Positions 1 through 64,000 of a stretch of DNA of 64,000 nt are shown here, piece after piece. Positions within the stretch are counted from its first letter, which is position 1. Every line of letters begins with the position of its first letter. The translations under genes were made by a program, and so were the position numbers. The stretch covers positions 96,001-160,000 of the forward strand of contig OY759726.1 in assembly GCA_963662625.1 (NCBI GenBank), written 5' to 3'. Below the pieces are notes generated by a model. That model saw only the letters and a list, made by a program, of their open reading frames with translations, was not told the DNA's origin and did not search any database. This stretch comes from Nitrosopumilus sp. GTDB taxonomy: Archaea > Thermoproteota > Nitrososphaeria > Nitrososphaerales > Nitrosopumilaceae.

Positions 1-1160
1 GAGTTTATGACGGTGCCGTCGGGCTTGGTGACGGCGATCGAGACCGCGTTCTCCCCGGCCGGCGGGAGCAGGCCGGTCATGCGGACGGTCTCGCCCAGCC
101 CGTAGACCTCCTTGTCGATGGAGACCGAGGTCTTCCCGGCGCCCACCGGATCCACCAGCTCGACCGTGACCGACCGGGAGAGGTCCCGGTAGTGCGCCTC
201 CACCAGGTAGACGCCCTCGGAGTACGCGGCCCGCGGGAGGGCGATCTCGAGCGAGAACCGCCCGGACTTGTCCGGGATGGCCGTGTACTCTATCCCCACC
301 GGGGCTCCGCCGGCGTCGGAGACGGCCAGCGCCACCCGGTCCGTCTCGAACGTCGGGGCAGAGGCGGGGCGCGCTATCTTGCCGCCGACGGTCATGCTGG
401 CCCCCAGGTCGTAGGATGGCCGGTCCGAGGCAAGGGTCAGCTGCCCCCCGCCCGCCTCGTACGACCCCGGATCCGCGGCCACCACGAACGACTTCGTGGC
501 CGACCCGACGTCCTGCGAGACCCTGATCAGGTAGTCCCCCAGCCGCGCGTCCGAGTCGGGTATGGAAAACGAGTACTCGAACCTGCCGGCGCCGTCCAGG
601 CGGACGGCGTCCAGTATCTTCATGACGGAGCCGCCGCCGGAAGCGCCGCCTAGGGCGATGTTCTTGGTCTGCACGATCTCGATGTCCATGGACGGGATCC
701 ACACGTCGTTGAGCCTGCCCGTGACGGTGACCGTCTCGCCCGGCCCGTACGCCTCCCTGTCGGTCCACAGCGAGATCGGCGTGTCCTCCTTGGCGTCGGC
801 GACGAGCTCGAAGGACGCGGTCGCGGACTGGCCGGCATACGTGCCGGAGACCGCGTAGGCGCCGTACTCCGGCCCGACGGTGCTCATGAACACGCCGGTG
901 GAGAACGCGCCGTCGGTGGGGAACAGGCTGCCCGAGGCGACGATCGAGCCGGAGGGGCCGGACACCTGGAACCGCAGCCCCTCGAGCGGGACCACCGTGT
1001 CGGTCTGGCCCGTGATCATGACCAGCTCGCCGGGCACGTAGGAGGCCTTGTCGGTGAGCAGCAGGAGGGTGCCGTCCCGGCCGGGCTCCTGGGCGTGGGC
1101 GGGGGCCGCGATCAGGGCTAGGAGTGATACCGAGAGTAGCGCGAGGACACTTGCATTCAT
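1..1160 (-). CDS. large secreted/surface protein with repeated Ig-like (MG2-like) modules, runs off the window
   Basis: Read manually: ATG at 1160, signal peptide MNASVLALLSVSLLALIAAPAHA, repeated TDKASYVPGE / TDREAYGPGE / IDKEVYGLGE modules typical of thaumarchaeal surface proteins; no stop before base 1. Confidence 0.75.
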   Translation of the reverse strand, partial: MNASVLALLSVSLLALIAAPAHAQEPGRDGTLLLLTDKASYVPGELVMITGQTDTVVPLEGLRFQVSGPSGSIVASGSLFPTDGAFSTGVFMSTVGPEYGAYAVSGTYAGQSATASFELVADAKEDTPISLWTDREAYGPGETVTVTGRLNDVWIPSMDIEIVQTKNIALGGASGGGSVMKILDAVRLDGAGRFEYSFSIPDSDARLGDYLIRVSQDVGSATKSFVVAADPGSYEAGGGQLTLASDRPSYDLGASMTVGGKIARPASAPTFETDRVALAVSDAGGAPVGIEYTAIPDKSGRFSLEIALPRAAYSEGVYLVEAHYRDLSRSVTVELVDPVGAGKTSVSIDKEVYGLGETVRMTGLLPPAGENAVSIAVTKPDGTVIN

Positions 1161-1298
1161 GGCGGGGACCTACCTGAACGTGGAAGCGGTGTGATTTTAG
1201 AGGGGGATTGAGGAAAAGTTGAGCTAGTTGTTAAAGTCGGGCATGCGGGGTCCAACGGCAACGCTCCGCGCCCGCCCGCTTTAAGGCGTGCGCACGAC

Positions 1299-1538
1299 TC
1301 ATCCGGGGCCGCAGTCCGGGCACCTCCCCCCGCGCACGGGGGAGCCGCACTCGGCGCAGATCCCCTCGCCGGCGTCGCGCCTGACCGCCTGCCTGGTCCT
1401 CACGACGTAGAGCTTTATGCCGAAGAACATGGCTGCCACTATGGCGATGGCGTAGGCGGGCGCCATGAACGGGGTCAGGCCTACCGCGAAGAGGGCCAGG
1501 CCCGCGACCAGGATGGCGTCCCTTTTCTCAAAATTCAC
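1299..1538 (-). CDS. small membrane protein with C-terminal Zn ribbon
   Basis: Two hydrophobic segments, then CAECG...CPDC; GTG start at 1538 preferred over the ORF-track start. Confidence 0.65.
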   Translation of the reverse strand: MNFEKRDAILVAGLALFAVGLTPFMAPAYAIAIVAAMFFGIKLYVVRTRQAVRRDAGEGICAECGSPVRGGRCPDCGPG

Positions 1539-1675
1539 AGAGTCAGGGCCGGGGCGTGGCGATAAAAACGTGCCGGGCTCGGCCGTAGCAGTCATTCCAC
1601 CAAAAGTCAATTACTCTAACTCCTCCTCATCGCCCGGCAAGCCAGGTGCGCGCACGGCCCGGTAATAAGTGATCA

Positions 1676-1752
1676 TGGTGGGATCGGCGGGATTTGAACG
1701 CGCGACCTCTGCGTCCCAAACGCAGAATCATGCCATGCTAGACTACGATCCC
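1676..1752 (-). tRNA. tRNA-Pro(TGG) with encoded CCA
   Basis: Reverse complement GGGATCG...CTGCG-TTTGGGA-CGCAG...TTCAAAT...CGATCCC-ACCA folds as a cloverleaf. Confidence 0.93.
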
Positions 1753-1827
1753 CCGTAACACCTCAGGGCTGCCCAATTTAAGCTTGACAGGCAATCATTT
1801 TAAGTGCTGGCCCCCGGACAGGAAACC

Positions 1828-2724
1828 ATGCAGAGGGACGACTACCTCAGGGCCGGGAGGATCGCCGGGGAGGTGAGGGAGATTGTCAGGGGGAAGGACT
1901 GGGTCGGGAAGACGGTCTACGAGATCTGCGAGGGGGTGGAGGCCGAGATCGTCAGGAGGGGGGCCAGGTGCGCGTTTCCCGTGAACGCGAGCATCAACGA
2001 GGTCGCGGCCCACTACACGGCGGAGCCGGGCGACCCGACCGCCATAGGCGACACGGACCTGGTGAAGATAGACCTCGGGGCGCAGGTCAACGGCTACATA
2101 GCCGACACCGCCGTGACGGTGTGCTACGACGCGAGGTTCGACGGCATGGTGCGGGCGGCCGAGGCCGCGCTGGACAGGGCGATGTCGGTGGCCAGGGCCG
2201 GCGTGAAGGCCAGCGACATCGGCAGGGCCATAGAGGCGTCCATCAAGCAGGCCGGCTTCAAGCCCATCGCCAACCTGAGCGGGCACTCGCTGGACAGGTA
2301 CACCATACACGCCGGCAGGACCATCCCGAACATATGGTCCATCGGGGGGTTCTCGCTGTCCGAGGGCGCGGCGTACGCGTGCGAGCCGTTCGTGACGGCG
2401 TCCGACGGCGGGGGGTTCGTGAGGAACGGCAGGGCGAGGAACATATTCGCGATAAACTCCAGGAAGAAGACCGGGGACGCCGGGGCAGACGAGATGCTGG
2501 ACCACATCTGGAGGGAGTTCAACATGCTGCCCTTCGCCCTGAGGTGGCTCGTCGGGAGGTGGGACGAGGGGGAGGCAAGGGCGCTGCTGGGTCGCCTGGT
2601 CAGCAAGAAGGCGGTCCAGGCGTACCCCGTCCTGGTCGAGGTGAACGAGCGGAGGGTGGCGCAGGCAGAGCACACGTTCATCCCGGACGCCGGCGGGGTG
2701 ACGGTCACCACCACGGCGGGCTAG
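1828..2724 (+). CDS. map: type II methionine aminopeptidase
   Basis: AFPVNASINEVAAHY, KIDLGAQVNGYIADTA, NLSGHSL, EPF and AQAEHT motifs. Confidence 0.95.
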   Translation: MQRDDYLRAGRIAGEVREIVRGKDWVGKTVYEICEGVEAEIVRRGARCAFPVNASINEVAAHYTAEPGDPTAIGDTDLVKIDLGAQVNGYIADTAVTVCYDARFDGMVRAAEAALDRAMSVARAGVKASDIGRAIEASIKQAGFKPIANLSGHSLDRYTIHAGRTIPNIWSIGGFSLSEGAAYACEPFVTASDGGGFVRNGRARNIFAINSRKKTGDAGADEMLDHIWREFNMLPFALRWLVGRWDEGEARALLGRLVSKKAVQAYPVLVEVNERRVAQAEHTFIPDAGGVTVTTTAG

Positions 2725-2736
2725 CCGCCGGCGGGC

Positions 2737-2910
2737 TCAGTCCTGCAGCTCCCCGAAGATCTTCTCGATCGCGGCGGCCCCGCCGCAGGAGCCGCACGCG
2801 GCGGCGGCAAACAGGACGTCCCCCTCCCTGAACCGCCTCTTCCTCTCGGCGCCGCACGACGCGCACCTCTCCAGCGTGTACGCCACGGTGGCCCTCTCCC
2901 GGGAGAACAC
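2737..2910 (-). CDS. small Zn-ribbon protein
   Basis: VFSRERATVAYTLERCASCG...CGSCGG...IEKIFGE, overlapping the stop of the upstream gene. Confidence 0.65.
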   Translation of the reverse strand: MFSRERATVAYTLERCASCGAERKRRFREGDVLFAAAACGSCGGAAAIEKIFGELQD

Positions 2911-4031
2911 TACTGCGGCACCCCCACGGTGTTCCCCACGCCCACCACCAGGACGGACTGGCCTGGCCTCGTGTTGTCGCGGATCATCTCGCGCACCTGC
3001 TCCCGCACGTTCTCCGCCTGGTACGCTATGTCCCTGGTCATCAGGGTGATGGCCTCCCCGACCGACTGCTTTACTATGATCGAGAACACCGGGATCCGGT
3101 TCCTCGTCGCGATCCCCTCGATCTGGTGCCTCTCGGTGCCGATCCCGCCTATGGCCGCGCCAAAGCCGCGGGCCACCGCGGCCGAGTCCTCCCCCTCCAT
3201 CTTCAGCGCCGCGTCGACCATTATGATCGCGTCGATCGGGCCCCGCTCGAGTATCGACTCGATCGCGTCGCCGGGCCTGCCCACCGCGGAGCCGGGCCCC
3301 TCGGCCTTCAGCAGGAGCAGCCGCCTCCCGTCGAACTCGGTGGTGCCGAGCACCGTCTGGAACGACACGGGCTCCTGCTTGGTTCCGAGCATCATCCCGC
3401 CCACCACCATCGGCCCTATCCCGTCGCCGATCGGCTGCCCCATCCTGAAGGCTGGGATGGCGCGGCTCATGGCCTTGGCCTCCTCCATCACGAAGGGGAG
3501 GATCATCTGCAGCGGCAGGATGAGCGGGTAGTTGTTCTGCTTCTTTGCGGTAAGGAACATGTGGTTGATGACCTTGTGCAGCATGTGCAGCGACGTCGCG
3601 AGTTCGAGCAGGGTGTGGACCCGGGTCAGTTCCAGGTCGCCGATCCCTGGCAGGAGCGACCTCACGTGCTCCCGGGAATAGTCCTCCCGGGAGCGCACCA
3701 TGTGCCGGATCTTCTCCATCACGCCGCCGGGATCCGTGTCGACGGGCATGATCGTAAAGTAGTCCAGGAACGTGTCGATTTTTTTGGACGGGTCGGCGCC
3801 CGGGCCGGCCGACTTGCGGACGTGGTCTATCAGCTCCGCCCTGGCGTCCGTCCTGTAGAGATCCAGCTTCTTGATCCCCTTCTTGATCTCCCCGGACGTG
3901 ATCTGGAGCTGGATCCTCTGCCCGTAGAACACGAAGACTATTATCGGGATGATCCACACCAGCATCATCAGGGGGTTGCTGTCGTCCCCGAACCCGAACA
4001 GCTGGTCGACGTCCAGGTTTGTAAAATCCAT
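2910..4031 (-). CDS. DUF1512-like conserved archaeal protein
   Basis: PIGDGIGP, KAEGPGSAVGRPG, IMVDAALKMEGE and VGVGNTVG motifs; N-terminal TM. Confidence 0.85.
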   Translation of the reverse strand: MDFTNLDVDQLFGFGDDSNPLMMLVWIIPIIVFVFYGQRIQLQITSGEIKKGIKKLDLYRTDARAELIDHVRKSAGPGADPSKKIDTFLDYFTIMPVDTDPGGVMEKIRHMVRSREDYSREHVRSLLPGIGDLELTRVHTLLELATSLHMLHKVINHMFLTAKKQNNYPLILPLQMILPFVMEEAKAMSRAIPAFRMGQPIGDGIGPMVVGGMMLGTKQEPVSFQTVLGTTEFDGRRLLLLKAEGPGSAVGRPGDAIESILERGPIDAIIMVDAALKMEGEDSAAVARGFGAAIGGIGTERHQIEGIATRNRIPVFSIIVKQSVGEAITLMTRDIAYQAENVREQVREMIRDNTRPGQSVLVVGVGNTVGVPQ

Positions 4032-4191
4032 GTGTGAGCCTCCGGCGGATCCAAATTAAATCATTCCTACGGGGGCCGGCCCCCCGGGACGCCAGGCGGC
4101 ACGGCCCGGCCACGGCCCGCGGATCGTGCCGGGTTGTGCAACAGGCCACGGGGCGGGGATCGTTTTTATCTGATCGGTGCCGACTTGTTGC

Positions 4192-4845
4192 ATGGACCGC
4201 CTTTACGCAGCGCTGCTGGCGGTGCTGGCCGGGTGCGCCTTTTCGGCGGCGGCGTTCGCGGAGGACGGCCGGCAGGTGCCAGAGTGGGTGAGGGACGCCG
4301 CCGTGTGGTGGGGGCTGGGCCTGGTGGACGACTCGGAGTTCTTCGGCCTGGTGGGGTTCCTGGTGGAGGAGGGCCTGATCGCGGCTGGGCCCGGGGCGCC
4401 GGAGATCCGGGACGCGTATGACCGGGGGTACGCCGACGGGCTTGCGGCCGGGGAGGACGCGCTATGGGAGTACGTGGACGGCTCGCTGGGGCGGCTGTCC
4501 TTCGTCGAGGGCGCGTCGCTGTCCGTGGTCACCGAGGGTTCCGCCTTTGGGAAGGGCGAGCGGGTGGCGGTGAGGATAGTGAACACCGGGACGGCGCCGC
4601 TGACGTTCGGGTCCGCCTCCTACGGGCTCGTGATCACCGGGCCGTCGGGCGGGGTGGTGTACGAGCCGGTCGCGGCGGCGGTGATGAGCCACCTGGGGCC
4701 GGGCGAGGAGGCGCGGGGCTCCTGGGACCAGATCCACAGCGACGGGCGGCCCGTGGGGAAGGGGCTGTACAAGATCCACGCCGGGGGGCACGACCAGAAC
4801 TTTAACGCCGTCGGCGGGTCGGCCACCGTGGCGGTACTGGGATAG
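4192..4845 (+). CDS. secreted protein with thaumarchaeal VPEWVR..A.WW domain and C-terminal Ig-like domain (copy 1)
   Basis: Signal peptide, VPEWVRDAAVWWGLGLVDDSEF motif, WDQ...GLYKI. Confidence 0.7.
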   Translation: MDRLYAALLAVLAGCAFSAAAFAEDGRQVPEWVRDAAVWWGLGLVDDSEFFGLVGFLVEEGLIAAGPGAPEIRDAYDRGYADGLAAGEDALWEYVDGSLGRLSFVEGASLSVVTEGSAFGKGERVAVRIVNTGTAPLTFGSASYGLVITGPSGGVVYEPVAAAVMSHLGPGEEARGSWDQIHSDGRPVGKGLYKIHAGGHDQNFNAVGGSATVAVLG

Positions 4846-4976
4846 GGCAGCCTGCCGCGGCCCGCGCGCGGGGCGCGTTGCGCGCCGTCCGGCACCGCGT
4901 TGCCGCCCGGGGGCGGGGTGGCTTCGAATGCTAATATACGCGTCCCCCGTACTGCCCCCATGGTGCCGCCCGGGGG

Positions 4977-5435
4977 ATGAAGACCGTCTACCTCGCAAAC
5001 CCGTACGGGTTCTCAGGGCAGCAGCGGGACGGCCCCCTGCGGGACCTGGTGCGGGTCCTGGAGGAGATGGGCGCCGAGGTGTGGGAGCCTTTCGCCCGCA
5101 ACAACCAGGGAGGCACGCTGGGGCCCGGCGCCGCATACCGCATAGGCCAGAAGGACATGCGCGACGTGCGGGATTCTGACGGGATCCTCGCGGTGGTCAA
5201 CGGCGTGCCCCCTGACGAGGGGGTCATGGTGGAACTGGGCATGGCGGTTGCCTGGGGGCGGGAGGTGTTCCTCTTCAGGGACGATTTCAGGAGGTGCACT
5301 GACAGCGGCGAGTACCCCCTCAACCTGATGCTGTTTGCGGGGCTCCCGGAAAAGGGGTGGCGCGACAGGTACTATACCGGAATAGACGATCTCCGCGATC
5401 CGGACGGGGCCCTGGCCAGGTGGCTCGCAGGCTGA
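4977..5435 (+). CDS. nucleoside 2-deoxyribosyltransferase family protein (copy 1)
   Basis: VYLANPYGFS...PPDEGVMVELGMA motif. Confidence 0.85.
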   Translation: MKTVYLANPYGFSGQQRDGPLRDLVRVLEEMGAEVWEPFARNNQGGTLGPGAAYRIGQKDMRDVRDSDGILAVVNGVPPDEGVMVELGMAVAWGREVFLFRDDFRRCTDSGEYPLNLMLFAGLPEKGWRDRYYTGIDDLRDPDGALARWLAG

Positions 5436-5638
5436 CAGGGCGGGGCCGCTTGGGAGATCCCCTCCCCCTGCCGGCTAGTGCGCGGGCAGCCGGCGCCCAG
5501 CCCGGGGCGTCCTGGCGCCTGATTTTTGGCCCATTTGCCGAATTCGTCCGGGCCGTGGCGCGTAAAATGACCCAAAGCAGGAAAAATGCGTGCCGCCTAA
5601 CACGCTTTTATTATAGTTAATATAAAAGAAGGCTGGAC

Positions 5639-6199
5639 ATGCCCCAGACGAAGCCCATAGTCAGCGTGGAAAACGTGGTTGCGTCGGCGTCCGTCGACCA
5701 GAAGATGGATCTCAACGAGATCACGAAGACGTTCCCGGACGTGGAATACCACCCCGACCAGTTCCCCGGGCTGGTCTTCAGGCTGAAGAGCCCCAAGACC
5801 GCGACCCTGATCTTCACGTCGGGAAAGATGGTGTGCACGGGCTCAAAGTCCGAGGAGATGGCCAGGAAGGCGGTCAAGACGGTGGTGCAGAAGCTCCGCA
5901 AGGGCGGGATCAAGGTGAAGAAGGACGCCGTGGTCGAGATACAGAACATCGTGGCGTCCATCAACCTGGGGGGGAAGATCCACCTGGAACAGGCCGCCAG
6001 GACGCTGCCCAGGAGCATGTACGAGCCGGAGCAGTTCCCGGGGCTGATCCACAGGATGCTGGACCCGAAGACGGTGATCCTGCTGTTCTCCTCCGGAAAG
6101 CTGGTCTGCACGGGCGCCAAGAAGGAGCCCGACGTGTACAGGTCGGTGAACAGCCTGCACGCCCTGCTCGAGGAAAAGGATCTCATGATTTACGACTGA
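5639..6199 (+). CDS. tbp: TATA-box binding protein
   Basis: Two repeats: ENVVAS...PDQFPGLV and QNIVAS...EPEQFPGLI. Confidence 0.98.
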   Translation: MPQTKPIVSVENVVASASVDQKMDLNEITKTFPDVEYHPDQFPGLVFRLKSPKTATLIFTSGKMVCTGSKSEEMARKAVKTVVQKLRKGGIKVKKDAVVEIQNIVASINLGGKIHLEQAARTLPRSMYEPEQFPGLIHRMLDPKTVILLFSSGKLVCTGAKKEPDVYRSVNSLHALLEEKDLMIYD

Positions 6200-6237
6200 G
6201 CGCGCCCTGCCGGGGGCCGCCGGGCCGGCTGCCCCGC

Positions 6238-7260
6238 TCACGCGATCTTCCTGGAGTTCACGAAGACCCCGCGGCCCTCGGTGACGGTCCCGATCTCCTG
6301 GCTTGCGATCCCGTGCCCCTTGAAGATCTCCACTATCCCCGCGGCCTCCCCCGCGGGCGCCACGACGCAGAACCCCACCCCCATGTTGAAGGTCCCGTAC
6401 ATCTCCTCGGGCCCCACGCCCTGCTCCTCGATCAGGCCCATGATGGGCGGGGGCCTGGGCAGCGAGTCTATCACGTACCCGGCCGCCTTCAGCCTGAGCA
6501 GCTTCGCGAACGAGCCGCCTGTGATGTGGGCAAGCCCGTGGACGCGGCACTTCCTCGCCGCCTCGAGGACTGGCCCGACGTAGATCTCGGTGGGGGCCAG
6601 CAGCGCGTCGCCCAGCGTCCCCACCCCCCTCACCCTGTCCATGGGCGAGTACCTCTGGAGCAGCGCCTTCCGCGCTAGCGAGTAGCCGTTAGAGTGGAGC
6701 CCGGTGCTCCTCGCGCCGACTATGACGTCCCCCGGCCCCACCTTGTCGCCCAGCACGAGCTCCCTCTTCGACGCCAGGCCCACCACCGTGCCGGCAAGGT
6801 CGAACGCGAAGCCGCTGCCCGCTATCACGCCGGGCATCACCGCGGTCTCCCCCCCGACTATCGGGACGGATGACTTTTTCGCGCCCTTCACGAGCCCCCC
6901 CACTATGCTCCTGAAGGCCGCCCGGTCGTTCCTGTTTGCCGCTATATAGTCCACGAACGAGACCGGGGTCGCCCCGATGCAGATCACGTCGTTGACGTTC
7001 ATCGCCACGCAGTCGATCCCGATCGTGCCGTACTTTTGCATCATGCTCGCGATCAGCACCTTCGTCCCGACCCCGTCGGTGTGGGTGGCGAGCATCTTCC
7101 CGCCCGGAATCTCCACGATTCCCGCGTAGTGGCCGAACCCGTGAGCGGTCCTGGCCCTCTCCCGGGGCCCGTGCGTGGACCCGATCAGCCTGCCCATCGC
7201 CCGCAGGCTTTCCTCGATCCCCGGCACGTCCACGCCGGCGTCCCTGTACGTCAGCCCCAT
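6238..7260 (-). CDS. purM: phosphoribosylformylglycinamidine cyclo-ligase
   Basis: TDGVGTK, GGETA, GLHSNGYSL, HITGG and TFNMGVG motifs. Confidence 0.97.
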   Translation of the reverse strand: MGLTYRDAGVDVPGIEESLRAMGRLIGSTHGPRERARTAHGFGHYAGIVEIPGGKMLATHTDGVGTKVLIASMMQKYGTIGIDCVAMNVNDVICIGATPVSFVDYIAANRNDRAAFRSIVGGLVKGAKKSSVPIVGGETAVMPGVIAGSGFAFDLAGTVVGLASKRELVLGDKVGPGDVIVGARSTGLHSNGYSLARKALLQRYSPMDRVRGVGTLGDALLAPTEIYVGPVLEAARKCRVHGLAHITGGSFAKLLRLKAAGYVIDSLPRPPPIMGLIEEQGVGPEEMYGTFNMGVGFCVVAPAGEAAGIVEIFKGHGIASQEIGTVTEGRGVFVNSRKIA

Positions 7261-7298
7261 GGCTTGTTGCGCCCCTGCTGCGCATAAAAGAATTTGCC

Positions 7299-7409
7299 CG
7301 GACGGGCGGTCCCGCTTCGTGACGCGCGTTCTGGAGTCCCTGGCCGCGGAACTGCACGCAGCATATGGCAGCGGACGGGCGGTCCCGCTTCGTGACGCGC
7401 GTTCTGGAG
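7299..7409. repeat. two ~38-bp direct repeats upstream of purM
   Basis: cggacgggcggtcccgcttcgtgacgcgcgttctggag at ~7299 and ~7372. Confidence 0.8.
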
Positions 7410-7479
7410 CGGAAGGGGCGCGGGAGATCCCCCGTCAGGCGGGGCGTGCGGGGTGGCGCGGGCGGCGCCCGCGCGCGCC

Positions 7480-8205
7480 CTACATGTACATCCCGGACAG
7501 TTCCTTCCTGTGCTCCACGTACCGCTGGGACATGTCGCCAAAGTCGGCGTGGATCCGGTCCTTCTCATCCTGCAGCCCCGCGGAGTCTATCTCCATGTCG
7601 TAGAACCTGTTCACGGCCTCGATGAGTGTGGCCGCCGCGGTCGGGTCCGGGTGCGTCTGGCTCGCCTTTGCCAGCAGCGTCAGGCCCCGGATGTCCCTTA
7701 CCATGCACTCGTTGAGGATCCCGCCCGGGATCCCCGTGATGAACCCCTGCGGGATCATGCTGATGTCCTTGTCCGCCATGGTCCTGACCAGGTCCTCCTC
7801 CGCGGCGCAGTACGCCTTGTCGTCGTGCTCGTCGCTCGCGACGCCGTCTAGGATCACGATCTCCTTGGAGCCCTTCCCGGCCGCCCAGTCCAGTATGGAC
7901 GAGACCAGCGCGTACAGCCCCTCCATCCTGAGCGTGATCTCGCAGATTATCGCGCAGATGGTGCCCTCCCTGTTCGCGTAGAACCTGAAGGGGTGCCTCA
8001 GCCTCCCCCTGATGAACACCGTCGACGGGGGAAGGTGCCTAGACCGCATCACGCCGATCTCAGCCATCCCCAGCTCCTTTATTATGTGGTTTATCGCCAG
8101 CGGCCCGACGAGGCCGGCGCCTACGAACCCCGCGAACACCACTGGGCTCTTCAGGTCCGCATGCCCCGTCTCGAACACCTCCGCCTCGGGAAACCCGCCT
8201 TCCAC
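7480..8205 (-). CDS. PAC2 family proteasome assembly chaperone
   Basis: GFVGAGLVG, HPFRFY and PDPTAAA motifs. Confidence 0.9.
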   Translation of the reverse strand: MEGGFPEAEVFETGHADLKSPVVFAGFVGAGLVGPLAINHIIKELGMAEIGVMRSRHLPPSTVFIRGRLRHPFRFYANREGTICAIICEITLRMEGLYALVSSILDWAAGKGSKEIVILDGVASDEHDDKAYCAAEEDLVRTMADKDISMIPQGFITGIPGGILNECMVRDIRGLTLLAKASQTHPDPTAAATLIEAVNRFYDMEIDSAGLQDEKDRIHADFGDMSQRYVEHRKELSGMYM

Positions 8206-8227
8206 GGTTTACGTCGATCCGTCCCGG

Positions 8228-8575
8228 CTAATTACTCTTCTGGATGAACAGGCCCAGCATCGTCATCCCCCTGTCCGTGATGGAGTACATCATGTACGCG
8301 CCCGACGCCTCCTTTCTCACGAAGTCGTACTCCATGCACAGGTGCAGGTAGTTCAGGAACGACCGCTTCATCCTGATCTTCGACTTTAGGTACAGCTCCG
8401 AAAACGTCACCGGGCCCCCCCTCAGCTGGTACAGCAGCTTCAGGAGTGTCAGCGTGCTGTAGTCCCTCGTCTTCGCCCTCACCGCGTCGAGGACCTGCTC
8501 GTCCCTCCGGACGATAAAGCCCCCGAGCTGGTCCGCCACCTCGACGGGGACGTACGTCAGCCTGGCGCGCAACAT
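8228..8575 (-). CDS. winged-helix DNA-binding protein
   Basis: TFSELY...SFLNYL...YSITDRG wHTH pattern. Confidence 0.7.
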   Translation of the reverse strand: MLRARLTYVPVEVADQLGGFIVRRDEQVLDAVRAKTRDYSTLTLLKLLYQLRGGPVTFSELYLKSKIRMKRSFLNYLHLCMEYDFVRKEASGAYMMYSITDRGMTMLGLFIQKSN

Positions 8576-8727
8576 ACCGTATGGTACGGTACGTTACCTT
8601 ATTAACCTTGCAGGGAGCTTTGTTGGCCCGGCTTGTCTGTTTTTTTACACCAGCGGCGCCGGCGGGGATCCCCGGCCAAGAGGGGGGCGGGGCATCGCTT
8701 TTAAGCAGTCCGGCGCGAACTAGTGGC

Positions 8728-9660
8728 GTGGAGCTGCTCATCAACGCCGCGCTGACCTGCGCAGGCATCGCAATGCTGTGCTTTGGCGGGAACTGGCTCG
8801 TCAGCGGCGGCGAGGCGGTCGCCAGGAAGTTCCGGGTGAGCAGCATGGTGATAGGCATGACCGTGGTGGCCTACGGCACGTCCACCCCGGAACTCGCCGC
8901 AAGCATAGCGGCCCTGGAACAGCACAGGGACGTGGTCCTGGGCAACGTCATAGGCAGCAACATAGCCAACGTGGGGCTCGTCGTCGGGCTGGCCGCGGTC
9001 ATGGCCCCGCTCGCGGTCCACAGGCCCACCCTGCGCAGGGAGGTCCCCGTGATGGTGGCCTTCGCCCTGCTGCTGATCGGGCTGTCGGTGGACGGCATGG
9101 TGTCGCGTTACGACGGGCTGCTCCTGATCGCGCTCCTGCTGTCGTTCACCGTATACACCTACAGGCGTGCCAGGTCCAGCCGGCGGGAGGACGGCGGCAG
9201 GCAGGAGGCCCCCCGGGGCTCCTACGCCCGCCCCCTGCTGTTTCTCGGGGTGGGCGTGGCCCTCCTGTACGTGGGCGCGGAGCTGACTGTGGACAACGCG
9301 GTGCTGATCGCAGAGGAGTTTGGGATCCCCAAGCGCGTCGTCGGGATAACCGTAATCGCCGTGGGGACCTCGCTGCCCGAGCTGATCACGTCGATCATAG
9401 CGATAAGGAAGGGGCACACGGACATCGGCATCGGGAACATAATCGGGAGCAACATATACAACATCCTGATGATCATGGGGGTGGCCTCGGCCATGGCGGG
9501 GATCGCCGTGCCGCCCGACGCCTTCTACGACTATGCCATCATGGTCGCCTTCAGCCTGGCCCTGTTCCTCGGGCTGGTCTCCGGGGTGATCGGCCGCAGG
9601 ACGGGGGCTGGGCTGGCCGCGGCGTATTTCGCGTACCTGGCGTTCAACCTGCTGCGGTGA
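8728..9660 (+). CDS. calcium/sodium antiporter (YrbG/CaCA family)
   Basis: Two alpha repeats GTSTPEL / GTSLPEL and GNxIGSNI; GTG start near 8728. Confidence 0.93.
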   Translation: MELLINAALTCAGIAMLCFGGNWLVSGGEAVARKFRVSSMVIGMTVVAYGTSTPELAASIAALEQHRDVVLGNVIGSNIANVGLVVGLAAVMAPLAVHRPTLRREVPVMVAFALLLIGLSVDGMVSRYDGLLLIALLLSFTVYTYRRARSSRREDGGRQEAPRGSYARPLLFLGVGVALLYVGAELTVDNAVLIAEEFGIPKRVVGITVIAVGTSLPELITSIIAIRKGHTDIGIGNIIGSNIYNILMIMGVASAMAGIAVPPDAFYDYAIMVAFSLALFLGLVSGVIGRRTGAGLAAAYFAYLAFNLLR

Positions 9661-9665
9661 CCGCC

Positions 9666-11018
9666 TCAGATCGGCTCCGCCGGGACGCCCTCGAACCTTA
9701 CCGCGGGCGCGATCGACGGCGACGACGCCCACTGCATGACGTTCCGCGCCTCCCTCCCCACGCCGGAGACGCCCCGCAGCATGGCCGGCAGGCTGTGGAT
9801 TATCCTGACCGGCTTTCCGGGGCCCGTGATCTCGCCGTTCTCTATTATCCTCGTCCCGCTCCTCGCGGTGCACGAAAAGTCCCCCCTGATCGGGTTGAGC
9901 GCGTACGTGTACCAGAGCCTCCCCACCAGCAGCCCGCGCCTAGTCTCCCCGACCAGCTCCCCCACGGACTGGTCACCCGCCTCGATGCGCAGGTTGTGCG
10001 GGGCCGACACCGGGACGGGATCCGCGCTCCTCCCCATGGGCAGGCCCGGCCTCGCGGCGTTTCCCGTGGAGCCCTTCCCGTCCCTGAACCCGTCGTAGAG
10101 GTTCGAGAAGACGTTCCGGAGGACCCCGCCGCCGATCAGCGTGTTCCTCCCGGTCCCCACGCCCTCGTCGTCAAACGGCTTCGTGCCGATCCCCTGGGGG
10201 GCGTGCGGATCGTCGACCAGGCTGAGGCGCGCGTCGGCCACCTGCCTCCCAAGCATTCCCGCGAAGCAGCTCCTCCCCTCCGAGAACGCCTTCAGGCCGA
10301 AGTTGGGGGCCGCGACGAACGCCAGGAGCTCCCCGACCGAGTACGGCTCGAGGATCAGCGTGTACCTGCCCCCCTCGCACCGCGCCGGGTTGGCCGAGCC
10401 GGCGCACATGTCCCCGGAGTCGAGGCCTACCGTTTCCGCGGAGAAGGCGTCCAGCGTCCTGCAGCACTGGTGCCCCATCCCCGAGGCGTGCTCCTCCCCG
10501 GACTCCGCGTCGACCATCGCCGAGATGTACGTGGCCCTGTCAGATCCGCGCAGGCCGTTCGAGTTGCAGATTTCAAACTTCTCCGAGACGACGTTGAGCG
10601 AGCCCGACACCGAGCCTGCCCCCCCGCCCAGCGCCGAGTTGATCATCTCCTGCGCGATGTCGGCCGCGCCGGCGCCGCTGATGCGTTCCAGCCTCCTGTC
10701 GAACGTCCCCTCCAGCGGGCCGGCCCCGCCGATCTCCTGCGGCAGCCGCTGCCAGAACCCCCTCTCCCTGGATCCCGGCGCGCGCAGCAGGCCCTCGACG
10801 GCACCCTCGAGATCCCCCTCGTCGCAGGTCCGGTACGAGGAGATCCTCTTCCGGTGGATCACCCTCGCCCCGAAGCACTCCTCCCCGGACTGCTTGAGCT
10901 CCGCGATCTCCGAGCCCGTGATCCTGACGGTGGTCGTCCTCCTTTCCACCGCCGAGACCTCGCACTCGTCTATGCCCAGCCTCCGGGCGCGGTTGAGCAC
11001 CCCGTCGAACTCCGGCAA
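9666..11018 (-). CDS. TldD/PmbA family protein
   Basis: PFDDEG, STGNA and GDFS motifs. Confidence 0.9.
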   Translation of the reverse strand: MPEFDGVLNRARRLGIDECEVSAVERRTTTVRITGSEIAELKQSGEECFGARVIHRKRISSYRTCDEGDLEGAVEGLLRAPGSRERGFWQRLPQEIGGAGPLEGTFDRRLERISGAGAADIAQEMINSALGGGAGSVSGSLNVVSEKFEICNSNGLRGSDRATYISAMVDAESGEEHASGMGHQCCRTLDAFSAETVGLDSGDMCAGSANPARCEGGRYTLILEPYSVGELLAFVAAPNFGLKAFSEGRSCFAGMLGRQVADARLSLVDDPHAPQGIGTKPFDDEGVGTGRNTLIGGGVLRNVFSNLYDGFRDGKGSTGNAARPGLPMGRSADPVPVSAPHNLRIEAGDQSVGELVGETRRGLLVGRLWYTYALNPIRGDFSCTARSGTRIIENGEITGPGKPVRIIHSLPAMLRGVSGVGREARNVMQWASSPSIAPAVRFEGVPAEPI

Positions 11019-12272
11019 TCACTGCCGCCTTGGGTTCTTGTAGCTGAACTTGCCCGTCCTCACCAGTTCCACGTACGAGCCGAACCTGCCCGCGTCGGCC
11101 ACCCTGTCCAGATCCTCGTCTTCGGGCGGGCCCTCGAACCTGCGCAGTATCTCGTAGTTCGTGTTCCTTTCTGCCGGCACCCTGCCGATCTCCCTCGCGA
11201 GCCTCTTGATCTCCCCCGGCCTGATCAGCTGCCCGTGGCCCGCTCCCGCGGACGTCGAGATGCTCTCGTTGATCAGCGTGCCCCCGAAGTCGTTGGCCCC
11301 CCACATCAGCAGCAGCTGCGACATCTTCGGGCCCTCCTTGACCCACGACATCTGGATGTTGTCTATGTGGCCGTTGAGCATGATCCTCGCCACCGCGTGC
11401 GTCAGCAGCACGTCGTTTCCGCTCCCGCCCTGCCTTATCCCCTCGTGGAGCCGGTGCTTGTACATGGGCGCCTCGGTGTGCACGAAGTTGAGCGGGACGA
11501 ACTCCGTGAACCCGCCCGTCTCCCTCTGGATGTCCCGGATCTTCGCGATGTGGTTGGCCCTGTCCTCCGGCGACTCGACGTGGCCGAACATCATGGTCGA
11601 CGTGGTGCGCATCCCCAGCCCGTGCGCGGTCTTTATGATCTCCACCCAGTCCTTCACGGATATCCGGCCCGGCGAGATCGCGTCCCTTATCCCCTGGTCG
11701 AGTATCTCGGCGGCGGTGCCGGGGAGCGTGTCCACGCCGGCGTCCTTGAGGCGCCCGAGGTACTCCGGGATCGAGGCCCCCGACATCCTCGCCCCGTACA
11801 GCACCTCCTCCGGGGAGAACCCGTGTATGTGGATGTCCGGCACCTCCGCCTTTATCGCCCGGCAGATCCCCTCGTACAGCCCCCCGTCCATGTCCGGGGG
11901 CAGGCCGGCCTGGATGCACACCTCGGTGGCGCCGAGCAGGCGGGCCTCCTTTGCGCGCCTTACTATCTCCCCGGTAGGCAGGAAGTAGCCCTCCCCCTCC
12001 CTGAAGTCCCTGCTGAAGGCGCAAAAGCCGCACTGCTTTACGCACACGTTGGTAAAGTTGATGTTCCGGTTCACGACGTAGGTCACCGTGTCCCCCGCCC
12101 TGCTCCTCCTGATCTCGTCGGCGGCCATCCCCACCATGTGGAAGTCGATCCCCCTCGCGCCGTAGAGCTCCGCCCCCTCCTTGGCGGAGACCTCCCTGCC
12201 GGACAGCGCCCGCGACAGGATGCCGGCGACGACCGGGTCCCCGTCCCTCAGCAGCCTTTCCACCCCGGTCAC
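11019..12272 (-). CDS. cofH: FO synthase subunit CofH (radical SAM)
   Basis: NRNINFTNVCVKQCGFCAF, PGTAAEIL, IQMSWVKEG; adjacent to cofG; start approximate. Confidence 0.92.
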   Translation of the reverse strand: MTGVERLLRDGDPVVAGILSRALSGREVSAKEGAELYGARGIDFHMVGMAADEIRRSRAGDTVTYVVNRNINFTNVCVKQCGFCAFSRDFREGEGYFLPTGEIVRRAKEARLLGATEVCIQAGLPPDMDGGLYEGICRAIKAEVPDIHIHGFSPEEVLYGARMSGASIPEYLGRLKDAGVDTLPGTAAEILDQGIRDAISPGRISVKDWVEIIKTAHGLGMRTTSTMMFGHVESPEDRANHIAKIRDIQRETGGFTEFVPLNFVHTEAPMYKHRLHEGIRQGGSGNDVLLTHAVARIMLNGHIDNIQMSWVKEGPKMSQLLLMWGANDFGGTLINESISTSAGAGHGQLIRPGEIKRLAREIGRVPAERNTNYEILRRFEGPPEDEDLDRVADAGRFGSYVELVRTGKFSYKNPRRQ

Positions 12273-13435
12273 CTCCAGTACCCCTCCATCACCAGCCCCC
12301 CGTCCTCGATCATGGCCATCTTGTCCCTTAGCTCTTTGCTCACCATCGGGAAGAATTCCGGGTACACGGGGAACCTGCATTTCAGCTCAAAGCCCTCCGC
12401 CCCGGTGAGCTCCCCCACCCTGCCTATGGCGGGCCACGAGAACTCGGGGTTCACGTGGTCGGCGGTCAGCGGCGATATCCCCCCCCAGTCGTTGATTCCC
12501 GCGGGCAGGAAGCTCTGGTACGAGCCGGGCGACAGGTTGGGCGGGACCTGTATGTTGGCCTCCGGCATCATTACGCGCGTGAGCGCCACCACCGCCCTGA
12601 AGTAGTCCCCGCCTGCCGGCGGGGCCCCGGCCATCGGCGTGCCCGGCTTTGGCCGGAAGTTCTGCAGGATCACCTCCTGTATGTTGCCGTGTTCCCGGTG
12701 CACGTCCCTGATCGCGGCGATCGAGTCCACGGCCTCCTCCGGCGTCTCCCCCATCCCCACGAGGAGCCCCGTGGTCACGGGGATCCCGAGGCTCCCGGCG
12801 TCCCTCAGCACCCCCAGCCGGGCCTCCGGCCTCTTGCTCGCGGCCAGGTGGTGCGGCATGCCCTCCCCGCAGAGCCTCTCGCTGGCGCTTTCCAGCATCA
12901 GCCCCACCGAGACGTTCGTCTTTTGAAGCTCCGCCAGGTCCTTCTTCTTCAGGTTCCCCGCGTTGGTGTGGGGGAACAGCCCCGCGTCCAGCGCCATCTC
13001 GGACGCGTGCGCCAGGTACTCCGCGGTGGATCCAAACCCGTCGGCGGCCAGCCACTCCCTCGCCTCGGCGTACCTGGCCTCGGGCTCCTCGCCCGTGACG
13101 AACAGCGCCTCCACGCACCGGTGCGCCCTGGCGAGCTCCAGCAGCCGCCGGGTGTCCCGCAGCGACATGGCCGAGAGCTTCGCCTCCCCGGGCTCCGCCT
13201 TGTACGTGCAATAGGAGCACGCGTCCCTGCACATGTTCACGACGTTGCAGAACACCTTCTTCGAGAACGTGACGCGCCTCCCCTTGGACCGGTCCCGCAG
13301 GCCCCGCGCCGCCGCGAAGAGCTCGCCGGGATCGCGCCTCGCGTCCTCGTATATCTGCACCGCCTCGCCGCGCGAGACGGCCTTGCCGTCCAGAACGTTG
13401 TTTAAACTCTCGGAGTTTAACACGAGCCTGCTCAA
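12269..13435 (-). CDS. cofG: FO synthase subunit CofG (radical SAM)
   Basis: CRDACSYC, PHTNAG, IQVPPNL and NDWGGISP motifs. Confidence 0.93.
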   Translation of the reverse strand: MSRLVLNSESLNNVLDGKAVSRGEAVQIYEDARRDPGELFAAARGLRDRSKGRRVTFSKKVFCNVVNMCRDACSYCTYKAEPGEAKLSAMSLRDTRRLLELARAHRCVEALFVTGEEPEARYAEAREWLAADGFGSTAEYLAHASEMALDAGLFPHTNAGNLKKKDLAELQKTNVSVGLMLESASERLCGEGMPHHLAASKRPEARLGVLRDAGSLGIPVTTGLLVGMGETPEEAVDSIAAIRDVHREHGNIQEVILQNFRPKPGTPMAGAPPAGGDYFRAVVALTRVMMPEANIQVPPNLSPGSYQSFLPAGINDWGGISPLTADHVNPEFSWPAIGRVGELTGAEGFELKCRFPVYPEFFPMVSKELRDKMAMIEDGGLVMEGYWR

Positions 13436-13523
13436 TAGGGTTGATGCCTGTCTAGGAGTATTTATGCTTGTGCCGGCCGGATCCCCGCCCGCGGTTCCGC
13501 GGGCCGGCCCCGGCGTGCCGCGC

Positions 13524-16500
13524 CTACCGTGCCGGCACCAGGCCCACCAGCATCTGCACCGTCGAGCCGGGCTCCGGCGCGGACACGGTGAGCGCGCCTG
13601 CCACCCCGGACGCCGGGTCGACCGGCGAGGTCACCCCGGAGTAGCCCTCCGGGACCACCACCTGCGCCAGGAAGTCGGCCGGGGCTATGTCCGACTTTGT
13701 GGCCGTGCCGTCGTTCCCGGTGGCCACCGAGTCCAGCTCGTTGGTGGTGTACGTGTACACGGTCACCGTCACGCCGGGGATGGCCGGCTCGCCCTCGTCA
13801 AGCGCGCCGTTGGAGTTGGAGTCGGCGTACGCCGTGACCTCGAGCGTCACGGCCTCCGACGGTTGTACGGGACGGAACCCGACGTCGAACGTCGCCGGCG
13901 CGTCGGCCGCGGTCTGGATGTACGCGAACTGGCTCCCGGTGGTTATGGTGTGGTCGAATGGGAAGTAGGTGGCCTGCACCAGCGTCGTCGCGGACGGGGT
14001 CAGGCCGTCAAAGTAGTACGTGCCGTCCGAGCAGGTGACGGCCTCCAGGACGCCCGAGTCGGAGGGGGGCGCGTCCTGGTTGTAGACGCCGCTGCCGAAC
14101 ACGTAGCCGTCGTGCAGCATCAGGAGGGACTTCTTGGGCTCCACCATGCCGGTCGCCGGGTTGGCAAAGTCGTAGCTCGCGGTGGCCCTGCCGTCGCGCG
14201 CCAGGTCGCGGAGGATGTCCGGCCATTCTGGAAGCATGGTGATCACCGAGACCGCGCCGACGCGTGCCGGGTTGGCGCCGTGCGACACTATTATGCGGGA
14301 GTCGGGGTCGATCACGAACGGGTAGGTGGGCTGCGTGCTCTGCATGGAGTTGATCGACGCGAATGCCTCCGCTGTCCCGAGCCGGTCGTACGTGGCGATG
14401 GCGTTCTGGATGACCACCTGCGGGCTCGCCAGGTCCACGGCGTACATGGAGTACCCTGGTATGCCGGCCTCGCCGGGATCCCGGACCCCGTCGCCGTCGG
14501 AGTCGGTGAAGACCGTCCCCGTCACCAGGGCGGTGTTGCCGCCGGCGTCGTTGCCGACGGTCACCGTCAGGTCCACGGAGTTGGGTGACGCGAAGCCGCC
14601 CACCGACGTTACGGTGATGTCGTAGGAGGGCTTGGAGTACTCGGAGGAGACCGACCGCAGGTAGCTCCCGCAGACCTCGAAGAGGTCGCCGTCGCCGCCT
14701 GGCGCCACGCCGTACGTCGGGGCCTGGGCCGCCAGGAAGGCGTTCTGGGCCATGACGGCGGCCACCAGGGTGTCGCCGGCGTTGACCGCCGTGTCTGCCG
14801 GGACGGCGTACCACGGGCCCAGGTCTTGGCCGAACGACGCGGCAAAGTGGAACATGCGGGTCATGTCGGCCGCGCCCGAGACGTCCCAGGAGCCGACGGG
14901 CTGGTTGAACGACGCGGCGTCGAGGAACATGTAGGACATGTCCCTCACGGACGAGACGTCCCAGGAGCCGATGGGTTGGTTGAACGACGCGGCGTGGGCG
15001 AACATGTTGTTCATGTCGGTGACGCTGGAGACGTCCCAGGAGCCGACGGGCTGGTCAAAGTAGGCGGTGTGGGCGAACATGGAGGAGGTGTCGGTGACGC
15101 TGGAGGTGTCCCAGCCGGAGACGTCGCCGTTGAAGGCCGTGGCGTGGGCGAACATGTCCGGCGCGTAGGCGACTGCCGAGGTGTCCCAAGAGCCCAGGTC
15201 CTGGTCGAAGAGCCTGGCGTCGAGGAACATCGACGTCATGTCGGTGACGTTGGAGGTGTCCCAGGAGCCTATTGGCTGGTTGAACGACGTGGCGTGGGCG
15301 AACAGGTAGGACATGTCGGTGACGTTGGAGGTGTCCCAGGAGCCTATTGGCTGGTTGAAGCGGGGGGCCACGGAGAACGTGGAGAACATGCTGGTCACGC
15401 TGGAGGTGTCCCAGTTCGAGACGTCGCCGTTGAAGGAGGCGGCGTGGGCGAACATCGCGGACATGTCGGTGACGTTGGAGGTGTCCCAGGCGGAGACGTC
15501 GCCGTTGAAGGCCGTGGCGAATATGAACATGTAGGACATGTCGGTGACGTTGGAGGTGTCCCAGGAGTCCAGCGGCTGGTTGAAGGAGACGGCCGCGTTG
15601 AACAGGCGGAACATGTCGGTGACGTTGGAGGTGTCCCAGGAGTTGAGGGGCTGGTCGAATGACCTGGCCTCGGCGAACATGCGCGTCATGGCGGTGACGC
15701 TGGAGGTGTCCCAGGAGTCTATTGGCTGGTTGAACGACGTGGCGTGGGCGAACATGCGCGTCATGTCGGTGACATTCGAGACGTCCCAGGAGCCGATGGG
15801 CTGGTTGAAGGCGGCAGCGCCGGAGAGCATGAGGGCCATGTCGGTCACGCCGGAGGTGTCCCAGGAGCCGATGGGCTGGTTGAAGATGTCGGCGTAGGTG
15901 AACATGTAGGACATGTCGGTGATGCCCGAGGTGTCCCAGCCGGAGACGTCGCCGTTGAAGGAGGCGGCGCGGAAGAACATGAACGAGAGGTTGGTGACGC
16001 CGGAGAGGTCAGGCATGTCGGTGGCGCTGTACGTCATGCGGGTCGCGCCATGGAACGCCGACTCCATCGTGGACCACTGGGCGGCGCCCCACTGGTCTAT
16101 GGAGCGGATCTTGGTGGCGTTGAATGGGTCGCCTCCCAGGTAGATCCTGGTAAAGTCGCCAGATATCCTGACCTGGTACGTGCCGGGGGCGTCGTACGCG
16201 TGCGCGGCGTCGCCCGTCTCCATGGTGGAGGCGCCGTCGCCCCAGTCGACCGTGTAGGTGCCCGTGGCGCCGCCGACGGGGATCCTGACGGACTCGCCGG
16301 GGCGCTTCGTCTCCCAGGTGGTGACGAAGTCGGCCTGGGAGGTGGTGGCGTACATCACGTATACCGAGGACGAGATCGGGGCACCCACCGCCAGGTCGGT
16401 GTAGCCGTCGCCGTCGAGGTCACCGAGGCTGGTGACTGACGCGCCAAAGTAGGCGTTTTCCGCCAGCGCCGGGCCGTTGGGGGTGTCCCCGTTGACCTCG

Positions 16501-19500
16501 ACGGTGCGCTGCGCTGTGCCGTCGGGGTTGAGGAAGATGACGTAGGTGGTGCCGGTGACGCCGCTCGCCACGGATCCGGTAGCGCCGACGGCGATGTCGA
16601 CCGTGCCGTCTCCGTTGATGTCGCCGATGCCGGAGACGGACTTGCCGAACCGGTCCTCGTTATCCAGGGACGGGCCGTTGGGGGTCTGGGATCCTATCTT
16701 GGCGGCCAGCTTGACGGTGCCGTTGGGGTTCAGGAAGACGATGTGGACATCGCCGGGCGGGATACGCTCCCCTGCTATGGGCCCGATCGCGCCGACGGCG
16801 ATGTCCGTCACGCCGTCGCCGTCGAGGTCGCCGATGTTCGCCGTCGACGTGCCAAAGCCTGCGTTCCTCGCGAGCGCCGGGCCGTTGGGGACGGTTCCGT
16901 TGACCTCGGCGGTGCGCTTGACGGTGCCGTCGGCGTTCAGGAACATCACGTACACGTCACCGGTGGCGGCGCCCCTCAGCAGGTGCCCGGTCGCGCCGAC
17001 GGCGAGATCCGCCACGCCGTCGCCGTCGAGGTCGCCGAGGCCGGCTACCGACTGGCCGAAGCGGTCACCGGTGGAGATGGCCGGGCCGTTGGGGACGGTC
17101 CCGTTGATTTCGGTGGTGCGCTTGACGGTGCCGTCGGCGTTCAGGAACATCACGTGGACGACGCCGCCGGTGGCGGGGCTCATCAGGGATCCCGGCGCGC
17201 CGACGGCGAGATCCGCGGTGCCGTCGCCGTCGAGGTCGCCGAGGCCCGTGACAGACGTGCCGAAGCGGTCGGCGCGCTGCAGTTGGGGCCCGTTGGCCGT
17301 GTCGCCGTTGATCACGGCGGTGCGCTTGACGGTGCCGTCGGAATTCATGAACAGGAGGTAGGCTTCGCCCGTGTAGACGTTCTCGCGTCCCTGTCCGGGG
17401 ATCCCGACTGCGACGTCGGTCGTGCCGTCGCCGTCGAGGTCGCCTATGTTGGCGAGCGACCACCCAAAGTAGTGGTTTACGTACGGCGGGGACGCGGTGT
17501 CCCTGCCCGCGATCTCGGCGGTGCGCTTGACGGTGCCGTCGGGGGCGGGGAAGATGACGTGCACGGTGTCGTCCCCGTACGTGCCGACGGCGATCTCCGC
17601 CACGCCGTCGCCGTCGAGGTCGCCGATGGCCGTGATTGACGAGCCGAAGCGGTGACCCGCGGCCAGGTAGGGCCCGTTGGCCGTGTCGCCGCCGATCCCG
17701 GCGGTGCGCTTTACGGTGCCGTCGGGGTTAAGGAGCATGACGTGTATGCTGCCCCGGACGGCCGAGCCAAAGTTCCCGGGCGCGCCCGCCGCAAGGTCCG
17801 CCACGCCGTCGCCGTCGAGGTCGCCGATGTTCGCGGCGGACTGCCCGAACCTGTCGTTGGCTGCCAGGGACGGGCCGTTGGGCGTCTGGCCGTTGACCCC
17901 GGCGGTGCGCTTGACCGTGCCGTCGGGGTTCAGGAAGATGACGTACAGGTCTCCCGTGGTGGCGCCGTCGATGTTATGCCCCGGCGCGCCGACCGCTATG
18001 TCCACGGTGCCGTCGGAGTCGAGGTCGCCGATGCCGGTGACGGACCTGCCGAACTGGTCGCCGTCGTCCAGGGACGGGCCGTTGGGCGTCTGGCCGTTGA
18101 TCTGGGCGGTGCGCTTGACGGCGCCGTCTGGGTTCAGGAATATCATGTGGATGTCTCCCGTGGAGTCGCCCCTGATCACGTGCCCCGGCGCGCCGACCGC
18201 TATGTCAGTGACGCCGTCGCCGTCAAGGTCGCCGATGGCGGAGACAGACTTGCCGAACTGGTCGCCGTCATCCAGGGACGGGCCGTTGGGGACGGCCCCG
18301 TTGACCCCGGCGGTGCGCTTGACCGTGCCGTCGGGGTTCAGGAACAGCACGTAGAGATCGCCCGTGGCGATGCCGTTGACGTTGTGTCCCGGAGCGCCGA
18401 CGGCGATCTCGACGGTGCCGTCGCCGTCGAGGTCGCCCAGGCTCGCGACCGACTGGCCGAAATGGGCGTTGTTCTCCAGCGTCGGGCCGTTTGGCGTCCC
18501 GCCGTCGATCGTGGAGACGTCCCTTACGGTGCCGTCGGCGTTGAGGAGCAGTATGTGCATTGCTCCCTGGCAATTGCAGCCGGTGGTTCCGGGCGCGCCG
18601 ACGGCTATGTCCGCGTTGCCGTCGCCGTCGAGGTCGCCGAGGCTTGCAGTCGAAAAGCCGAACGTGATATCAGGATTGGTCGCCATGGCTATGTCGCTGC
18701 CCTTGATCTGGTACGTCGACAGGAGCGACAGCGGATCCGCGGATCCCGCGCCGCCGTGTGCCGCGGACGTGTACGCGACGTACACGGATGCCGATGCCGG
18801 CGCCGCCACCGCGACCTCCACGTTGCCGTCGCCGTCGAGGTCGCCTATGCCGCTGACGGCGGCGCCGAAGCGGTCGCCCGCCGTCAGGGACGGGCCGTTT
18901 GGCGTCCCGGAGCCCATCTCGGACGTGCGCTTTACCGTCCCGTCGGGGTTCATGAGCAGCACGAACAGGGATTCCCTGCCGGGCTGCCCTATGACGGGGC
19001 CCGGCGCGCCGACGGCGACGTCGGTGACGCCGTCGGAGTCCAGGTCGCCTATGCCGCTGACGGCGGCGCCGAAGCGGTCGCCCGCGGCCAGGGACGGGCC
19101 GTTGGGGGCCGTCCCGTCGACCTGGGCGGCGCGCTTCACGGTGCCGTCCGGGTTCATGAACAGCACGTGCACGCCGCCCGTGCCGGTGCCGCGGGTGGCG
19201 TGCCCCGGCGCGCCGACTGCGACGTCGGGGACCCCGTCGGAGTCCAGGTCGCCGATCCCCGCGACCGACCACCCAAAGCGGGCGCCGGGCTCCAGCGCGG
19301 GGCCGTTCTGGGAGCCGGCGTTGACCGTCGCGGCGCGCTTCACGGTGCCGTCCGGGTTCATGAACAGCACGTGCACGTCGCCCGTGCCGGAGCCGCGGGT
19401 GGCGTGCCCCGGCGCGCCGACTGCGACGTCGGGGACCCCGTCGCCGTCGAGGTCGCCGATCCCCGACGCGGACTCGCCGAAGCGGGCGTCCGCGGCCAGG

Positions 19501-21263
19501 GACGGGGCGTTGGGCGTGCCGCCGTCGATCCTGGCCGTGTCCCTCACGGTGCCGTCGGGGTTCAGGAACATGACTGAAAGGTAGCCCGTGCCGGAGCCCC
19601 CCAGGACGTGCCCCGGGGATCCCGCGGCCATGTCGGCCGTGCCGTCGCCGTCGAGGTCGCCGATGCCCGCCACGGACGAGCCGAAGCGGTCGCCCGCGGC
19701 CAGGGACGGGCCGTTTGGCGTGCCGCCGTCGATCCTCGCCTGGTCCCTGACCGTCCCGTCGGGGTTCATGAACAGGACGTACGCCTCGCCCGTGTCCGAC
19801 CCCCCGACGTTGCGCCCGGGAGCGCCGACTGCGACGTCGGGGACCCCGTCTGAGTCCAGGTCGCCGATGCCGTCCACCGACCACCCAAAGTAATCGTTTT
19901 CCACCAGCGGGGGGACGACGTCCCTCCCCTGGATCTCGCCCGTGCGCTTTACCGGGCTCCCGGCATCCCCGCCCACGGACATCACGTGGATGGTGTCGTC
20001 GCCGTACGTCCCGGCCGCCAGTTCCACGTAGCCGTCGGAGTCCAGGTCCCCCAGGCTCGCCACGGACCACCCAAAGTGGTCGCCCGCGTCCAGGGACGGG
20101 CCGTTGGGGGTGTCGCCGCCGACGGCGGCCGCGCGCTTCACGGTGCCGTCGGGGTTCAGGAACAGGACGTGCACCTGGCCCGGGTACGCGGACCTGAGGA
20201 ACACGCCCGGCGCGCCGACGGCGACGTCGGCGGTGCCGTCGCCGTCGAGGTCGCCGAGGCCGGCCACGGACGCGCCGAAGTGGGCGCCTCCCGCCAGCGC
20301 GGGGGCGTTTGGCGCGCCGCCGACGGCGGCCGCGCGCTTCACGGTGCCGTCGGGGTTGACGGACACGAGGTACACGCCGCCCGTGTCGGCGGCGCCGGCG
20401 GCGTCCCCGGGGGCCCCCACCGCCACTTCCAGGGAGCCGTCGCCGTCCAGGTCGCCCAGGGCCGCCGCGGCCTCGCCGAAGTTGCCGCTTGCCGGGAGCG
20501 CGGGGACGTTGGGGGTCCCGTTGCCGATCTCCGCCGTGCGCTTCACCGTCCCGTCGGGCCTGAGGAACATTACGTACACGCTGCCGGCGCCGACGTCGTC
20601 CTGGTAGTGGCCCGGCGCTCCGGCGGCTATGTCGGTGACGCCGTCGCCGTCCAGGTCGCCGAGGCTCGTGACGGACTCGCCGAACTTGTCGTCGGCGGCC
20701 AGCGCGGGGCCGTTGGGGGTCTGGGAGCCTATCTCGGCGGTGCGCTTTACCGTGCCGTCCGAATTCATGAACAGTATGTGCAGGTCGCCCGCGCCGGCGC
20801 CGCCGCTCACGTGGCCCGCCGCGCCGACGGCGATGTCGGCCGTGCCGTCGCCGTCGAGGTCGCCGATGCCCGCCACGGACGAGCCGAAGCGGTCGCCCGC
20901 GGACAGGGACGGGCCGTTGGGGGTATCGCCGTTGACGGTGGCGGCTGCCCTTACGGTGAGATCCGGGTTCATGAACAGGACGTACGCCTCGCCCGTGCAC
21001 GTCCTGCAGGACGAGGCGCCCGGCGCGCCTACCGCGACGTCGGCGGTGCCGTCGCCGTCGAGGTCGCCGATGCCCGCCACGTTGGCCCCAAAGCTGCTGT
21101 CGGAGCTGAAGGCGCCCCCGCTGATGGCGACTCCGTCGATCTTCACCGTGGACGAGAGCGAGACGGGGTCGGCGTGGTCGGCGTATGCCGCGCCGGTGCC
21201 CGCCAGTGACGCCACCGCCAGGGCTACTGCTAAAAGAGACGGCCAGGAAGCTGGTTTTAGCAT
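13524..21263 (-). CDS. 2579-aa surface adhesin: FG-GAP/integrin-alpha repeats, BspA-like (DUF285) repeats, Cache-like and SdrD-B-like domains
   Basis: Signal peptide; >20 GDLDGDG..D.AVGAPG repeats; ~15 [17 protein letters not shown] repeats; G.VF.D.DGDG..D.GE.GIPG at the C-terminus. Confidence 0.92.
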
Positions 21264-21536
21264 CGGGATCTCCTCTGCAAGGGTACGAGCAGGCTGGAAT
21301 ACCGCGCGGCGATCGGATCAACCCCCGCGCTGCCACATGGCCATAACATGTCTAAACTCAATGGCATTATGCCCAATCGGTTGTATATAAAACATGAAAG
21401 CCGGCGGTTGGGCGCGGGATCCGTGCGGCCCGCGCGCCATTCCCGCCTGCCCACGCGGCGCCGGGGACGGCACGCCAGTCCCCTGCCGGCTTGCGCGCTT
21501 TGGCGGGGGGCCGGACGCATTCCGGGCATGGCGGGG

Positions 21537-22676
21537 TCAGTTCCGGGGCCTCTCTTCGAGGGTTATCGTAAAGCTCGTGGTGCGCCCGTCCCTGAGCACC
21601 TCCAGCACCATCTCGTCGCCGACCGACTTTGCCCTCTGGAGGTGGATCAGTATGTCGTCGATCTTCCGCACGTCCATCCCGTCGACGGAGAGTATGATGT
21701 CGCCGCCCGCCCGGAACGACGAGCCGCCGAGCTCCACGGTCCTGTCGGATCCGCGCAGCCCTGCCTTCGACGCCGGGCTGTCCTCCACCACGGTTATCAC
21801 CAGGAAGCCTATGGTATCGCTCAGGTTCAGGGCCCTCGCGATGTCGGGGTCTACGTCCTGCCCGGATATCCCGATCCACGGGTGCGCGTACCTCCCGTCG
21901 CTGATCAGGCTGGGCACGATCTTCACGAGGGTCTGCGACGGGACCGCAAACCCGACGCCCGTAAACTCCCCGGTCAGGGACTGTATGGCCGTGTTGATCC
22001 CGACCACCTCGCCCCTCGCGTTAAGCAGCGGCCCCCCAGAGTTCCCGGGGTTTATGGCCGCGTCGGTCTGTATTATGTCCGGTATCGAGAACCCCGCGTT
22101 GGACGGCAGCAGCCTGCCCAGCTGGCTGACGATCCCCGATGTCATGGAGCCCGACAGCCCGAACGGGTTTCCGATCGCCGCCACGCGCTCCCCCACCTTC
22201 AGGTTGGACGAGTCGCCGAGCTGCAGGGGGCTCAGCATCGGCATGTCCGCGTTAACCCTGATGACGCCGACGTCCGTAAACGCGTCCGTCCCCACGGTCT
22301 CCGCGTCGTAGGAGCGGCCGTCGAGGAACGTGACGGTTATCCTTCCCGCGTTCTCGACCACGTGCGCGTTGGTGATGATGTGGCCCTTCTTGTCAAAGAC
22401 GAACCCCGAGCCCACGTTGCCCGCGGCGTCGGGCATCTCGGCCCTCTGCACGTTGACCCTGACCACCCCGGGCTCGGTCCTCTCGAAGATCTCGACGAGG
22501 GACAGCGGCCCCGTGTATGCCGGGGCGGGCGCCCCCGCCGTGCTCGCGGCGTGCCCGTTGGTGACTACGGCCCCCGGCCCCGGCAGTTCGGGCGCCGAGA
22601 GGATCAGCGCCGCGAATACGACGCTGGCAATCGCCGCCCCCGTGATCCCGCCAACCACCACGCCGGAGCTTCCCAT
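21537..22676 (-). CDS. HtrA-like serine protease with PDZ domain
   Basis: GSGF, TNAHVV, IQTDAAINPGNSGGPL; ATG at 22676. Confidence 0.95.
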   Translation of the reverse strand: MGSSGVVVGGITGAAIASVVFAALILSAPELPGPGAVVTNGHAASTAGAPAPAYTGPLSLVEIFERTEPGVVRVNVQRAEMPDAAGNVGSGFVFDKKGHIITNAHVVENAGRITVTFLDGRSYDAETVGTDAFTDVGVIRVNADMPMLSPLQLGDSSNLKVGERVAAIGNPFGLSGSMTSGIVSQLGRLLPSNAGFSIPDIIQTDAAINPGNSGGPLLNARGEVVGINTAIQSLTGEFTGVGFAVPSQTLVKIVPSLISDGRYAHPWIGISGQDVDPDIARALNLSDTIGFLVITVVEDSPASKAGLRGSDRTVELGGSSFRAGGDIILSVDGMDVRKIDDILIHLQRAKSVGDEMVLEVLRDGRTTSFTITLEERPRN

Positions 22677-22714
22677 GGGGATAGTGTTTCCCGCCCCGGG
22701 TGTAAAAGGTTTTG

Positions 22715-23923
22715 CTATATGCCTATCGAGTCCTGGGCGTGGTCCTTCACGGAGTACCTCCTGCCCCTCCATGACACGGCCCCGTCGGACTTTGCCTGCA
22801 GCAGCCCGCTCAGGAACCCCAGGACGACCACCAGTCCCCCCAGCGGCGCGAACGCCACGTGGGCCAGCCCCAGGGACAGCCCCTTCCTGGCCTCCACCGC
22901 CCCCCCTGCGTAGACGAGCGCCGACGCTGCAAGCGAGGCCCAGAGCAGGCTCTGGCCGGCGGCGCCTTCCTGCGGGAACGCCAGGGAGAGGGCCGCGAAC
23001 GGGAACGGCATGAACAGCAAGAACAGCACCGCGGCGAACACCCCCGCCGCGGTCCGCCCGCTCTGCAGGTAGAGCGGCACCATCAGGCGCTTCAGGCCGT
23101 TCCACAGCGTGGACCTGTCGCGCGCCCAGACGGCCTCCACCAGGTGCTCCCCCCTGACCATCCGGATCTTGTGCCCGGCCGCCTTGACCTTCCTGCCGAG
23201 CGCCCCGTCCTCGATGATCTCGCCCCTGACTCCCTCGTGCATCCCGACCCCCCGGTAGACGCCCTCCTTGATTATGAAGAAGCTGCCAAAGAAGTACCCC
23301 GTCTTTTTTGCGGGATCGTTCACCTTTACGGCCGAGAACCACGTGTGCAGGAACGTGGAGATCATCGGCATCGTTATCCTCGTCCACCAGTCGAGCAGGG
23401 CCATCCGGGGGATGACGGACAGGGCGTCTGACCCGGAGGACACCATGTGCGATACCGCCAGCGAGACCACCCCGGGCGAGTGCACGGTGTCCGCGTCGGT
23501 GAACAGCAGCAGGTCCCCCGTCGCCTTCCTGACCCCCTCCATGCATGCCCAGTTCTTGCCCATCCACCCGTCCGGTTTGGGGCCCGCGTCGACCCGGATG
23601 ATCCGCGGGTGCCTTGCGGCAAACTCCCCGATGATCTCCCCCGTCCGGTCGCCGGACGAATCGTTGATTGCTATCACCTCGCATTCCGCGTAGTCCTGTG
23701 CGGCCAGCGAGGCCAGGCACCTCCCGATGAACCCCTCCTCGTTCCTGGCCGGCACTATGACGGACACCCTGGGGTTCCCGTGCGCTCCCCCCTCAAACCT
23801 GTCCAGGTACGGCGTCTGCGTGAAGGAGACCGCCATGGACCTTATCAGGAATGCCCAGGCGCACGCCACGCCGGCCATGATGGCCGCCAGGGCGTAGTTC
23901 AGCGCATCGAAGAGCGGGTCCAC
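22715..23923 (-). CDS. glycosyltransferase family 2
   Basis: VIVPARNEE, GWMGK, FTDAD and IIEDG motifs; TM segments. Confidence 0.92.
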   Translation of the reverse strand: MDPLFDALNYALAAIMAGVACAWAFLIRSMAVSFTQTPYLDRFEGGAHGNPRVSVIVPARNEEGFIGRCLASLAAQDYAECEVIAINDSSGDRTGEIIGEFAARHPRIIRVDAGPKPDGWMGKNWACMEGVRKATGDLLLFTDADTVHSPGVVSLAVSHMVSSGSDALSVIPRMALLDWWTRITMPMISTFLHTWFSAVKVNDPAKKTGYFFGSFFIIKEGVYRGVGMHEGVRGEIIEDGALGRKVKAAGHKIRMVRGEHLVEAVWARDRSTLWNGLKRLMVPLYLQSGRTAAGVFAAVLFLLFMPFPFAALSLAFPQEGAAGQSLLWASLAASALVYAGGAVEARKGLSLGLAHVAFAPLGGLVVVLGFLSGLLQAKSDGAVSWRGRRYSVKDHAQDSIGI

Positions 23924-24467
23924 GGATCATCCCTCGGAATCAATATGCTTTTAGTGCCATTAAATGTCAAACCTGCCACACCCCAAACAGATCTCCCCCA
24001 CAACCCACAACACCACGCCTTGCCGCCCAGAGCGGACTGCCGGCCACCGGTCCCCCCCATGTCCGTTACCCCATCCACGTTCCAGCTCCGCGCGTCGGCT
24101 TAAAAGCATGCCCTGCCGCCCCCCCCCCGGCACCCTGATTTGACGGCCAACACCCTAACTTAACGGCATGGGTGGATCCCCCCAAAACCGCCTAAGATTT
24201 ACCAGAGTACCTGCCGGGGTTCTGGCAAGTTACAGGGGCATGAAATCCCCTGGAAAGTGGGGGGACGTGAGTGACTTTGTCGCGGATCATACTGGCCATT
24301 TTAAGGCAAATGGCTCTGTTCAATCAGGGTGATGCGTCCTCCCCGCCGTTCTAAAGTGTGCCTTGTGGATCATCTCCCGGCCCGGCCACGGCCCGCGGAT
24401 CGTGCCGGGTTGTGCAACAGGCCACGGGGCGGGGATCGTTTTTATCTGATCGGTGCCGACTTGTTGC

Positions 24468-25121
24468 ATGGACCGCCTTTACGCAGCGCTGCTGGCGGTG
24501 CTGGCCGGGTGCGCCTTTTCGGCGGCGGCGTTCGCGGAGGACGGCCGGCAGGTGCCAGAGTGGGTGAGGGACGCCGCCGTGTGGTGGGGGCTGGGCCTGG
24601 TGGACGACTCGGAGTTCTTCGGCCTGGTGGGGTTCCTGGTGGAGGAGGGCCTGATCGCGGCTGGGCCCGGGGCGCCGGAGATCCGGGACGCGTATGACCG
24701 GGGGTACGCCGACGGGCTTGCGGCCGGGGAGGACGCGCTATGGGAGTACGTGGACGGCTCGCTGGGGCGGCTGTCCTTCGTCGAGGGCGCGTCGCTGTCC
24801 GTGGTCACCGAGGGTTCCGCCTTTGGGAAGGGCGAGCGGGTGGCGGTGAGGATAGTGAACACCGGGACGGCGCCGCTGACGTTCGGGTCCGCCTCCTACG
24901 GGCTCGTGATCACCGGGCCGTCGGGCGGGGTGGTGTACGAGCCGGTCGCGGCGGCGGTGATGAGCCACCTGGGGCCGGGCGAGGAGGCGCGGGGCTCCTG
25001 GGACCAGATCCACAGCGACGGGCGGCCCGTGGGGAAGGGGCTGTACAAGATCCACGCCGGGGGGCACGACCAGAACTTTAACGCCGTCGGCGGGTCGGCC
25101 ACCGTGGCGGTACTGGGATAG
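24468..25121 (+). CDS. secreted protein (copy 2)
   Basis: Translation identical to 4192-4845. Confidence 0.7.
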   Translation: MDRLYAALLAVLAGCAFSAAAFAEDGRQVPEWVRDAAVWWGLGLVDDSEFFGLVGFLVEEGLIAAGPGAPEIRDAYDRGYADGLAAGEDALWEYVDGSLGRLSFVEGASLSVVTEGSAFGKGERVAVRIVNTGTAPLTFGSASYGLVITGPSGGVVYEPVAAAVMSHLGPGEEARGSWDQIHSDGRPVGKGLYKIHAGGHDQNFNAVGGSATVAVLG

Positions 25122-25252
25122 GGCAGCCTGCCGCGGCCCGCGCGCGGGGCGCGTTGCGCGCCGTCCGGCACCGCGTTGCCGCCCGGGGGCGGGGTGGCTT
25201 CGAATGCTAATATACGCGTCCCCCGTACTGCCCCCATGGTGCCGCCCGGGGG

Positions 25253-25711
25253 ATGAAGACCGTCTACCTCGCAAACCCGTACGGGTTCTCAGGGCAGCAG
25301 CGGGACGGCCCCCTGCGGGACCTGGTGCGGGTCCTGGAGGAGATGGGCGCCGAGGTGTGGGAGCCTTTCGCCCGCAACAACCAGGGAGGCACGCTGGGGC
25401 CCGGCGCCGCATACCGCATAGGCCAGAAGGACATGCGCGACGTGCGGGATTCTGACGGGATCCCCGCGGTGGTCAACGGCGTGCCCCCTGACGAGGGGGT
25501 CATGGTGGAACTGGGCATGGCGGTTGCCTGGGGGCGGGAGGTGTTCCTCTTCAGGGACGATTTCAGGAGGTGCACTGACAGCGGCGAGTACCCCCTCAAC
25601 CTGATGCTGTTTGCGGGGCTCCCGGAAAAGGGGTGGCGCGACAGGTACTATACCGGAATAGACGATCTCCGCGATCCGGACGGGGCCCTGGCCAGGTGGC
25701 TCGCAGGCTGA
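25253..25711 (+). CDS. nucleoside 2-deoxyribosyltransferase family protein (copy 2, L->P)
   Basis: Identical to 4977-5435 except GILAV->GIPAV. Confidence 0.8.
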   Translation: MKTVYLANPYGFSGQQRDGPLRDLVRVLEEMGAEVWEPFARNNQGGTLGPGAAYRIGQKDMRDVRDSDGIPAVVNGVPPDEGVMVELGMAVAWGREVFLFRDDFRRCTDSGEYPLNLMLFAGLPEKGWRDRYYTGIDDLRDPDGALARWLAG

Positions 25712-25751
25712 CAGGGCGGGGCCGCTTGGGAGATCCCCTCCCCCTGCCGGC

Positions 25752-25968
25752 AGATGGTTCTGGCATGTCCCAAATGTACAAAGTGTGTCTTGAAGCAAAA
25801 AGCAAGATAGATTCTGGAAAAGTCACGGCAAGGGCTGTGGATGTTGGAGGTGTTGCCAGACATAGTAAAAAACACGAGTGTGAACATGCTATTGTGATAG
25901 CACCTGCGTTCCCAACCTCTGATGGGAAGAGCTCGGCTCTGGCGCAAGAGATCAATAATGCCAAAAAA
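25752..25968 (+). pseudogene. AT-rich fragment of a PD-(D/E)xK restriction-endonuclease-like domain
   Basis: DG...VCLEAKS...VARH...CEHAIVIAPAFP; abrupt GC drop right after the duplicated block; no proper start. Confidence 0.5.
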
Positions 25969-26273
25969 CCAGCCCCCGCAAAAGCCGGGCGCGGATCATC
26001 CCCCCGGCAAAAAAAAAATTCAACCCGCAAAAAACCGCACCCCGAAAAAATTGGATCAGGCCCGGGCCCGCGCGGCGCGTTCCAATCTTGAAGATTCGAA
26101 TTTCGAGGCGCGCCAACCCTGAAAATTAAATTTTTCCAGGGGATCGCCGGACGCCGGCCGTCTCCGGCAGGGCGGGGAAGCGCCGCGAGAGCGCCCCCCG
26201 GAACTCCCCGGGAACGGTCCCGGCGGAGGGCCTGAAAAAGCAGCCCGCCGGGATTCTTGCAAAGTCACTCCCG

Positions 26274-26445
26274 GGGAACGGTCCCGGCGGGACGGACGGG
26301 AAAACAACTCAAGGGAACGGTCCCGGCGGGACGGACGGGAAAACAACTCAAGGGAACGGTCCCGCCGGGACGGACGGGAAAACAACTCAAGGGAACGGTC
26401 CCCGGGAACGGTCCCGGCGGGACGGACGGGAAAACAACTCAAGGG
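26274..26445. repeat. 39-bp tandem repeat, ~4 copies
   Basis: gggaacggtcccggcgggacggacgggaaaacaactcaa at 26274, 26313, 26352 and ~26404. Confidence 0.92.
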
Positions 26446-26691
26446 CGCGCGGCGGCGTGATCCAACTCGGAAGAATTGAATTTCATGGGGCCAGGTTCTT
26501 TGTGGGGCCGGGATCCAATTTTTGGGCCGGGAGGGGAGCGCGCCGGGGAGCGGAAAAGTGTGCCATTTTCCTAATATAAAACCCTGCAAAAATTTTTGGG
26601 GGGCCGTTGGAATTTTAGGTGCATAAAATCAAGACCCGGGAAAAAAAATCAACCAGGGTCAAATAAAACGGGTAGGTGCATAATTTGCGGA

Positions 26692-27048
26692 CTATGACGA
26701 TTTCCTGAAATCAATGGAGCATGATTTCCCGGTGTATGAGAACTCGGCGCCGTCGCCCTTCCTCAGGTCCATCATGGCGGCGAGCGCCTTCGGGATGGTG
26801 AGCCTGAGGGTGGTGTAGACCTCCCCCCTGTACCTCCTGGTCACGCTCTCGTCGAGCTTCACCTGGAAGTCGTCCACGTGCGTCCTTTCCCGGGACATCC
26901 TGACCGCGAAGCCCCCAGCCAGGGCGAGGAAGACCGCGTCGCCGGCGGCAAGGCGCATCTCCCCCCTGACGTAGCTCGGCACGTTCACGTACGTCCTGTA
27001 ATAGTCCCTCCCCTTCTGGCGGAACATCCTCATCACCTGGACCTTCAC
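26692..27048 (-). CDS. double AbrB/SpoVT-like DNA-binding protein
   Basis: VNVPSYVRGEMRLAAGD and LTIPKALAAMMDLRKGD; TTATAT box ~22 nt upstream of GTG. Confidence 0.7.
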   Translation of the reverse strand: MKVQVMRMFRQKGRDYYRTYVNVPSYVRGEMRLAAGDAVFLALAGGFAVRMSRERTHVDDFQVKLDESVTRRYRGEVYTTLRLTIPKALAAMMDLRKGDGAEFSYTGKSCSIDFRKSS

Positions 27049-27124
27049 GCAGTCGGGCAGCGCGTGTGGATATAAGGCCCGCCAGTCGCTGGACCACGTG
27101 CCAAATTGGCACGTGGTCAGGCCG

Positions 27125-27470
27125 GCGCGGATCCTCCCGCTAGTAGCCTGGGACGGACCGTCCCCGGTTCCGTCATGGGGCGCGGATCCTCCCGCTAGTA
27201 GCCTGGGACGGACCGTCCCCGGTTCCGTCATGGGGCGCGGATCCTCCCGCTAGTAGCCTGGGACGGACCGTCCCCGGTTCCGTCATGGGGCGCGGATCCT
27301 CCCGCTAGTAGCCTGGGACGGACCGTCCCCGGTTCCGTCATGGGGCGCGGATCCTCCCGCTAGTAGCCTGGGACGGACCGTCCCCGGTTCCGTCATGGGG
27401 CGCGGATCCTCCCGCTAGTAGCCTGGGACGGACCGTCCCCGGTTCCGTCATGGGGCGCGGATCCTCCCGC
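27125..27470. repeat. 55-bp perfect tandem repeat, 6 copies plus a partial
   Basis: gcgcggatcctcccgctagtagcctgggacggaccgtccccggttccgtcatggg with period 55 and no spacers. Confidence 0.95.
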
Positions 27471-27714
27471 CAGTCGCGTTGGGCACCCAACGATGGCGGC
27501 CATCTGGGCCGGAGGAGGGGGGGTTTCTTGGCCCTCCCGCTCAACTCGGGGGAATTGGGACGGCCGGGGATCCCCCCGACCACGTCCTAGAATGCCGGGG
27601 GAGCCAGGCAGGCCGCCCTCCCTGCCGCGCACTGCGGGCGGAGATGGGACGCCCCAGCTGGCCGGCCGTCGACGATGCTGGTTCTGGCCGGAGATGGCGG
27701 GTTGGTTTCTTATT

Positions 27715-27867
27715 TCCCCTACCGGAAGTGGGGACACGAGTCCCCCTCTCCCAGTTTCGGCAAGGCCCCTTGGGACCAAGCCAACCCGGCCTAAAGGCCG
27801 AGCCCCAGGAGGATGCCAGGATCCGTGACCGGATCCCGCGGCATCGTCGCCTGGGTCATCAGGGGGA
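27715..27867 (-). ncRNA. hammerhead-like ribozyme with expanded core (GUA site)
   Basis: UCCCC-CUGAUGA-[2 hairpins]-stem II GGC..GCC-GAAAC-stem III-GUA-GGGGA. Confidence 0.6.
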
Positions 27868-27978
27868 TTCCCTGGAATTTGCCCGCATTGGGGCGGTCGG
27901 CGCGTCAGGCGCTCGGTTCGATTCCGTCCGCCGGCGCTGGCCGGGCTGGACAGTGGAGGGACCTTGGGCCCCCGCCAT

Positions 27979-28425
27979 TCAGTTTCCGGAGGGGGACACA
28001 GTCCCTTCCCCGGTCCGGCCGCCGAACAGCCACAGTTCTAGGAGGCTCATGAACTTGCCGTGCCTCATGTTGGCCACCATCGGGCGGTCGAACCTGACGC
28101 CGACGTACTCGACGCCATCCTCGATCCTGTCCCCGATGGCCAGCGTCGGATCCACGACCTTGCCGCCCTCCACGAGGAAGGCGTGCTGGACCCGGATCCC
28201 GAGCGACGGGAGGCGGACGAAGCCCTCGTAATAGGATCGGCCCGCGGAGTGCATGGCGGCGTTACGGTAGCACTCCCTGATCCTGCACCCCCGCGAGGAG
28301 ATGGCGGACGACTTCTCCCTGTCCACGGCCGTGAAGCGCCGGGCATGAGAGGAGAACTTCTCCGCCTCCACGCCTCCGAACGGGATGGAAGTCAGCCCCG
28401 CCGCCCCATTCCCTTCCATTTTCAT
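27979..28425 (-). CDS. hypothetical protein with Cys-His-Asp (papain/transglutaminase-like) signature
   Basis: ECYRNA...QHAFL...VVDPT. Confidence 0.6.
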   Translation of the reverse strand: MKMEGNGAAGLTSIPFGGVEAEKFSSHARRFTAVDREKSSAISSRGCRIRECYRNAAMHSAGRSYYEGFVRLPSLGIRVQHAFLVEGGKVVDPTLAIGDRIEDGVEYVGVRFDRPMVANMRHGKFMSLLELWLFGGRTGEGTVSPSGN

Positions 28426-28535
28426 CCGACCACCTTGTAGTATGACATTTTCCGGCACCTGGGGCACCGGGTGGGCGACGGGCCGTCGCGCTGCCTGCCC
28501 AGGTACTCGCACGAGAGGCACACGTTCCGGTGCAT
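28422..28535 (-). CDS. 37-aa Zn-ribbon peptide
   Basis: Read manually: MHRNVCLSCEY...RCPRCRK; abuts or overlaps both neighbours. Confidence 0.55.
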   Translation of the reverse strand: MHRNVCLSCEYLGRQRDGPSPTRCPRCRKMSYYKVVG

Positions 28536-29018
28536 CTAGTCCTCCGCCTCCAGGTACTGCGTGGAGGGGCCGTAGAAGTCTATGACCGCGTCATCACGCA
28601 GTTCCAGCGCCTCGACATGCCCGCATTTGCAGACCCACGTGTCATGGACCGCGCCGCCGTCGCGGCGGTACAGCTCCGTGGTGGGCTGGTTCGCCCTGCA
28701 CGCGCGGCAGTTCTTGCCCCGCACCAGGGTGATCGTCTCGCTGTCCCTGTCGTCGCTGTCGGCTCGCCCCGGCGCGCCCCCCGCCACCGCGGGGATCCCG
28801 CACACCTGCCCGGACCCGTCCAGGACTATCTCCGCCGTGGCCGGCACCCGCGCCCGAAGGCACGCGGCGTACGACCTGGCGCCGTGCCGCACGATGACGG
28901 CCGCGACGTTGCCGGGCCTGAAGCCCTCCGGGAGGAGGCTCGCCGCCTCCACCGTCTTACCTGCCATGGGGATCTCGCCCCACTCTAGTTCTCCCCTGTA
29001 CTTTGCTACCTGTTCCAA
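28536..29018 (-). CDS. constant-N-terminus family copy 1, Zn-ribbon C-terminus
   Basis: GGAGGTGG SD + TTG; EQVAKYRG...GIPAVAGG, then CRAC...CKCG. Confidence 0.7.
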   Translation of the reverse strand: MEQVAKYRGELEWGEIPMAGKTVEAASLLPEGFRPGNVAAVIVRHGARSYAACLRARVPATAEIVLDGSGQVCGIPAVAGGAPGRADSDDRDSETITLVRGKNCRACRANQPTTELYRRDGGAVHDTWVCKCGHVEALELRDDAVIDFYGPSTQYLEAED

Positions 29019-29158
29019 GGAACCACCTCCAGTGATCCGTTGTCCTGCCGTGACGGCAGTGGCTGCCGCGGTTCCGCGGCGGGGGCCTGGCGGCCCCCGG
29101 TCTCGTCCCCTTCCGGCCGCGCTTGGCGGCCAGTCCCGGCAAGTGCCGGCCGGCGCAT

Positions 29159-29791
29159 CTACGTTTCGGGGCCTTGGCCCCTTCCGGCCGCGGGCCCGCC
29201 AGTGGGCGGGCCGCCCGCAGCCACGCCTGGGGGGCTTTCCCCAGACCTGAGGAACTCGATTAGTTCCAGGTGGTTTTTTCGCATGGAGGACTCGAGCGAG
29301 TTGAGGAGACTGGCAGTCTCCTTCCTCGAAGCCTCGAGCGAGTTGAGGAGACTGGCAGTCTCCTTCCTCGAAGCCTCGAGCGAGTTGAGGAGACTGGCAG
29401 TCTCCTTCCTCGAAGACTCGAGCGAGTTGAGGAGACTGGCAGTCTCCTTCCTCGAAGCCTCGAGCGAGTTGACGATGCGCTCATTAGACTCCTCAATTGA
29501 AGCCCCTAGCGCGTTGATGGCCCGCGTATTCGCCACGGCTTCCGCCATCAACTCCTCGTTCCCCCTGATGACCTTCCCGAAGTTATCATTGATGTCCTTG
29601 GTGATCTGCTTCGTGGTGAACTTCATCACTAGACCTACCACCCCCATCAATATAAAACTCGACGAGACACCGAGCAGCGGCGGGTGGAACGTGTGGAGGC
29701 CCATGATGACACACCCCGCCACGATCATGGGCGTGTGGAACCTGGAGTCCCTGAACACGGCAAGGAAGGAGCTGAGTTCCTTCCTATCCAT
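29159..29791 (-). CDS. membrane-anchored coiled-coil protein with four 14-aa repeats
   Basis: LE(A/S)SRKETASLLNS x4 (42-bp DNA repeat at ~29290-29470). Confidence 0.6.
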   Translation of the reverse strand: MDRKELSSFLAVFRDSRFHTPMIVAGCVIMGLHTFHPPLLGVSSSFILMGVVGLVMKFTTKQITKDINDNFGKVIRGNEELMAEAVANTRAINALGASIEESNERIVNSLEASRKETASLLNSLESSRKETASLLNSLEASRKETASLLNSLEASRKETASLLNSLESSMRKNHLELIEFLRSGESPPGVAAGGPPTGGPAAGRGQGPET

Positions 29792-30164
29792 GCCGGCTCA
29801 CATTCCCACCGCGCATGGCCGACGACACGTACCCGCGCAGCGACGCCGGGCAGCACCTCAGCACCGGCCCGGGAGCCACCCCGCTGGCCAGGAACGCCTC
29901 CCGGAGGAGTTCCGGGTTCCGGCACCTCCCGAGCCCGGCGATCGCCAAGGCGATGGTCCTCTCCCGCACCGCCTGCCTCCCGGCAGGGATGCCAGACGGC
30001 GGGAACCCCCGGATCACCTCCATGGTGCGGTTCGCGACCAGCGAGAGTGCCATCCTGCCGTCGTGCCCGGATTCCCGGAACAGGCGCCTCAGGCACCTGC
30101 CCGTGACACCGTGGCCCACGAGCTCGTCGAACACCCTGGCCAGCAGTTCCGGCGGCAGGGTCAT
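29784..30164 (-). CDS. hypothetical protein
   Basis: ATGA overlap with the stop of the upstream ATPase gene. Confidence 0.5.
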   Translation of the reverse strand: MTLPPELLARVFDELVGHGVTGRCLRRLFRESGHDGRMALSLVANRTMEVIRGFPPSGIPAGRQAVRERTIALAIAGLGRCRNPELLREAFLASGVAPGPVLRCCPASLRGYVSSAMRGGNVSRHG

Positions 30165-32341
30165 CCCCGCCCGTCCCCGAGCTCGCACAGCCGCTTGTCG
30201 AACTCCTCGATAACCCACGGGCTGTAGTCCCGGCCGTTGCCGCTGCCGTCGTGGATCTCCTCGATCACCCTCCTCGCGGTGTCGCTCTTGAGCCCGTGGT
30301 AGAAGGCGTACCTGCCAAGCATCCGGCTGTCGACCATGGGCTCGTCCGTGCCGTCCTCCCCGACGCCGGGGGTCCTGGCGAACTTTGGCAGCATGTCCCC
30401 AAGGTGCAGGTGTGGGGGTTGCCCGGCCCACCCCGCGGCGAACACGAGGGGGAAGGCGTGGATCCCGGCCGCGTAGAGGACCAGCACCCCACTCTTGACC
30501 AGGTGGCCTACCTTCCCCTTCGGGATGTCGCTGTGCCTGACCGTGGGGGCCTTCCCAGGCCTGCCGCCGGCACGCTCGATTATCTGGCCGACCGTCATCA
30601 CCCCCTCGCTGGTCTCATAGACGTAGTTCCCGAGCGACTTGCGCCACTCCGCGAACGGGATCCCCGAATATCCGGAACCCCGGACGGAGTTGGCGCACAC
30701 CATGTCGACCGGGAACGCGCCGCCCCGGCGCATGTGCTTCCCGGTGTCCTGGACCAGCGTTATCTCGTCCATTCTGGCCATGACCATGCCGGGCCGGACG
30801 TCGTCGAGCTGGAATGACCAGTAGCCGTCATCGCCGTACGTCCTGGGGATCCGGTACACCCTGACATTCCTCTTCCCGGAAGTGGAGCTCCTGTCAGACT
30901 TGATCCCGTTGGCGGACATGTACGATTTCACGCTCATTACCCCGTTGGACTCGAAGAGTGGGATCATGTCCGGATCGACCTTGAAGACCTTGATCTTGGG
31001 GTCGCGCCTTAGCACCGGGTCTATCTGCGCCGACCTGCAGGAGTCGGTCACCAGGATGCCGCGGCGTTTTCCGGCCACGAGCCTGAGCCCGATCTCCCAG
31101 GGGGAGCCGTTGGGGCTGTCCGGCTCCCTCGCATCGCACGTCAGCATCCTGTGGTAGTCATCCCACTCCGAGATCCCGTCCAGGTCGTCCTGGACTGGCC
31201 CATGGATGAGCCCGTCGATCAACCGGCATTCCGGGGACATCACGTACTCCTCGAACGACCCCTTCTCGATCGAGGATACGAACCCGGTGATCATGGAGTC
31301 TATCTCCCGGTCGACCCTCTCGCGGGCCTCGTCGCTGAGCCTCTCCCTGTCAGGCGTGGGCTTGTACTTGCGCTCGTCCCTGACGTTGACAGACAGCAGC
31401 CCGATGTGTCCGCGGTACTTGCCAACGTAGTCGTACTGGATTGGTATGCCGCACAGGTATGCCACCGTCACATCGCCCCCTACCGCTCCGGTCCCGCTGT
31501 AGGTTATGCACACGTCGATGTCGTCACCATCGATCGTGCTGGCATGCAGCCTCCTCAACACCCCGCAGTCAGGGCTGCCGAAGAGCCGCCTGTCGTAGGA
31601 TTTGAGGCTCTCCAGCGCCAGCGTCTCCAGGTCCCCGGCCGGCACCATCCCGGAAAGTTCCCGGCCCCACTCGGTGGTGGCGGCGCTGCCGGTGATCTCG
31701 ATCTCCGTGGGGACTCCGCTGAGCCTGGCGCAGTCATGCACCATCCTGACGATCTCCCCCAGGTCGACGTCCTCCCTGGCCGTCAGGGAGACCCTGGTCC
31801 CAAAGTCGCCCTTATCGGGCGTGGGGAGCCCCGTCTGGAACCCCTCCCCGGCCTTGCCCATCACGGCGTACCTTTCGCCGGTCTCGCGGCAGTGCGTCTC
31901 CAGGATCATGATGTCGGAGATGCACATGTACGCCGCGCGCCCGAAGCCGAACTGGCCGGACTCCCGCCCGTCGAAGTTGGTGCTGCGCCCGAGGACGCAG
32001 AAGACGTTGGCGAACGTGTCCCAGCTCATCCCGGAGGAGCCGAAGCCCTCCAGCACGATCTTGCGCGAGTGCGAGTCGACCTTCAGGCTGATCCTCGCCC
32101 CGTGCCCGCCACCGATCGCGGTCCTACAGGCGCGCGCCTCGTTGGCGTAGAGCTCCCTGATCCCAGACGACGGATTCGCGTAGAGGTCCTTGCTGATCCT
32201 CTGCCTGACGACGTCCTTCTCCAGGTCGGTCGAAATGAACCCGCCCGCGCTTCCGTCCGGCATGTCGCCGGCCCATCCTGTCTGCTGGAGCTTCAGCGGC
32301 TCCTCTTTCCTTATCTCTGGCTTGTAGTACTTCTCACCCAT
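30161..32341 (-). CDS. GHKL (Hsp90/rIIA-like) ATPase, paralog 1
   Basis: LYANPSSGIRELYANE, GMS, GQFGFGRAA, FGT and PTPDRERL motifs. Confidence 0.8.
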   Translation of the reverse strand: MGEKYYKPEIRKEEPLKLQQTGWAGDMPDGSAGGFISTDLEKDVVRQRISKDLYANPSSGIRELYANEARACRTAIGGGHGARISLKVDSHSRKIVLEGFGSSGMSWDTFANVFCVLGRSTNFDGRESGQFGFGRAAYMCISDIMILETHCRETGERYAVMGKAGEGFQTGLPTPDKGDFGTRVSLTAREDVDLGEIVRMVHDCARLSGVPTEIEITGSAATTEWGRELSGMVPAGDLETLALESLKSYDRRLFGSPDCGVLRRLHASTIDGDDIDVCITYSGTGAVGGDVTVAYLCGIPIQYDYVGKYRGHIGLLSVNVRDERKYKPTPDRERLSDEARERVDREIDSMITGFVSSIEKGSFEEYVMSPECRLIDGLIHGPVQDDLDGISEWDDYHRMLTCDAREPDSPNGSPWEIGLRLVAGKRRGILVTDSCRSAQIDPVLRRDPKIKVFKVDPDMIPLFESNGVMSVKSYMSANGIKSDRSSTSGKRNVRVYRIPRTYGDDGYWSFQLDDVRPGMVMARMDEITLVQDTGKHMRRGGAFPVDMVCANSVRGSGYSGIPFAEWRKSLGNYVYETSEGVMTVGQIIERAGGRPGKAPTVRHSDIPKGKVGHLVKSGVLVLYAAGIHAFPLVFAAGWAGQPPHLHLGDMLPKFARTPGVGEDGTDEPMVDSRMLGRYAFYHGLKSDTARRVIEEIHDGSGNGRDYSPWVIEEFDKRLCELGDGRG

Positions 32342-32456
32342 GTGATCTACCCCCTTTGGTTCGTTGTCGCGGGCCTTCCACCCGCCAGCCGGCGCCGCCA
32401 CGGCGCGGTCCCCACAGCGCGTCCCGGTGGCCTGGGGGCGGGCTCCCGCCCGCCGT

Positions 32457-34661
32457 CTACTCATTCCGGACCCCGCCGCGGCGGCCGCCCTGGCTCCGGC
32501 CTTGGTCGCTGGCCAGGCGAGCGTCTATCTCCCCGATCAGGCGCATGTAGGCATCCGACCAGTGGGGGTTCCCGCCCCTCATGAACTCGGTGAACACCTC
32601 CCTGATCATGGGCTCCCGGATCCCGACGTAAAACTCGTAGAACCGCATCACGTCGGCGTCGACGTCCCTCCAGGACTGGTACACCAGCCCGGCCACCCCG
32701 GAGAACTCGGAGGACATGTCTTCCATCCTGAGGCACTTCTGCATTCCCCTTCGCATGGCCTTGCCGTACCTGTCTGGCTTCCCGTCAACCCCATGGTACA
32801 GGAGGATCGGGAGAAGTGACTGCTTGCTGACGTCGACTGCCAGCAGGCCGCCCTGGCTCATCTTCCCGGCGGCCTTTCCGGCCGGGAACTTCACCATCCT
32901 CAGGTCCCACTTGGGGTCGCATATGTCCCTCACCGTCATCACCCCCTCGCTGGTGGAGTAAATCCTCCCCCCGAGGGACTCGCGGAAGTCGGGCCACGCC
33001 ACCCCTTCAAAGTCCGGGCCGACGGAACCGGCCTTGGCGTACCTGAACCCGAACTCGTCGCTCTGGTAGTTCCAGGCGATGGCCGTGAGCCCGTTCTGCA
33101 CGGATTCGAACTCCTCCCCTACCAGCACCAGGTTTTCCGGCAGGTCATCGGAGGCCATGGACGTCGCCTTTTTGTGGCCCCAGGAGGTGTACACCCTGGT
33201 TTTCCTGGGGACCTTCGCCGATTTTTTCACCTTGATGCCGTTCTCCTTCATGTACCGCCTGACGGGGGTGAGGCCTTCGGCCTCCAGCATGTCATACGCC
33301 GCGGCGTCGGGGATCCTGACCACCTTAATTTCTCGGTCGTGCTCCTCGATCGCCTCGAGGATTGCCGAGCTGAACGCCCTGGTTATGAGGACCTTCGGCC
33401 CGCTGATGATACTCCCGAGCGGCCAGCATCCCCCGCCTATGCACCCGCTTGCCTCCACCGCCATGGCGCTCCTGTAGCCGGCGTACATGGCGCGGTGCCT
33501 GAACGGCACCAGCCCCTCGTACACCCCGCGCCCGACGTGGTTCGTCAGGCAGTCAAGCAGCCTGCATGATGGATCGGACAGGTAGCCTGTCAGCGTCCTC
33601 TTCCCATGGGACATTACCCTGGCCTCGATCAGGGCGTCGACCCTCTCGCTGACCCTGCCGGCGGCCTCGTCGCTGAGCCTCTCCCTGTCAGGCGTGGGCT
33701 TGTACTTGCGCTCGTCCCTGACGTTGACCGACACCAGTCCGATGTGTCCGCGGTACTTGCCAACGTAGTCGTACTGGATTGGTATGCCGCACAGGTATGC
33801 CACCGTCCTGCCGCCGCCCACTCCGGGCGAGGCCATCACGACCACCTCGATCTCGTCGTCACCCACGTCTTGGACGGTGGGCTTCCTGAGGATCGCCTCG
33901 GCGTAATCGCCATCAACGCGGAACCGCCCGGCGGATATCTCCCCAAGCGTCTTCCGCGTGACGGCGCCCTCGTACTCCGAAACCCCGTTGTCCGGGTTAC
34001 GCCCCCTGCCGTCGAGGACGATCTCAGTGGGGACCCCGCTCATCTCGGCGCAGGCGTGCACCATCCTGACGATCTCCCCCAGGTCGACGTCCTCCCTGGC
34101 CGTCAGGGAGACCCTGGTCCCAAAGTCGCCCTTATCGGGCGTGGGGAGCCCCGTCTGGAACCCCTCCCCGGCCTTGCCCATCACGGCGTACCTTTCGCCG
34201 GTCTCGCGGCAGTGCGTCTCCAGGATCATGATGTCGGAGATGCACATGTACGCCGCGCGCCCGAAGCCGAACTGGCCGGACTCCCGCCCGTCGAAGTTGG
34301 TGCTGCGCCCGAGGACGCAGAAGACGTTGGCGAACGTGTCCCAGCTCATCCCGGAGGAGCCGAAGCCCTCCAGCACGATCTTGCGCGACCCGTACTCCAC
34401 CGTGAGACGGATGCTCGCCCCGTGCCCGCCACCGATCGCGGTCCTGCAGGCGCGCGCCTCGTTGGCGTAGAGCTCCCTGATCCCAGACGACGGATTCGCG
34501 TAGAGGTCCTTGCTGATCCTCTGCCTGACGACGTCCTTCTCCAGGTCGGTCGAAATGAACCCGCCCGCGCTTCCGTCCGGCATGTCGCCGGCCCATCCTG
34601 TCTGCTGGAGCTTCAGCGGCTCCTCTTTCCTTATCTCTGGCTTGTAGTACTTCTCACCCAT
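32457..34661 (-). CDS. GHKL (Hsp90/rIIA-like) ATPase, paralog 2
   Basis: N-terminal ~200 aa nearly identical to paralog 1; divergent C-terminus. Confidence 0.8.
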   Translation of the reverse strand: MGEKYYKPEIRKEEPLKLQQTGWAGDMPDGSAGGFISTDLEKDVVRQRISKDLYANPSSGIRELYANEARACRTAIGGGHGASIRLTVEYGSRKIVLEGFGSSGMSWDTFANVFCVLGRSTNFDGRESGQFGFGRAAYMCISDIMILETHCRETGERYAVMGKAGEGFQTGLPTPDKGDFGTRVSLTAREDVDLGEIVRMVHACAEMSGVPTEIVLDGRGRNPDNGVSEYEGAVTRKTLGEISAGRFRVDGDYAEAILRKPTVQDVGDDEIEVVVMASPGVGGGRTVAYLCGIPIQYDYVGKYRGHIGLVSVNVRDERKYKPTPDRERLSDEAAGRVSERVDALIEARVMSHGKRTLTGYLSDPSCRLLDCLTNHVGRGVYEGLVPFRHRAMYAGYRSAMAVEASGCIGGGCWPLGSIISGPKVLITRAFSSAILEAIEEHDREIKVVRIPDAAAYDMLEAEGLTPVRRYMKENGIKVKKSAKVPRKTRVYTSWGHKKATSMASDDLPENLVLVGEEFESVQNGLTAIAWNYQSDEFGFRYAKAGSVGPDFEGVAWPDFRESLGGRIYSTSEGVMTVRDICDPKWDLRMVKFPAGKAAGKMSQGGLLAVDVSKQSLLPILLYHGVDGKPDRYGKAMRRGMQKCLRMEDMSSEFSGVAGLVYQSWRDVDADVMRFYEFYVGIREPMIREVFTEFMRGGNPHWSDAYMRLIGEIDARLASDQGRSQGGRRGGVRNE

Positions 34662-34790
34662 GTGATCTACCCCCTTTGGTTCGTTGTCGCGGGCCTTCCA
34701 CCCGCCAGCCGGCGCCGCCACGGCGCGGTCCCCACAGCGCGTCCCGGTGGCCTGGGGGCGGGCTCCCGCCCGCCGTCGATGTCCGGGGCG

Positions 34791-35327
34791 TCATTCCCCC
34801 GCCCCCATGCTGATCACCCTGTCGCAGGTGGCAAGCCCGCACGGGTGCATCCAGTCCTTTTTTGGTACCTGCGGCCGGGAGACTGTTATCCTCCCGTGGA
34901 TGGTCCGGTCCCTCAGGGACTCCTCGACCTCCGCGGGGTCGAACCCCGTGGTGCTGAACTTGATGTAGAACGGCCTCCCGTCGGCCCTGAGGACCGACGT
35001 GTTGGCGTACCTCTCCCACATTGGATATGGCACCAGCCAGCCGCTCTCCCCGGGGCCGCCGTCATCCGGCCCGTACCGCACTGTGGAGCCGTCGGAGATC
35101 ATCCGCCCCATCATGAACCTCGCGCTGTCCATGATGGCTCCGTCCGGGACCCTGTCCCTGAGCGCCCCGCTGGAGCCGGAGGGGATCTTGACCCAGCCGC
35201 CGCACACCAGGAAGTTGGGGAAGACGTCCCAGAACCGCATGATCCGGGTCACCATCTTCCCGGACCTCCCGGAGAACATCTTCTCTTGGGGGATCACCTC
35301 TAGCGACAGTTCCGCCATGGACGCCAT
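34791..35327 (-). CDS. hypothetical protein
   Basis: ORF in a co-oriented cluster; start uncertain. Confidence 0.5.
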   Translation of the reverse strand: MASMAELSLEVIPQEKMFSGRSGKMVTRIMRFWDVFPNFLVCGGWVKIPSGSSGALRDRVPDGAIMDSARFMMGRMISDGSTVRYGPDDGGPGESGWLVPYPMWERYANTSVLRADGRPFYIKFSTTGFDPAEVEESLRDRTIHGRITVSRPQVPKKDWMHPCGLATCDRVISMGAGE

Positions 35328-35364
35328 CCGGCACCACCCCCGGCGCGCGGCGTGGTTTCGGACA

Positions 35365-35661
35365 TCAGTCCCCGTACCTCGCCCCGGCGTCATCGTGCCC
35401 GCACTCATGGCAGTGGAACGCGCCGTCGTCGGCGCGTTCGTATTCCGGCGAGTCGCACTCGGGACAGTTGTCCCTTATCCAGTACTCCCACATGTTGACG
35501 GCGATGTCGCGCGGGGCACGCGCCCCTTCGGGATCCCAGTCCGCGTCGAAGAAACTTTCGTTCGTCGAGGGGCTCGGGATCAGCATCGCGTTTACCGCCG
35601 CGTCCCCGTGATCCCGTCGGAGTATCCGCTCGACCTCGCCCATCTTTTCGGAGTCGGCCAT
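35365..35661 (-). CDS. hypothetical protein with C-terminal Zn ribbon
   Basis: CPECD...CHECG. Confidence 0.55.
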   Translation of the reverse strand: MADSEKMGEVERILRRDHGDAAVNAMLIPSPSTNESFFDADWDPEGARAPRDIAVNMWEYWIRDNCPECDSPEYERADDGAFHCHECGHDDAGARYGD

Positions 35662-36134
35662 CACGCAAACCTCTCGTGCAGCTTGTCCTTGAGGGCCAGG
35701 TCTTCCTCGTCCAGTTCGCCGTAATCCAGCTTCTCGAATGGCTCGCCCGTGTGGTCCGACGCCCATGTATCCATCTCTCTGGTCACGGCGCAACCTGCCC
35801 GGGCGCAGTGTTTGCCGATTCGGGCGCCGCCGCCGTGTCCCCAGGCCCCCGGGTTTTCGGTCAAGCCGCCCTCAATCTCGACGGATGCGGCCCACTTGTG
35901 GCCGCCGTTGTGGGTGCATGGAGGCTCCGGGGGGTCGATGACCACGGCCGTCTGGTGGTCATCGCCGTCGGGATCCGTCACGACGCCGTAGACGCGGCAC
36001 GGCGCGGAGTCTGACCACTCGTCCCGCATCCAGTCGCGGGCCTGCCGGAGGGCGTCGTCCAGGGATTCGGCCTGGATCGTCTCCTCGGTGTCGGAATCAT
36101 CCGTTACGGTGTAGGTCTGCATCTTCCGAGTCAT
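35661..36134 (-). CDS. hypothetical phage/plasmid-type protein
   Basis: Acidic 157-aa ORF with PPEPPC..H.W...ENPGAWGHGGG; ATGA coupling. Confidence 0.6.
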   Translation of the reverse strand: MTRKMQTYTVTDDSDTEETIQAESLDDALRQARDWMRDEWSDSAPCRVYGVVTDPDGDDHQTAVVIDPPEPPCTHNGGHKWAASVEIEGGLTENPGAWGHGGGARIGKHCARAGCAVTREMDTWASDHTGEPFEKLDYGELDEEDLALKDKLHERFA

Positions 36135-36817
36135 GCCGCGGCCTCGCGCTCGCAGTTGGGGCACTCGACGTGCTCGTACGCGGCGTCATGGACCTCGCGC
36201 GCCTTCCAGTCGCACTCGCGGCACGCCAGGACGTGGAGCGAGCGCGCGTTGTAGGGCTCATGCCAGGAGATGACCAGGCCGGAGCAGTCGGGGCAGGGGA
36301 AATGCTTCACCGTGGTGTAGCCCGTCTTGTCCCCGAGCCATCTCCCGTCGCTGCCGTCGTCCCTCCCCTTGTCGTTGATGGCTTTGTCATGGGCGGCCTC
36401 GCGCTCGCAGTTGGGGCACTCGACGTGCTCGTACGCGGCGTCATGGACCTCGCGCGCCTCCCAGTCGCACTCGCAGCACGCCAGGACGTGGAGCGAGCCA
36501 GCGTCGTGGTGCTCATACCAGGAGTTGACCTGGCCGTTACAGTCCGGGCAGGGGACATCCGTTACCGTGGTGTCACCCCCCGCCACCGCGGGGATCCCGC
36601 ACACCTGCCCGGACCCGTCCCGGACTATCTCCGCCGTGGCCGGCACCCTGGCATTCAGGGTCACCGCGTACGACCTGGCGCCGTGCCGCACGATGACGGC
36701 CGCGACGTTGCCGGGCCTGAAGCCCTCCGGGAGGAGGCTCGCCGCCTCCACCGTCTTACCTGCCATGGGGATCTCGCCCCACTCTAGTTCTCCCCTGTAC
36801 TTTGCTACCTGTTCCAA
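36131..36817 (-). CDS. constant-N-terminus family copy 2, duplicated multi-Cys domain
   Basis: Constant module, then CPDC...ACxEC...CPNC twice. Confidence 0.7.
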   Translation of the reverse strand: MEQVAKYRGELEWGEIPMAGKTVEAASLLPEGFRPGNVAAVIVRHGARSYAVTLNARVPATAEIVRDGSGQVCGIPAVAGGDTTVTDVPCPDCNGQVNSWYEHHDAGSLHVLACCECDWEAREVHDAAYEHVECPNCEREAAHDKAINDKGRDDGSDGRWLGDKTGYTTVKHFPCPDCSGLVISWHEPYNARSLHVLACRECDWKAREVHDAAYEHVECPNCEREAAA

Positions 36818-36939
36818 GGAACCACCTCCAGTGATCCGTTGTCCTGCCGTGATGGCAGTGGCTGCCGCGGTTCCGCGGCGGGGGCCTGGCGGCCCCCAGT
36901 CTCGTCCCCTTCCGGCCGCGCCGGCCGCGCCGCCGCGCC

Positions 36940-37408
36940 TCATCCCCCCGCCTCCGCCACGAAGCAGGTGTGCCTTCCGCAGAACTGGCACGGGCCAAAG
37001 CCAACCACCTTTTCTATCTGAAGGCCGATCGGCCCCGCGCAGTTGGCGCAAGCATGCACCTCAAGATCGCCGCTCATCGCCGATCCCGCCCGTCGGGTTC
37101 GCTCCTGCCGCCAAGGCCCACGCGTTGAGGCTCGGTGAAGCAGGTCGTCCGGCCGCATTTCCGGCACGGCCCAGGCGGGAACCTCCTGGGATCACGGCCG
37201 TCGCCGAGGAACTCATCCTTGCAGTAGAGGCAGGTGTGATGGCCCGGGGGCCCTGCAGGCTGGCTCACTCGTCACGCACCGTCCACACGAACCCGCACGT
37301 CAGTTCCCCGCAGCCATCGCAGAGCATGGGCTCCTGGCCCATCCCAGTCCTGATGGCGATCCTCTGCTCATCGGCGCATTCGTGGCATAGCGGGTGGGGC
37401 GGCATCAT
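36940..37408 (-). CDS. three coupled 45-64-aa Zn-finger ORFs (36940-37077, 37074-37268, 37265-37408)
   Basis: Each has CxxC...CxxCG..TC(G)F; 4-nt start/stop overlaps. Confidence 0.55.
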
Positions 37409-39228
37409 TCGTCCTCCCAGTCCCTGTCCCGGATGCGCTCCAGGATCCTCCCGTACTTCTCCTCCGCCTCTTCGACGTCCACCCGGAGGTAGTCATCGTT
37501 GACGCAGATGGAGTAGAACTCGCACTTGGTCAGGATCCGGACGCCGCCTTCCGGGGAGCCCATGATCTCCCTGATCGTCCCCAGTTCGGCATGGGTGGGG
37601 GAACGCCCGGCGTCCTCGTCATCCAGGACCACCGCGTACATTTCCACCCCGCCCTTCCCGGGGAACGTCTCCCATTCGAGGCCGCACTCGAACGACCAGT
37701 CGTCCCCGTCGCAGGAGTAGATCGTTTCCAACCCGCCGGTCCAGGAGGAGGACGATGGAAAGAAGGACGGCTCGCCTATCTCCCCGGTCTCCGGGTCCAC
37801 CTCCACGGCGGCCGAACCCCCGCCGAGACACCCGATCTCGTGGGCCTTCGCGACGTGCCCCGCGATCTTGTCGGATTCGTCCACCATTCCGGCGATCGCC
37901 CGCATCCGGTGGAGGAACCTCCGGTATGTCTCCACGGCCCCATCGGCGGCCTCGATGACCGTCTCTGGAGAGTACAGGCAGCCGGCCACCTCCGCATCGG
38001 TGAGCTTTCGCACGTCCTGGCGTTCGTCGAGACCGGATTCGCGGATCTCGGCAAGGGTGGCCTCGCGCCCCACCTTGTCGAGACCAAACAGTGAATTCCG
38101 GGCCTCCACCAGGCGCCCCTCGAATCCGGCGATGGACGCGTTCTCTACGCAACGCTCGTCAAGCTCCTCCCCAAGGTACACCGAGTCGAGGGAGTAAAGG
38201 CTGACCCAACCCGGGGTGCAGGAGCGGCCGTCTGGACTGGTGGCCACGGCGACGGCGCCGGTCTTCTCGCTTGCCTCAAGGGACTGGTGTGCCTCCCCGG
38301 GGTGGAGCGCGCAGTATACGTGCATCCCCCTCACCAGGGCCTCGATCTCGTCGGAATGGTCGGCTATCCCTTCCGCCGTCCCCCCGGCCAGCCTTTGGCA
38401 GGACTCGGTCAGCAGGCGCATTCCCCGGGCCACGTTGTCCACCATCGTGACGTCGGCCAGCAGCCCAGCGTACGCCTCTTGGGCCTTCAGGATCTCGTCC
38501 CCATAGTACTCCTCGAGGTCGAGGGCGTCGTAAAGCTCCTCGTCGGAGAAGACGCGCACCGGCCTCGACAGGTCTAGCGTGGCCCCCTCCTCGCGGAGCG
38601 TGGCCAGCTCCCCAGCGCTGGCCTCGCGGCCGGCATCGGCCAGGCACGTCCCGGCCCCGGGGTTGAGCGCGTAATGGGTGGCGAACTGGTTTCGCCGGCA
38701 CTCCGGCTCGATCTCGACTGCCCCCAGTTCCGGGTGGTCGTCCAGCCAGAAACCGTACGGCGACATCTCGGCGATGATCCCGTGCCCGTCCTTGGGGGGG
38801 TCACCATCGTCCAGCCCCTCCTCCGGCGTCTGCGTCCTGACGGAGCCTATGCTGCCGGTGGAGTAATTCGCCTCGATCCTCGCGACCATGTTTCCGATGG
38901 CGGCCTCCCTCATCATCGCCATCACGTAGCCCTTGATGTTTTCGGACTCGTCGACGATTTCGGGAATCCCGCGGGCAGCGCATGAGCCCCCCGCCACCGC
39001 GGGGATCCCGCACACCTGCCCGGACCCGTCCCGGACTATCTCCGCCGTGGCCGGCACCCGCGCCCGAAGGCACGCGGCGTACGACCTGGCGCCGTGCCGC
39101 ACGATGACGGCCGCGACGTTGCCGGGCCTGAAGCCCTCCGGGAGGAGGCTCGCCGCCTCCACCGTCTTACCTGCCATGGGGATCTCGCCCCACTCTAGTT
39201 CTCCCCTGTACTTTGCTACCTGTTCCAA
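37405..39228 (-). CDS. constant-N-terminus family copy 3, large acidic C-terminus with 3 internal repeats
   Basis: GREASAGELATLRE..VRVFSDEE / GREATLAEIRE..VRKLTDAE / GRSPTHAELGTIRE..VRILTKCE. Confidence 0.75.
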   Translation of the reverse strand: MEQVAKYRGELEWGEIPMAGKTVEAASLLPEGFRPGNVAAVIVRHGARSYAACLRARVPATAEIVRDGSGQVCGIPAVAGGSCAARGIPEIVDESENIKGYVMAMMREAAIGNMVARIEANYSTGSIGSVRTQTPEEGLDDGDPPKDGHGIIAEMSPYGFWLDDHPELGAVEIEPECRRNQFATHYALNPGAGTCLADAGREASAGELATLREEGATLDLSRPVRVFSDEELYDALDLEEYYGDEILKAQEAYAGLLADVTMVDNVARGMRLLTESCQRLAGGTAEGIADHSDEIEALVRGMHVYCALHPGEAHQSLEASEKTGAVAVATSPDGRSCTPGWVSLYSLDSVYLGEELDERCVENASIAGFEGRLVEARNSLFGLDKVGREATLAEIRESGLDERQDVRKLTDAEVAGCLYSPETVIEAADGAVETYRRFLHRMRAIAGMVDESDKIAGHVAKAHEIGCLGGGSAAVEVDPETGEIGEPSFFPSSSSWTGGLETIYSCDGDDWSFECGLEWETFPGKGGVEMYAVVLDDEDAGRSPTHAELGTIREIMGSPEGGVRILTKCEFYSICVNDDYLRVDVEEAEEKYGRILERIRDRDWEDE

Positions 39229-39586
39229 GGAACCACCTCCAGTGATCCGTTGTCCTGCCGTGACGGCAGTGGCTGCCGCGGTTCCGCGGCGGGGGCCGGG
39301 CGGCCCCCGGTCTCGTCCCCTTCCGGCCGCGCCTGGCGGCCAGTCCCGGCAAGTGCCGGCCGGCGCATCTACGTTTCGGGGCCTTGGCCCCTTCCGGCCG
39401 CGGGCCCGCCAGTGGGCGGGCCGCCCGCAGCCACGCCTGGGGGGTCACCCCCAAGGCCTGGTGACGCTGCTTGTCCAACGACGGCGCGGGCCACGCCCGG
39501 GTTGGATCCGTGGTGGCATCGGGTGGTCGCGGCCGTCATGCCAACACCTGCCTCACGGGAGGATATAAGCCAACCCGTGGCGGCGG

Positions 39587-40216
39587 TCACGTCCCGGGCC
39601 ACGGGTTGGAACCAAGCCAGCCGTCACGGTCGGCCCTGGAGAGGGCGTCCAGAAGCTCATCGCTGGGGGAGTGGTTCCTCACCCTTCCCACCAGGCTCCT
39701 GAGCCCCCTTTTCCCCCTCTCGACCAGGCCCTCCATCCCGCAGGCCTCGCACTGTTCCAGGTGGCAGGTAGCCTTCCCGACTGACTCGTACAGCCTCAGC
39801 AGCGGGCTGTCCCACATCATCACGGCGTAGGACACGCCAAGTTCGGTCTGGAAGTCGTACCTCTTCACCCCCAGCAGTATCCCGACCGGGGAGGTCGTGA
39901 CGTACTGGCACATCGCGCGGAGGGGGACCCATTCCCTGTGGCTGATCATGGAGTCGATCTCCCCCCACCTCTGTTCCGCGCCCATCCCCACGTGGCCGAA
40001 GACCCTCCTGACTCGGCCAGTGTCGCCATCCAGGAGCGCCACCTTGACGCCGCGGGCGTCACCGCCCATGGTGGGGATTGTCCTGTCCACTACCCCCACG
40101 CGGAGGTGGCGCGCGCCTGACTTTTGGCGGGTCTCGATCTCCACCACCTGGCCCTCCACGGTGCCGCCGTCGACTGGAATTTCGAACCCAGTCGCCGGCC
40201 TTTTCCGGCGGTCCAC
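39587..40216 (-). CDS. hypothetical protein
   Basis: 209-aa ORF in a co-oriented cluster. Confidence 0.55.
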   Translation of the reverse strand: MDRRKRPATGFEIPVDGGTVEGQVVEIETRQKSGARHLRVGVVDRTIPTMGGDARGVKVALLDGDTGRVRRVFGHVGMGAEQRWGEIDSMISHREWVPLRAMCQYVTTSPVGILLGVKRYDFQTELGVSYAVMMWDSPLLRLYESVGKATCHLEQCEACGMEGLVERGKRGLRSLVGRVRNHSPSDELLDALSRADRDGWLGSNPWPGT

Positions 40217-40217
40217 G

Positions 40218-40622
40218 CTACCTCACGACGAATGCGTCGCCCTTCGATCCGGGGTCGCGAGCGGTGCACTTCTCCGGGGAGTCGCCGAACGGCTTTTCGT
40301 GCAGCACTATGCGATCCTCCCGGCCCGTGCAGGGCTGGCAGACGAAATAGTGCGACTCCCCGCCGCCCCTGGCCAGTTCCACGAGTTCGGCCGCCAGGCT
40401 CGCCAGGTCGTCCCCGGATATGCTGAACCCGGTGGTGCGCCTGACCCCGGCGTCCCCCTCCCCATTGCGCATGTTCTCCGGGACGCGGTACGTGGTGTTC
40501 ACGTAGTATTGCTTCCCCTTGATGTTGCCGCCCTTCATCTGCGACACCGTGAGTATCGTGTCCGACAGGTGGCCCAGGGTCATGACCTTCTGCAGGTCGT
40601 AGGCGTATGACTCGCGGCTCAT
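40218..40622 (-). CDS. hypothetical protein
   Basis: 134-aa coupled ORF. Confidence 0.55.
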   Translation of the reverse strand: MSRESYAYDLQKVMTLGHLSDTILTVSQMKGGNIKGKQYYVNTTYRVPENMRNGEGDAGVRRTTGFSISGDDLASLAAELVELARGGGESHYFVCQPCTGREDRIVLHEKPFGDSPEKCTARDPGSKGDAFVVR

Positions 40623-40987
40623 GCCGTCCGTACCCCGCTGGACTTAAAAGGCCCGAAGCAAAGTCCGCGCAGCGACGCCGCCGCCGCGGCAATCCTGCCC
40701 CCTCTATCCGGCCTGGCCTGGGCCCTCCCGGCCTCGGCCGCGGCCAGCGCCAGCAGCGACCGCCGCATCCCGTCGCCGCAGCCCGGCACCCCGACGCCGT
40801 CGACGCACTGGACCCCCACCAGGGCGACGCCCCCGTCTGGCGCGACAGTAGACTTTGACCTCCGCGGGTAGTGGGCCAGCCTGACCCTGTCCCCGTGCAG
40901 TTCCACCTGCAGGGTGCCGTCGAAGTGCCTAGACACTTCCAGCATCGCCAGCACCTTGCCCTTGACGCTCTCCTGGAGCCGGCTCAT
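40619..40987 (-). CDS. hypothetical protein
   Basis: ATGA-coupled ORF starting MSRLQESVK. Confidence 0.5.
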   Translation of the reverse strand: MSRLQESVKGKVLAMLEVSRHFDGTLQVELHGDRVRLAHYPRRSKSTVAPDGGVALVGVQCVDGVGVPGCGDGMRRSLLALAAAEAGRAQARPDRGGRIAAAAASLRGLCFGPFKSSGVRTA

Positions 40988-41373
40988 GCGGCCGCCCCCT
41001 GGGTGACCTCGGCGTACGTGCTTATGCAGTCCTCGCACCTGTGCGGTTCCTCAAAGTCCAGGTCGTGCCCGGCAAGGAACTGCGCCCAGCCCCCGACGTC
41101 CCTCTGGGCGAGGTATATCGCCGCGAACTTCTCGAACGTGCGCCCAATCCCGGCGTACCTGCCGTTGAGCGCCATCGCGATCCAGTCGTAGATCTTGTAC
41201 TTGGCAACGCACAGGTCGAACCTGGCGAGGCCAATCTCCCCCGCGCTGGCGCCAAAGTAGTCCATGGTGGCCAGCACCGTGTCGTAGTACGCCGGATCCA
41301 GCCTGTTGGCCGTCCCGGTCTCGATCTTTCTGCCCTCCCTGATTAGGGAGCGTATGGTCTCATCTCTGTCCAT
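40984..41373 (-). CDS. hypothetical protein
   Basis: GGAGGTG SD upstream; 129 aa. Confidence 0.6.
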   Translation of the reverse strand: MDRDETIRSLIREGRKIETGTANRLDPAYYDTVLATMDYFGASAGEIGLARFDLCVAKYKIYDWIAMALNGRYAGIGRTFEKFAAIYLAQRDVGGWAQFLAGHDLDFEEPHRCEDCISTYAEVTQGAAA

Positions 41374-41389
41374 TTCAACACCTCCTGTG

Positions 41390-42265
41390 TCAGTTGTACG
41401 GGCACATCGTGCCCGTCCAGTATTCCCCGAACTCGCATTCGAGGCTCATGCCGCCCGGCATCTGTCCTGCGGCGTCGTCCCACCTGCTGGACACAACCCT
41501 GCCGAGCACGTCTTTCAGTCCCCCACCACACGCCGTCTCGAACTTGCCGAGGTCGACGGTGCAGAGGAGCAGCAGCAGCCTTGCGCCGCCGTCCGAGGAG
41601 TCCCAGATGTCACGGATCTCCCCAAGCGTCCTGTTCCTCAGGAAGGCGCGTATCCCGGATACTGTCTCCAAGATATCCGCGCCACCCGTCCCGGCGGCGC
41701 CCGTCACGGCCCCGAGGCTTCCGCCCTGGCTGCGCACGCGGGGGCGCAGCGCGAGCAGAGGAGGAACGTCTCCCCAGTCTCCTCGCCATCCCGGCCGATG
41801 GCCGCGATCACGGCCCAGAACTTGCCCATGCCACCGCCGCAGTTGCGGCACGACTGCCCCTCCACCTAGGATCCGCCCCCGTTTTGCGGGATGCAGAACC
41901 GGTGGCCGGGCACGTCGCCCTCCTCCAGGTAAACCTGGCAGTGGCGGCAGTAGAACACTACAGAGTCGTTGCCTAGGTCTATCGCCGGGACCAGGTGGTG
42001 CAGGAGGAGGAAGGACGACCCGCGGTCACCCATGCCTTCCACCACCCGCGGAGAACTCCAGCGGCAGCGGCACCCTAAGCAGCCGGCCGCCGGCCGCCGC
42101 GAGCACCATGGCGCGCTGGCCGCACCTCCGGCATTTCTGCCTGTACTGCGGGCCGCGCGCGTGCGCCCTCTCGTAGGTCCCGTCGACCGTCACCCAGTCG
42201 CAGCGCCCGTCCAGGCCGTCGCCGCAGTCCGGGACGGAGTGGTGGTCTGCAGTCCCCGGCATCAT
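41390..42265 (-). CDS. cluster of four short coupled ORFs: three Cys-rich, one related to the copy-5 repeat domain
   Basis: RTLGEIRDIWDSS resembles KTLAEIREAWNSS of 44970-45953; CRNC..CSRC, CRHC..HRFC and CRRC motifs read manually. Confidence 0.45.
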
Positions 42266-42948
42266 TCCCCGCCCTCCTGGGAGTTGAGCGATCTCTCCTT
42301 GCCCTCGACCGACTTCACGTGCCCCTGGATCTCCTTCGTGAGCTGCTGGAAGAAGACGTGGTCGGAGCTCTTCGGGTGGAGGAGGAAGAAGATCTTGGCT
42401 ATGATCACCATGGTCTGCGACGACACCTTGACGTCGCCGTGCACCGGTATGTTGATCACGGAGTTCATGCTCCCGCTGGAGACGATGCACACGAACTTCC
42501 ACTCGTTGTCGACACGGTAGTGCGCGGCCCCGTGCGAGTCCACCATGAACACCCCGTCCACGACGTAGTTGCCAGGTTCCGCCTCCATGTCGACCCTGTG
42601 CGGGTAGGCGCTGAAGACCGACTTTATCAGGTCCTCGTGAACCCTGATGGAGTACCACTCTCGGAATATCTCGGTGAACGCCTCGACGTCCTCGCCGAGT
42701 ATCGCCTTGCATATCCCCTCCGCGTCAGAGATCTGCATCGTCTTCCCGTCGTGGAAGGCGTTGAAGATCCCGTCGTCGTACGTCTCCCCGACGTGGGTCC
42801 CGTCGGCGAAGGTGTGGAATATCCGCTCCCCCTGGAGGCGAAGGTATTTCATCTCGTGGTACGGCGTCTTCGGCATCGTTGACACCCCCATCTCGGTCTG
42901 TATTATGTACAGGTCCTTCCTGTCCTCCAGTACCTTCACGGGTGGCAT
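42262..42948 (-). CDS. hypothetical protein
   Basis: 228-aa ORF with globular-protein composition. Confidence 0.65.
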   Translation of the reverse strand: MPPVKVLEDRKDLYIIQTEMGVSTMPKTPYHEMKYLRLQGERIFHTFADGTHVGETYDDGIFNAFHDGKTMQISDAEGICKAILGEDVEAFTEIFREWYSIRVHEDLIKSVFSAYPHRVDMEAEPGNYVVDGVFMVDSHGAAHYRVDNEWKFVCIVSSGSMNSVINIPVHGDVKVSSQTMVIIAKIFFLLHPKSSDHVFFQQLTKEIQGHVKSVEGKERSLNSQEGGE

Positions 42949-42950
42949 GC

Positions 42951-43433
42951 CTATGCAGACCCCCCGACGTTCCCGGATAGAAATGCTTCCACGGCAATGG
43001 CGTGGGAGCAGTGCTTCCTGAACCGGAAGCCGAGGCAGTCACACCTGCCGCTGCAGACGACGTGGACCCTTTCGGTGATCACCGCGTACGCGCCGTTGCC
43101 TATCTCCCTGACGGCGCCAGAGGCGAACAGGGCCTCCCCCTTCCGCCTGCACCTGGCGCTGGGTTCCACGGCCCGGGCCTCCTGCACGGATCCCCCCGCC
43201 ACCGCGGGGATCCCGCACACCTGCCCGGACCCGTCCAGGACTATCTCCGCCGTGGCCGGCACCCTGGCATTCAGGGTCACCGCGTACGACCTGGCGCCGT
43301 GCCGCACGATGACGGCCGCGACGTTGCCGGGCCTGAAGCCCTCCGGGAGGAGGCTCGCCGCCTCCACCGTCTTACCTGCCATGGGGATCTCGCCCCACTC
43401 TAGTTCTCCCCTGTACTTTGCTACCTGTTCCAA
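42951..43433 (-). CDS. constant-N-terminus family copy 4, SWIM Zn finger
   Basis: CDCLGFRFRKHCSH (CxC-xn-CxH). Confidence 0.75.
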   Translation of the reverse strand: MEQVAKYRGELEWGEIPMAGKTVEAASLLPEGFRPGNVAAVIVRHGARSYAVTLNARVPATAEIVLDGSGQVCGIPAVAGGSVQEARAVEPSARCRRKGEALFASGAVREIGNGAYAVITERVHVVCSGRCDCLGFRFRKHCSHAIAVEAFLSGNVGGSA

Positions 43434-43549
43434 GGAACCACCTCCAGTGATCCGTTGTCCTGCCGTGATGGCAGTGGCTGCCGCGGTTCCGCGGCGGGGG
43501 CCTGGCGGCCCCCGGTCTCGTCCCCTTCCGGCCGCGCTTGGCGGCGCGA

Positions 43550-44131
43550 TCATCTGGATTTGGGGGCGGAGATTGACACCTCCACCTCCCTGATCCCCGA
43601 GTCAAGGACGAACGCCCTGACGTCCTTGTCCAGCCCGGAATATATCGCCCAGACCTGCCCTGCCGGGTTGCTGCCCATGTATCCGACGTCCGTCTCCGAC
43701 GGGTACGCCACCCCGCTAGGGTGGGAGTGGAATATCCCGACCACCTCGACCCCTAGGCCAGCCGCCCTGGCGTGCGCCCCGACCAGCTCCCCGTCCGGGA
43801 TGCTGAATGTGACCGGAGACCTCGCCGCGTTTCCGGTGATCACGACCTCCGTGACCTCCACGGCGCTCCCTGGCCTGCCTAGCAGGACGGCGCATGACTC
43901 GTCAGGCATGCACGCCTCGGCGTGCCTCATGATCTTGCGAAGCCCCTCCCCGCTGAGGGTTATCCTGGACGGCCAGGAACGCGACTCCTCCGAGTCGCAC
44001 CTGCCGCAGTCGCACCCCATGCATTTGGCATGGTCGCCCCCGCTGCAGTTGGTGCAGTGAAATCGCGGGCCGTCCCACTCCCCGGCGCCGGAGCGCCGGA
44101 AGGGGGGGACCCTGCCCTGGTAGGCGCTCAT
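43550..44131 (-). CDS. JAB/MPN+ (M67) metallo-isopeptidase with N-terminal Cys-rich domain
   Basis: PDESCAVLLG...FHSHPSGVAYPSETD. Confidence 0.85.
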   Translation of the reverse strand: MSAYQGRVPPFRRSGAGEWDGPRFHCTNCSGGDHAKCMGCDCGRCDSEESRSWPSRITLSGEGLRKIMRHAEACMPDESCAVLLGRPGSAVEVTEVVITGNAARSPVTFSIPDGELVGAHARAAGLGVEVVGIFHSHPSGVAYPSETDVGYMGSNPAGQVWAIYSGLDKDVRAFVLDSGIREVEVSISAPKSR

Positions 44132-44967
44132 GCCGCCGGCGTGGGGGCCACCAGGCGGCCGTCGCCAGTCCCAGCTCCCGGCTTGCCGGCGCCGGCCGAG
44201 AGTATCATGTCGAGCACCTTCTCGACCTTGCTCATCACCCTGACGCAGGACCGGCCGACCTCCTCCGGGGTCGCCTCCTTGGAGTAGTGGGCGATGTAAT
44301 TGTAGGAGTTGGCGTCCGCCGCGTGGCCGTACATCCTGGCAAGCACCGCAGCCGCGAGTTCGGCCACGGTCTCCTGCTCCGGATCCTGCCCGGGCTTCAG
44401 GTCCTCGATCCTCGAGTGCGCCAGGTGCGCCAGCTCGTGGAAGAAGACCTTCGGGTCGGAGGTGCACAGGCGTATGAGGCCACGCCCCTTCGAGAAGCTT
44501 CCCTCTTCCCCCCTGACCGTCTCGTCGTACTTGACGTCGGCGCCCCACTTTCTGGCCACCTCGAGGAGGGGCGGGGGCTCGACGTTCGAGTCTGCAATTT
44601 CAAGGTCGTCTCCCTCCGTGTCCTCGAAACGGAACACGGGGACGCAGCGGAATCCGGTGACGAACTCCCTATCCTCCTCCCCGTCCGGGCCTTGGATCGT
44701 GCGCTTCGCCACGCAGGGGGCCAGTATGTACGCGGCCTTGCTGCCCTTCCTGACCTGCCTGCCGACCTTCTGCCACTGCCTGTAGCCCCTGGCGTCGCCG
44801 GTGCCGGCGATGAACATGAAGAGCCTGTTGCTCATGCTCCAGGAGTCGGACGGCCTCCCGACCTTGAGCTTCAGGTACGTGGCCTTGACCATGTCCGGAA
44901 ACTCCTCGGAGGAGAACGCGTCGACTATCTTCTGGAGCTGCTCTATGGCCTTCTGGGTGCTGGGCAT
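44128..44967 (-). CDS. ArdC-like ssDNA-binding/antirestriction protein with HExxH domain
   Basis: WSMSN...GYRQWQKVGRQVRKGSKA.YILAP; FHELAH; E.VAEL. Confidence 0.8.
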   Translation of the reverse strand: MPSTQKAIEQLQKIVDAFSSEEFPDMVKATYLKLKVGRPSDSWSMSNRLFMFIAGTGDARGYRQWQKVGRQVRKGSKAAYILAPCVAKRTIQGPDGEEDREFVTGFRCVPVFRFEDTEGDDLEIADSNVEPPPLLEVARKWGADVKYDETVRGEEGSFSKGRGLIRLCTSDPKVFFHELAHLAHSRIEDLKPGQDPEQETVAELAAAVLARMYGHAADANSYNYIAHYSKEATPEEVGRSCVRVMSKVEKVLDMILSAGAGKPGAGTGDGRLVAPTPAA

Positions 44968-44969
44968 GC

Positions 44970-45953
44970 CTATTTCCCCCTGCAGTACGGGGCGAAGACG
45001 TCGCTGGTCTTGACGTGCTCGTACTGGTCCCAGTCAGAGTCCAGGAGGTCCCTCTCCATCTCGTCCTGGGTGTACCCCCCTTCCGCCGAAAAGTCATGGT
45101 CCTCCAGTTCGTCCCTCAGGCTGTTGCAGAACTCGACCATGTTTGTCCTGTCGTGCGCCGTGGAGGAGTTCCACGCCTCCCTGATCTCGGCCAGGGTCTT
45201 CCCTGAGTACTGGAGCCTCGCCGCCCTGTCGTTCAGCTCAATCCTCCTGGCTTTCAGGTCATGCAGCGCGGAGCCGATCTCCCTGATTTCACTGACCAGT
45301 TTCTCGACGGTCTTCCCAGACCCGTCTCTCACCGGCCCGCCCCTGCAGTACGGGGCGAAGACGTCGCTGGTCTTGACGTGCTCGTACTGGTCCCACTTTG
45401 AATTCAGGAACTGGTGAAGCATTTCTGGCTGGCTCCAGCCCCCCTCCATGGAATAGTCGTTGTCCTGCAGTTCGTCCTCGAGGCTGCCGCAGAATTCAGT
45501 CATGGCGTACCTTTCGCCATCGTCGCCGGCGTCCCACATCTCCCGGATCTCTTCCAGGGAGTGGACGGAGTACTTTATGGCCGCGGCCTGGTCGTTCAGC
45601 GCCCTCCTCCTGGTCCTGAGTCCCAAGATCTCGATGTCGACGTCCTCGCGCCTGCCTGCGATCTTCTCGACTTCTGGCGAGTTGGCAATCAAGCCCCCAG
45701 CCCCCGGCGCGCCCCCCGCCACCGCGGGGATCCCGCACACCTGCCCGGACCCGTCCAGGACTATCTCCGCCGTGGCCGGCACCCGCGCCCGAAGGCACAC
45801 GGCGTACGACCTGGCGCCGTGCCGCACGATGACGGCCGCGACGTTGCCGGGCCTGAAGCCCTCCGGGAGGAGGCTCGCCGCCTCCACCGTCTTACCTGCC
45901 ATGGGGATCTCCCCCCACTCTAGTTCTCCCCTGTACTTTGCTACCTGTTCCAA
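44970..45953 (-). CDS. constant-N-terminus family copy 5, duplicated helical domain
   Basis: Two repeats ending WDQYEHVKTSDVFAPYCRG. Confidence 0.75.
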   Translation of the reverse strand: MEQVAKYRGELEWGEIPMAGKTVEAASLLPEGFRPGNVAAVIVRHGARSYAVCLRARVPATAEIVLDGSGQVCGIPAVAGGAPGAGGLIANSPEVEKIAGRREDVDIEILGLRTRRRALNDQAAAIKYSVHSLEEIREMWDAGDDGERYAMTEFCGSLEDELQDNDYSMEGGWSQPEMLHQFLNSKWDQYEHVKTSDVFAPYCRGGPVRDGSGKTVEKLVSEIREIGSALHDLKARRIELNDRAARLQYSGKTLAEIREAWNSSTAHDRTNMVEFCNSLRDELEDHDFSAEGGYTQDEMERDLLDSDWDQYEHVKTSDVFAPYCRGK

Positions 45954-46344
45954 GATACCACCTCCGTGATATGTCGTGCCGCTCTCGCGGTCGGCGGGGG
46001 CCATGCCCCCGCGGGGCGGGCATCGTCTTCCCGGTGCCTCGGTAGTCGTTCATCCCGATCGGGATGGGTTGTCGTATTCCCCGACCCGCGCCCGGCACAC
46101 GCCGGGTTCGGGTTTCGGCGAGGCCCGCGCGGGACCAAGCCAACCCGGCCAGTGAGGCCGAGCATCCGGCGGCTGTCTGTTCCGCCAGCCGGAATCCTCA
46201 GGGGGTTTGCCCGCATCCAAGGCGGGTCACGGCTCTGAGAGTGGCCGTGATTCGCCCCGCCGCGCCGCAGGCGCCCGGGACACGTCATTTCCGGGCAGTT
46301 CCCCGGAAGTGGCGCTGGGCGCCGGCGGCGCCGGCCTGGGTTCC
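45715..46344. repeat. ~630-bp repeat (structured leader + constant module), also at ~47363-47992
   Basis: Offset 1648; near-identical. Confidence 0.92.
46079..46205 (-). ncRNA. hammerhead-like ribozyme with expanded core (GUC site)
   Basis: CCCC-CUGAGGA-[2 hairpins]-GGC..GCC-GAA-ACCCG...CGGGU-C-GGGG. Confidence 0.6.
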
Positions 46345-46497
46345 CACAGCCCCCGCCGGACGGCAGGCACCTGGCGTGGGAGGGGTGATCAGGCCCGGCG
46401 GGCCCCGGGGTTCCCCCCGGCCAGTCCCTGGCCAGTCCGTAGTCCCCTAGGGAGATCGTGCCGCCGGGTGGGGGGGGCGTCTACCCTCCCGCCGCCG

Positions 46498-46665
46498 TCA
46501 CCCTCCCCCCTCGGAGGCGTCCACGCCCAACTTCTCGGCCATCTTGGCCTTGAAGGCGGAGGCGAACTTGTCCTTGGATTCATGGTCGGGGAACCCGCCG
46601 ACAACGGACACGCTGACGCGGTCGCTGATCCTGATCTCGCCCGAACCATTCCCGTCGGAGGGCAT
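46498..46665 (-). CDS. small hypothetical protein
   Basis: MPSDGNGSGEIRIS..., 55 aa, starts 2 nt after the upstream stop. Confidence 0.45.
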   Translation of the reverse strand: MPSDGNGSGEIRISDRVSVSVVGGFPDHESKDKFASAFKAKMAEKLGVDASEGGG

Positions 46666-46667
46666 GG

Positions 46668-47258
46668 CTAGTCCCCCCTGAACAGGGTAAAGTCGGAGCC
46701 GTACCCCAGGAAGTGGTCGCACAGCCACATGCCGTCCTTCCAGTCCTTGGCCTCGCCGTCGCTGCTCACCAGCATCCCGTCCCCGAGGTGGTGCTTGGCC
46801 ACGATCAGGCACGCGTTGACAGCCAGGTCGTACGGCTTGTACGCGGTCTTGCAGCAGTTAAAGTGGAACTGCCTGCCGTCCCTTTCGGTAACGTGCCCGG
46901 AGCTCTTCCTCTGGAGGAGGAATGTCTCGTGCGAGCAGTCGCCGTCGCACATCCTGGTGTCTATCTCGTCCCCGGCGAACCACTGGCTCGACGGCCCGTC
47001 GCCGCCGACCATGACGCCCGACGCGTTCTCGGACGGCCAGGTCAGCCTGAGGGACTGCTCCTTGTGCCCGCACGCCGCCGGGCCGTTGAAGCGGATCTCG
47101 TTGGCGGTGAACTGCGGGAATTTCCCCCCGACGCCGTTTGCCAGCTTGACCCCCAGGTGTTCCAGCGGCTTGACCAGCCGCTTGAAGTCGGAGGCCACCT
47201 TCCTGAACTCTGCGGGCGGGAAGGATGGCTCGGTGTACCAGTAGTGGCTGTAGCCCAT
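46668..47258 (-). CDS. conserved phage/plasmid-type hypothetical protein
   Basis: MGYSHYW...IRFNG...HETF...CKTAYKPYDLAV...VSSDG. Confidence 0.7.
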   Translation of the reverse strand: MGYSHYWYTEPSFPPAEFRKVASDFKRLVKPLEHLGVKLANGVGGKFPQFTANEIRFNGPAACGHKEQSLRLTWPSENASGVMVGGDGPSSQWFAGDEIDTRMCDGDCSHETFLLQRKSSGHVTERDGRQFHFNCCKTAYKPYDLAVNACLIVAKHHLGDGMLVSSDGEAKDWKDGMWLCDHFLGYGSDFTLFRGD

Positions 47259-47259
47259 C

Positions 47260-47601
47260 CTAGTACGCCCCCTTGAGCGCGCGCACTCCCCCGTACGTGG
47301 GGGAGGGGGTCCCGCCGGAACCCCCTTCGGCCGCGGGAATCCCGCGGGCAGCGCATGAGCCCCCCGCCACCGCGGGGATCCCGCACACCTGCCCGGACCC
47401 GTCCAGGACTATCTCCGCCGTGGCCGGCACCCTGGCATTCAGGGTCACCGCGTACGACCTGGCGCCGTGCCGCACGATGACGGCCGCGACGTTGCCGGGC
47501 CTGAAGCCCTCCGGGAGGAGGCTCGCCGCCTCCACCGTCTTACCTGCCATGGGGATCTCCCCCCACTCTAGTTCTCCCCTGTACTTTGCTACCTGTTCCA
47601 A
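47260..47601 (-). CDS. constant-N-terminus family copy 6, short tail
   Basis: Constant module, SCAARGIP, then 24 aa. Confidence 0.6.
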   Translation of the reverse strand: MEQVAKYRGELEWGEIPMAGKTVEAASLLPEGFRPGNVAAVIVRHGARSYAVTLNARVPATAEIVLDGSGQVCGIPAVAGGSCAARGIPAAEGGSGGTPSPTYGGVRALKGAY

Positions 47602-47726
47602 GATACCACCTCCGTGATATGTCGTGCCGCTCTCGCGGTCGGCGGGGGCCATGCCCCCGCGGGGCGGGCATCGTCTTCCCGGTGCCTCGGTAGTCGTTCA
47701 TCCCGATCGGGATGGGTTGTCGTATT

Positions 47727-47853
47727 CCCCGACCCGCGCCCGGCACACGCCGGGTTCGGGTTTCGGCGAGGCCCGCGCGGGACCAAGCCAACCCGGCCAG
47801 TGAGGCCGAGCATCCGGCGGCTGTCTGTTCCGCCAGCCGGAATCCTCAGGGGG
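47727..47853 (-). ncRNA. hammerhead-like ribozyme with expanded core (duplicate of 46079-46205)
   Basis: Identical sequence at offset 1648. Confidence 0.6.
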
Positions 47854-47995
47854 TTTGCCCGCATCCAAGGCGGGTCACGGCTCTGAGAGTGGCCGTGATT
47901 CGCCCCGCCGCGCCGCAGGCGCCCGGGACACGTCATTTCCGGGCAGTTCCCCGGAAGTGGCGCTGGGCGCCGGCGGCGCCGGCCTGGGTTCCGGC

Positions 47996-48907
47996 CTAGT
48001 GGCCGGCCTTGTGGATGACGTGCTGGTAGCCGGTGGCGGCGATCCTGGCCGATTCCAGGCTGTCTGCCGCCATCGAGGCTAACTTGGACACCTGCATGCC
48101 GCAGCCGTCCGCCCCCAGCATGTCATTCACGGCGCGGATCGCGCTGTGTATGGAGGACACGGCGGCCCGTCCCTCGTCGCAAAGGTCACGCGTGCCGAAC
48201 GCCGTGAGGATCTCCTCGGCGCACTTTGTGGCCGATGCCACGTGGTGCAGCGCCTCAGTCACCCCCGACCTCTCCGCGTCGTTGTGCGGAAGGGACGATT
48301 CCAGGCTGGCGCGCGCGTGTCCGAGGTCCCTTATGACCCCGAGGTTCGCCTCGTGTATCCCCGCGCCGACGGCCTTCAGCCTCTTCAGCCTGCCGCTGGC
48401 CATGGCGTGCACGTGGTCGACGCACCTCCATCCTTCGGTGACCCCGATTATGGTCTCCAGGTCTGACGCCCCGGCCAACTTGACGCCCCTCATGGTGTCC
48501 GAGAGCCCGATTTCAAGATCCTCGGGATAGGCGTCCAGTTTCTCCGGGTACTGCTTGCCGAGCATGTTGTCGTCGATGTACTTTTGCAGCGCCGCCGACT
48601 CCTTTGCCGGCAGGGCAGGCGCCGTCCGCCGCCCGGCCCCGGCCCTGTAACCGTCGGACCTTGAAAGCCTCAGCGGGTCGTTGGTAGTGGCCAGCGTTAT
48701 GGCCCCGCCCTCGACGAATCCGACCATGTCCTTGCCGCACCTGAACGAGACGATGCCGCCGGAGACCTCGATCCTGATCCATCTGCTGGTGTTGATGGCC
48801 TTCCTGACCTTCCCGCACACGTACTGCGCGCTGTATTTAGTGCCGCCTATGGTGACGGTCTGGACGTTTCCCTTTGCCTGTTTTTTGCTCATGTTGTCCT
48901 GTTCCAT
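47996..48907 (-). CDS. hypothetical protein, paralog family B
   Basis: GGAGGTGG SD; shares IGG..Y...VC...F.C N-domain with 49963-51639 and 53050-53646. Confidence 0.7.
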   Translation of the reverse strand: MEQDNMSKKQAKGNVQTVTIGGTKYSAQYVCGKVRKAINTSRWIRIEVSGGIVSFRCGKDMVGFVEGGAITLATTNDPLRLSRSDGYRAGAGRRTAPALPAKESAALQKYIDDNMLGKQYPEKLDAYPEDLEIGLSDTMRGVKLAGASDLETIIGVTEGWRCVDHVHAMASGRLKRLKAVGAGIHEANLGVIRDLGHARASLESSLPHNDAERSGVTEALHHVASATKCAEEILTAFGTRDLCDEGRAAVSSIHSAIRAVNDMLGADGCGMQVSKLASMAADSLESARIAATGYQHVIHKAGH

Positions 48908-48954
48908 GATACCACCTCCTGGTGTTGTGTTGTTCCGGTCTTGCCGGAGACGAT

Positions 48955-49157
48955 GCCATTCCGGGCATCCGTGCTGAGAAAGAAAACTCAGTGGGTTTGG
49001 GGGGATCGCTCCCCCCGCGTCGCGACACGGATGATGTCGCGTCCCCGTCCGGGGGCCGGGCCGTGGAATCGGCCCTCGGGTTCCACACCGGCCTGCCTGT
49101 CAGCCCTCTCGGGTAACGCCGGTTTGAACTCGGATGTCAGGTCACGAAAAAATGGTT
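48955..49157 (-). repeat. ~200-bp structured intergenic repeat, also at 51691-51893
   Basis: Offset 2736; many hairpins; compensatory changes at the gene-proximal end. Confidence 0.9.
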
Positions 49158-49842
49158 ATAGGTTTGGCACAAGTCTGCACGATGCCCAGTGCTCGCCGGA
49201 GAACTCGCTCACGCCGCAGAACCTGTCGTAGACCACGGCGTGGCCGCTCTCCACCAGGAGCTCGTTGAGGGACTTTGCCGGGGGCTTCCCGTCCTCGAGG
49301 CACCACACCATCCCTATCTCGCGGTCGTACGACCCCCCCGGCTGGCCGGAGTCCAGTCTGTACATCGCCTGCGAGAAAAGGGGGCATTGCGCCGAGGCAA
49401 AGTCCTTCGCCTCTCCGTATCCCGGTTCCCCCCTTTCGGGGGTGTTGACCAGGGCCAGCCTCACCTTGGTCCCGCCTATCGCCAGGGTATCGCCGTCGAT
49501 TATCTTCGTGACGATCCCCTTGTGGAGCAGGCTCCTTGGCTTGTCTGCTGGTGTCGGCTCTGCATCTGGCTGTCGCGCTTCGCCGTCCCCCCCGCTGCCG
49601 GCGGGGCTGGCGTCCTTGTGACCCTGTATCTGCGCCGTCGTGTCCGTGAGCGCGCCTCCCATCGCATCGTCGACGGCGCCTATCCCGTCGGCAAGGAGTG
49701 CCCCTCCCTGCGCGGCGGTGTCGGCTGCCTGTCCCGATATGACGAAGGGAACCACGTAGGCGTACGTGAGGGTCGACACCCCCATCACGATTGCCATCCC
49801 CAGGACCAAAAGGCCGAGTCTTTTGAGGAATTGTCTTGCCAT
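49156..49842 (-). CDS. membrane-anchored thermonuclease (SNase family)
   Basis: IIDGDT, VRLALVNTPE, YDRE and LNELLVESGHA motifs; N-terminal TM. Confidence 0.88.
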   Translation of the reverse strand: MARQFLKRLGLLVLGMAIVMGVSTLTYAYVVPFVISGQAADTAAQGGALLADGIGAVDDAMGGALTDTTAQIQGHKDASPAGSGGDGEARQPDAEPTPADKPRSLLHKGIVTKIIDGDTLAIGGTKVRLALVNTPERGEPGYGEAKDFASAQCPLFSQAMYRLDSGQPGGSYDREIGMVWCLEDGKPPAKSLNELLVESGHAVVYDRFCGVSEFSGEHWASCRLVPNL

Positions 49843-49962
49843 CTGTTTTTCACCTTTTCAGCGTACTCCACACCGGCCTGCCTGTCAGCCGCCTTCGCGG
49901 TATTGCCGGTTTGAGTCCGCACGTCAGGTCGCGAAAAAAGGTTGGTTGGATTCCTGAAGGAA

Positions 49963-51639
49963 TCAGACCCTGGATGGGGAGGGAGCCCCACCCTTCCCTG
50001 CTCGGCTCGCAAGAATCACGTTTGCGACTTCCAGGCGGGTCCTCTGCTCCGCTAGGAGCTTGGACCTGCCCGGGAAGGGCCTGCAGGTTTCGAGTTCGGA
50101 GGCGAAGTCCTTCACCGCGCGGAGGAAGGCGTCAGCCATCTCCGGGGTGGCGCTTCGGATCATCCCCACGACCTCGGCCGAACCGATCAATGCGTTGTTG
50201 GTCTCGGGGTAAGAGTCCTCACCCCACCAGTACTTCTCGCCAAGGCGGTTCCCCTTGACGTATTGCAGGGCGGCGCGGTAGTTCGCGCCTCCCCCGTAGA
50301 GGGCCATCTCCCTGGCGCGGGAGAGGATCTTCCTCTTGGTGCCGACAGATTCCCTGACGGAGTCAGGGTTCGGGTGGGAGCGGAGCCCGTCCAGCTCGCC
50401 CTTGATGGTCCCGATGATCCGCTTGAGTCGGGGAAGGTCGGCCTCCTCCACCTCTCGGATCTGCTCCCCGAACGTCAGGGAGTCTTGGGGTTCCGGGCTG
50501 GGGCTGCTCCGCCTCCCGGCTCGGGCGGCGATCCCATCAGGGCGCCCGACGCAGTCCGCGCCGCGGACGCTGTCCCCCCAGCTCTTCCCGGTGGGAACGC
50601 GCTGGCCGCGCCCCCTCATCCCGACCTCGCGGCGCCTAGAGCGGCCGGCGACGCCAGGTTCGTACTCTGGGGAGCGCGTCCCGGAAGCCGGAACGGCCGG
50701 CAGCGCGCCGTCCCCGAACTCCGCGGACTTGAACGCGTCCACGGACTCGAGCCTCGCGGCCCCCATCTCCCTGGTCACCACCGCGTGGAGTCCGTGGCCG
50801 GGCGCCACCGCCGCCTTACGCGAGGACCTCGCGGCCCTGAAGGCGGAGGCGGTGAGGCACTTTGCGGCGTCTGCCAGCGTGCACTGCGGCTCCCCGGTCC
50901 AGGTGGTCGTGCCAAGGTACTCGCCGGACGTCCCGAACGCGTACCCCTTCACTGGCCTGGCGGGTTCCGCGGCCCGCTCCTGTGCCGCCCACCCATTGCC
51001 GTAGTACGGCTTGGGCGCGCGCCTCTGGCGCCTCTCGGCCATGCGGGTGGAGTGCTCGTCCATCAGGGCGAACTGCACCTCCTTGCCCTCGGGCACCTTC
51101 TCCATCTCAACGATGGGGGTGCCGCGGTTATGGTGGACGATGTCCCCGATCTCGACCCCATCGATTGGGAGTGAGATCACGTCGTCGTTCCACCTGGTGA
51201 CGTGGAGCGCGCCGCCCTTCCCGTCCTTGAAAATCACGGACGAGAAGGAGCCTCCAGTGGTGTCCTCCCCCACGCAGTTGACGAAGTCGTCTATCGCCCC
51301 GTCGTCATACGGCACCTCGAAGGCATCCATGCTGGTCTCGATGGTCTCGAGCGAGTGCCATTGCGCCAGCGGGCTCCTTTTCAGTTTCAGGATCTCCCCG
51401 GTGCCCAGCATCTCGATCCCGTCTAGGGTCAAGACTGCCAGGGAAGTCCCCTTGCAGTGGAACCGGATCCCGGTCCCATCCCTGCTTGCCTGCACCGGGA
51501 CCTTTAGTCCCAGCTTGCTCCTTATGCGCTTGCACACATGGGAGACTTTGTACTGCTCGCCGCCGACAATGATCATGCCGTTGGCGCTTCCCTTTTTGGG
51601 TCTGCTACTTGTGTTTGGATTTTTTTGATCGCATTTCAT
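49963..51639 (-). CDS. hypothetical protein, paralog family B
   Basis: GGAGGTG SD; shared N-domain and YVKGNRLGEKY..DSYPE segment. Confidence 0.7.
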   Translation of the reverse strand: MKCDQKNPNTSSRPKKGSANGMIIVGGEQYKVSHVCKRIRSKLGLKVPVQASRDGTGIRFHCKGTSLAVLTLDGIEMLGTGEILKLKRSPLAQWHSLETIETSMDAFEVPYDDGAIDDFVNCVGEDTTGGSFSSVIFKDGKGGALHVTRWNDDVISLPIDGVEIGDIVHHNRGTPIVEMEKVPEGKEVQFALMDEHSTRMAERRQRRAPKPYYGNGWAAQERAAEPARPVKGYAFGTSGEYLGTTTWTGEPQCTLADAAKCLTASAFRAARSSRKAAVAPGHGLHAVVTREMGAARLESVDAFKSAEFGDGALPAVPASGTRSPEYEPGVAGRSRRREVGMRGRGQRVPTGKSWGDSVRGADCVGRPDGIAARAGRRSSPSPEPQDSLTFGEQIREVEEADLPRLKRIIGTIKGELDGLRSHPNPDSVRESVGTKRKILSRAREMALYGGGANYRAALQYVKGNRLGEKYWWGEDSYPETNNALIGSAEVVGMIRSATPEMADAFLRAVKDFASELETCRPFPGRSKLLAEQRTRLEVANVILASRAGKGGAPSPSRV

Positions 51640-51910
51640 GAATCAATACACCTCCAATTGGCGTCGGTGACCGGTCAAGCCGGCCATGGAGCCATTCCGG
51701 ACTCCCGTGCTGAGAAAGAAAACTCAGTGGGTTTGGGGGGATCGCTCCCCCCGCGTCGCGACACGGATGATGTCGCGCCCCCGTCCGGGGGCCGGGCCGT
51801 GGAATCGGCCCTCGGGTTCCACACCGGCCTGCCTGTCAGCCCTCTCGGGTAACGCCGGTTTGAACTCGGATGTCAGGTCACGAAAAAATGGTTTGGGAAT
51901 GCTGAGGGTG

Positions 51911-52627
51911 TCAGCACCCGTGAACCCTGGCCCACACCTCGCCGCCGAATGAGCTGCCGCTGCAAGCCGACCTCGCCAACTCCGCGCCGCCTGACTGCAG
52001 CAGCAGGGCGTTGACCGAGACGCCGGTCCCGGACTGGCCGCACCAGACCTTGGCGTATGGCGAGCCGTACCCGTCGGTTCCGAGCCCCACGTCAATGACG
52101 TAGAGGGCGGGGCCGCCGACCGGGCAGAAGGAGTTCAGGGCGGAGTACGCCCCCCCATAGTGGGCGTTGGTCCTGACCATCGTGAGGTTCAGGATCCTGC
52201 CGTTTATGGAGAGGGTGTCCGGATCGATGATCCGGTCCACGCCGCCTGCCGTCGCCTGCCCAATGTCGGGCGGGTCCGAGTAGTCGTGGGCCGTTTCGGC
52301 CCCGTCCAACTCGGAGCAGAGGGAGAGCCCGCACACGACCCTTCCGGCGTCTCCCGCCGGTTCAGGCTCCTCCTCCGGAACCGGCTCCTCCACCGCCGCA
52401 GGCGCTTCTGGCGCCGGGTCGGGGAGGGAGACGTTCAGGATTTGGGGCCCGCAGGACGAGTGGGAGCACTGGCCTTCGCTGACAACCCTGTCCGCCGCCG
52501 GCGCGCTCCAGGAACCATGGGCACCCATCCCGCCGTTAAGGTAGGCAAAGCCGACCGAAAAGGCAAGGACCATGACCATGGCCACCAGGGACGCGACGAT
52601 GACGTTTCTAACAAAGTTGCTTGCCAT
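51911..52627 (-). CDS. membrane-anchored degenerate SNase-like protein
   Basis: IIDPDTL...KVWC...VNALLLQSG; RL..NTPE and YxR motifs missing. Confidence 0.7.
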   Translation of the reverse strand: MASNFVRNVIVASLVAMVMVLAFSVGFAYLNGGMGAHGSWSAPAADRVVSEGQCSHSSCGPQILNVSLPDPAPEAPAAVEEPVPEEEPEPAGDAGRVVCGLSLCSELDGAETAHDYSDPPDIGQATAGGVDRIIDPDTLSINGRILNLTMVRTNAHYGGAYSALNSFCPVGGPALYVIDVGLGTDGYGSPYAKVWCGQSGTGVSVNALLLQSGGAELARSACSGSSFGGEVWARVHGC

Positions 52628-52775
52628 CTTCTATCTCCTGTATTTTCGCCCTCCACACCGGCCTGCCTGTCAGCCGCCTTCGCGGTATTGCCGGTTTGAG
52701 GATGAATGTCAGGTCACAAAAATAGAGGGTTCCACCGCCAAGTGGCGGGTGGTGTCGGGGCCGCCTGGCGGCCCG

Positions 52776-52964
52776 TCAGTCGAACAGACTGTAGAACTGG
52801 CTGTCTGTAAGACGTGGGACTTCGCGGGTCTCGGAGTACATGTTTGACACGTACCTGCCGTGTTCCGGAAGGTAGATGCCCTTCCCCGGAACGTATCTCC
52901 CGATGCCCTGCAGTATGCGGGCGACGTCCCTGTGAGAGTGGCCCTCTGCCACTGAAGTTGCCAT
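52776..52964 (-). CDS. 62-aa hypothetical protein directly behind a hammerhead
   Basis: AUG lies 1 nt after the predicted cleavage site. Confidence 0.55.
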   Translation of the reverse strand: MATSVAEGHSHRDVARILQGIGRYVPGKGIYLPEHGRYVSNMYSETREVPRLTDSQFYSLFD

Positions 52965-53010
52965 GGACCCCGTTCCGGGGTTTCGGCCATCAAGGCCTCG
53001 TCAGCATGGC
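52960..53010 (-). ncRNA. type I hammerhead ribozyme
   Basis: GCCAUG-CUGACGA-GGCC(UUGAU)GGCC-GAA-ACCCCG(GAA)CGGGGU-C-CAUGGC; full core, three perfect stems. Confidence 0.93.
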
Positions 53011-53049
53011 TTCGTTTAGCGAAAAAAGGGGGAGGGTCCCCCGGGGTGG

Positions 53050-53646
53050 CTACCGCCTGCCGCCCATGCCGTCCCGGAGCCTTTGCCAGCGGGACTTTTT
53101 CGGTTCCACGACCTTTTTGGCGCAGAACTCGAGCCGCCGGAGGACCCCGCGGGGGAGGCACTCTTCCAGGTCAGACCTGGACTCCCCCCGGAGCAGCTGC
53201 TCCAGAACCGCCTTGCACTCGGCCGGCCCCATGGCTTGGAATTGCTCCCTGTACCAATCGGAACCGCGGAAGTCCGGCGGGTTGCAGACCAGGCACTCCT
53301 CCTCGTACTCGTCCCCGTGGGGATTGACGTGGTCGTGCGCGTCCGCTTGATCCTTTTCGATCAGTTTGGCGCCCAGCAGGTTCTGCTCGACCACCCGAGC
53401 CGATGGGAGTTCCCTCCATCCGGTGCCGATTGGCTTCCCGGAGACTACGTCCGTCAGTACGTCGCCGTCACTTATGGCGACAACATCGTTCTTGCAATAA
53501 AATTTGCAGGTTTGGCCCTCTGGGCCGGCTTGGGCGCGTACGGCGTCGTCGAGGCCTAGCCTCTCCTGTACGTGCTTGCAGACGCTTTTGGTTAAGAACG
53601 TCCTATCTCCTATGGAGATTTGCTTCATGACTGTTTGTTTTGCCAT
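53050..53646 (-). CDS. hypothetical protein, paralog family B
   Basis: ISIGDRTF...VCK...KFYC N-domain; H..PHG...CLVC. Confidence 0.7.
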   Translation of the reverse strand: MAKQTVMKQISIGDRTFLTKSVCKHVQERLGLDDAVRAQAGPEGQTCKFYCKNDVVAISDGDVLTDVVSGKPIGTGWRELPSARVVEQNLLGAKLIEKDQADAHDHVNPHGDEYEEECLVCNPPDFRGSDWYREQFQAMGPAECKAVLEQLLRGESRSDLEECLPRGVLRRLEFCAKKVVEPKKSRWQRLRDGMGGRR

Positions 53647-53695
53647 GCGACGCCCGTGTCGGGCGTTTCGACCATTCAGGTCTCATCAGGCAGGC
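53642..53695 (-). ncRNA. type I hammerhead ribozyme
   Basis: GCCUGC-CUGAUGA-GACC(UGAAU)GGUC-GAA-ACGCCC(GACAC)GGGCGU-C-GCAUGGC. Confidence 0.92.
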
Positions 53696-53743
53696 TGTCT
53701 GGGCGTCTTTCAAAAATTAAATACTCGGGGGTCCAACATCAGG

Positions 53744-53827
53744 TGGTGGGGGCTCAGTTGTCGTAATATCCAACTGTGTTCATCATGGAACAGTCAGTTG
53801 TCGTTTCATTCATCATCGCCCTCACCA
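53744..53827 (-). ncRNA. box C/D sRNA
   Basis: Terminal stem, AUGAUGA (C), 12 nt, CUGA (D'), 7 nt, AUGAUGA (C'), 22 nt, CUGA (D). Confidence 0.8.
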
Positions 53828-53896
53828 TCCAAGCCCGTCCCAAGGGACGGCCATCCCAAATCGAACACTAAAATAACTCAGGGGCCGCCTGGAGGT

Positions 53897-53967
53897 GGCG
53901 AGGGGTCAGATTTAGAATCAAATCACCATGTGATTCATAGTGCAAATCGTTCATCATCCCCCTCGCC
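53897..53967 (-). ncRNA. box C/D sRNA
   Basis: 9-bp terminal stem GGCGAGGGG/CCCCUCGCC, AUGAUGA, 12 nt, AUGA (D'), AUGGUGA (C'), 13 nt, CUGA. Confidence 0.8.
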
Positions 53968-54350
53968 TTGGAAACTTCAGGCCTGAATCGCCCCAAAACC
54001 GTGTACCTCCTGACGGGGGACACCTCTCCCCGGCTCCGGGAAATGTCCCTGTGACGGGAATGTTTGGTCGGCATGAAAAATCCAGCAGGGAAGATAGGGG
54101 GTTTACTAGGGTCCGATTTTGTGTTTGGTGTTTTGTTCCTATTTCGACCGGAACGCCCACCATAACCGCGAAGGATACTAGGGAGTTCGGGTTTTGTCGG
54201 AGCCCGCAGACGTCCTCCCCCGCAGGGTATATGGATCGCGCCGTCCCGGGGTTGCCAACGGGGCCACTGGCTGCCGGCGCGGCCGCGCCGTACAGGAACG
54301 TGGCACGTGCCACCAGGAATCCAAGACCCGCGTTAAATATCACTGCCGTT

Positions 54351-54650
54351 GTGTCCAGTGTGCCTGGGGCCATATTCAACACCGGGAGGAAGAGGAGGCT
54401 GCTGGACTCCCCAGACTCGCTGACCCCCAGGCAGCGGGCCAGGATCACCTACGCGGCAAAGGCGTCCATCCGCTCGGCGGTGGCTGACATGAGGGCAATC
54501 CTGGAGTCCGACAACGAGGCCCTGGGGTCGTTCCTGCTGGGGGAGCTTGCCTCCCTGCCTGGGACAGGGAGGATGCCGGGGGATCCGGAGGCCGGGGACA
54601 CAGTCGTGGACGACGGGGAGGAGTTCTGGACCGGCGCGGTGGAACTGTGA
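54351..54650 (+). CDS. small hypothetical protein
   Basis: Plausible helical ORF after an AT-rich box; start uncertain. Confidence 0.45.
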   Translation: MSSVPGAIFNTGRKRRLLDSPDSLTPRQRARITYAAKASIRSAVADMRAILESDNEALGSFLLGELASLPGTGRMPGDPEAGDTVVDDGEEFWTGAVEL

Positions 54651-54837
54651 GGCGTTGAATGCAGGCTCAGTGGTTGTGCGTGCCCGCGTGCCGAATCTGC
54701 CGACGCGCCTTCAGCGCCCTGTGGGGCCCAGCCTTCCCCGCGGGAACGCGTCCCGCATTCCCAAGCCACCCCAACAGGAACCAAGTCTGACCACCCACAT
54801 CATTAATTACCGTGCCCCACCCAAAATCACCAGAAAC

Positions 54838-55410
54838 ATGATCGCAGTTGAGATATACTATGTGCTTTTGGGCGCCGGAGTGGGCGCATTCACCTCGTTT
54901 CTAGGGAACTGCGCACTGGCAAAAATTACCGAAAGGAAGGAAACCGAAAGGACAAAGTCGGTGCTGAAAAAGGAGTTCCGGTGGATGTACAAAATACTGC
55001 TGAACAACCTTGTGGTTTGTGACATAATCAGGAATTCAGAACCCGGAGAGCGTGACGATTTCACAAAGTATTCTGTCCTTGGGCACATTCTGGTGGGCGG
55101 CGCCGTCCTGGACTCGTTAATGTCAAGCGGCTCCATACTGAGGCTCAAGCCCGAAGAGATCGGAAGGGTGAAAGCCATAGGAAATAACGTGGCCGCCTAC
55201 GACAACATGGTGGAATGGCTCCGGAACCGGCCGGAAAGGTTCAGCCCGGACGAATTGCTGGACACCATGAATAAGATAGAATCCGAGACCAAGCGAACCA
55301 TAGAATCGCTGGACTCGTTCAAATCCGAATGGATCGACATGGAGAAGGCCAAAAGGGAGGCCGGGGAGGAACTGAAACGCCACTCCGAGGATTGGACCCC
55401 GTTCTCCTAA
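54838..55410 (+). CDS. hypothetical protein with N-terminal TM
   Basis: MIAVEIYYVLLGAGVGAFTSFLG; lower GC. Confidence 0.65.
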   Translation: MIAVEIYYVLLGAGVGAFTSFLGNCALAKITERKETERTKSVLKKEFRWMYKILLNNLVVCDIIRNSEPGERDDFTKYSVLGHILVGGAVLDSLMSSGSILRLKPEEIGRVKAIGNNVAAYDNMVEWLRNRPERFSPDELLDTMNKIESETKRTIESLDSFKSEWIDMEKAKREAGEELKRHSEDWTPFS

Positions 55411-55513
55411 ACCCCGGTGCCTACAAGGCCAGCCTGGGAGGGGCTTCAAAGCCCGCTTTTAAACGGCGCGTGCCAACTATGCTGGTAACCGGAAGTGGCA
55501 CCGGTGGGTGGAA

Positions 55514-56461
55514 CTACCGCAGTCCGTAAGGCCCGACAAACCGTTCCCCGTCAAAGTGGATCATGTGGTCCGGGTCGTCGGCAACCCACACCTCGGTCTC
55601 CCACGATATGTCAGACGCGTATTTTCTCATGGTGTCCCTGTCTGCAAATGCCGTAACGTATACGATTCCGGCCTTAGCCCCAGAGAACATCCCCTGAAGC
55701 TCCCTTCTCCTCTTTGTGTCTACAGGGCCATGGCTTGTGACGGCCTCAATGACAAAAATCCATTCCCGCACCGTGTCGTACATCACCATGTCCGGCATCT
55801 TGCCGTGTGGATCCAGATTGACCCCGAGTTTTGAGAGTAAATTCCGGTCAAAGTACGCGAACTTTTTTGCAGTGTCGCCGACATATACGGGCACATGCTT
55901 CTTCATGAACCTGGAGGTGAATTCGACGTAGATGTCCCTCACGAGGTGGCTGTGTTCCCCGGCAGACAGACGAACCGTCTCCGCCGGTGAAACGTGTATG
56001 GAAACCGCCCCGTCCCTCCTCCTGTATGGGGTTCCCCCATGCCGCAATGGGTGCGTTGCAAGGTACATTTCGAGGTGCTTCTTCCAGGTCTTTTCCCCGT
56101 AGCTTTGCATCAGCTTTAGCGATTCCGGGGTGATCTGGTAGACGGTCTTGCCGCTGTTGGTTGGCCTGTCCGGATTGTCCGGGTTTTCTGATATCAGCGA
56201 CGCGTGCAGGAACTGGTGGATCGTCTGCCTCCGCACCGTCTCACGTGAGTTCGGCGCGTACCTCTTTCCGTAATGTTCCGCAAAGAAGTCCATCATCGGC
56301 GTGATCCCACGGAGCGGGTTTTTTGCCTTCTTCCATGTCCCGTCAGGCCTCAAGTCCAGCAGCGCAAGAAGCGTGAGCGCCGACCTGACGTTTTGCTGTC
56401 TTTTCGGGAGCCCGATCTGTTTCAGGACGTCCAATGCCTCCTCTACCCTTGGATGGATCAA
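55514..56461 (-). CDS. BsuBI/PstI family type II restriction endonuclease
   Basis: YAPNSRETVRRQTIHQF, HGKMPD, IEAVTSHGP and ISWETEVW motifs; TTG start overlaps the MTase stop. Confidence 0.93.
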   Translation of the reverse strand: MIHPRVEEALDVLKQIGLPKRQQNVRSALTLLALLDLRPDGTWKKAKNPLRGITPMMDFFAEHYGKRYAPNSRETVRRQTIHQFLHASLISENPDNPDRPTNSGKTVYQITPESLKLMQSYGEKTWKKHLEMYLATHPLRHGGTPYRRRDGAVSIHVSPAETVRLSAGEHSHLVRDIYVEFTSRFMKKHVPVYVGDTAKKFAYFDRNLLSKLGVNLDPHGKMPDMVMYDTVREWIFVIEAVTSHGPVDTKRRRELQGMFSGAKAGIVYVTAFADRDTMRKYASDISWETEVWVADDPDHMIHFDGERFVGPYGLR

Positions 56462-57975
56462 TGCCTCCCCGCCACCTGGCCGGACAGCAGTCCGCCTACC
56501 GCCCCGTCTATCTCGTCTTGGCCCATCCAACACGCGGTGCGCCGCCCAAGGCTCCCAATCTGCCTCTTGGACGGGTACCTCAGGTACCTCAAATCTGCGG
56601 CGTTGACCTGCGTGCTCCCGTTGAACTGTCGAAAATAGGCATCGACCGCGCTGGAGTTTAGAAAGGCCCACAGTCCTTGCGCCACATTGCCCGCAAGTGG
56701 ACCGCCGCCACTGTGAAAATAATTCACCCTGTTTTCAAAGCCCACCAGATCGGAATCGTGCTCACTGCCGCTCCACACGGATGCCGTGACTCTCCTCCTC
56801 TGTTCTACCGTGGTGAAGCGTTTCACCAGGACGTAGTGGCCATTGGCGACTAGGAGTTTTTTTGACCTTTCGCTTGGCGCGATAAAGTTACAGTGCTTTG
56901 TGTTCCTGCCAGGAAACTGTGTCTTCCCGTCAGATATGTTGAATGGCCTGACCAGGGGGACCGCGTCCTCCCCGTCAGAGAATCTGAGGTCGTCGCTTAT
57001 CCTGAAATCCACCACCTTTCCGGTGGAGACCTCGACGCCAATGTCGCTGAGCGTGCATGGGAGCCGGCGCATCATCTCGGATATCCGCGCCCCAGCCTCG
57101 TCTGGCACTATGTGTATGAACATGTGCGGATCGTCGCCGAACACGATGTCGGATTTTTCCACGCGCCTTTGCACCATGTCGTCCGCCGGGCCAACACTGG
57201 CGGACACCACGGCCTTCCTGTTGGCGCCGTTCTTTCTGGCGCATATTATCACGTTCTCCTGGAGCACCCCGTCGTCACTGAACGATGATGTCCTCGACCT
57301 GAACAGATGGATCCTTTTCGGGGACATCGATCCGAGGAAATCCCTCCTGAAAGGATGGAAATAGGCGCCGTTGCAGAAGCTCCGTGGCGAGATGAATGTC
57401 ATCTGGCCTCCCGTGCCTAGCAGGTTGTGGGAGATGGCGATGAACGCTGAATACATGTTTGTCGTCTGTAACCCGACGCCGCGCAGCGTACCATACGTGT
57501 CTGATGACACGTTGATCTTTTGGTACGGGGGGTTCATTATGACATGCGTGAAACCTCCGGAGAGGGCGTCAGCCGAGGCCGCATAGTCATCAATAAAGTC
57601 CCTCTTCTCCAGGATGCCGGAGAACTCCACCCCGACGTCCCGACACGCGTCGCCGGCATGCCCCAGCGCCGCGTCTATGCCGCCGGATAGTGCGCCATCT
57701 ACCTCGTAGGCCACCACATGTATCGAGTCAGGCAGTCGCCTCCTGTCACATATGCGCTGGACGCACGCGGTGAAGAGGGAACCGGCGCCGGCCCCTGGAT
57801 CAAGGATCCGGATGTCCTTTTGGGAATAGTCCATCATCGATGCCATGAGGTTGGCGACGGAGGGGCTGGAGAAGTACTGCCCGAGCTTTTCCTTTTTTGC
57901 AAGATTTTTGCCTAGCGATTGCCTTGCCGTGCAGGTTCGTTCCAGGAACCCGACGCCCTGCGCTGTGGCGGTCAC
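56458..57975 (-). CDS. N6-adenine DNA methyltransferase (BsuBI/PstI, Eco57I-like)
   Basis: LGQYFS, LDPGAGAG, NPPY and FNGSTQVNA motifs. Confidence 0.93.
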   Translation of the reverse strand: MTATAQGVGFLERTCTARQSLGKNLAKKEKLGQYFSSPSVANLMASMMDYSQKDIRILDPGAGAGSLFTACVQRICDRRRLPDSIHVVAYEVDGALSGGIDAALGHAGDACRDVGVEFSGILEKRDFIDDYAASADALSGGFTHVIMNPPYQKINVSSDTYGTLRGVGLQTTNMYSAFIAISHNLLGTGGQMTFISPRSFCNGAYFHPFRRDFLGSMSPKRIHLFRSRTSSFSDDGVLQENVIICARKNGANRKAVVSASVGPADDMVQRRVEKSDIVFGDDPHMFIHIVPDEAGARISEMMRRLPCTLSDIGVEVSTGKVVDFRISDDLRFSDGEDAVPLVRPFNISDGKTQFPGRNTKHCNFIAPSERSKKLLVANGHYVLVKRFTTVEQRRRVTASVWSGSEHDSDLVGFENRVNYFHSGGGPLAGNVAQGLWAFLNSSAVDAYFRQFNGSTQVNAADLRYLRYPSKRQIGSLGRRTACWMGQDEIDGAVGGLLSGQVAGRH

Positions 57976-59762
57976 CCCGTGTCTCCCCCAGCCCCGGCAA
58001 GGCCGTTCAGGAAGTCACTTATTCGCGCGTTGGCGTCGGGAAGATGCACCGGGATTGGAAGGCCGTCTATTCCGGTAGCGCTGTGGCTTATGAGCAGCCA
58101 CTGGCCCACGCCAAACCGCAGCGATTCCTGCAACGTTTCGTCAGATAGCCCGAATGCCTCCTGTATTTTTTCCCTGTCCGATGCCCGCGGGAGCTTGCTC
58201 ACAAAGTACGTGTGCGGCTGCCCGAGTATGTTGGTGTCCAGGTACACTATCCTCTGGGTGGCTATCCCTATGCCCAGGCCGTACTTTCTCCCACGTCTCG
58301 CGAGCTGCTCCCCCATATGCTTTGATTCCTTCATCCCGGGCTGTTTGTCATCCTGCGCGATGAATTGGTCAGCCTCGTCGTAGATGAACGAGACGGGCGG
58401 CGATATGATCCCTCCCTCCCTTCTTGAGCGGAGCATACGCATTCCAAGCGTGTTTGAGAATTCCCTGACCTTCACGTCGTCTGTGTCCTGTATGATGTAA
58501 AGCGAGCTGGTTGAATCCCGGTTGAGATCCATAACCATGTCGCCGCCTGAGATCTTGTATTTTTGATCCACCTTCTCAACGTTTGAGAGCGTCTTCTTGG
58601 TGTCATTCAGCTTCAAAATAACCCTGAGCCTTAGGTTGTCTGCCTTTGCATGCGAACTCTGGGTAAAGTCATGGCTGTCCAGTTTTGTGATCAGGGTCTC
58701 TATGTCACTGACGGTGCATTTCCTACGGCCGCATCCATCCAGTATTGAAATGAGTTCCCGCGAGGCAGCTGATGTGTCTGCTGAGTCGACGATGTCCCGG
58801 AGCAGTTTTGCAATAGTCTGATCGTCTGGAATCAACACTTTGATCTTTCCACCCATCAGCATGCTTTTGACTGGCTTGTGGAACATCTCTCGTTTGCCAG
58901 CAAGCATCTTTGGGAGTACCGTGGTCTTCACTATGTCCATGGCTGCAGTGTCTGCATTGCTCGCAGATGCGTCACCCCAGAAACGATGCACGGAGCTTGG
59001 GACTGCATCGTATGAAAGAAACACGATGTACGCGTCATCGCTGCCGTACAGTACGTCTGCGAGCAGTATGCCGTATTCCCCCATGAGATCGTAGATCACG
59101 GCCTTGACGGAACCGCGGCTTTCAAATATCTTGGACGTGACTGTGCTCAGAAGGTTTGACTTGCCGGCATTGGTGTATGCGAACACCCCAAAGTGCGTCC
59201 GTATCATGCTGTCCCACAGCGCGAGTATCTCGACGTCTTTCATGTTTGCGAGGGTTCCGAGCACTACGGTGCCGTCCTGACCCTGTAGGTCATGGTTTAT
59301 GATCCTACGCGTCCACTCGGAGTTGAGCAGCCTGGCCCGCTCGCCAGGCATGGGGATGTTGGTCTCTGGTGCCATCTCGGGCTCTCTGCCGTCCATGGAG
59401 CGAGGCCTTGTCACCTCAAACCTGCTTGGCACTGCATCGCACACTATCTTGGTTGTGTCCTCGACCGGCTTGTTCTGGTTCCAGTCCTTGGATGCGCTCA
59501 TTGCGGCTTCTTCCACGAATCCCGGATACCCGTCCATGCTTGCCATCATGGCATAGTGTGTGGGCATTACAGACGTTATCCTCATCACGCTGTAGTGGTC
59601 GACGTCTTTGTTGCTTGAAAAGTTCCTCACGGCCACCAGCGACCCTTCCCGGATCGCATTCATGTGGGAACGCACGAAAGGAAACCAGATCGTAAACCCC
59701 ATGCTTGTCTGGCTTGACTTTCTCATGTCCATCAGCGTTCCTGATATTCCATCTTCAAACAA
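57972..59762 (-). CDS. HerA/DUF87 family ATPase
   Basis: Walker A AYTNAGKS, Walker B FIYDEAD, ARRGRKYG..IATQR. Confidence 0.88.
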   Translation of the reverse strand: MFEDGISGTLMDMRKSSQTSMGFTIWFPFVRSHMNAIREGSLVAVRNFSSNKDVDHYSVMRITSVMPTHYAMMASMDGYPGFVEEAAMSASKDWNQNKPVEDTTKIVCDAVPSRFEVTRPRSMDGREPEMAPETNIPMPGERARLLNSEWTRRIINHDLQGQDGTVVLGTLANMKDVEILALWDSMIRTHFGVFAYTNAGKSNLLSTVTSKIFESRGSVKAVIYDLMGEYGILLADVLYGSDDAYIVFLSYDAVPSSVHRFWGDASASNADTAAMDIVKTTVLPKMLAGKREMFHKPVKSMLMGGKIKVLIPDDQTIAKLLRDIVDSADTSAASRELISILDGCGRRKCTVSDIETLITKLDSHDFTQSSHAKADNLRLRVILKLNDTKKTLSNVEKVDQKYKISGGDMVMDLNRDSTSSLYIIQDTDDVKVREFSNTLGMRMLRSRREGGIISPPVSFIYDEADQFIAQDDKQPGMKESKHMGEQLARRGRKYGLGIGIATQRIVYLDTNILGQPHTYFVSKLPRASDREKIQEAFGLSDETLQESLRFGVGQWLLISHSATGIDGLPIPVHLPDANARISDFLNGLAGAGGDTG

Positions 59763-59768
59763 TTGAAA

Positions 59769-61592
59769 CTACCTCCCAAAATTGCGCCTTATTTCCCTTA
59801 ATGTGTTTATCAGCGGCCGCGATCGGAACTTTATCTCGGAGCTATCGAGCAGTTTTCTCACGCTGTCCCTCATGGACTTTGCCCCCTGGTCTGCCTTGTG
59901 GAGGGGGTCGGGATACCCTATCATCTCCGAGAAGTGGTTTTTCGTGAGCGTGTCAAGCAGGAAATAAGTCACCAGTTGTCCCCTGTTTGTAGTCTTGTTT
60001 GACTGGTAGAAGAACGGCCTCATCTCGCCGGTGCTGGCGTCACTGATCTCGATCCGTTCTGACTCCCCGTCCCATTCCGGAAATGCGAGCCTGTCTATGA
60101 ATATGGCGTGGCCGGTAAGCGGGGACTCGGCACTGCGCCTGGTGTAAAACTGCGCTATGGATCTCAGGAACAGGCATTCCGGCCTGGCTATCCCCCCAAA
60201 CGTGCCGCCAAACTCCTCCTTCCCGCCTCGCTCCTCAACGCGCAGTGTCATGAATGTGGAGTCAAACTCTATCGTGCCCCATGGGCTGTTCAGCCCGTCG
60301 TCTATGTACGGAAGCATCTCGCAGAATACGCGGTCTGTAGGGGGCAGCACTCCGAATGTTTTGCCTGACAATTGCCTGTATTTTCCAAAATGCCGGCACA
60401 CGCCAATGTAGTTTTTTGTCAGGTATGCAGATGCCGAGTCTTTTGCTATCCCGGTCAGCAGTATCTTCCTTGACCAGCATTCTTCTATCAGTGCCCGCAG
60501 CCCTACAGCGATGAGGAACCTCACGTCGTCGGGCGACATCCATTTTGCCACTTTCCTGCCCGCGTCAACCGCCTCGTATTTGAGAGCGTTCTCCCTCTTG
60601 TCGAGGAATATGGCCTTGCAGATTCCCTGGAACATGGACTTTGTCTTCTCCCAGCTCTTGTACGGTTCAATCTTTTGGGTTATGTCGCCAGACGGTCCGA
60701 GCTCCACTATTCCGTTCCCCGCCAGCCCCCGAACCACGCGCTCGAGCCTCTCGCGCCTTATTCCTGTTTCGGATGAGATGTCTTCCATGCGGATGGCCCC
60801 TGGTCCTTTCTCGTGCAGGAACCGCATGACTGATGACCTTTCCGTGAATTTCTTCGTGCTTGGGATCCCCAGTTCAGAGTTGAATGGGTGGGCCTGGGCT
60901 ACAATTACGTCCTGCTTGCTAAACACCATGCCATCAGACATCGCGCAACCCACAAGTCGAACCTTGTCTGCGCCAAAGTCAGTGTAGCCCAGCATGCCGC
61001 TCAGGCTGTTGTCTATCAATATTATGTCCGGGCGGTCCAGGTTTGAACTCGTGGCCGAATTGTACGCAAGGAAGATCTCGGCAAGCTGCATCATCGGGAG
61101 GTGCATGCTCGTAAGCTCTATCTTGTCTGACTCGGATACCGCGAACATGTTTGCCTCCCTGCCGTCGTTTACCTCCAGTATCCTGCTGTATGGAATTGGC
61201 ACGAATGCGACCATGCTCACGTCCTTTTCTATCTCCCACCGCCTGTATTCCACAGTCGCCTCCCCGCCAGACAGGGACAGCACCCCCTTTGCGCCATATG
61301 CCCCCCCGTAAAACGAGATGAACTCCCCCGAGCTGTGCTTGTGGCAGCTCCCATCCACCGCAACAAAGTTCAGCTCGCGTTTCCCAAAAAAGCCCTCGGT
61401 CTCGTCTGCCACCATGTTAACAAATTCCCTGTCCGCGAGCCTTCCTCCCATGTTAACTGTCAGGTCCCTGAAAAAATCATTGTAAAACTCCCTTGCGTTT
61501 GATGAGCCAAGCCGCACGGTTTCCTCATATTCGTCCTGGGCCTGATCCAAGCTTCTCTTGTATGACGAATAAATCTCGGAGATCCGCCCCAT
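59769..61592 (-). CDS. NurA-like nuclease with inserted wHTH
   Basis: VAVDGS, ILIDNSL, GIAKDS and GYPDPLHKAD motifs. Confidence 0.82.
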   Translation of the reverse strand: MGRISEIYSSYKRSLDQAQDEYEETVRLGSSNAREFYNDFFRDLTVNMGGRLADREFVNMVADETEGFFGKRELNFVAVDGSCHKHSSGEFISFYGGAYGAKGVLSLSGGEATVEYRRWEIEKDVSMVAFVPIPYSRILEVNDGREANMFAVSESDKIELTSMHLPMMQLAEIFLAYNSATSSNLDRPDIILIDNSLSGMLGYTDFGADKVRLVGCAMSDGMVFSKQDVIVAQAHPFNSELGIPSTKKFTERSSVMRFLHEKGPGAIRMEDISSETGIRRERLERVVRGLAGNGIVELGPSGDITQKIEPYKSWEKTKSMFQGICKAIFLDKRENALKYEAVDAGRKVAKWMSPDDVRFLIAVGLRALIEECWSRKILLTGIAKDSASAYLTKNYIGVCRHFGKYRQLSGKTFGVLPPTDRVFCEMLPYIDDGLNSPWGTIEFDSTFMTLRVEERGGKEEFGGTFGGIARPECLFLRSIAQFYTRRSAESPLTGHAIFIDRLAFPEWDGESERIEISDASTGEMRPFFYQSNKTTNRGQLVTYFLLDTLTKNHFSEMIGYPDPLHKADQGAKSMRDSVRKLLDSSEIKFRSRPLINTLREIRRNFGR

Positions 61593-61623
61593 CGGGGTTA
61601 GTCCGCAGGCCTCGTATTAAAGA

Positions 61624-62613
61624 TCATTCGTCTGAGCGTTCCAAGCATCTTCTCATCCTAGCTCCCAGGATCATGGCGAAGAGGGGTGGCATGGCGTTGC
61701 CTATCTGTTTCATCTTGCTGTATTTGGAACCGGAAAACCCAAACCAGTCTGGAAACCCCTGCAGCCTGGCGGCCTCCCTGACAAAAAGTGTGCGCCTCCT
61801 TCCGTCACGGGTCCGGATCCGGTGCATGTCGCTTGAGTGCCCTCCCAGGTTTCTGCATGTCAGTGTCCGCGCTGGTCTGCCACGATCCAGGTCGCGTGCC
61901 CGGCGACATTGGGATGCCATTTCGTATGCCGATATGTATCGGTCCATCTCGGGCGTCAGGTATGACGGTTCCTCCCTCTCCGCTCTGGGGATGTTTTTCA
62001 GCGCCTCCCCGGCGGTCACCTGTACCCCGAGCCCGGACGGGGGCAGGTATCCACCGTGATGCCCTATTGCAATCACGCGTTCCCGGCTTTGCGGAACCCC
62101 GTAATCAGAGCAGTTTGCGACCGACACGTCCACAGAGTACCCGAGTTTTTCGAGCCTTTTCATCGATGATGTGAAATAGTCCCTGTTTCTGTACAGCATC
62201 CCGCGCACGTTCTCAAAGACCCACATCCTGGGCTTGAGTTGTTTCACGGCCGCTACGAATGAGGGAATTCCATTCCTGTCGTCCATCGGGCCCATCTGCT
62301 TGCCGCGCACGCTGAATGGCTGGCACGGGGGTCCGCCTGCCACTATGTCTGCGTATGGAAAGTCGTACCCCGGAGTGATGGATCCGTTCACGCAGGTTCC
62401 CCTCAGGTTGGAATTATATGTGGCGCAGCAGTCCGGGTTGCTGTCTATTCCGATCACCTTGAAACCTGCCGCCTCCAGTCCCAGGGACAGCCCGCCTGCG
62501 CCGGAATATATGTCAAGCACCGCGTATCTTGGGTTTTTTTTTGGCCTCAGAATTTTATCCAGTTCCGCCGCATAGTTTTTCTTGAGTGCGCACGGGTCGA
62601 TCAAGGTTTGCAA
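61624..62613 (-). CDS. C5-cytosine DNA methyltransferase
   Basis: DIYSGAGG, GGPPCQPFS, ENV, Q.RER, RLQGFP and IGNA motifs. Confidence 0.95.
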   Translation of the reverse strand: MQTLIDPCALKKNYAAELDKILRPKKNPRYAVLDIYSGAGGLSLGLEAAGFKVIGIDSNPDCCATYNSNLRGTCVNGSITPGYDFPYADIVAGGPPCQPFSVRGKQMGPMDDRNGIPSFVAAVKQLKPRMWVFENVRGMLYRNRDYFTSSMKRLEKLGYSVDVSVANCSDYGVPQSRERVIAIGHHGGYLPPSGLGVQVTAGEALKNIPRAEREEPSYLTPEMDRYISAYEMASQCRRARDLDRGRPARTLTCRNLGGHSSDMHRIRTRDGRRRTLFVREAARLQGFPDWFGFSGSKYSKMKQIGNAMPPLFAMILGARMRRCLERSDE

Positions 62614-62911
62614 TACATCTCATCTCAACAAAAAATAATTTATTAGTATTCTTTAAAAGCAGGACAGGGGGAGTCTACGGCACATAATTCCCCGTGGGGC
62701 AGTCTGGCAGATCGGGATCTAAACGCCAACACCAAGCACGCCGGCCCCGCAGAAACTAGCCTTCAAGCACAGGAACCACGGAAGGCACTTTCTTGCAGAT
62801 AGGCACCGGGTGTGACGCCATACTTGTGATTATCCATGTCGTGATGGAGTGGATGGGGCACACACAGCCCATGTGGAAAAAATCAAATAACAATGGAGGA
62901 TAGGTTGGGTA

Positions 62912-63535
62912 TTGGCCACCATCTTTATTTCGCATAGCAGGAAAGATGAGGAGCTAGTGCGCGCAGTGAAAAAAGCATTGGAGAATGTGGGACACACTCC
63001 AGTGATTGAAGAGTTGATTCCAACCGAAGAACAGGAAGCGGTACCATACGAAGAGATTCAAACAAACGTGAAAGAAAGCGAATTTCTTTTTCTGTTTTTG
63101 ACTGATAACGTGGTGGCCACGGAGTTTACGCAGAATTGGGTGTGCCACGAAGCAGGACTGGCAGCGGCGTACTCGAAAAGACTTTTTGTGTTTGAGAGGG
63201 CTGGAACCCCAATAAAATTCCCAATTCCATATCTTACGGATTATGCATTGTTTGACCCAGAGGACCCAGAAGATATATTGGGACTGCAAAACCTTGCCAA
63301 GGATTTGGGGAAACTTAGACGCGATCTCCTGACTGCAGGCGGTGGGGCGGCGTTGGGGGCAACGTTGGGGCCGGTTGGGATGGTGTTGGGGGCAGTGGGG
63401 GGTTATCTGATAGGCCCAAAGCCACCAAAGCCACTTACTGTAAAATGCGATCACTGCAATGTTGGTTTCAATTACTATTCTATAGAAAAAGCATTCAGGT
63501 GCCCGTCTTGTAGAAGAGACATCGTCCTGGGGTGA
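62912..63535 (+). CDS. TIR-domain protein with Gly-zipper segment and Zn ribbon
   Basis: IFISHSRKD...WVCHEAG; GGGAALGATLGPVGMVLGAVGG; CDHC..CPSC. Confidence 0.8.
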   Translation: MATIFISHSRKDEELVRAVKKALENVGHTPVIEELIPTEEQEAVPYEEIQTNVKESEFLFLFLTDNVVATEFTQNWVCHEAGLAAAYSKRLFVFERAGTPIKFPIPYLTDYALFDPEDPEDILGLQNLAKDLGKLRRDLLTAGGGAALGATLGPVGMVLGAVGGYLIGPKPPKPLTVKCDHCNVGFNYYSIEKAFRCPSCRRDIVLG

Positions 63536-63539
63536 CAAT

Positions 63540-63842
63540 GTGGAAACGGTGACCCGGCGTGAATATGCTCATGATGCTGAACTCGTGTTTGCCATACTTC
63601 TACCCATCCTCAGCAAGCTCTATGATATAAAAAATATCCACAAAAAGATCAAATGTGTGGAGGTGTCTTCTGGTGCGTCCTTGTTTTCTTTTGGGGAGAC
63701 GTTTGAGGTTTCTGTCGCTGCGAATGATGGTGGTTCTGTTGTCAGGGTGAGGGCAAAATCAAAAGTCCGCTGGAACGTGACAAGCAACGTGGAAGGAAAA
63801 GCGGAAGAACTTCTTGATTTGCTAGGGAAAAATTTGGGTTAA
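63540..63842 (+). CDS. small hypothetical protein, partner of the TIR gene
   Basis: Starts 4 nt after the TIR stop; same low GC. Confidence 0.6.
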   Translation: METVTRREYAHDAELVFAILLPILSKLYDIKNIHKKIKCVEVSSGASLFSFGETFEVSVAANDGGSVVRVRAKSKVRWNVTSNVEGKAEELLDLLGKNLG

Positions 63843-63862
63843 GCCCTGCCAAGAACGCTGTC

Positions 63863-64000
63863 CTACCCCGCGAGCCTCGACTCTATCGCCCGCTCGAACA
63901 CCCAGAACGGCTGCGCGCCGCTCACGATCTCCCACCCGGCGCCGTCGCTGCCTACCAGGAATCCAGGCGTGCCCGTGATCCCGTATTCTGAGCCGTCGGA
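63863..64000 (-). CDS. DsbA/thioredoxin family protein, C-terminal end
   Basis: GITGTPGF...SGAQPF read manually; GC returns to host level. Confidence 0.8.
   Translation of the reverse strand, partial: SDGSEYGITGTPGFLVGSDGAGWEIVSGAQPFWVFERAIESRLAG

Follow-up and report, generated by a model that had tools for sequence, protein, structure and literature searches.

The question raised by this locus is whether two hammerhead ribozyme motifs, HH1 and HH2, encoded on the minus strand within a 64,000-nucleotide stretch of Nitrosopumilus sp. DNA (the window), make the 5′ ends of the mRNAs that follow them. A preliminary description of the sequence had proposed that both cut 1 or 2 nt before the AUG of the next open reading frame (ORF) and so define a leaderless 5′ end. 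In 2011, Perreault et al. stated that the numerous hammerheads encoded in the DNA of bacteria and archaea, and of the viruses of both, had no proven biological functions (PMC3088659), and we found no later paper that settled this point. The AUG-coupled layout was not found described in the literature covered, a search that stopped short of subscription papers and supplements; the word “Cenarchaeum,” an archaeon tentatively named in the preliminary description as carrying a hammerhead, is absent from the main text of PMC3088659. We consider it fairly probable that HH1 and HH2 are active type I hammerheads acting as 5′-end makers for mRNAs of the Nitrosopumilaceae, whose conserved cut-before-AUG layout probably converts longer transcripts into leaderless messages ready for translation.

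Both motifs possess a complete catalytic core (C3 U4 G5 A6 N7 G8 A9, G12 A13 A14, an A15.1-U16.1 pair, and H17 at the cut), and a G10.1-C11.1 pair closes stem II. Read along the minus strand, with loops in square brackets and a slash at the predicted cut, HH1 is GCCUGC-CUGAUGA-GACC[UGAAU]GGUC-GAAA-CGCCCG[ACA]CGGGCG-UC/GCAUGGC, and HH2 is GCCAUG-CUGACGA-GGCC[UUGAU]GGCC-GAAA-CCCCG[GAA]CGGGG-UC/CAUGGC. In the MFE folds, stem I is open in both motifs, which makes them type I, and stems II and III are loop closed; a stem-checking scan recovered identical coordinates. C17 of HH1 is position 53649, and the cut predicted between 53649 and 53648 would yield a 3′ product opening with GC-AUG, while C17 of HH2 is position 52966, and a cut between 52966 and 52965 would leave C-AUG. 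These ends, 2 nt and 1 nt ahead of the respective start codons, are those given in the preliminary description.

Table 1. Coordinates of the features at the hammerhead locus (window positions).
Feature	Position	Strand	Details
Promoter-like box TTATTTTA	53869..53876	minus	Putative; upstream of the sRNA; conserved in the second locus
C/D-box sRNA-like gene	53744..53827	minus	Boxes and terminal stem; subthreshold Rfam matches
TATA box TATTTAATTTTT	53712..53723	minus	Host type; overlaps a T5 run
HH1, type I hammerhead	53695..53642	minus	Core CUGAUGA / GAAA / GUC; from sequence, stem scan, and MFE fold
198-aa ORF	53646..53050	minus	AUG 53646-53644 within HH1 stem I; orphan protein
T6 run	53022..53027	minus	After the stop codon of the 198-aa ORF and before HH2; same arrangement in the second locus
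HH2, type I hammerhead	53010..52960	minus	Core CUGACGA / GAAA / GUC; from sequence, stem scan, and MFE fold
62-aa ORF	52964..52776	minus	AUG 52964-52962 within HH2 stem I
Structured leader motif	52643..52717	minus	GUGACCUGACA ... CUGACAGGCAGGC ... GUGUGG; conserved; opens the next cassette

The MFE fold of each motif was the three-way junction (HH1, −22.5 kcal/mol, z −3.15, equaled or bettered by 3 of 200 shuffles; HH2, −23.2 kcal/mol, z −2.28, equaled or bettered by 6 of 200). HH2 retained the hammerhead fold within a 130-nt context; in a context of the same length, alternative pairing of the HH1 start region with a downstream GUCAUG is possible. Inspection by eye revealed neither a pseudoknot nor an internal loop that might provide the tertiary contact between stem I and loop II associated with fast cleavage at low Mg2+, and since no loop-loop contact was identified in HH1 or HH2, their activity at cellular Mg2+ remains a prediction. 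Most copies have an A flanking the 6-bp stem I on its 5′ side, and nearly all have one on its 3′ side, a feature shared with many viral hammerheads of the same design that is at most suggestive of such a contact.

Scanning the window with Rfam models at gathering scores returned no hammerhead matches. In E-value mode, HH1 reached 19.9 bits with RF00163 (E 0.082, gathering score 34) and HH2 reached 19.0 bits with RF03152, for which the second score was 17.4 bits (gathering score 56.3). The Rfam comparison suggested in the preliminary description thus placed both motifs below gathering, at best with 19.9 bits against 34, a threshold that is the curators' cutoff and not a biochemical criterion. 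Our own models scored HH1 at 75.7 and 68.3 bits and HH2 at 66.6 and 68.3 bits. Taken without its stems, the bare core pattern does not exceed chance in the window (6 matches, where 3.7 would be expected; 21 of 100 shuffles had at least 6); it is because of their stems and of the covariation among relatives that HH1 and HH2 stand above chance. Several other candidates were set aside: L025 4990-5035 (CUGUUGA core), L026 5553-5605 (4-bp stem I and GAGG after the cut), the truncated hammerhead remnant L187 2362-2392, and the ribozyme matches at window positions 41577 and 9489 and in L206, L207, and L208, which were false or weak.

Relatives of the two motifs were found at a second locus of the same genome, with three further copies, and in other genomes of the Nitrosopumilaceae; up to five occur in tandem in a relative. 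Thirteen of the hammerhead loci were retrieved via an unrelated repeat rather than via the ribozyme. For two of the five copies in the genome itself, the hammerhead was not the MFE fold, and degenerate copies occur beside intact ones (e.g., GAAA changed to UAAA in L023 164..115). Among 18 distinct relatives, 96.6% of pair cells were standard pairs, a figure favored by fitting the alignment to the model, and 12 of 15 pairs had changed on both sides. None of 500 shuffles matched the observed percentage paired or the covariation score, and slid controls gave 24 to 38%. The pair adjacent to the cut occurred in all four Watson-Crick forms (CG in 7 sequences, AU in 6, GC in 3, and UA in 2). With core, three stems, MFE folds, and covariation in agreement, the assignment of both motifs as canonical hammerheads was borne out.

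The base pairs around the AUG covary across the 18 distinct sequences, and the AUG itself is fixed. An ATG followed the predicted cut by 1 or 2 nt in 22 of 23 matches from related Nitrosopumilaceae (1 nt in 18, 2 nt in 4, and 0 nt in none), counts that overstate independence because the matches are kin. The cut-to-AUG distance, which the preliminary description had named as a point to check among homologs, is thus conserved, with one exception, the hammerhead at L024 11487-11551, which has GUG and a frame of a mere 11 codons. Some of the frames linked to hammerheads are very short (11, 26, 28, and 34 amino acids). As a control, type I hammerheads with this stem design were taken from viral contigs; of 154 distinct ones, 21 had an ATG at 1 to 2 nt and 8 had an ORF of at least 40 amino acids. 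With 22 of 23 matches, the AUG-in-stem-I layout is kept well beyond the needs of base pairing. One viral contig has an ArdC-like gene led by a hammerhead in the same manner, which hints that the layout may extend beyond the Nitrosopumilaceae. The 40 nt preceding the ribozyme contained 0 to 10% G in 15 of 23 cases, compared to 18 to 24% on those strands, consistent with a transcribed leader free of structure.

In agreement with the preliminary description, the AUGs of both the 198-aa and the 62-aa ORF lie inside stem I, and neither ORF has an upstream Shine-Dalgarno site, while neighboring genes carry sites of the GGAGGTG type, e.g., caggaggtgttgaaATG and caggaggtggtatcATG. The G+C fractions by codon position (0.65/0.41/0.77) were coding-like for the 198-aa ORF, and those of the 62-aa ORF were 0.57/0.44/0.71. 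Pfam and PHROGs family searches with the 198-aa product gave no match, and its only match among 5.8 billion proteins was a paralog in its own genome that has three 1-nt deletions; the 62-aa ORF is full length (62 amino acids) in both genome copies. Since the copies of these two ORFs differ mostly nonsynonymously and one is frameshifted, they give no support for purifying selection on the two proteins. A search for sequencing runs containing the stretch yielded three, none labeled as RNA; these consist of contigs, in which paralogous copies appear as variants. An identity of the 198-aa product with Nop5 was considered and rejected: a PDB sequence search gave just noncolinear matches of 20 to 26 residues (E about 0.9), and comparison with a putative Nop5, the large ORF at the usual place of Nop5 adjoining the genome's fibrillarin gene, gave an E value of 7.4, so that we regard the Nop5 match as chance.

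Start-codon identity was addressed by homology. In two other genomes, SNase-like membrane proteins led by a hammerhead align from Met1 with a homolog in the window (49156-49842) whose gene is led by a Shine-Dalgarno site, which supports the stem I AUG as the true N terminus in this family. TATA-like hexamers in the host genome peak 28 to 31 nt ahead of candidate ATGs, so the host itself appears to use leaderless starts; it has Shine-Dalgarno sites as well as these putative leaderless-type promoters. From the proposal that the cut defines a leaderless 5′ end, four parts stand, namely, the reality of the hammerheads, the conserved AUG layout, Met1 by homology, and the apparent leaderless starts of the host, and the transcript, its cleavage, and the 5′ end are predicted. 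The gating of translation put forward in the preliminary description would be one possibility beside constitutive processing.

Beyond the preliminary description, the locus revealed a putative C/D-box sRNA and a TATA box before HH1 and a position of HH2 between two cistrons without a promoter of its own. The sequence upstream of HH1 has the boxes, the terminal stem, and, next to a D or D′ box, the guide of ∼12 nt complementary to rRNA or tRNA that characterize archaeal C/D-box sRNAs: box C (AUGAUGA), a 12-nt guide, box D′ (CUGA), box C′ (UGAUGA), a 22-nt spacer, and box D (CUGA), closed by the stem UGGUGAGGGC/GCCCCCACCA. Its matches to the Rfam C/D families were below threshold (sR1, 19.9 bits, E 0.014, gathering score 45). 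The D′ guide can form a 10-nt pairing with the organism's own 16S rRNA at 1346-1355, starting 2 nt from the box, and the same guide was found in a diverged relative of the sRNA; on the D side, an 11-nt match to 23S rRNA sits 9 nt from the box within the 22-nt spacer, which is atypical. A strict genome-wide scan yielded three such genes compared to 0, 0, and 0 in shuffles, after loosening of a terminal-stem rule whose stricter forms had given 0 and then 1. A D box of the C/D type was present at most 75 nt upstream in 10 of 23 hammerheads, the remaining 13 having no upstream sRNA.

Between this sRNA and HH1, TATTTAAT sits 28 to 21 nt ahead of the first base of HH1, and the same type of TATA motif lies ∼30 to 23 nt ahead of host tRNA genes. 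From this spacing we infer that the host-type box would start transcription at the first bases of HH1; the overlapping T5 run could end the sRNA transcript. The sequence leading from the end of the 198-aa ORF to HH2 contains no TATA box, and HH2 is therefore most likely reached by read-through. The structured leader motif downstream is context, separate from the ribozymes. A metagenome scan with the leader-repeat pattern returned 13 single matches and no convincing hammerhead (one was weak, with 17.2 bits and E 0.012).

The preliminary description had also spoken of an archaeal element. If a mobile element was meant, this was not borne out: no integrase exceeded the cutoff anywhere in the genome and none lay near the locus, the cassette ORFs had no PHROGs hallmark, phage and plasmid collections gave no match to the locus, and the leader repeat linked to the hammerheads had 0 matches in viral contigs. 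A low-GC defense island adjoins the locus. Searches for McrA and sigma-70 gave no match and those for fibrillarin and AmoA did, results that served to place the organism.

On the reading we favor, each ribozyme would be transcribed from the minus strand immediately before an ORF without a Shine-Dalgarno site, and the 3′ strand of its stem I would consist of the start codon together with the opening bases of codon 2. Cleavage after C17 would then strip all upstream RNA, in the case of HH1 the ribozyme itself and, on read-through transcripts, the C/D-box sRNA, and in the case of HH2 the preceding cistron. The product would be an mRNA with a 5′-OH and a stub of 1 to 2 nt ahead of the AUG, which, once the 6-bp stem I melts, could join the normal leaderless initiation of the host; the upstream RNA would be released with a 2′,3′-cyclic phosphate end. 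In this way, tightly packed cassettes could each yield a separately translatable message from any promoter. Because cut site and start codon coincide with a missing ribosome-binding site, a specific 5′-OH end and a protein output dependent on catalysis are predicted. At the level of sequence, this reading is supported by the anatomy of the motifs, their covariation, the conserved position of the AUG, homology that identifies the start codon, and the missing Shine-Dalgarno sites; it predicts that the RNA is cleaved in vivo, that transcription starts at HH1, and that the 5′-OH product is translated.

The hammerheads might instead serve chiefly in RNA processing or insulation, releasing an sRNA, a leader, or a cistron and setting mRNA stability, with the AUG lying in stem I through compactness and the cut being no help to translation. 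Such a role would suit the 10 hammerheads with a D box nearby and the sRNA itself, which is probably functional since its guides match rRNA and which would need a 3′ end. Moreover, the sole hammerhead without an AUG-initiated ORF directly precedes a structured leader and then a gene with a Shine-Dalgarno site. Another genus of the family conserves a different hammerhead, after which comes a 25-nt leader containing GAGGTG, and prophage polycistronic RNAs can be cut by tandem hammerheads (PMC3088659). However, the 13 hammerheads lacking an upstream sRNA do not fit, and compaction would leave unexplained the invariant AUG amid covarying neighbors, the missing Shine-Dalgarno sites, and the constant stub of 1 to 2 nt, so that we regard processing as the main role as unlikely. 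We are more doubtful still that the fold is a translational off-state hiding the AUG, with stem I opened by other means and the ribozymes, being minimal and devoid of tertiary contacts, cutting slowly in vivo or not at all. The AUG is indeed wholly paired in stem I, no loop-loop contact was identified, and the scores fall under Rfam thresholds, but all catalytic-core positions are kept in diverged copies although a hairpin would do, degenerate copies such as L023 164..115 look like decay and not design, and viral type I hammerheads without obvious loop contacts do cut in vivo (PMC13725137).

Two further explanations carry little weight. The 198-aa ORF is flanked by two ribozymes, and a relative has up to five in tandem, so pairs of hammerheads might excise unit-length RNAs (∼680 nt from HH1 to HH2) that the tRNA ligase RtcB circularizes into circular mRNAs or sRNA precursors. 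The chemistry of hammerhead product ends (5′-OH and 2′,3′-cyclic phosphate) fits RtcB, and circular C/D-box sRNAs are known in archaea. We nevertheless consider this very improbable, as the units vary in content and length, there is no hint of replication, and a circle would bury the AUG again. That HH1 and HH2 are chance motifs or dead relics without present function is hardly credible: matches to the loose core pattern in the window do not exceed chance, and the linked ORFs are orphans, one copy being a pseudogene, but covariation over 18 distinct sequences, recurrence in several genomes, and the fixed position of the AUG speak against it.

A broader and more tentative reading, to which we give somewhat less than even weight, is that the leader, C/D-box guide sRNA, and hammerhead form a modular RNA expression system of the Nitrosopumilaceae placed before small cassette genes, in which one transcript serves twice. 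The ribozyme would both release a working guide for rRNA modification and create a 5′-OH N-AUG leaderless mRNA, whose retained −1 nucleotide might replace the 5′-triphosphate that normally stabilizes leaderless initiation complexes. If true, a prokaryotic hammerhead would for the first time have a cellular function assigned to it, and ribozyme-dependent translation initiation would have a natural example beyond eukaryotic viruses. Hammerhead function could be tested sharply and cheaply at this locus. It also bears on how archaeal ribosomes handle leaderless mRNAs without a 5′-triphosphate, on end formation of mRNA-embedded C/D-box sRNAs, and on gene expression in ammonia-oxidizing archaea, which are abundant but difficult to cultivate and for which genetic tools are scarce. 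The layout may provide a compact natural part for multigene expression from one archaeal transcript.

The closest DNA-encoded counterparts are the prophage tandem hammerheads and those of haloviruses HF1/HF2, which, as here, are intergenic within one transcript, occur several per locus, and give gene-sized pieces (PMC3088659). In HF1/HF2, the ribozyme lies just before a start codon and the mapped 5′ end is at most 3 nt from the cut, but the start codon follows 13 nt downstream and is not part of the ribozyme, whereas here it is inside stem I, at 1 to 2 nt, without a Shine-Dalgarno site (PMC3088659). The present host, moreover, is an ammonia-oxidizing archaeon, and a link to a C/D-box sRNA is absent from the available text of PMC3088659.

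The same order of promoter, ribozyme, and AUG as in HH1 has been used at the bench, where a hammerhead inserted after a strong promoter and ahead of an ORF yields exact leaderless archaeal mRNAs with a 5′-OH (PMC11698992). That design cuts directly before the AUG, while the natural HH1 and HH2 are predicted to leave a stub of 1 to 2 nt. In Sulfolobus solfataricus, a 5′-OH instead of a 5′-triphosphate lowers the stability of the leaderless initiation complex and makes 30S binding less favorable (PMC11698992), which counts against the leaderless-mRNA explanation of HH1 and HH2.

Among eukaryotic systems, HDV-like ribozymes at the 5′ ends of retrotransposon RNAs promote translation, as mentioned in PMC13725137; there, too, a self-cleaving ribozyme sets the 5′ end of a coding RNA cotranscribed with upstream sequence, but the ribozyme class, the eukaryotic hosts, and the retroelement life cycle differ. 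Type I hammerheads in the 5′ untranslated regions (UTRs) of chrysoviruses and fusariviruses, whose self-cleavage is required for cap-independent translation (Lopez-Galiano et al. 2026, PMC13725137), resemble HH1 and HH2 in lying before an ORF without obvious loop-loop contacts and in that cleavage enables translation. They reside in RNA virus genomes of eukaryotic hosts, within a longer UTR, and act by a mechanism given as unknown in the available text of PMC13725137. Unlike these, HH1 and HH2 are DNA encoded and archaeal, and their predicted product fits an existing leaderless pathway.

The genome carrying the window, a single 1.86 Mb contig, encodes fibrillarin and archaeal AmoA, and neither sigma-70 nor McrA was found in it, which identifies an ammonia-oxidising archaeon. 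Two minus-strand hammerhead ribozymes, HH1 and HH2, had been placed in the window by a preliminary description, and reading of the sequence together with a stem scan confirmed its coordinates, cut sites and account of both motifs. When the core plus three stems was demanded, a script scan returned exactly these two. Stem I is open in both (type I hammerhead design), and the predicted 3' products begin with GC-AUG (HH1) and C-AUG (HH2). Without stems, the bare core pattern was at chance level, with 6 matches in the window against an expectation of 3.7 and at least as many in 21 of 100 shuffles. At gathering scores, Rfam reported just one tRNA in the window and no hammerhead. A scan with the Rfam hammerhead models, as the preliminary description had proposed, did yield matches in E-value mode, HH1 on Hammerhead_1 (19.9 bits, E 0.082; gathering score 34) and HH2 on RAGATH-1-hammerhead (19.0 bits; gathering score 56.3), but none reached the gathering score. 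The case for HH1 and HH2 rests on folding and comparison. The minimum-energy fold was a three-way junction for HH1 (z -3.15; 3 of 200 shuffles as good) and for HH2 (z -2.28; 6 of 200). No tertiary contact was identified in either.

Features of the window and of a second locus in the same genome (slash, predicted cut; C17, core residue after which it falls)
Feature	Position	Strand	Remarks
HH1	53695..53642	minus	GCCUGC CUGAUGA GACC-UGAAU-GGUC GAAA CGCCCG-ACA-CGGGCG UC/GCAUGGC; C17 = 53649
HH2	53010..52960	minus	GCCAUG CUGACGA GGCC-UUGAU-GGCC GAAA CCCCG-GAA-CGGGG UC/CAUGGC; C17 = 52966
198-aa ORF	53646..53050	minus	opened by HH1 AUG
62-aa ORF	52964..52776	minus	opened by HH2 AUG
C/D-box sRNA-like gene	53827..53744	minus	upstream of HH1; sub-threshold Rfam C/D matches (sR1 E 0.014)
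Structured RNA, ~75 nt	52643-52717, 51809-51881, 49858-49932	minus	precedes cassette genes
Second cassette locus	L009 8612-10430 = C1:1808612-1810430		holds three hammerheads along with three genes resembling C/D-box sRNAs

Three further hammerhead copies lie near 1.81 Mb, in a second cassette locus of the same genome. Two of these three lack a hammerhead fold at minimum energy, one C/D-box sRNA-like gene there has a partial internal duplication, and the paralogue of the 198-aa ORF carries three 1-nt deletions. A covariance model of the five own-genome copies detected additional hammerheads in 2 of the 100 related genomes searched; one of the two, from the same genus, holds five in tandem within 2.5 kb; two other weak matches were rejected as hammerheads. 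With a second model, 13 of 151 genomes of the family matched (a tally including the unpublished G131), and over 151 genomes of the phylum only one plausible hammerhead was found outside the family. Across 18 distinct sequences, in an alignment fitted to the model and thus favouring the pairing figures, standard pairs filled 96.6% of pair cells and 12 of 15 pairs changed on both sides; an earlier count on 10 sequences gave 93.5% and 9 of 15. In 500 shuffles, neither the percentage paired nor the covariation score was ever as high as in the real alignment, and pairing was 24-38% when partners were slid as a control. Judged from sequence comparison, HH1, HH2 and their relatives are real, selected hammerheads.

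The preliminary description had suggested checking the cut-to-AUG distance in homologues, and it proved conserved: an ATG followed the predicted cut in 22 of 23 tabulated hits (18 of 19 distinct ones), at 1 nt in 18 hits, 2 nt in 4 and 0 nt in none. The AUG and its CAU partner were invariant while neighbouring stem I pairs varied; the pair adjoining the cut was CG in 7, AU in 6, GC in 3 and UA in 2, and flanking pairs varied freely. For a ribozyme-blind sample, a 21-letter pattern of an unrelated intergenic repeat was used, which retrieved 14 Nitrosopumilaceae loci among 32 stretches. Thirteen were searched with the model (L173 was left out, judged already covered by L023) and gave 12 matches, of which all canonical ones are predicted to cut 1 nt before ATG. 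Whole-record searches of five of these assemblies returned no other hammerheads, under filters that missed three long-stem copies in one. As a viral control, at least 120 viral stretches were collected with an unbiased core pattern. The matches listed included 154 distinct hammerheads of type I that share this stem design, with ATG at 1-2 nt offsets in 21 (14%; composition predicts ~3.6%) and a frame of at least 40 aa in 8. These counts make AUG coupling a property of the archaeal set, with a viral minority possible. On viral contig L055 (89-949), the predicted cut of a type I hammerhead falls 2 nt ahead of the ATG for an ArdC-like anti-restriction protein of 272 aa, whose domain match begins near residue 31 (profile position 34); going by this contig, some viruses may have the layout too.

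GC content by codon position (0.65/0.41/0.77 in the 198-aa and 0.57/0.44/0.71 in the 62-aa ORF) followed a coding pattern that was not seen in the overlapping plus-strand frames. Comparison of upstream sequences bore out the earlier statement that both ORFs lack the GGAGGTG Shine-Dalgarno motif of neighbouring genes; directly 5' of each lies the ribozyme. The best evidence that the stem I AUG is a real start comes from SNase homology. In L024 and L168, hammerheads lead ORFs of 227 and 223 aa, respectively, whose SNase-domain proteins can be aligned from Met1 onwards, including a hydrophobic N-terminal segment, with the product of the window's SNase-like ORF at 49156-49842, which is preceded by aaaaggtgaaaaacagATG and not by a hammerhead. 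Against this, the 198-aa protein has no relative except its own paralogue with its three 1-nt deletions, copies of the 198-aa and 62-aa ORFs differ mostly by non-synonymous changes in our reading of the alignment, and several hammerhead-linked frames elsewhere span just 11-34 codons. A Nop5-like identity of the 198-aa protein was rejected: its matches to the N-terminal domain of archaeal Nop5, a protein of C/D-box RNPs, were two short, non-colinear stretches (residues 117-164, E ~0.9) and were judged chance, and no similarity was found to a large ORF next to fibrillarin in the genome, a presumptive Nop5 gene going by its usual position.

The preliminary description covered the motifs and AUGs but missed the upstream C/D-box sRNA and a TATA-like box. 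The 12-nt D' guide of the sRNA shows a 10-nt pairing with the host's own 16S rRNA (1346-1355) that begins 2 nt away from the box; a low-GC relative has the same D' guide, and its remaining guides have 9-10-nt matches to sites in 23S and 16S rRNA. A strict genome scan returned only three C/D-box genes, two of them in hammerhead loci, and zero in three shuffles. For 10 of 23 hammerheads, a D box was present no more than 75 nt upstream. TATTTAATTTTT lies between the sRNA and HH1, with its TATTTAAT portion at -28..-21 relative to HH1's first base; as host tRNA genes have a similar box at about -31..-23, this candidate promoter is placed for a start within a few bases of the HH1 5' end. TATA-like hexamers before candidate ATGs of 1448 likely genes peaked at -31..-28 (26, 38, 36 and 29, versus 4-7 at the outer positions counted), indicating that the host uses leaderless-type promoters. 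HH2 is preceded by a T6 run without a box of the HH1 kind and is therefore probably reached from the 198-aa cistron. In relatives, the 40 nt upstream of the ribozyme were almost G-free (0-10% G in 15 of 23), which fits a transcribed leader kept from disturbing ribozyme folding and suggests that the ribozyme is not always at the very end of the transcript.

We propose that transcription may start from the box of HH1 itself, from the sRNA promoter or in the preceding cistron, and that in each case the hammerhead would fold once the start codon emerges. Cleavage after C17 would free an mRNA that begins with a 5'-OH and has a stub of 1-2 nt before the AUG; this mRNA would enter the host leaderless pathway, and the upstream piece would carry a cyclic phosphate end. 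According to PMC11698992, a bench design for making leaderless archaeal mRNAs has the same architecture. The paper also reports that, in S. solfataricus, a leaderless mRNA's 5'-triphosphate acts as a mimic of a -1 base on the 30S subunit, and that a 5'-OH lowers complex stability; the latter counts against efficient translation of the cleaved RNA. The mimicry may, in our view, explain why the natural ribozymes retain one base or more ahead of the AUG in every case.

The hammerheads and their AUG coupling, as first interpreted, thus found support, but gating of translation and a mobile element did not. In one relative the ribozyme has GUG with a frame of 11 codons, and a structured leader and a Shine-Dalgarno-led gene follow downstream; here the same ribozyme apparently also serves plain cistron separation. 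A different hammerhead (L149-L158, 1501-1552), with a 4-bp stem I (UCCC/GGGA), occurs once per genome in another genus of the family, where it is conserved in 9 of 10 genomes (including G131; 8 were read), and also in 1 of 10 genomes of a further genus. Its neighbours are two ORFs of unknown family, one on either side, and downstream of it come a ~25-nt leader containing GAGGTG and an ATG. In longer context, a downstream GUCAUG may pair with the HH1 start region. Ribozyme gating is therefore not established. The "archaeal element" of the preliminary description was not borne out as mobile, since no integrase was found near the locus and no match to it among viral contigs, phage and plasmid collections.

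A low-GC island (~52000-64000; 52-61% GC versus 63% in the genome) adjoins the locus and encodes a BsuBI/PstI restriction enzyme and methylase, a HerA-like ATPase with a weak NurA-like neighbour, a C5 cytosine methylase and a TIR-domain protein. The cassette region contains 300-nt repeats (45711-46010 and 47359-47658, 97% identical) and 223-nt repeats (48935-49157 and 51671-51893, 95% identical); an identical 62-nt direct repeat occurs at 32205-32266 and 34525-34586 on the plus strand, 2.3 kb apart. The ~75-nt structured RNA ahead of the cassette genes has many further copies in Nitrosopumilaceae (L023, L024, L161, L168, L170, L176, L180, L182, L187 and L188), in arrays of up to 13 within 8 kb. 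It comprises a T-run, invariant GUGACCUGACA, a covarying outer stem, CCNGC/GCNGG, a variable hairpin, invariant CUGACAGGCAGGC and GUGUGG. Over 33 distinct copies 95.0% of cells were paired (slid controls, 43-62%) and 9 of 14 pairs were compensatory. Rfam gave no match to it at E values of up to 1. It has the look of a leader or regulatory RNA not previously described.

The preliminary description knew of no AUG-coupled layout, and in the literature, supplements aside, we likewise found no description of a start codon in stem I giving a leaderless mRNA, of a link between hammerheads and C/D-box sRNAs, or of hammerheads in ammonia-oxidising archaea. A 2011 paper describes hammerheads from at least three archaea, prophage polycistronic RNAs with hammerheads in tandem and, in a halovirus, a hammerhead located 13 nt upstream of a start codon and close to a mapped 5' end (PMC3088659). 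For fungal and plant RNA viruses, type I hammerhead cleavage was needed for translation, according to a 2026 report (PMC13725137). In contrast to the halovirus hammerhead, the start codon here lies within stem I, 1-2 nt from the predicted cut, a layout that offers a clear, testable candidate function for a prokaryotic hammerhead.

Follow-up and report, generated by a model that had tools for sequence, protein, structure and literature searches.

The genes for box C/D guides are commonly regarded as part of the core housekeeping set of thermophilic archaea. An archaeal box C/D sRNA carries C, D', C' and D boxes, a terminal stem and two guides of ~12 nt, its rRNA complementarity begins 2–3 nt from D or D', and its host encodes the machinery; the two genes described here largely share these traits. 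Unlike the usual archaeal sRNAs, they belong to a mesophilic Nitrosopumilaceae host with few sRNA candidates, one of their spacers is 22 nt long, and they are located in accessory DNA and tied to open reading frames (ORFs) led by hammerhead ribozymes.

Of the published systems that we came across, the MITE-like sRNA element of Pyrobaculum calidifontis and the replacement of guides in that genus come closest (PMC6009581). As far as the available text of that report goes (Lui et al. 2018, PMC6009581), these elements appear to resemble the present family in being multi-copy, in their near-consensus C/D boxes and varying guides, in their highly conserved flanking inverted repeats and in their residence in unstable, non-aligning regions; a role in sRNA gene proliferation has been proposed for them. 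The two sets also differ: in the present family most internal boxes are canonical and many guides address conserved rRNA sites, whereas the Pyrobaculum guides are described in the same text as orphans or as having non-conserved tRNA targets (PMC6009581). In addition, a TATA-like box follows each unit here, the units are either coupled to hammerheads or transposases or arranged in regular arrays, and Pyrobaculum belongs to a different phylum-level group from the present host. Clustered or polycistronic sno/sRNA genes and guide replacement in Pyrobaculum, so far as the accessible parts of the sources describe them, likewise offer tandem genes and an exchange of guides in a kept scaffold (PMC6009581, PMC12045711). 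In contrast to such clusters, the arrays found here have a period of ~146–234 nt and a promoter-like box per unit, and the terminal unit at this locus appears to feed a ribozyme-led mRNA. A literature search found no paper linking box C/D sRNAs with Nitrosopumilus. By term search, Thaumarchaeota do not occur in the searchable text of a 2021 review on archaeal C/D guides, nor do ribozymes or sRNAs in that of a survey of thaumarchaeal integrated elements (PMC6563490); among papers that name both hammerheads and Thaumarchaeota, none appears to treat such ribozymes.

The window (the whole 64,000-nt stretch of DNA that was analysed) belongs to a genome, G000, that consists of a single 1.86-Mb contig with 63% G+C and is 99.5% complete; its rRNA has only 52% G+C, which indicates a mesophile. 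On the minus strand lie two small genes, 1a and 1b (Table 1, with unit coordinates read by hand from the sequence ruler). We interpret them, with a probability of about 0.68, as real box C/D rRNA methylation guide genes that belong to a modular accessory family in Nitrosopumilaceae, and functional rRNA methylation guides are the simplest account of their sequences.

An earlier note, made from the letters alone, had described two adjacent minus-strand box C/D units with terminal stems, and the boxes, the 9-bp stems and the folds confirm this. Both genes have the C and D boxes and the K-turn-forming terminal stem of box C/D RNAs. The internal D'/C' boxes are canonical in 1b; in 1a, D' is AUGA and C' is degenerate, and an internal K-loop is plausible, since the A standing in for C in D' has a possible partner in the U at C' position six. 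As to the guides, proposed to be mostly 12–13 nt, both D' guides are indeed 12 nt long, but the D spacer of 1b departs from this length. Folded with the terminal stem closed, 1a reaches −31.1 kcal/mol (z −6.3) and 1b −24.6 kcal/mol (z −4.9), values matched by none of 200 shuffles in either case. Scanned over its full 1.86 Mb with strict criteria for boxes and spacing, the genome yielded four candidates, 1a and 1b among them; relaxed box criteria gave ten, mostly implausible. Against Rfam, both genes stay below threshold with generic C/D matches (best 19.9–20.6 bits, gathering scores 39–45), as is expected for guide-variable sRNAs of an unsampled lineage.

Table 1. Features of the sRNA locus and its flanks, in window coordinates.
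Feature	Position	Strand	Remarks
Segment upstream of 1a	54092..54289	-	97% identical to segment upstream of 2a
Box C/D sRNA gene 1a, type-1 scaffold	53897..53967	-	covariance model 67.9 bits
1a 5' stem	53967-53959	-	9-bp terminal stem, perfect
1a C box, RUGAUGA type, exact	53957-53951	-	
1a D' guide, 12 nt	53950-53939	-	
1a D' box AUGA	53938-53935	-	
1a C' box, degenerate	about 53926-53920	-	
1a D guide	53921-53910	-	10-12 nt, set by C' placement
1a D box CUGA, exact	53909-53906	-	
1a 3' stem	53905-53897	-	
AT-rich TATA-like box between 1a and 1b	53869..53876	-	~43 nt upstream of 1b; identical at locus 2
Short G+C hairpin, predicted 1b leader	53834..53849	-	kept at locus 2 and in decayed copy
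Box C/D sRNA gene 1b, type-2 scaffold	53745..53826	-	covariance model 69.9 bits
1b 5' stem	53826-53818	-	9 bp, one A-C mismatch
1b C box, exact	53816-53810	-	
1b D' guide, 12 nt	53809-53798	-	
1b D' box CUGA	53797-53794	-	
1b C' box, canonical	53786-53780	-	
1b D spacer, 22 nt	53779-53758	-	archaeal norm 12 nt
1b D box, exact	53757-53754	-	
1b 3' stem	53753-53745	-	
TATA-like box	53716..53723	-	22 nt after 1b, ~21-28 nt before hammerhead
Type-I hammerhead, core intact (CUGAUGAG, GAAA, GUC)	53643..53697	-	begins about 53695-53697
First ORF of block, 198 aa (ORF198)	53050..53646	-	without Pfam or PHROG family
Second hammerhead	about 52955-53012	-	cut 1 nt before next AUG

The antisense search of the genome's own rRNA that the earlier note had proposed as a check yielded contiguous targets of 10–11 nt. 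It covered the 16S and 23S rRNAs and the tRNAs of G000, with significance taken from 2000 shuffled guides; three of the four guides of 1a and 1b match rRNA in the canonical register (shuffle frequencies 0.3–0.9%), and all their matches begin at position 2–3 from the D or D' box. From position 2 onwards, the D' guide of 1a forms 11 contiguous pairs with LSU 855–865 (equalled by 6 of 2000 shuffles), the very word quoted in the note as complementary and there putatively assigned to a conserved archaeal/eukaryal helix-35 motif. The N+5 rule, which had been said to give a Cm, falls on C858, the predicted site of methylation. A second LSU site, 616–627, also fits this guide, matching 11 of its 12 positions; the mismatch is internal. 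To judge from its pairings, the D guide of 1a is an orphan without a convincing target, its best match being SSU 897–908 with nine Watson–Crick pairs, two G-U pairs and one mismatch.

For 1b, which the note could not assign to a target, both guides found one. The D' guide forms ten pairs with SSU 1346–1355 from position 3 (equalled by 11 of 2000 shuffles), with N+5 at C1348, a site without variation in all seven of the rRNAs compared. We take this residue to be C1407 in E. coli 16S numbering, and to lie in the decoding centre, where the upper end of helix 44 is universally conserved. The long D spacer has two matches in the LSU: its ten box-proximal positions pair with 1612–1621 (nine Watson–Crick pairs and one G-U; N+5 = C1615), a site kept in six of seven family rRNAs, and its eleven distal positions pair perfectly with 1586–1596 (equalled by 18 of 2000 shuffles), which is a variable rRNA region. 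Alternatively, the spacer could form one interrupted duplex on LSU 1579–1596, consisting of 5 bp, a U-U mismatch and a G-U wobble, and then 11 bp, with N+5 at C1581. We favour the 1612–1621 reading, in which the distal part would serve as accessory pairing; extra rRNA pairing is known for eukaryotic snoRNAs. Both guides of 1b end in ACGACAA, as the note had seen, because both targets hold the same five-letter core. Elsewhere in the genome, the 11-nt guide matches (858877, 567251 and 952041) are no more than chance would give, and the DNA at 858877 has no Rfam family.

The protein machinery is present in G000: the genes for fibrillarin and Nop5 are adjacent at 523–525 kb, and L7Ae is encoded as well. 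With these host proteins the RNAs would assemble into sRNPs. The predicted sites of 2'-O-methylation are LSU C858 for the D' guide of 1a, SSU C1348 for the D' guide of 1b and, most likely, LSU C1615 for the D guide of 1b; in the last case the distal half of the spacer would touch the same rRNA again, over 11 bp, 20 nt further upstream. Could the units instead be TIGR-like dual-spacer guides for a DNA-targeting Nop-domain (Tas) effector? TIGR-Tas arrays, in the accessible part of their description (PMC12045711), are tandem dual-guide units, often on mobile DNA, with an evolutionary Nop-domain RNP link and a stated relationship to box C/D snoRNPs, and the family described here shares two guides per unit, tandem arrays in some genomes and a setting in mobile or accessory DNA. 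However, no Tas or other Nop-domain gene lies nearby, and a genome-wide search for Nop domains gave a single match, the canonical Nop5 (524 kb) beside fibrillarin. The guides match rRNA, and the repeat anatomy is another one, with stem-closed units of 67–99 nt and full K-turn C/D boxes as against alternating 8–12-nt repeats and 9-nt spacers, so that we regard a TIGR-like identity as extremely improbable.

A second locus at 1.8086–1.8104 Mb of G000 repeats the arrangement, with the upstream segment, unit 2a, a TATA-like box and hairpin, unit 2b, a TATA-like box, a hammerhead and an ORF in this order; in addition, a third unit, 2c, again of type 2, precedes an ORF198 copy. An alignment of the two loci shows 170 identities over the 175 positions of scaffold and flanks (stems, boxes, spacer and promoter-like elements), but the guide interiors match at just 13 of 41 and 23 of 61 positions; the combination of conserved scaffold and divergent interiors indicates that guide regions were replaced within the scaffold. 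A decayed copy of the tandem pair at 1742855–1743000 (plus strand) keeps the hairpin and has guides resembling those of unit 2a, with mutated C and C' boxes and a barely recognisable second unit. These decayed boxes indicate that copies can be lost. A search of sequencing runs for the region returned three DNA runs, all of one study, and no RNA run; the contigs of these runs that align here are for the most part pieces of the paralogous locus.

Homology to locus 2 flanks the sRNA genes of the window on both sides, at 54092–54289 (Table 1) and, with 93% identity, at 52770–53762. Both this homology and the high G+C stop near 54290, where we place the head of the island on sequence grounds. Two same-genus genomes (97% and 99% complete) share 1.5–13.1 kb and 21.5–25.7 kb of the window at 65–80% identity, and over 26–60 kb they share nothing except one 75-nt motif. 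The comparison with relatives, also called for in the earlier note, found no syntenic copy in either of them. A position of 1a and 1b within accessory DNA, not at its outer edge, is supported by the sequence.

The family extends beyond this genome, with a patchy distribution in Nitrosopumilaceae. A 14-nt word comprising stem and C box occurs in 20 of 401 Nitrosopumilaceae genomes, compared with at least 4 for the reversed control; this tally takes in two unpublished genomes, G281 and G251, both judged to be chance coding hits. Inspection gave true members in ten genomes (G000, G002, G103, G120, G392, G394, G395, G408, G412 and G034, the last with a variant C box). A covariance model was built from 14 family units, over which the terminal stem is 91% paired with compensatory changes at four of its nine pairs; the covariation score was equalled by none of 500 shuffles, and slid controls were only 29–62% paired. 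In G000 the model finds seven sites, namely the five units, the decayed copy and a weak site at 285616–285684, and in G103 it finds 13 matches. Among the 151 genomes that are at least 90% complete, scores of at least 42 bits occur only in G000, G002, G034 and G103, and the overall tally of 33 of 151 includes two unpublished genomes, G100 and G116, without inspection.

Nine lower-tier loci, drawn from eight of 29 genomes and including the weak G000 site, were inspected. In six of the nine there is a distinct sRNA, its D guide shared by several genera and by a G000 candidate at 1032414; two (in G147 and at 285616–285684 of G000) have another conserved sRNA in common, and one, in G200, looks family-like. 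By their sequences, the G000 sites 1032414 (plus strand) and 285616–285684 (minus strand) are probably core host sRNAs of Nitrosopumilaceae. Their appearance bears on a reading that the earlier note had held open, that 1a and 1b are ordinary host sRNA genes at the edge of an element, alongside which insertions accumulated. The conserved rRNA sites addressed by the guides would fit such genes, IS elements and cassettes may favour promoter-rich or hairpin-rich intergenic DNA, and mobility and duplication of sRNA genes are known in Pyrobaculum, according to the available text of PMC6009581. We nevertheless consider it quite unlikely: the truly conserved single-copy sRNAs, with one D guide in six of nine inspected loci and at 1032414, look different, homology to locus 2 lies on both sides of 1a and 1b, and 26–60 kb of the window are missing from the two same-genus genomes. 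Moreover, covariance model and word search found no family copy in the same-genus genome G001, and in G002 the family units are confined to a small AT-rich contig with hammerhead cassettes.

Within the accessory family, the guides look like rRNA guides. Among 39 distinct guides, matches to rRNA of at least 9 nt were found for 15 (shuffles 4.4%) and of at least 10 nt for 9 (shuffles 0.8%), nearly all starting at position 2–3; the pattern behind the 39 guides omitted the type-1 scaffold units (1a, 2a, G394), and for guides of G002, G034, G120 and G395 the rRNA came from a proxy, the closest genome available. The sites include a word of the peptidyl-transferase region, SSU words of the helix-31 region and an LSU domain IV word. 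The core of the SSU C1348 guide recurs in G002, in G034 and in four tandem units of G392, with N+5 always on the same C. A guide common to unit 2c of G000, G103 and G412 forms a 10-nt pairing with the anticodon arm of tRNA-Asp.

Searches further afield gave little that resembles the family. Neither the guide pattern nor the scaffold pattern had a match in viral contigs. A scan of metagenomes with the scaffold pattern returned 26 stretches, mostly G+C-rich coding DNA and none with family flanks or a hammerhead; one of them (L061) looks like an unrelated C/D sRNA. The SSU-guide pattern gave 19 stretches in the genome collection, 2 archaeal and 17 bacterial, and the bacterial ones are about what chance would yield for 18 fixed bases by our own estimate.

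The units occur in three contexts. Regular tandem arrays are found in G103 (at least 11 units, period ~146–160 nt) and in G392 (period ~234 nt); the G103 array, at G103:C2:117575-119175 (L067, L089), has one scaffold with differing guides and a TATA-like box after each unit. Single units are followed by a TATA-like box and then by a probably leaderless ORF, which encodes an IS6-type transposase (DDE_Tnp_IS240) in G394, G395 and G408; in G412 its product is a SWIM protein, and a second site in G408 has an HTH protein. The ORF downstream of the G034 unit is SWIM-like by eye. The third context, a module of sRNA, TATA-like box, hammerhead and ORF, has three occurrences in G000 and four on a single AT-rich contig of G002.

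At the window locus, the hammerhead begins 49 nt after the end of 1b, in agreement with the ~50 nt that the earlier note had estimated. From the D box of 1b through the TATA-like box at 53716..53723, 58 of 58 positions are identical at locus 2. We infer a promoter role for both TATA-like boxes from their sequence and placement; upstream of unit 1a, inspection of the sequence revealed no obvious TATA box. The first hammerhead scores 19.9 bits with Hammerhead_1, under the gathering score of 34, whereas ribozymes at the homologous position on the G002 contig score 35.4, 33.8 and 28.2 bits in Rfam, each sRNA there ending ~40 nt before the ribozyme. The predicted cut falls between 53649 and 53648, 2 nt ahead of the AUG at 53646 that opens ORF198, whose sole homologue found is a paralogue in the same genome. 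Together with the second hammerhead (Table 1), this arrangement would imply ribozyme-made, nearly leaderless mRNAs with a 5'-OH. Type-I hammerheads in which cleavage after GUC leaves 1–2 nt before an AUG number five in G000 and five on one G002 contig, and are located at both window sites, at G000 1808610–1810240 and at L020 (G002) 158–2519 (minus strand).

The regular junction between sRNA and ribozyme invites another explanation, in which the units are K-turn or L7Ae-binding cis modules of the ribozyme-led cassettes, for example capping the 3' end of the preceding RNA or regulating the following one, and the rRNA complementarity is incidental. The spacing of ~40–50 nt is fixed at three G000 junctions (1b, 2b and 2c) and four in G002, unit 2a has short 9-nt spacers with weak targets, and L7Ae is reported, in the accessible part of PMC5539422, as an mRNA binder. 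Against this, matches between guides and rRNA are ~9-fold (at least 9 nt) to 28-fold (at least 10 nt) more frequent than in shuffles and in canonical register, and the same scaffold is found in the cassette-free arrays of G103 (at least 11 units) and G392, which makes a purely cis-acting role very improbable.

The earlier note had further suggested that element-borne guides may retune host rRNA or titrate L7Ae. Such mobile-element cargo, altering the host ribosome to the benefit of the element or soaking up L7Ae, would fit units that sit within species-specific DNA, are duplicated with new guides in a second island, have one target in the decoding centre, and recur beside hammerhead-ORF cassettes and transposase genes (downstream ORFs: three DDE_Tnp_IS240, one SWIM and one HTH). 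The island itself, however, holds no recognisable virus, plasmid, conjugation or integrase genes by Pfam and PHROGs, which among its minus-strand genes recognise only an ArdC-like fragment, a JAB domain and a nuclease; a six-frame search of the whole G000 genome found no match to Pfam Phage_integrase (tyrosine recombinase). The family guides match conserved rRNA sites as ordinary guides do, the same SSU guide is found in four genera and three contexts, which fits selection at the level of the host, and no pairing of at least 10 nt links the guides to the sense transcripts of either island. The IS element was also considered as the carrier, and at 11 further IS6-type transposase loci the covariance model found no family sRNA (0/11; a loose box scan gave 1/11), so the IS is not a general carrier. 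Neither retuning of the ribosome nor titration of L7Ae found support, and we regard cargo of this kind as unlikely.

Our preferred reading, methylation guide genes of an accessory family, can be put together as follows. The unit of the family consists of a TATA-like box, a short leader, a conserved 9-bp terminal stem, canonical boxes and exchangeable guide interiors, and would be transcribed as a small RNA. The TATA-like box after each unit would drive the next gene, which is another sRNA in the arrays and a transposase gene in some genomes; here it would drive the hammerhead, whose self-cleavage would release a nearly leaderless mRNA. The gene family appears to duplicate, to swap guides and to occupy variable DNA. 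More tentatively, the unit of TATA-like box, leader and C/D sRNA could itself be a proliferating module that spreads guides patchily, swaps interiors by recombination and makes its downstream promoter available to accessory or selfish genes, among them IS6-type transposases and hammerhead-led leaderless ORF cassettes. If so, ribosome modification in mesophilic archaea would be partly an accessory, horizontally variable trait.

What makes the locus worth attention is that most of the recognisable guides of a mesophilic ammonia oxidiser lie in species-specific DNA, duplicated with swaps and physically linked with transposase genes and self-cleaving ribozymes. Provided that these guides are expressed, close relatives would differ, according to their accessory genes, in rRNA methylation, for instance in the decoding centre. 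The module of sRNA, promoter, hammerhead and AUG would be a tractable case of ribozyme-made leaderless mRNAs, and the scaffold would be a natural device for guide exchange that bears on the origin of new sno/sRNA specificities.

Several further elements of the region deserve mention. The 75-nt motif occurs in the window at 52651–52725 and 49866–49940, in minus-strand sense and just upstream of ORFs, and in G002 just upstream of sRNAs (L020 about 285–365, 700–775, 1434–1508 and 1965–2040); it is 83% identical between genomes of 63% and 39% G+C. The copy at 52651–52725 has no Rfam match, and its nested-stem fold is not above shuffles (z −0.75). A repeat of ~300 nt is present in six copies of 85–97% identity (window 28776, 36575, 38986, 43191, 45711 and 47359) that span the 5' ends and upstream regions of six minus-strand island ORFs; a further copy lies outside the window at 164.2 kb of the genome, and paired G+C hairpins stand just upstream of four copies. 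The tail of the minus-strand block contains tandem repeats of 39 nt and 55 nt (26210–26454 and 27069–27563) with copies up to 100% identical. Farther out, a 1374-bp direct repeat of 99.9% identity (window 4102–5475 and 24378–25751) flanks a 20-kb stretch with a 2579-codon gene made of internal repeats of ~204 nt and 75 nt, which has many paralogues in the genome. On the other side of the island head, 54300–64000 has a lower G+C of 52–58% and defence-type genes, among them a BsuBI/PstI-type restriction enzyme, an Eco57I-like methylase, HerA-like and NurA-like genes, a C-5 cytosine methylase and a TIR-domain protein.
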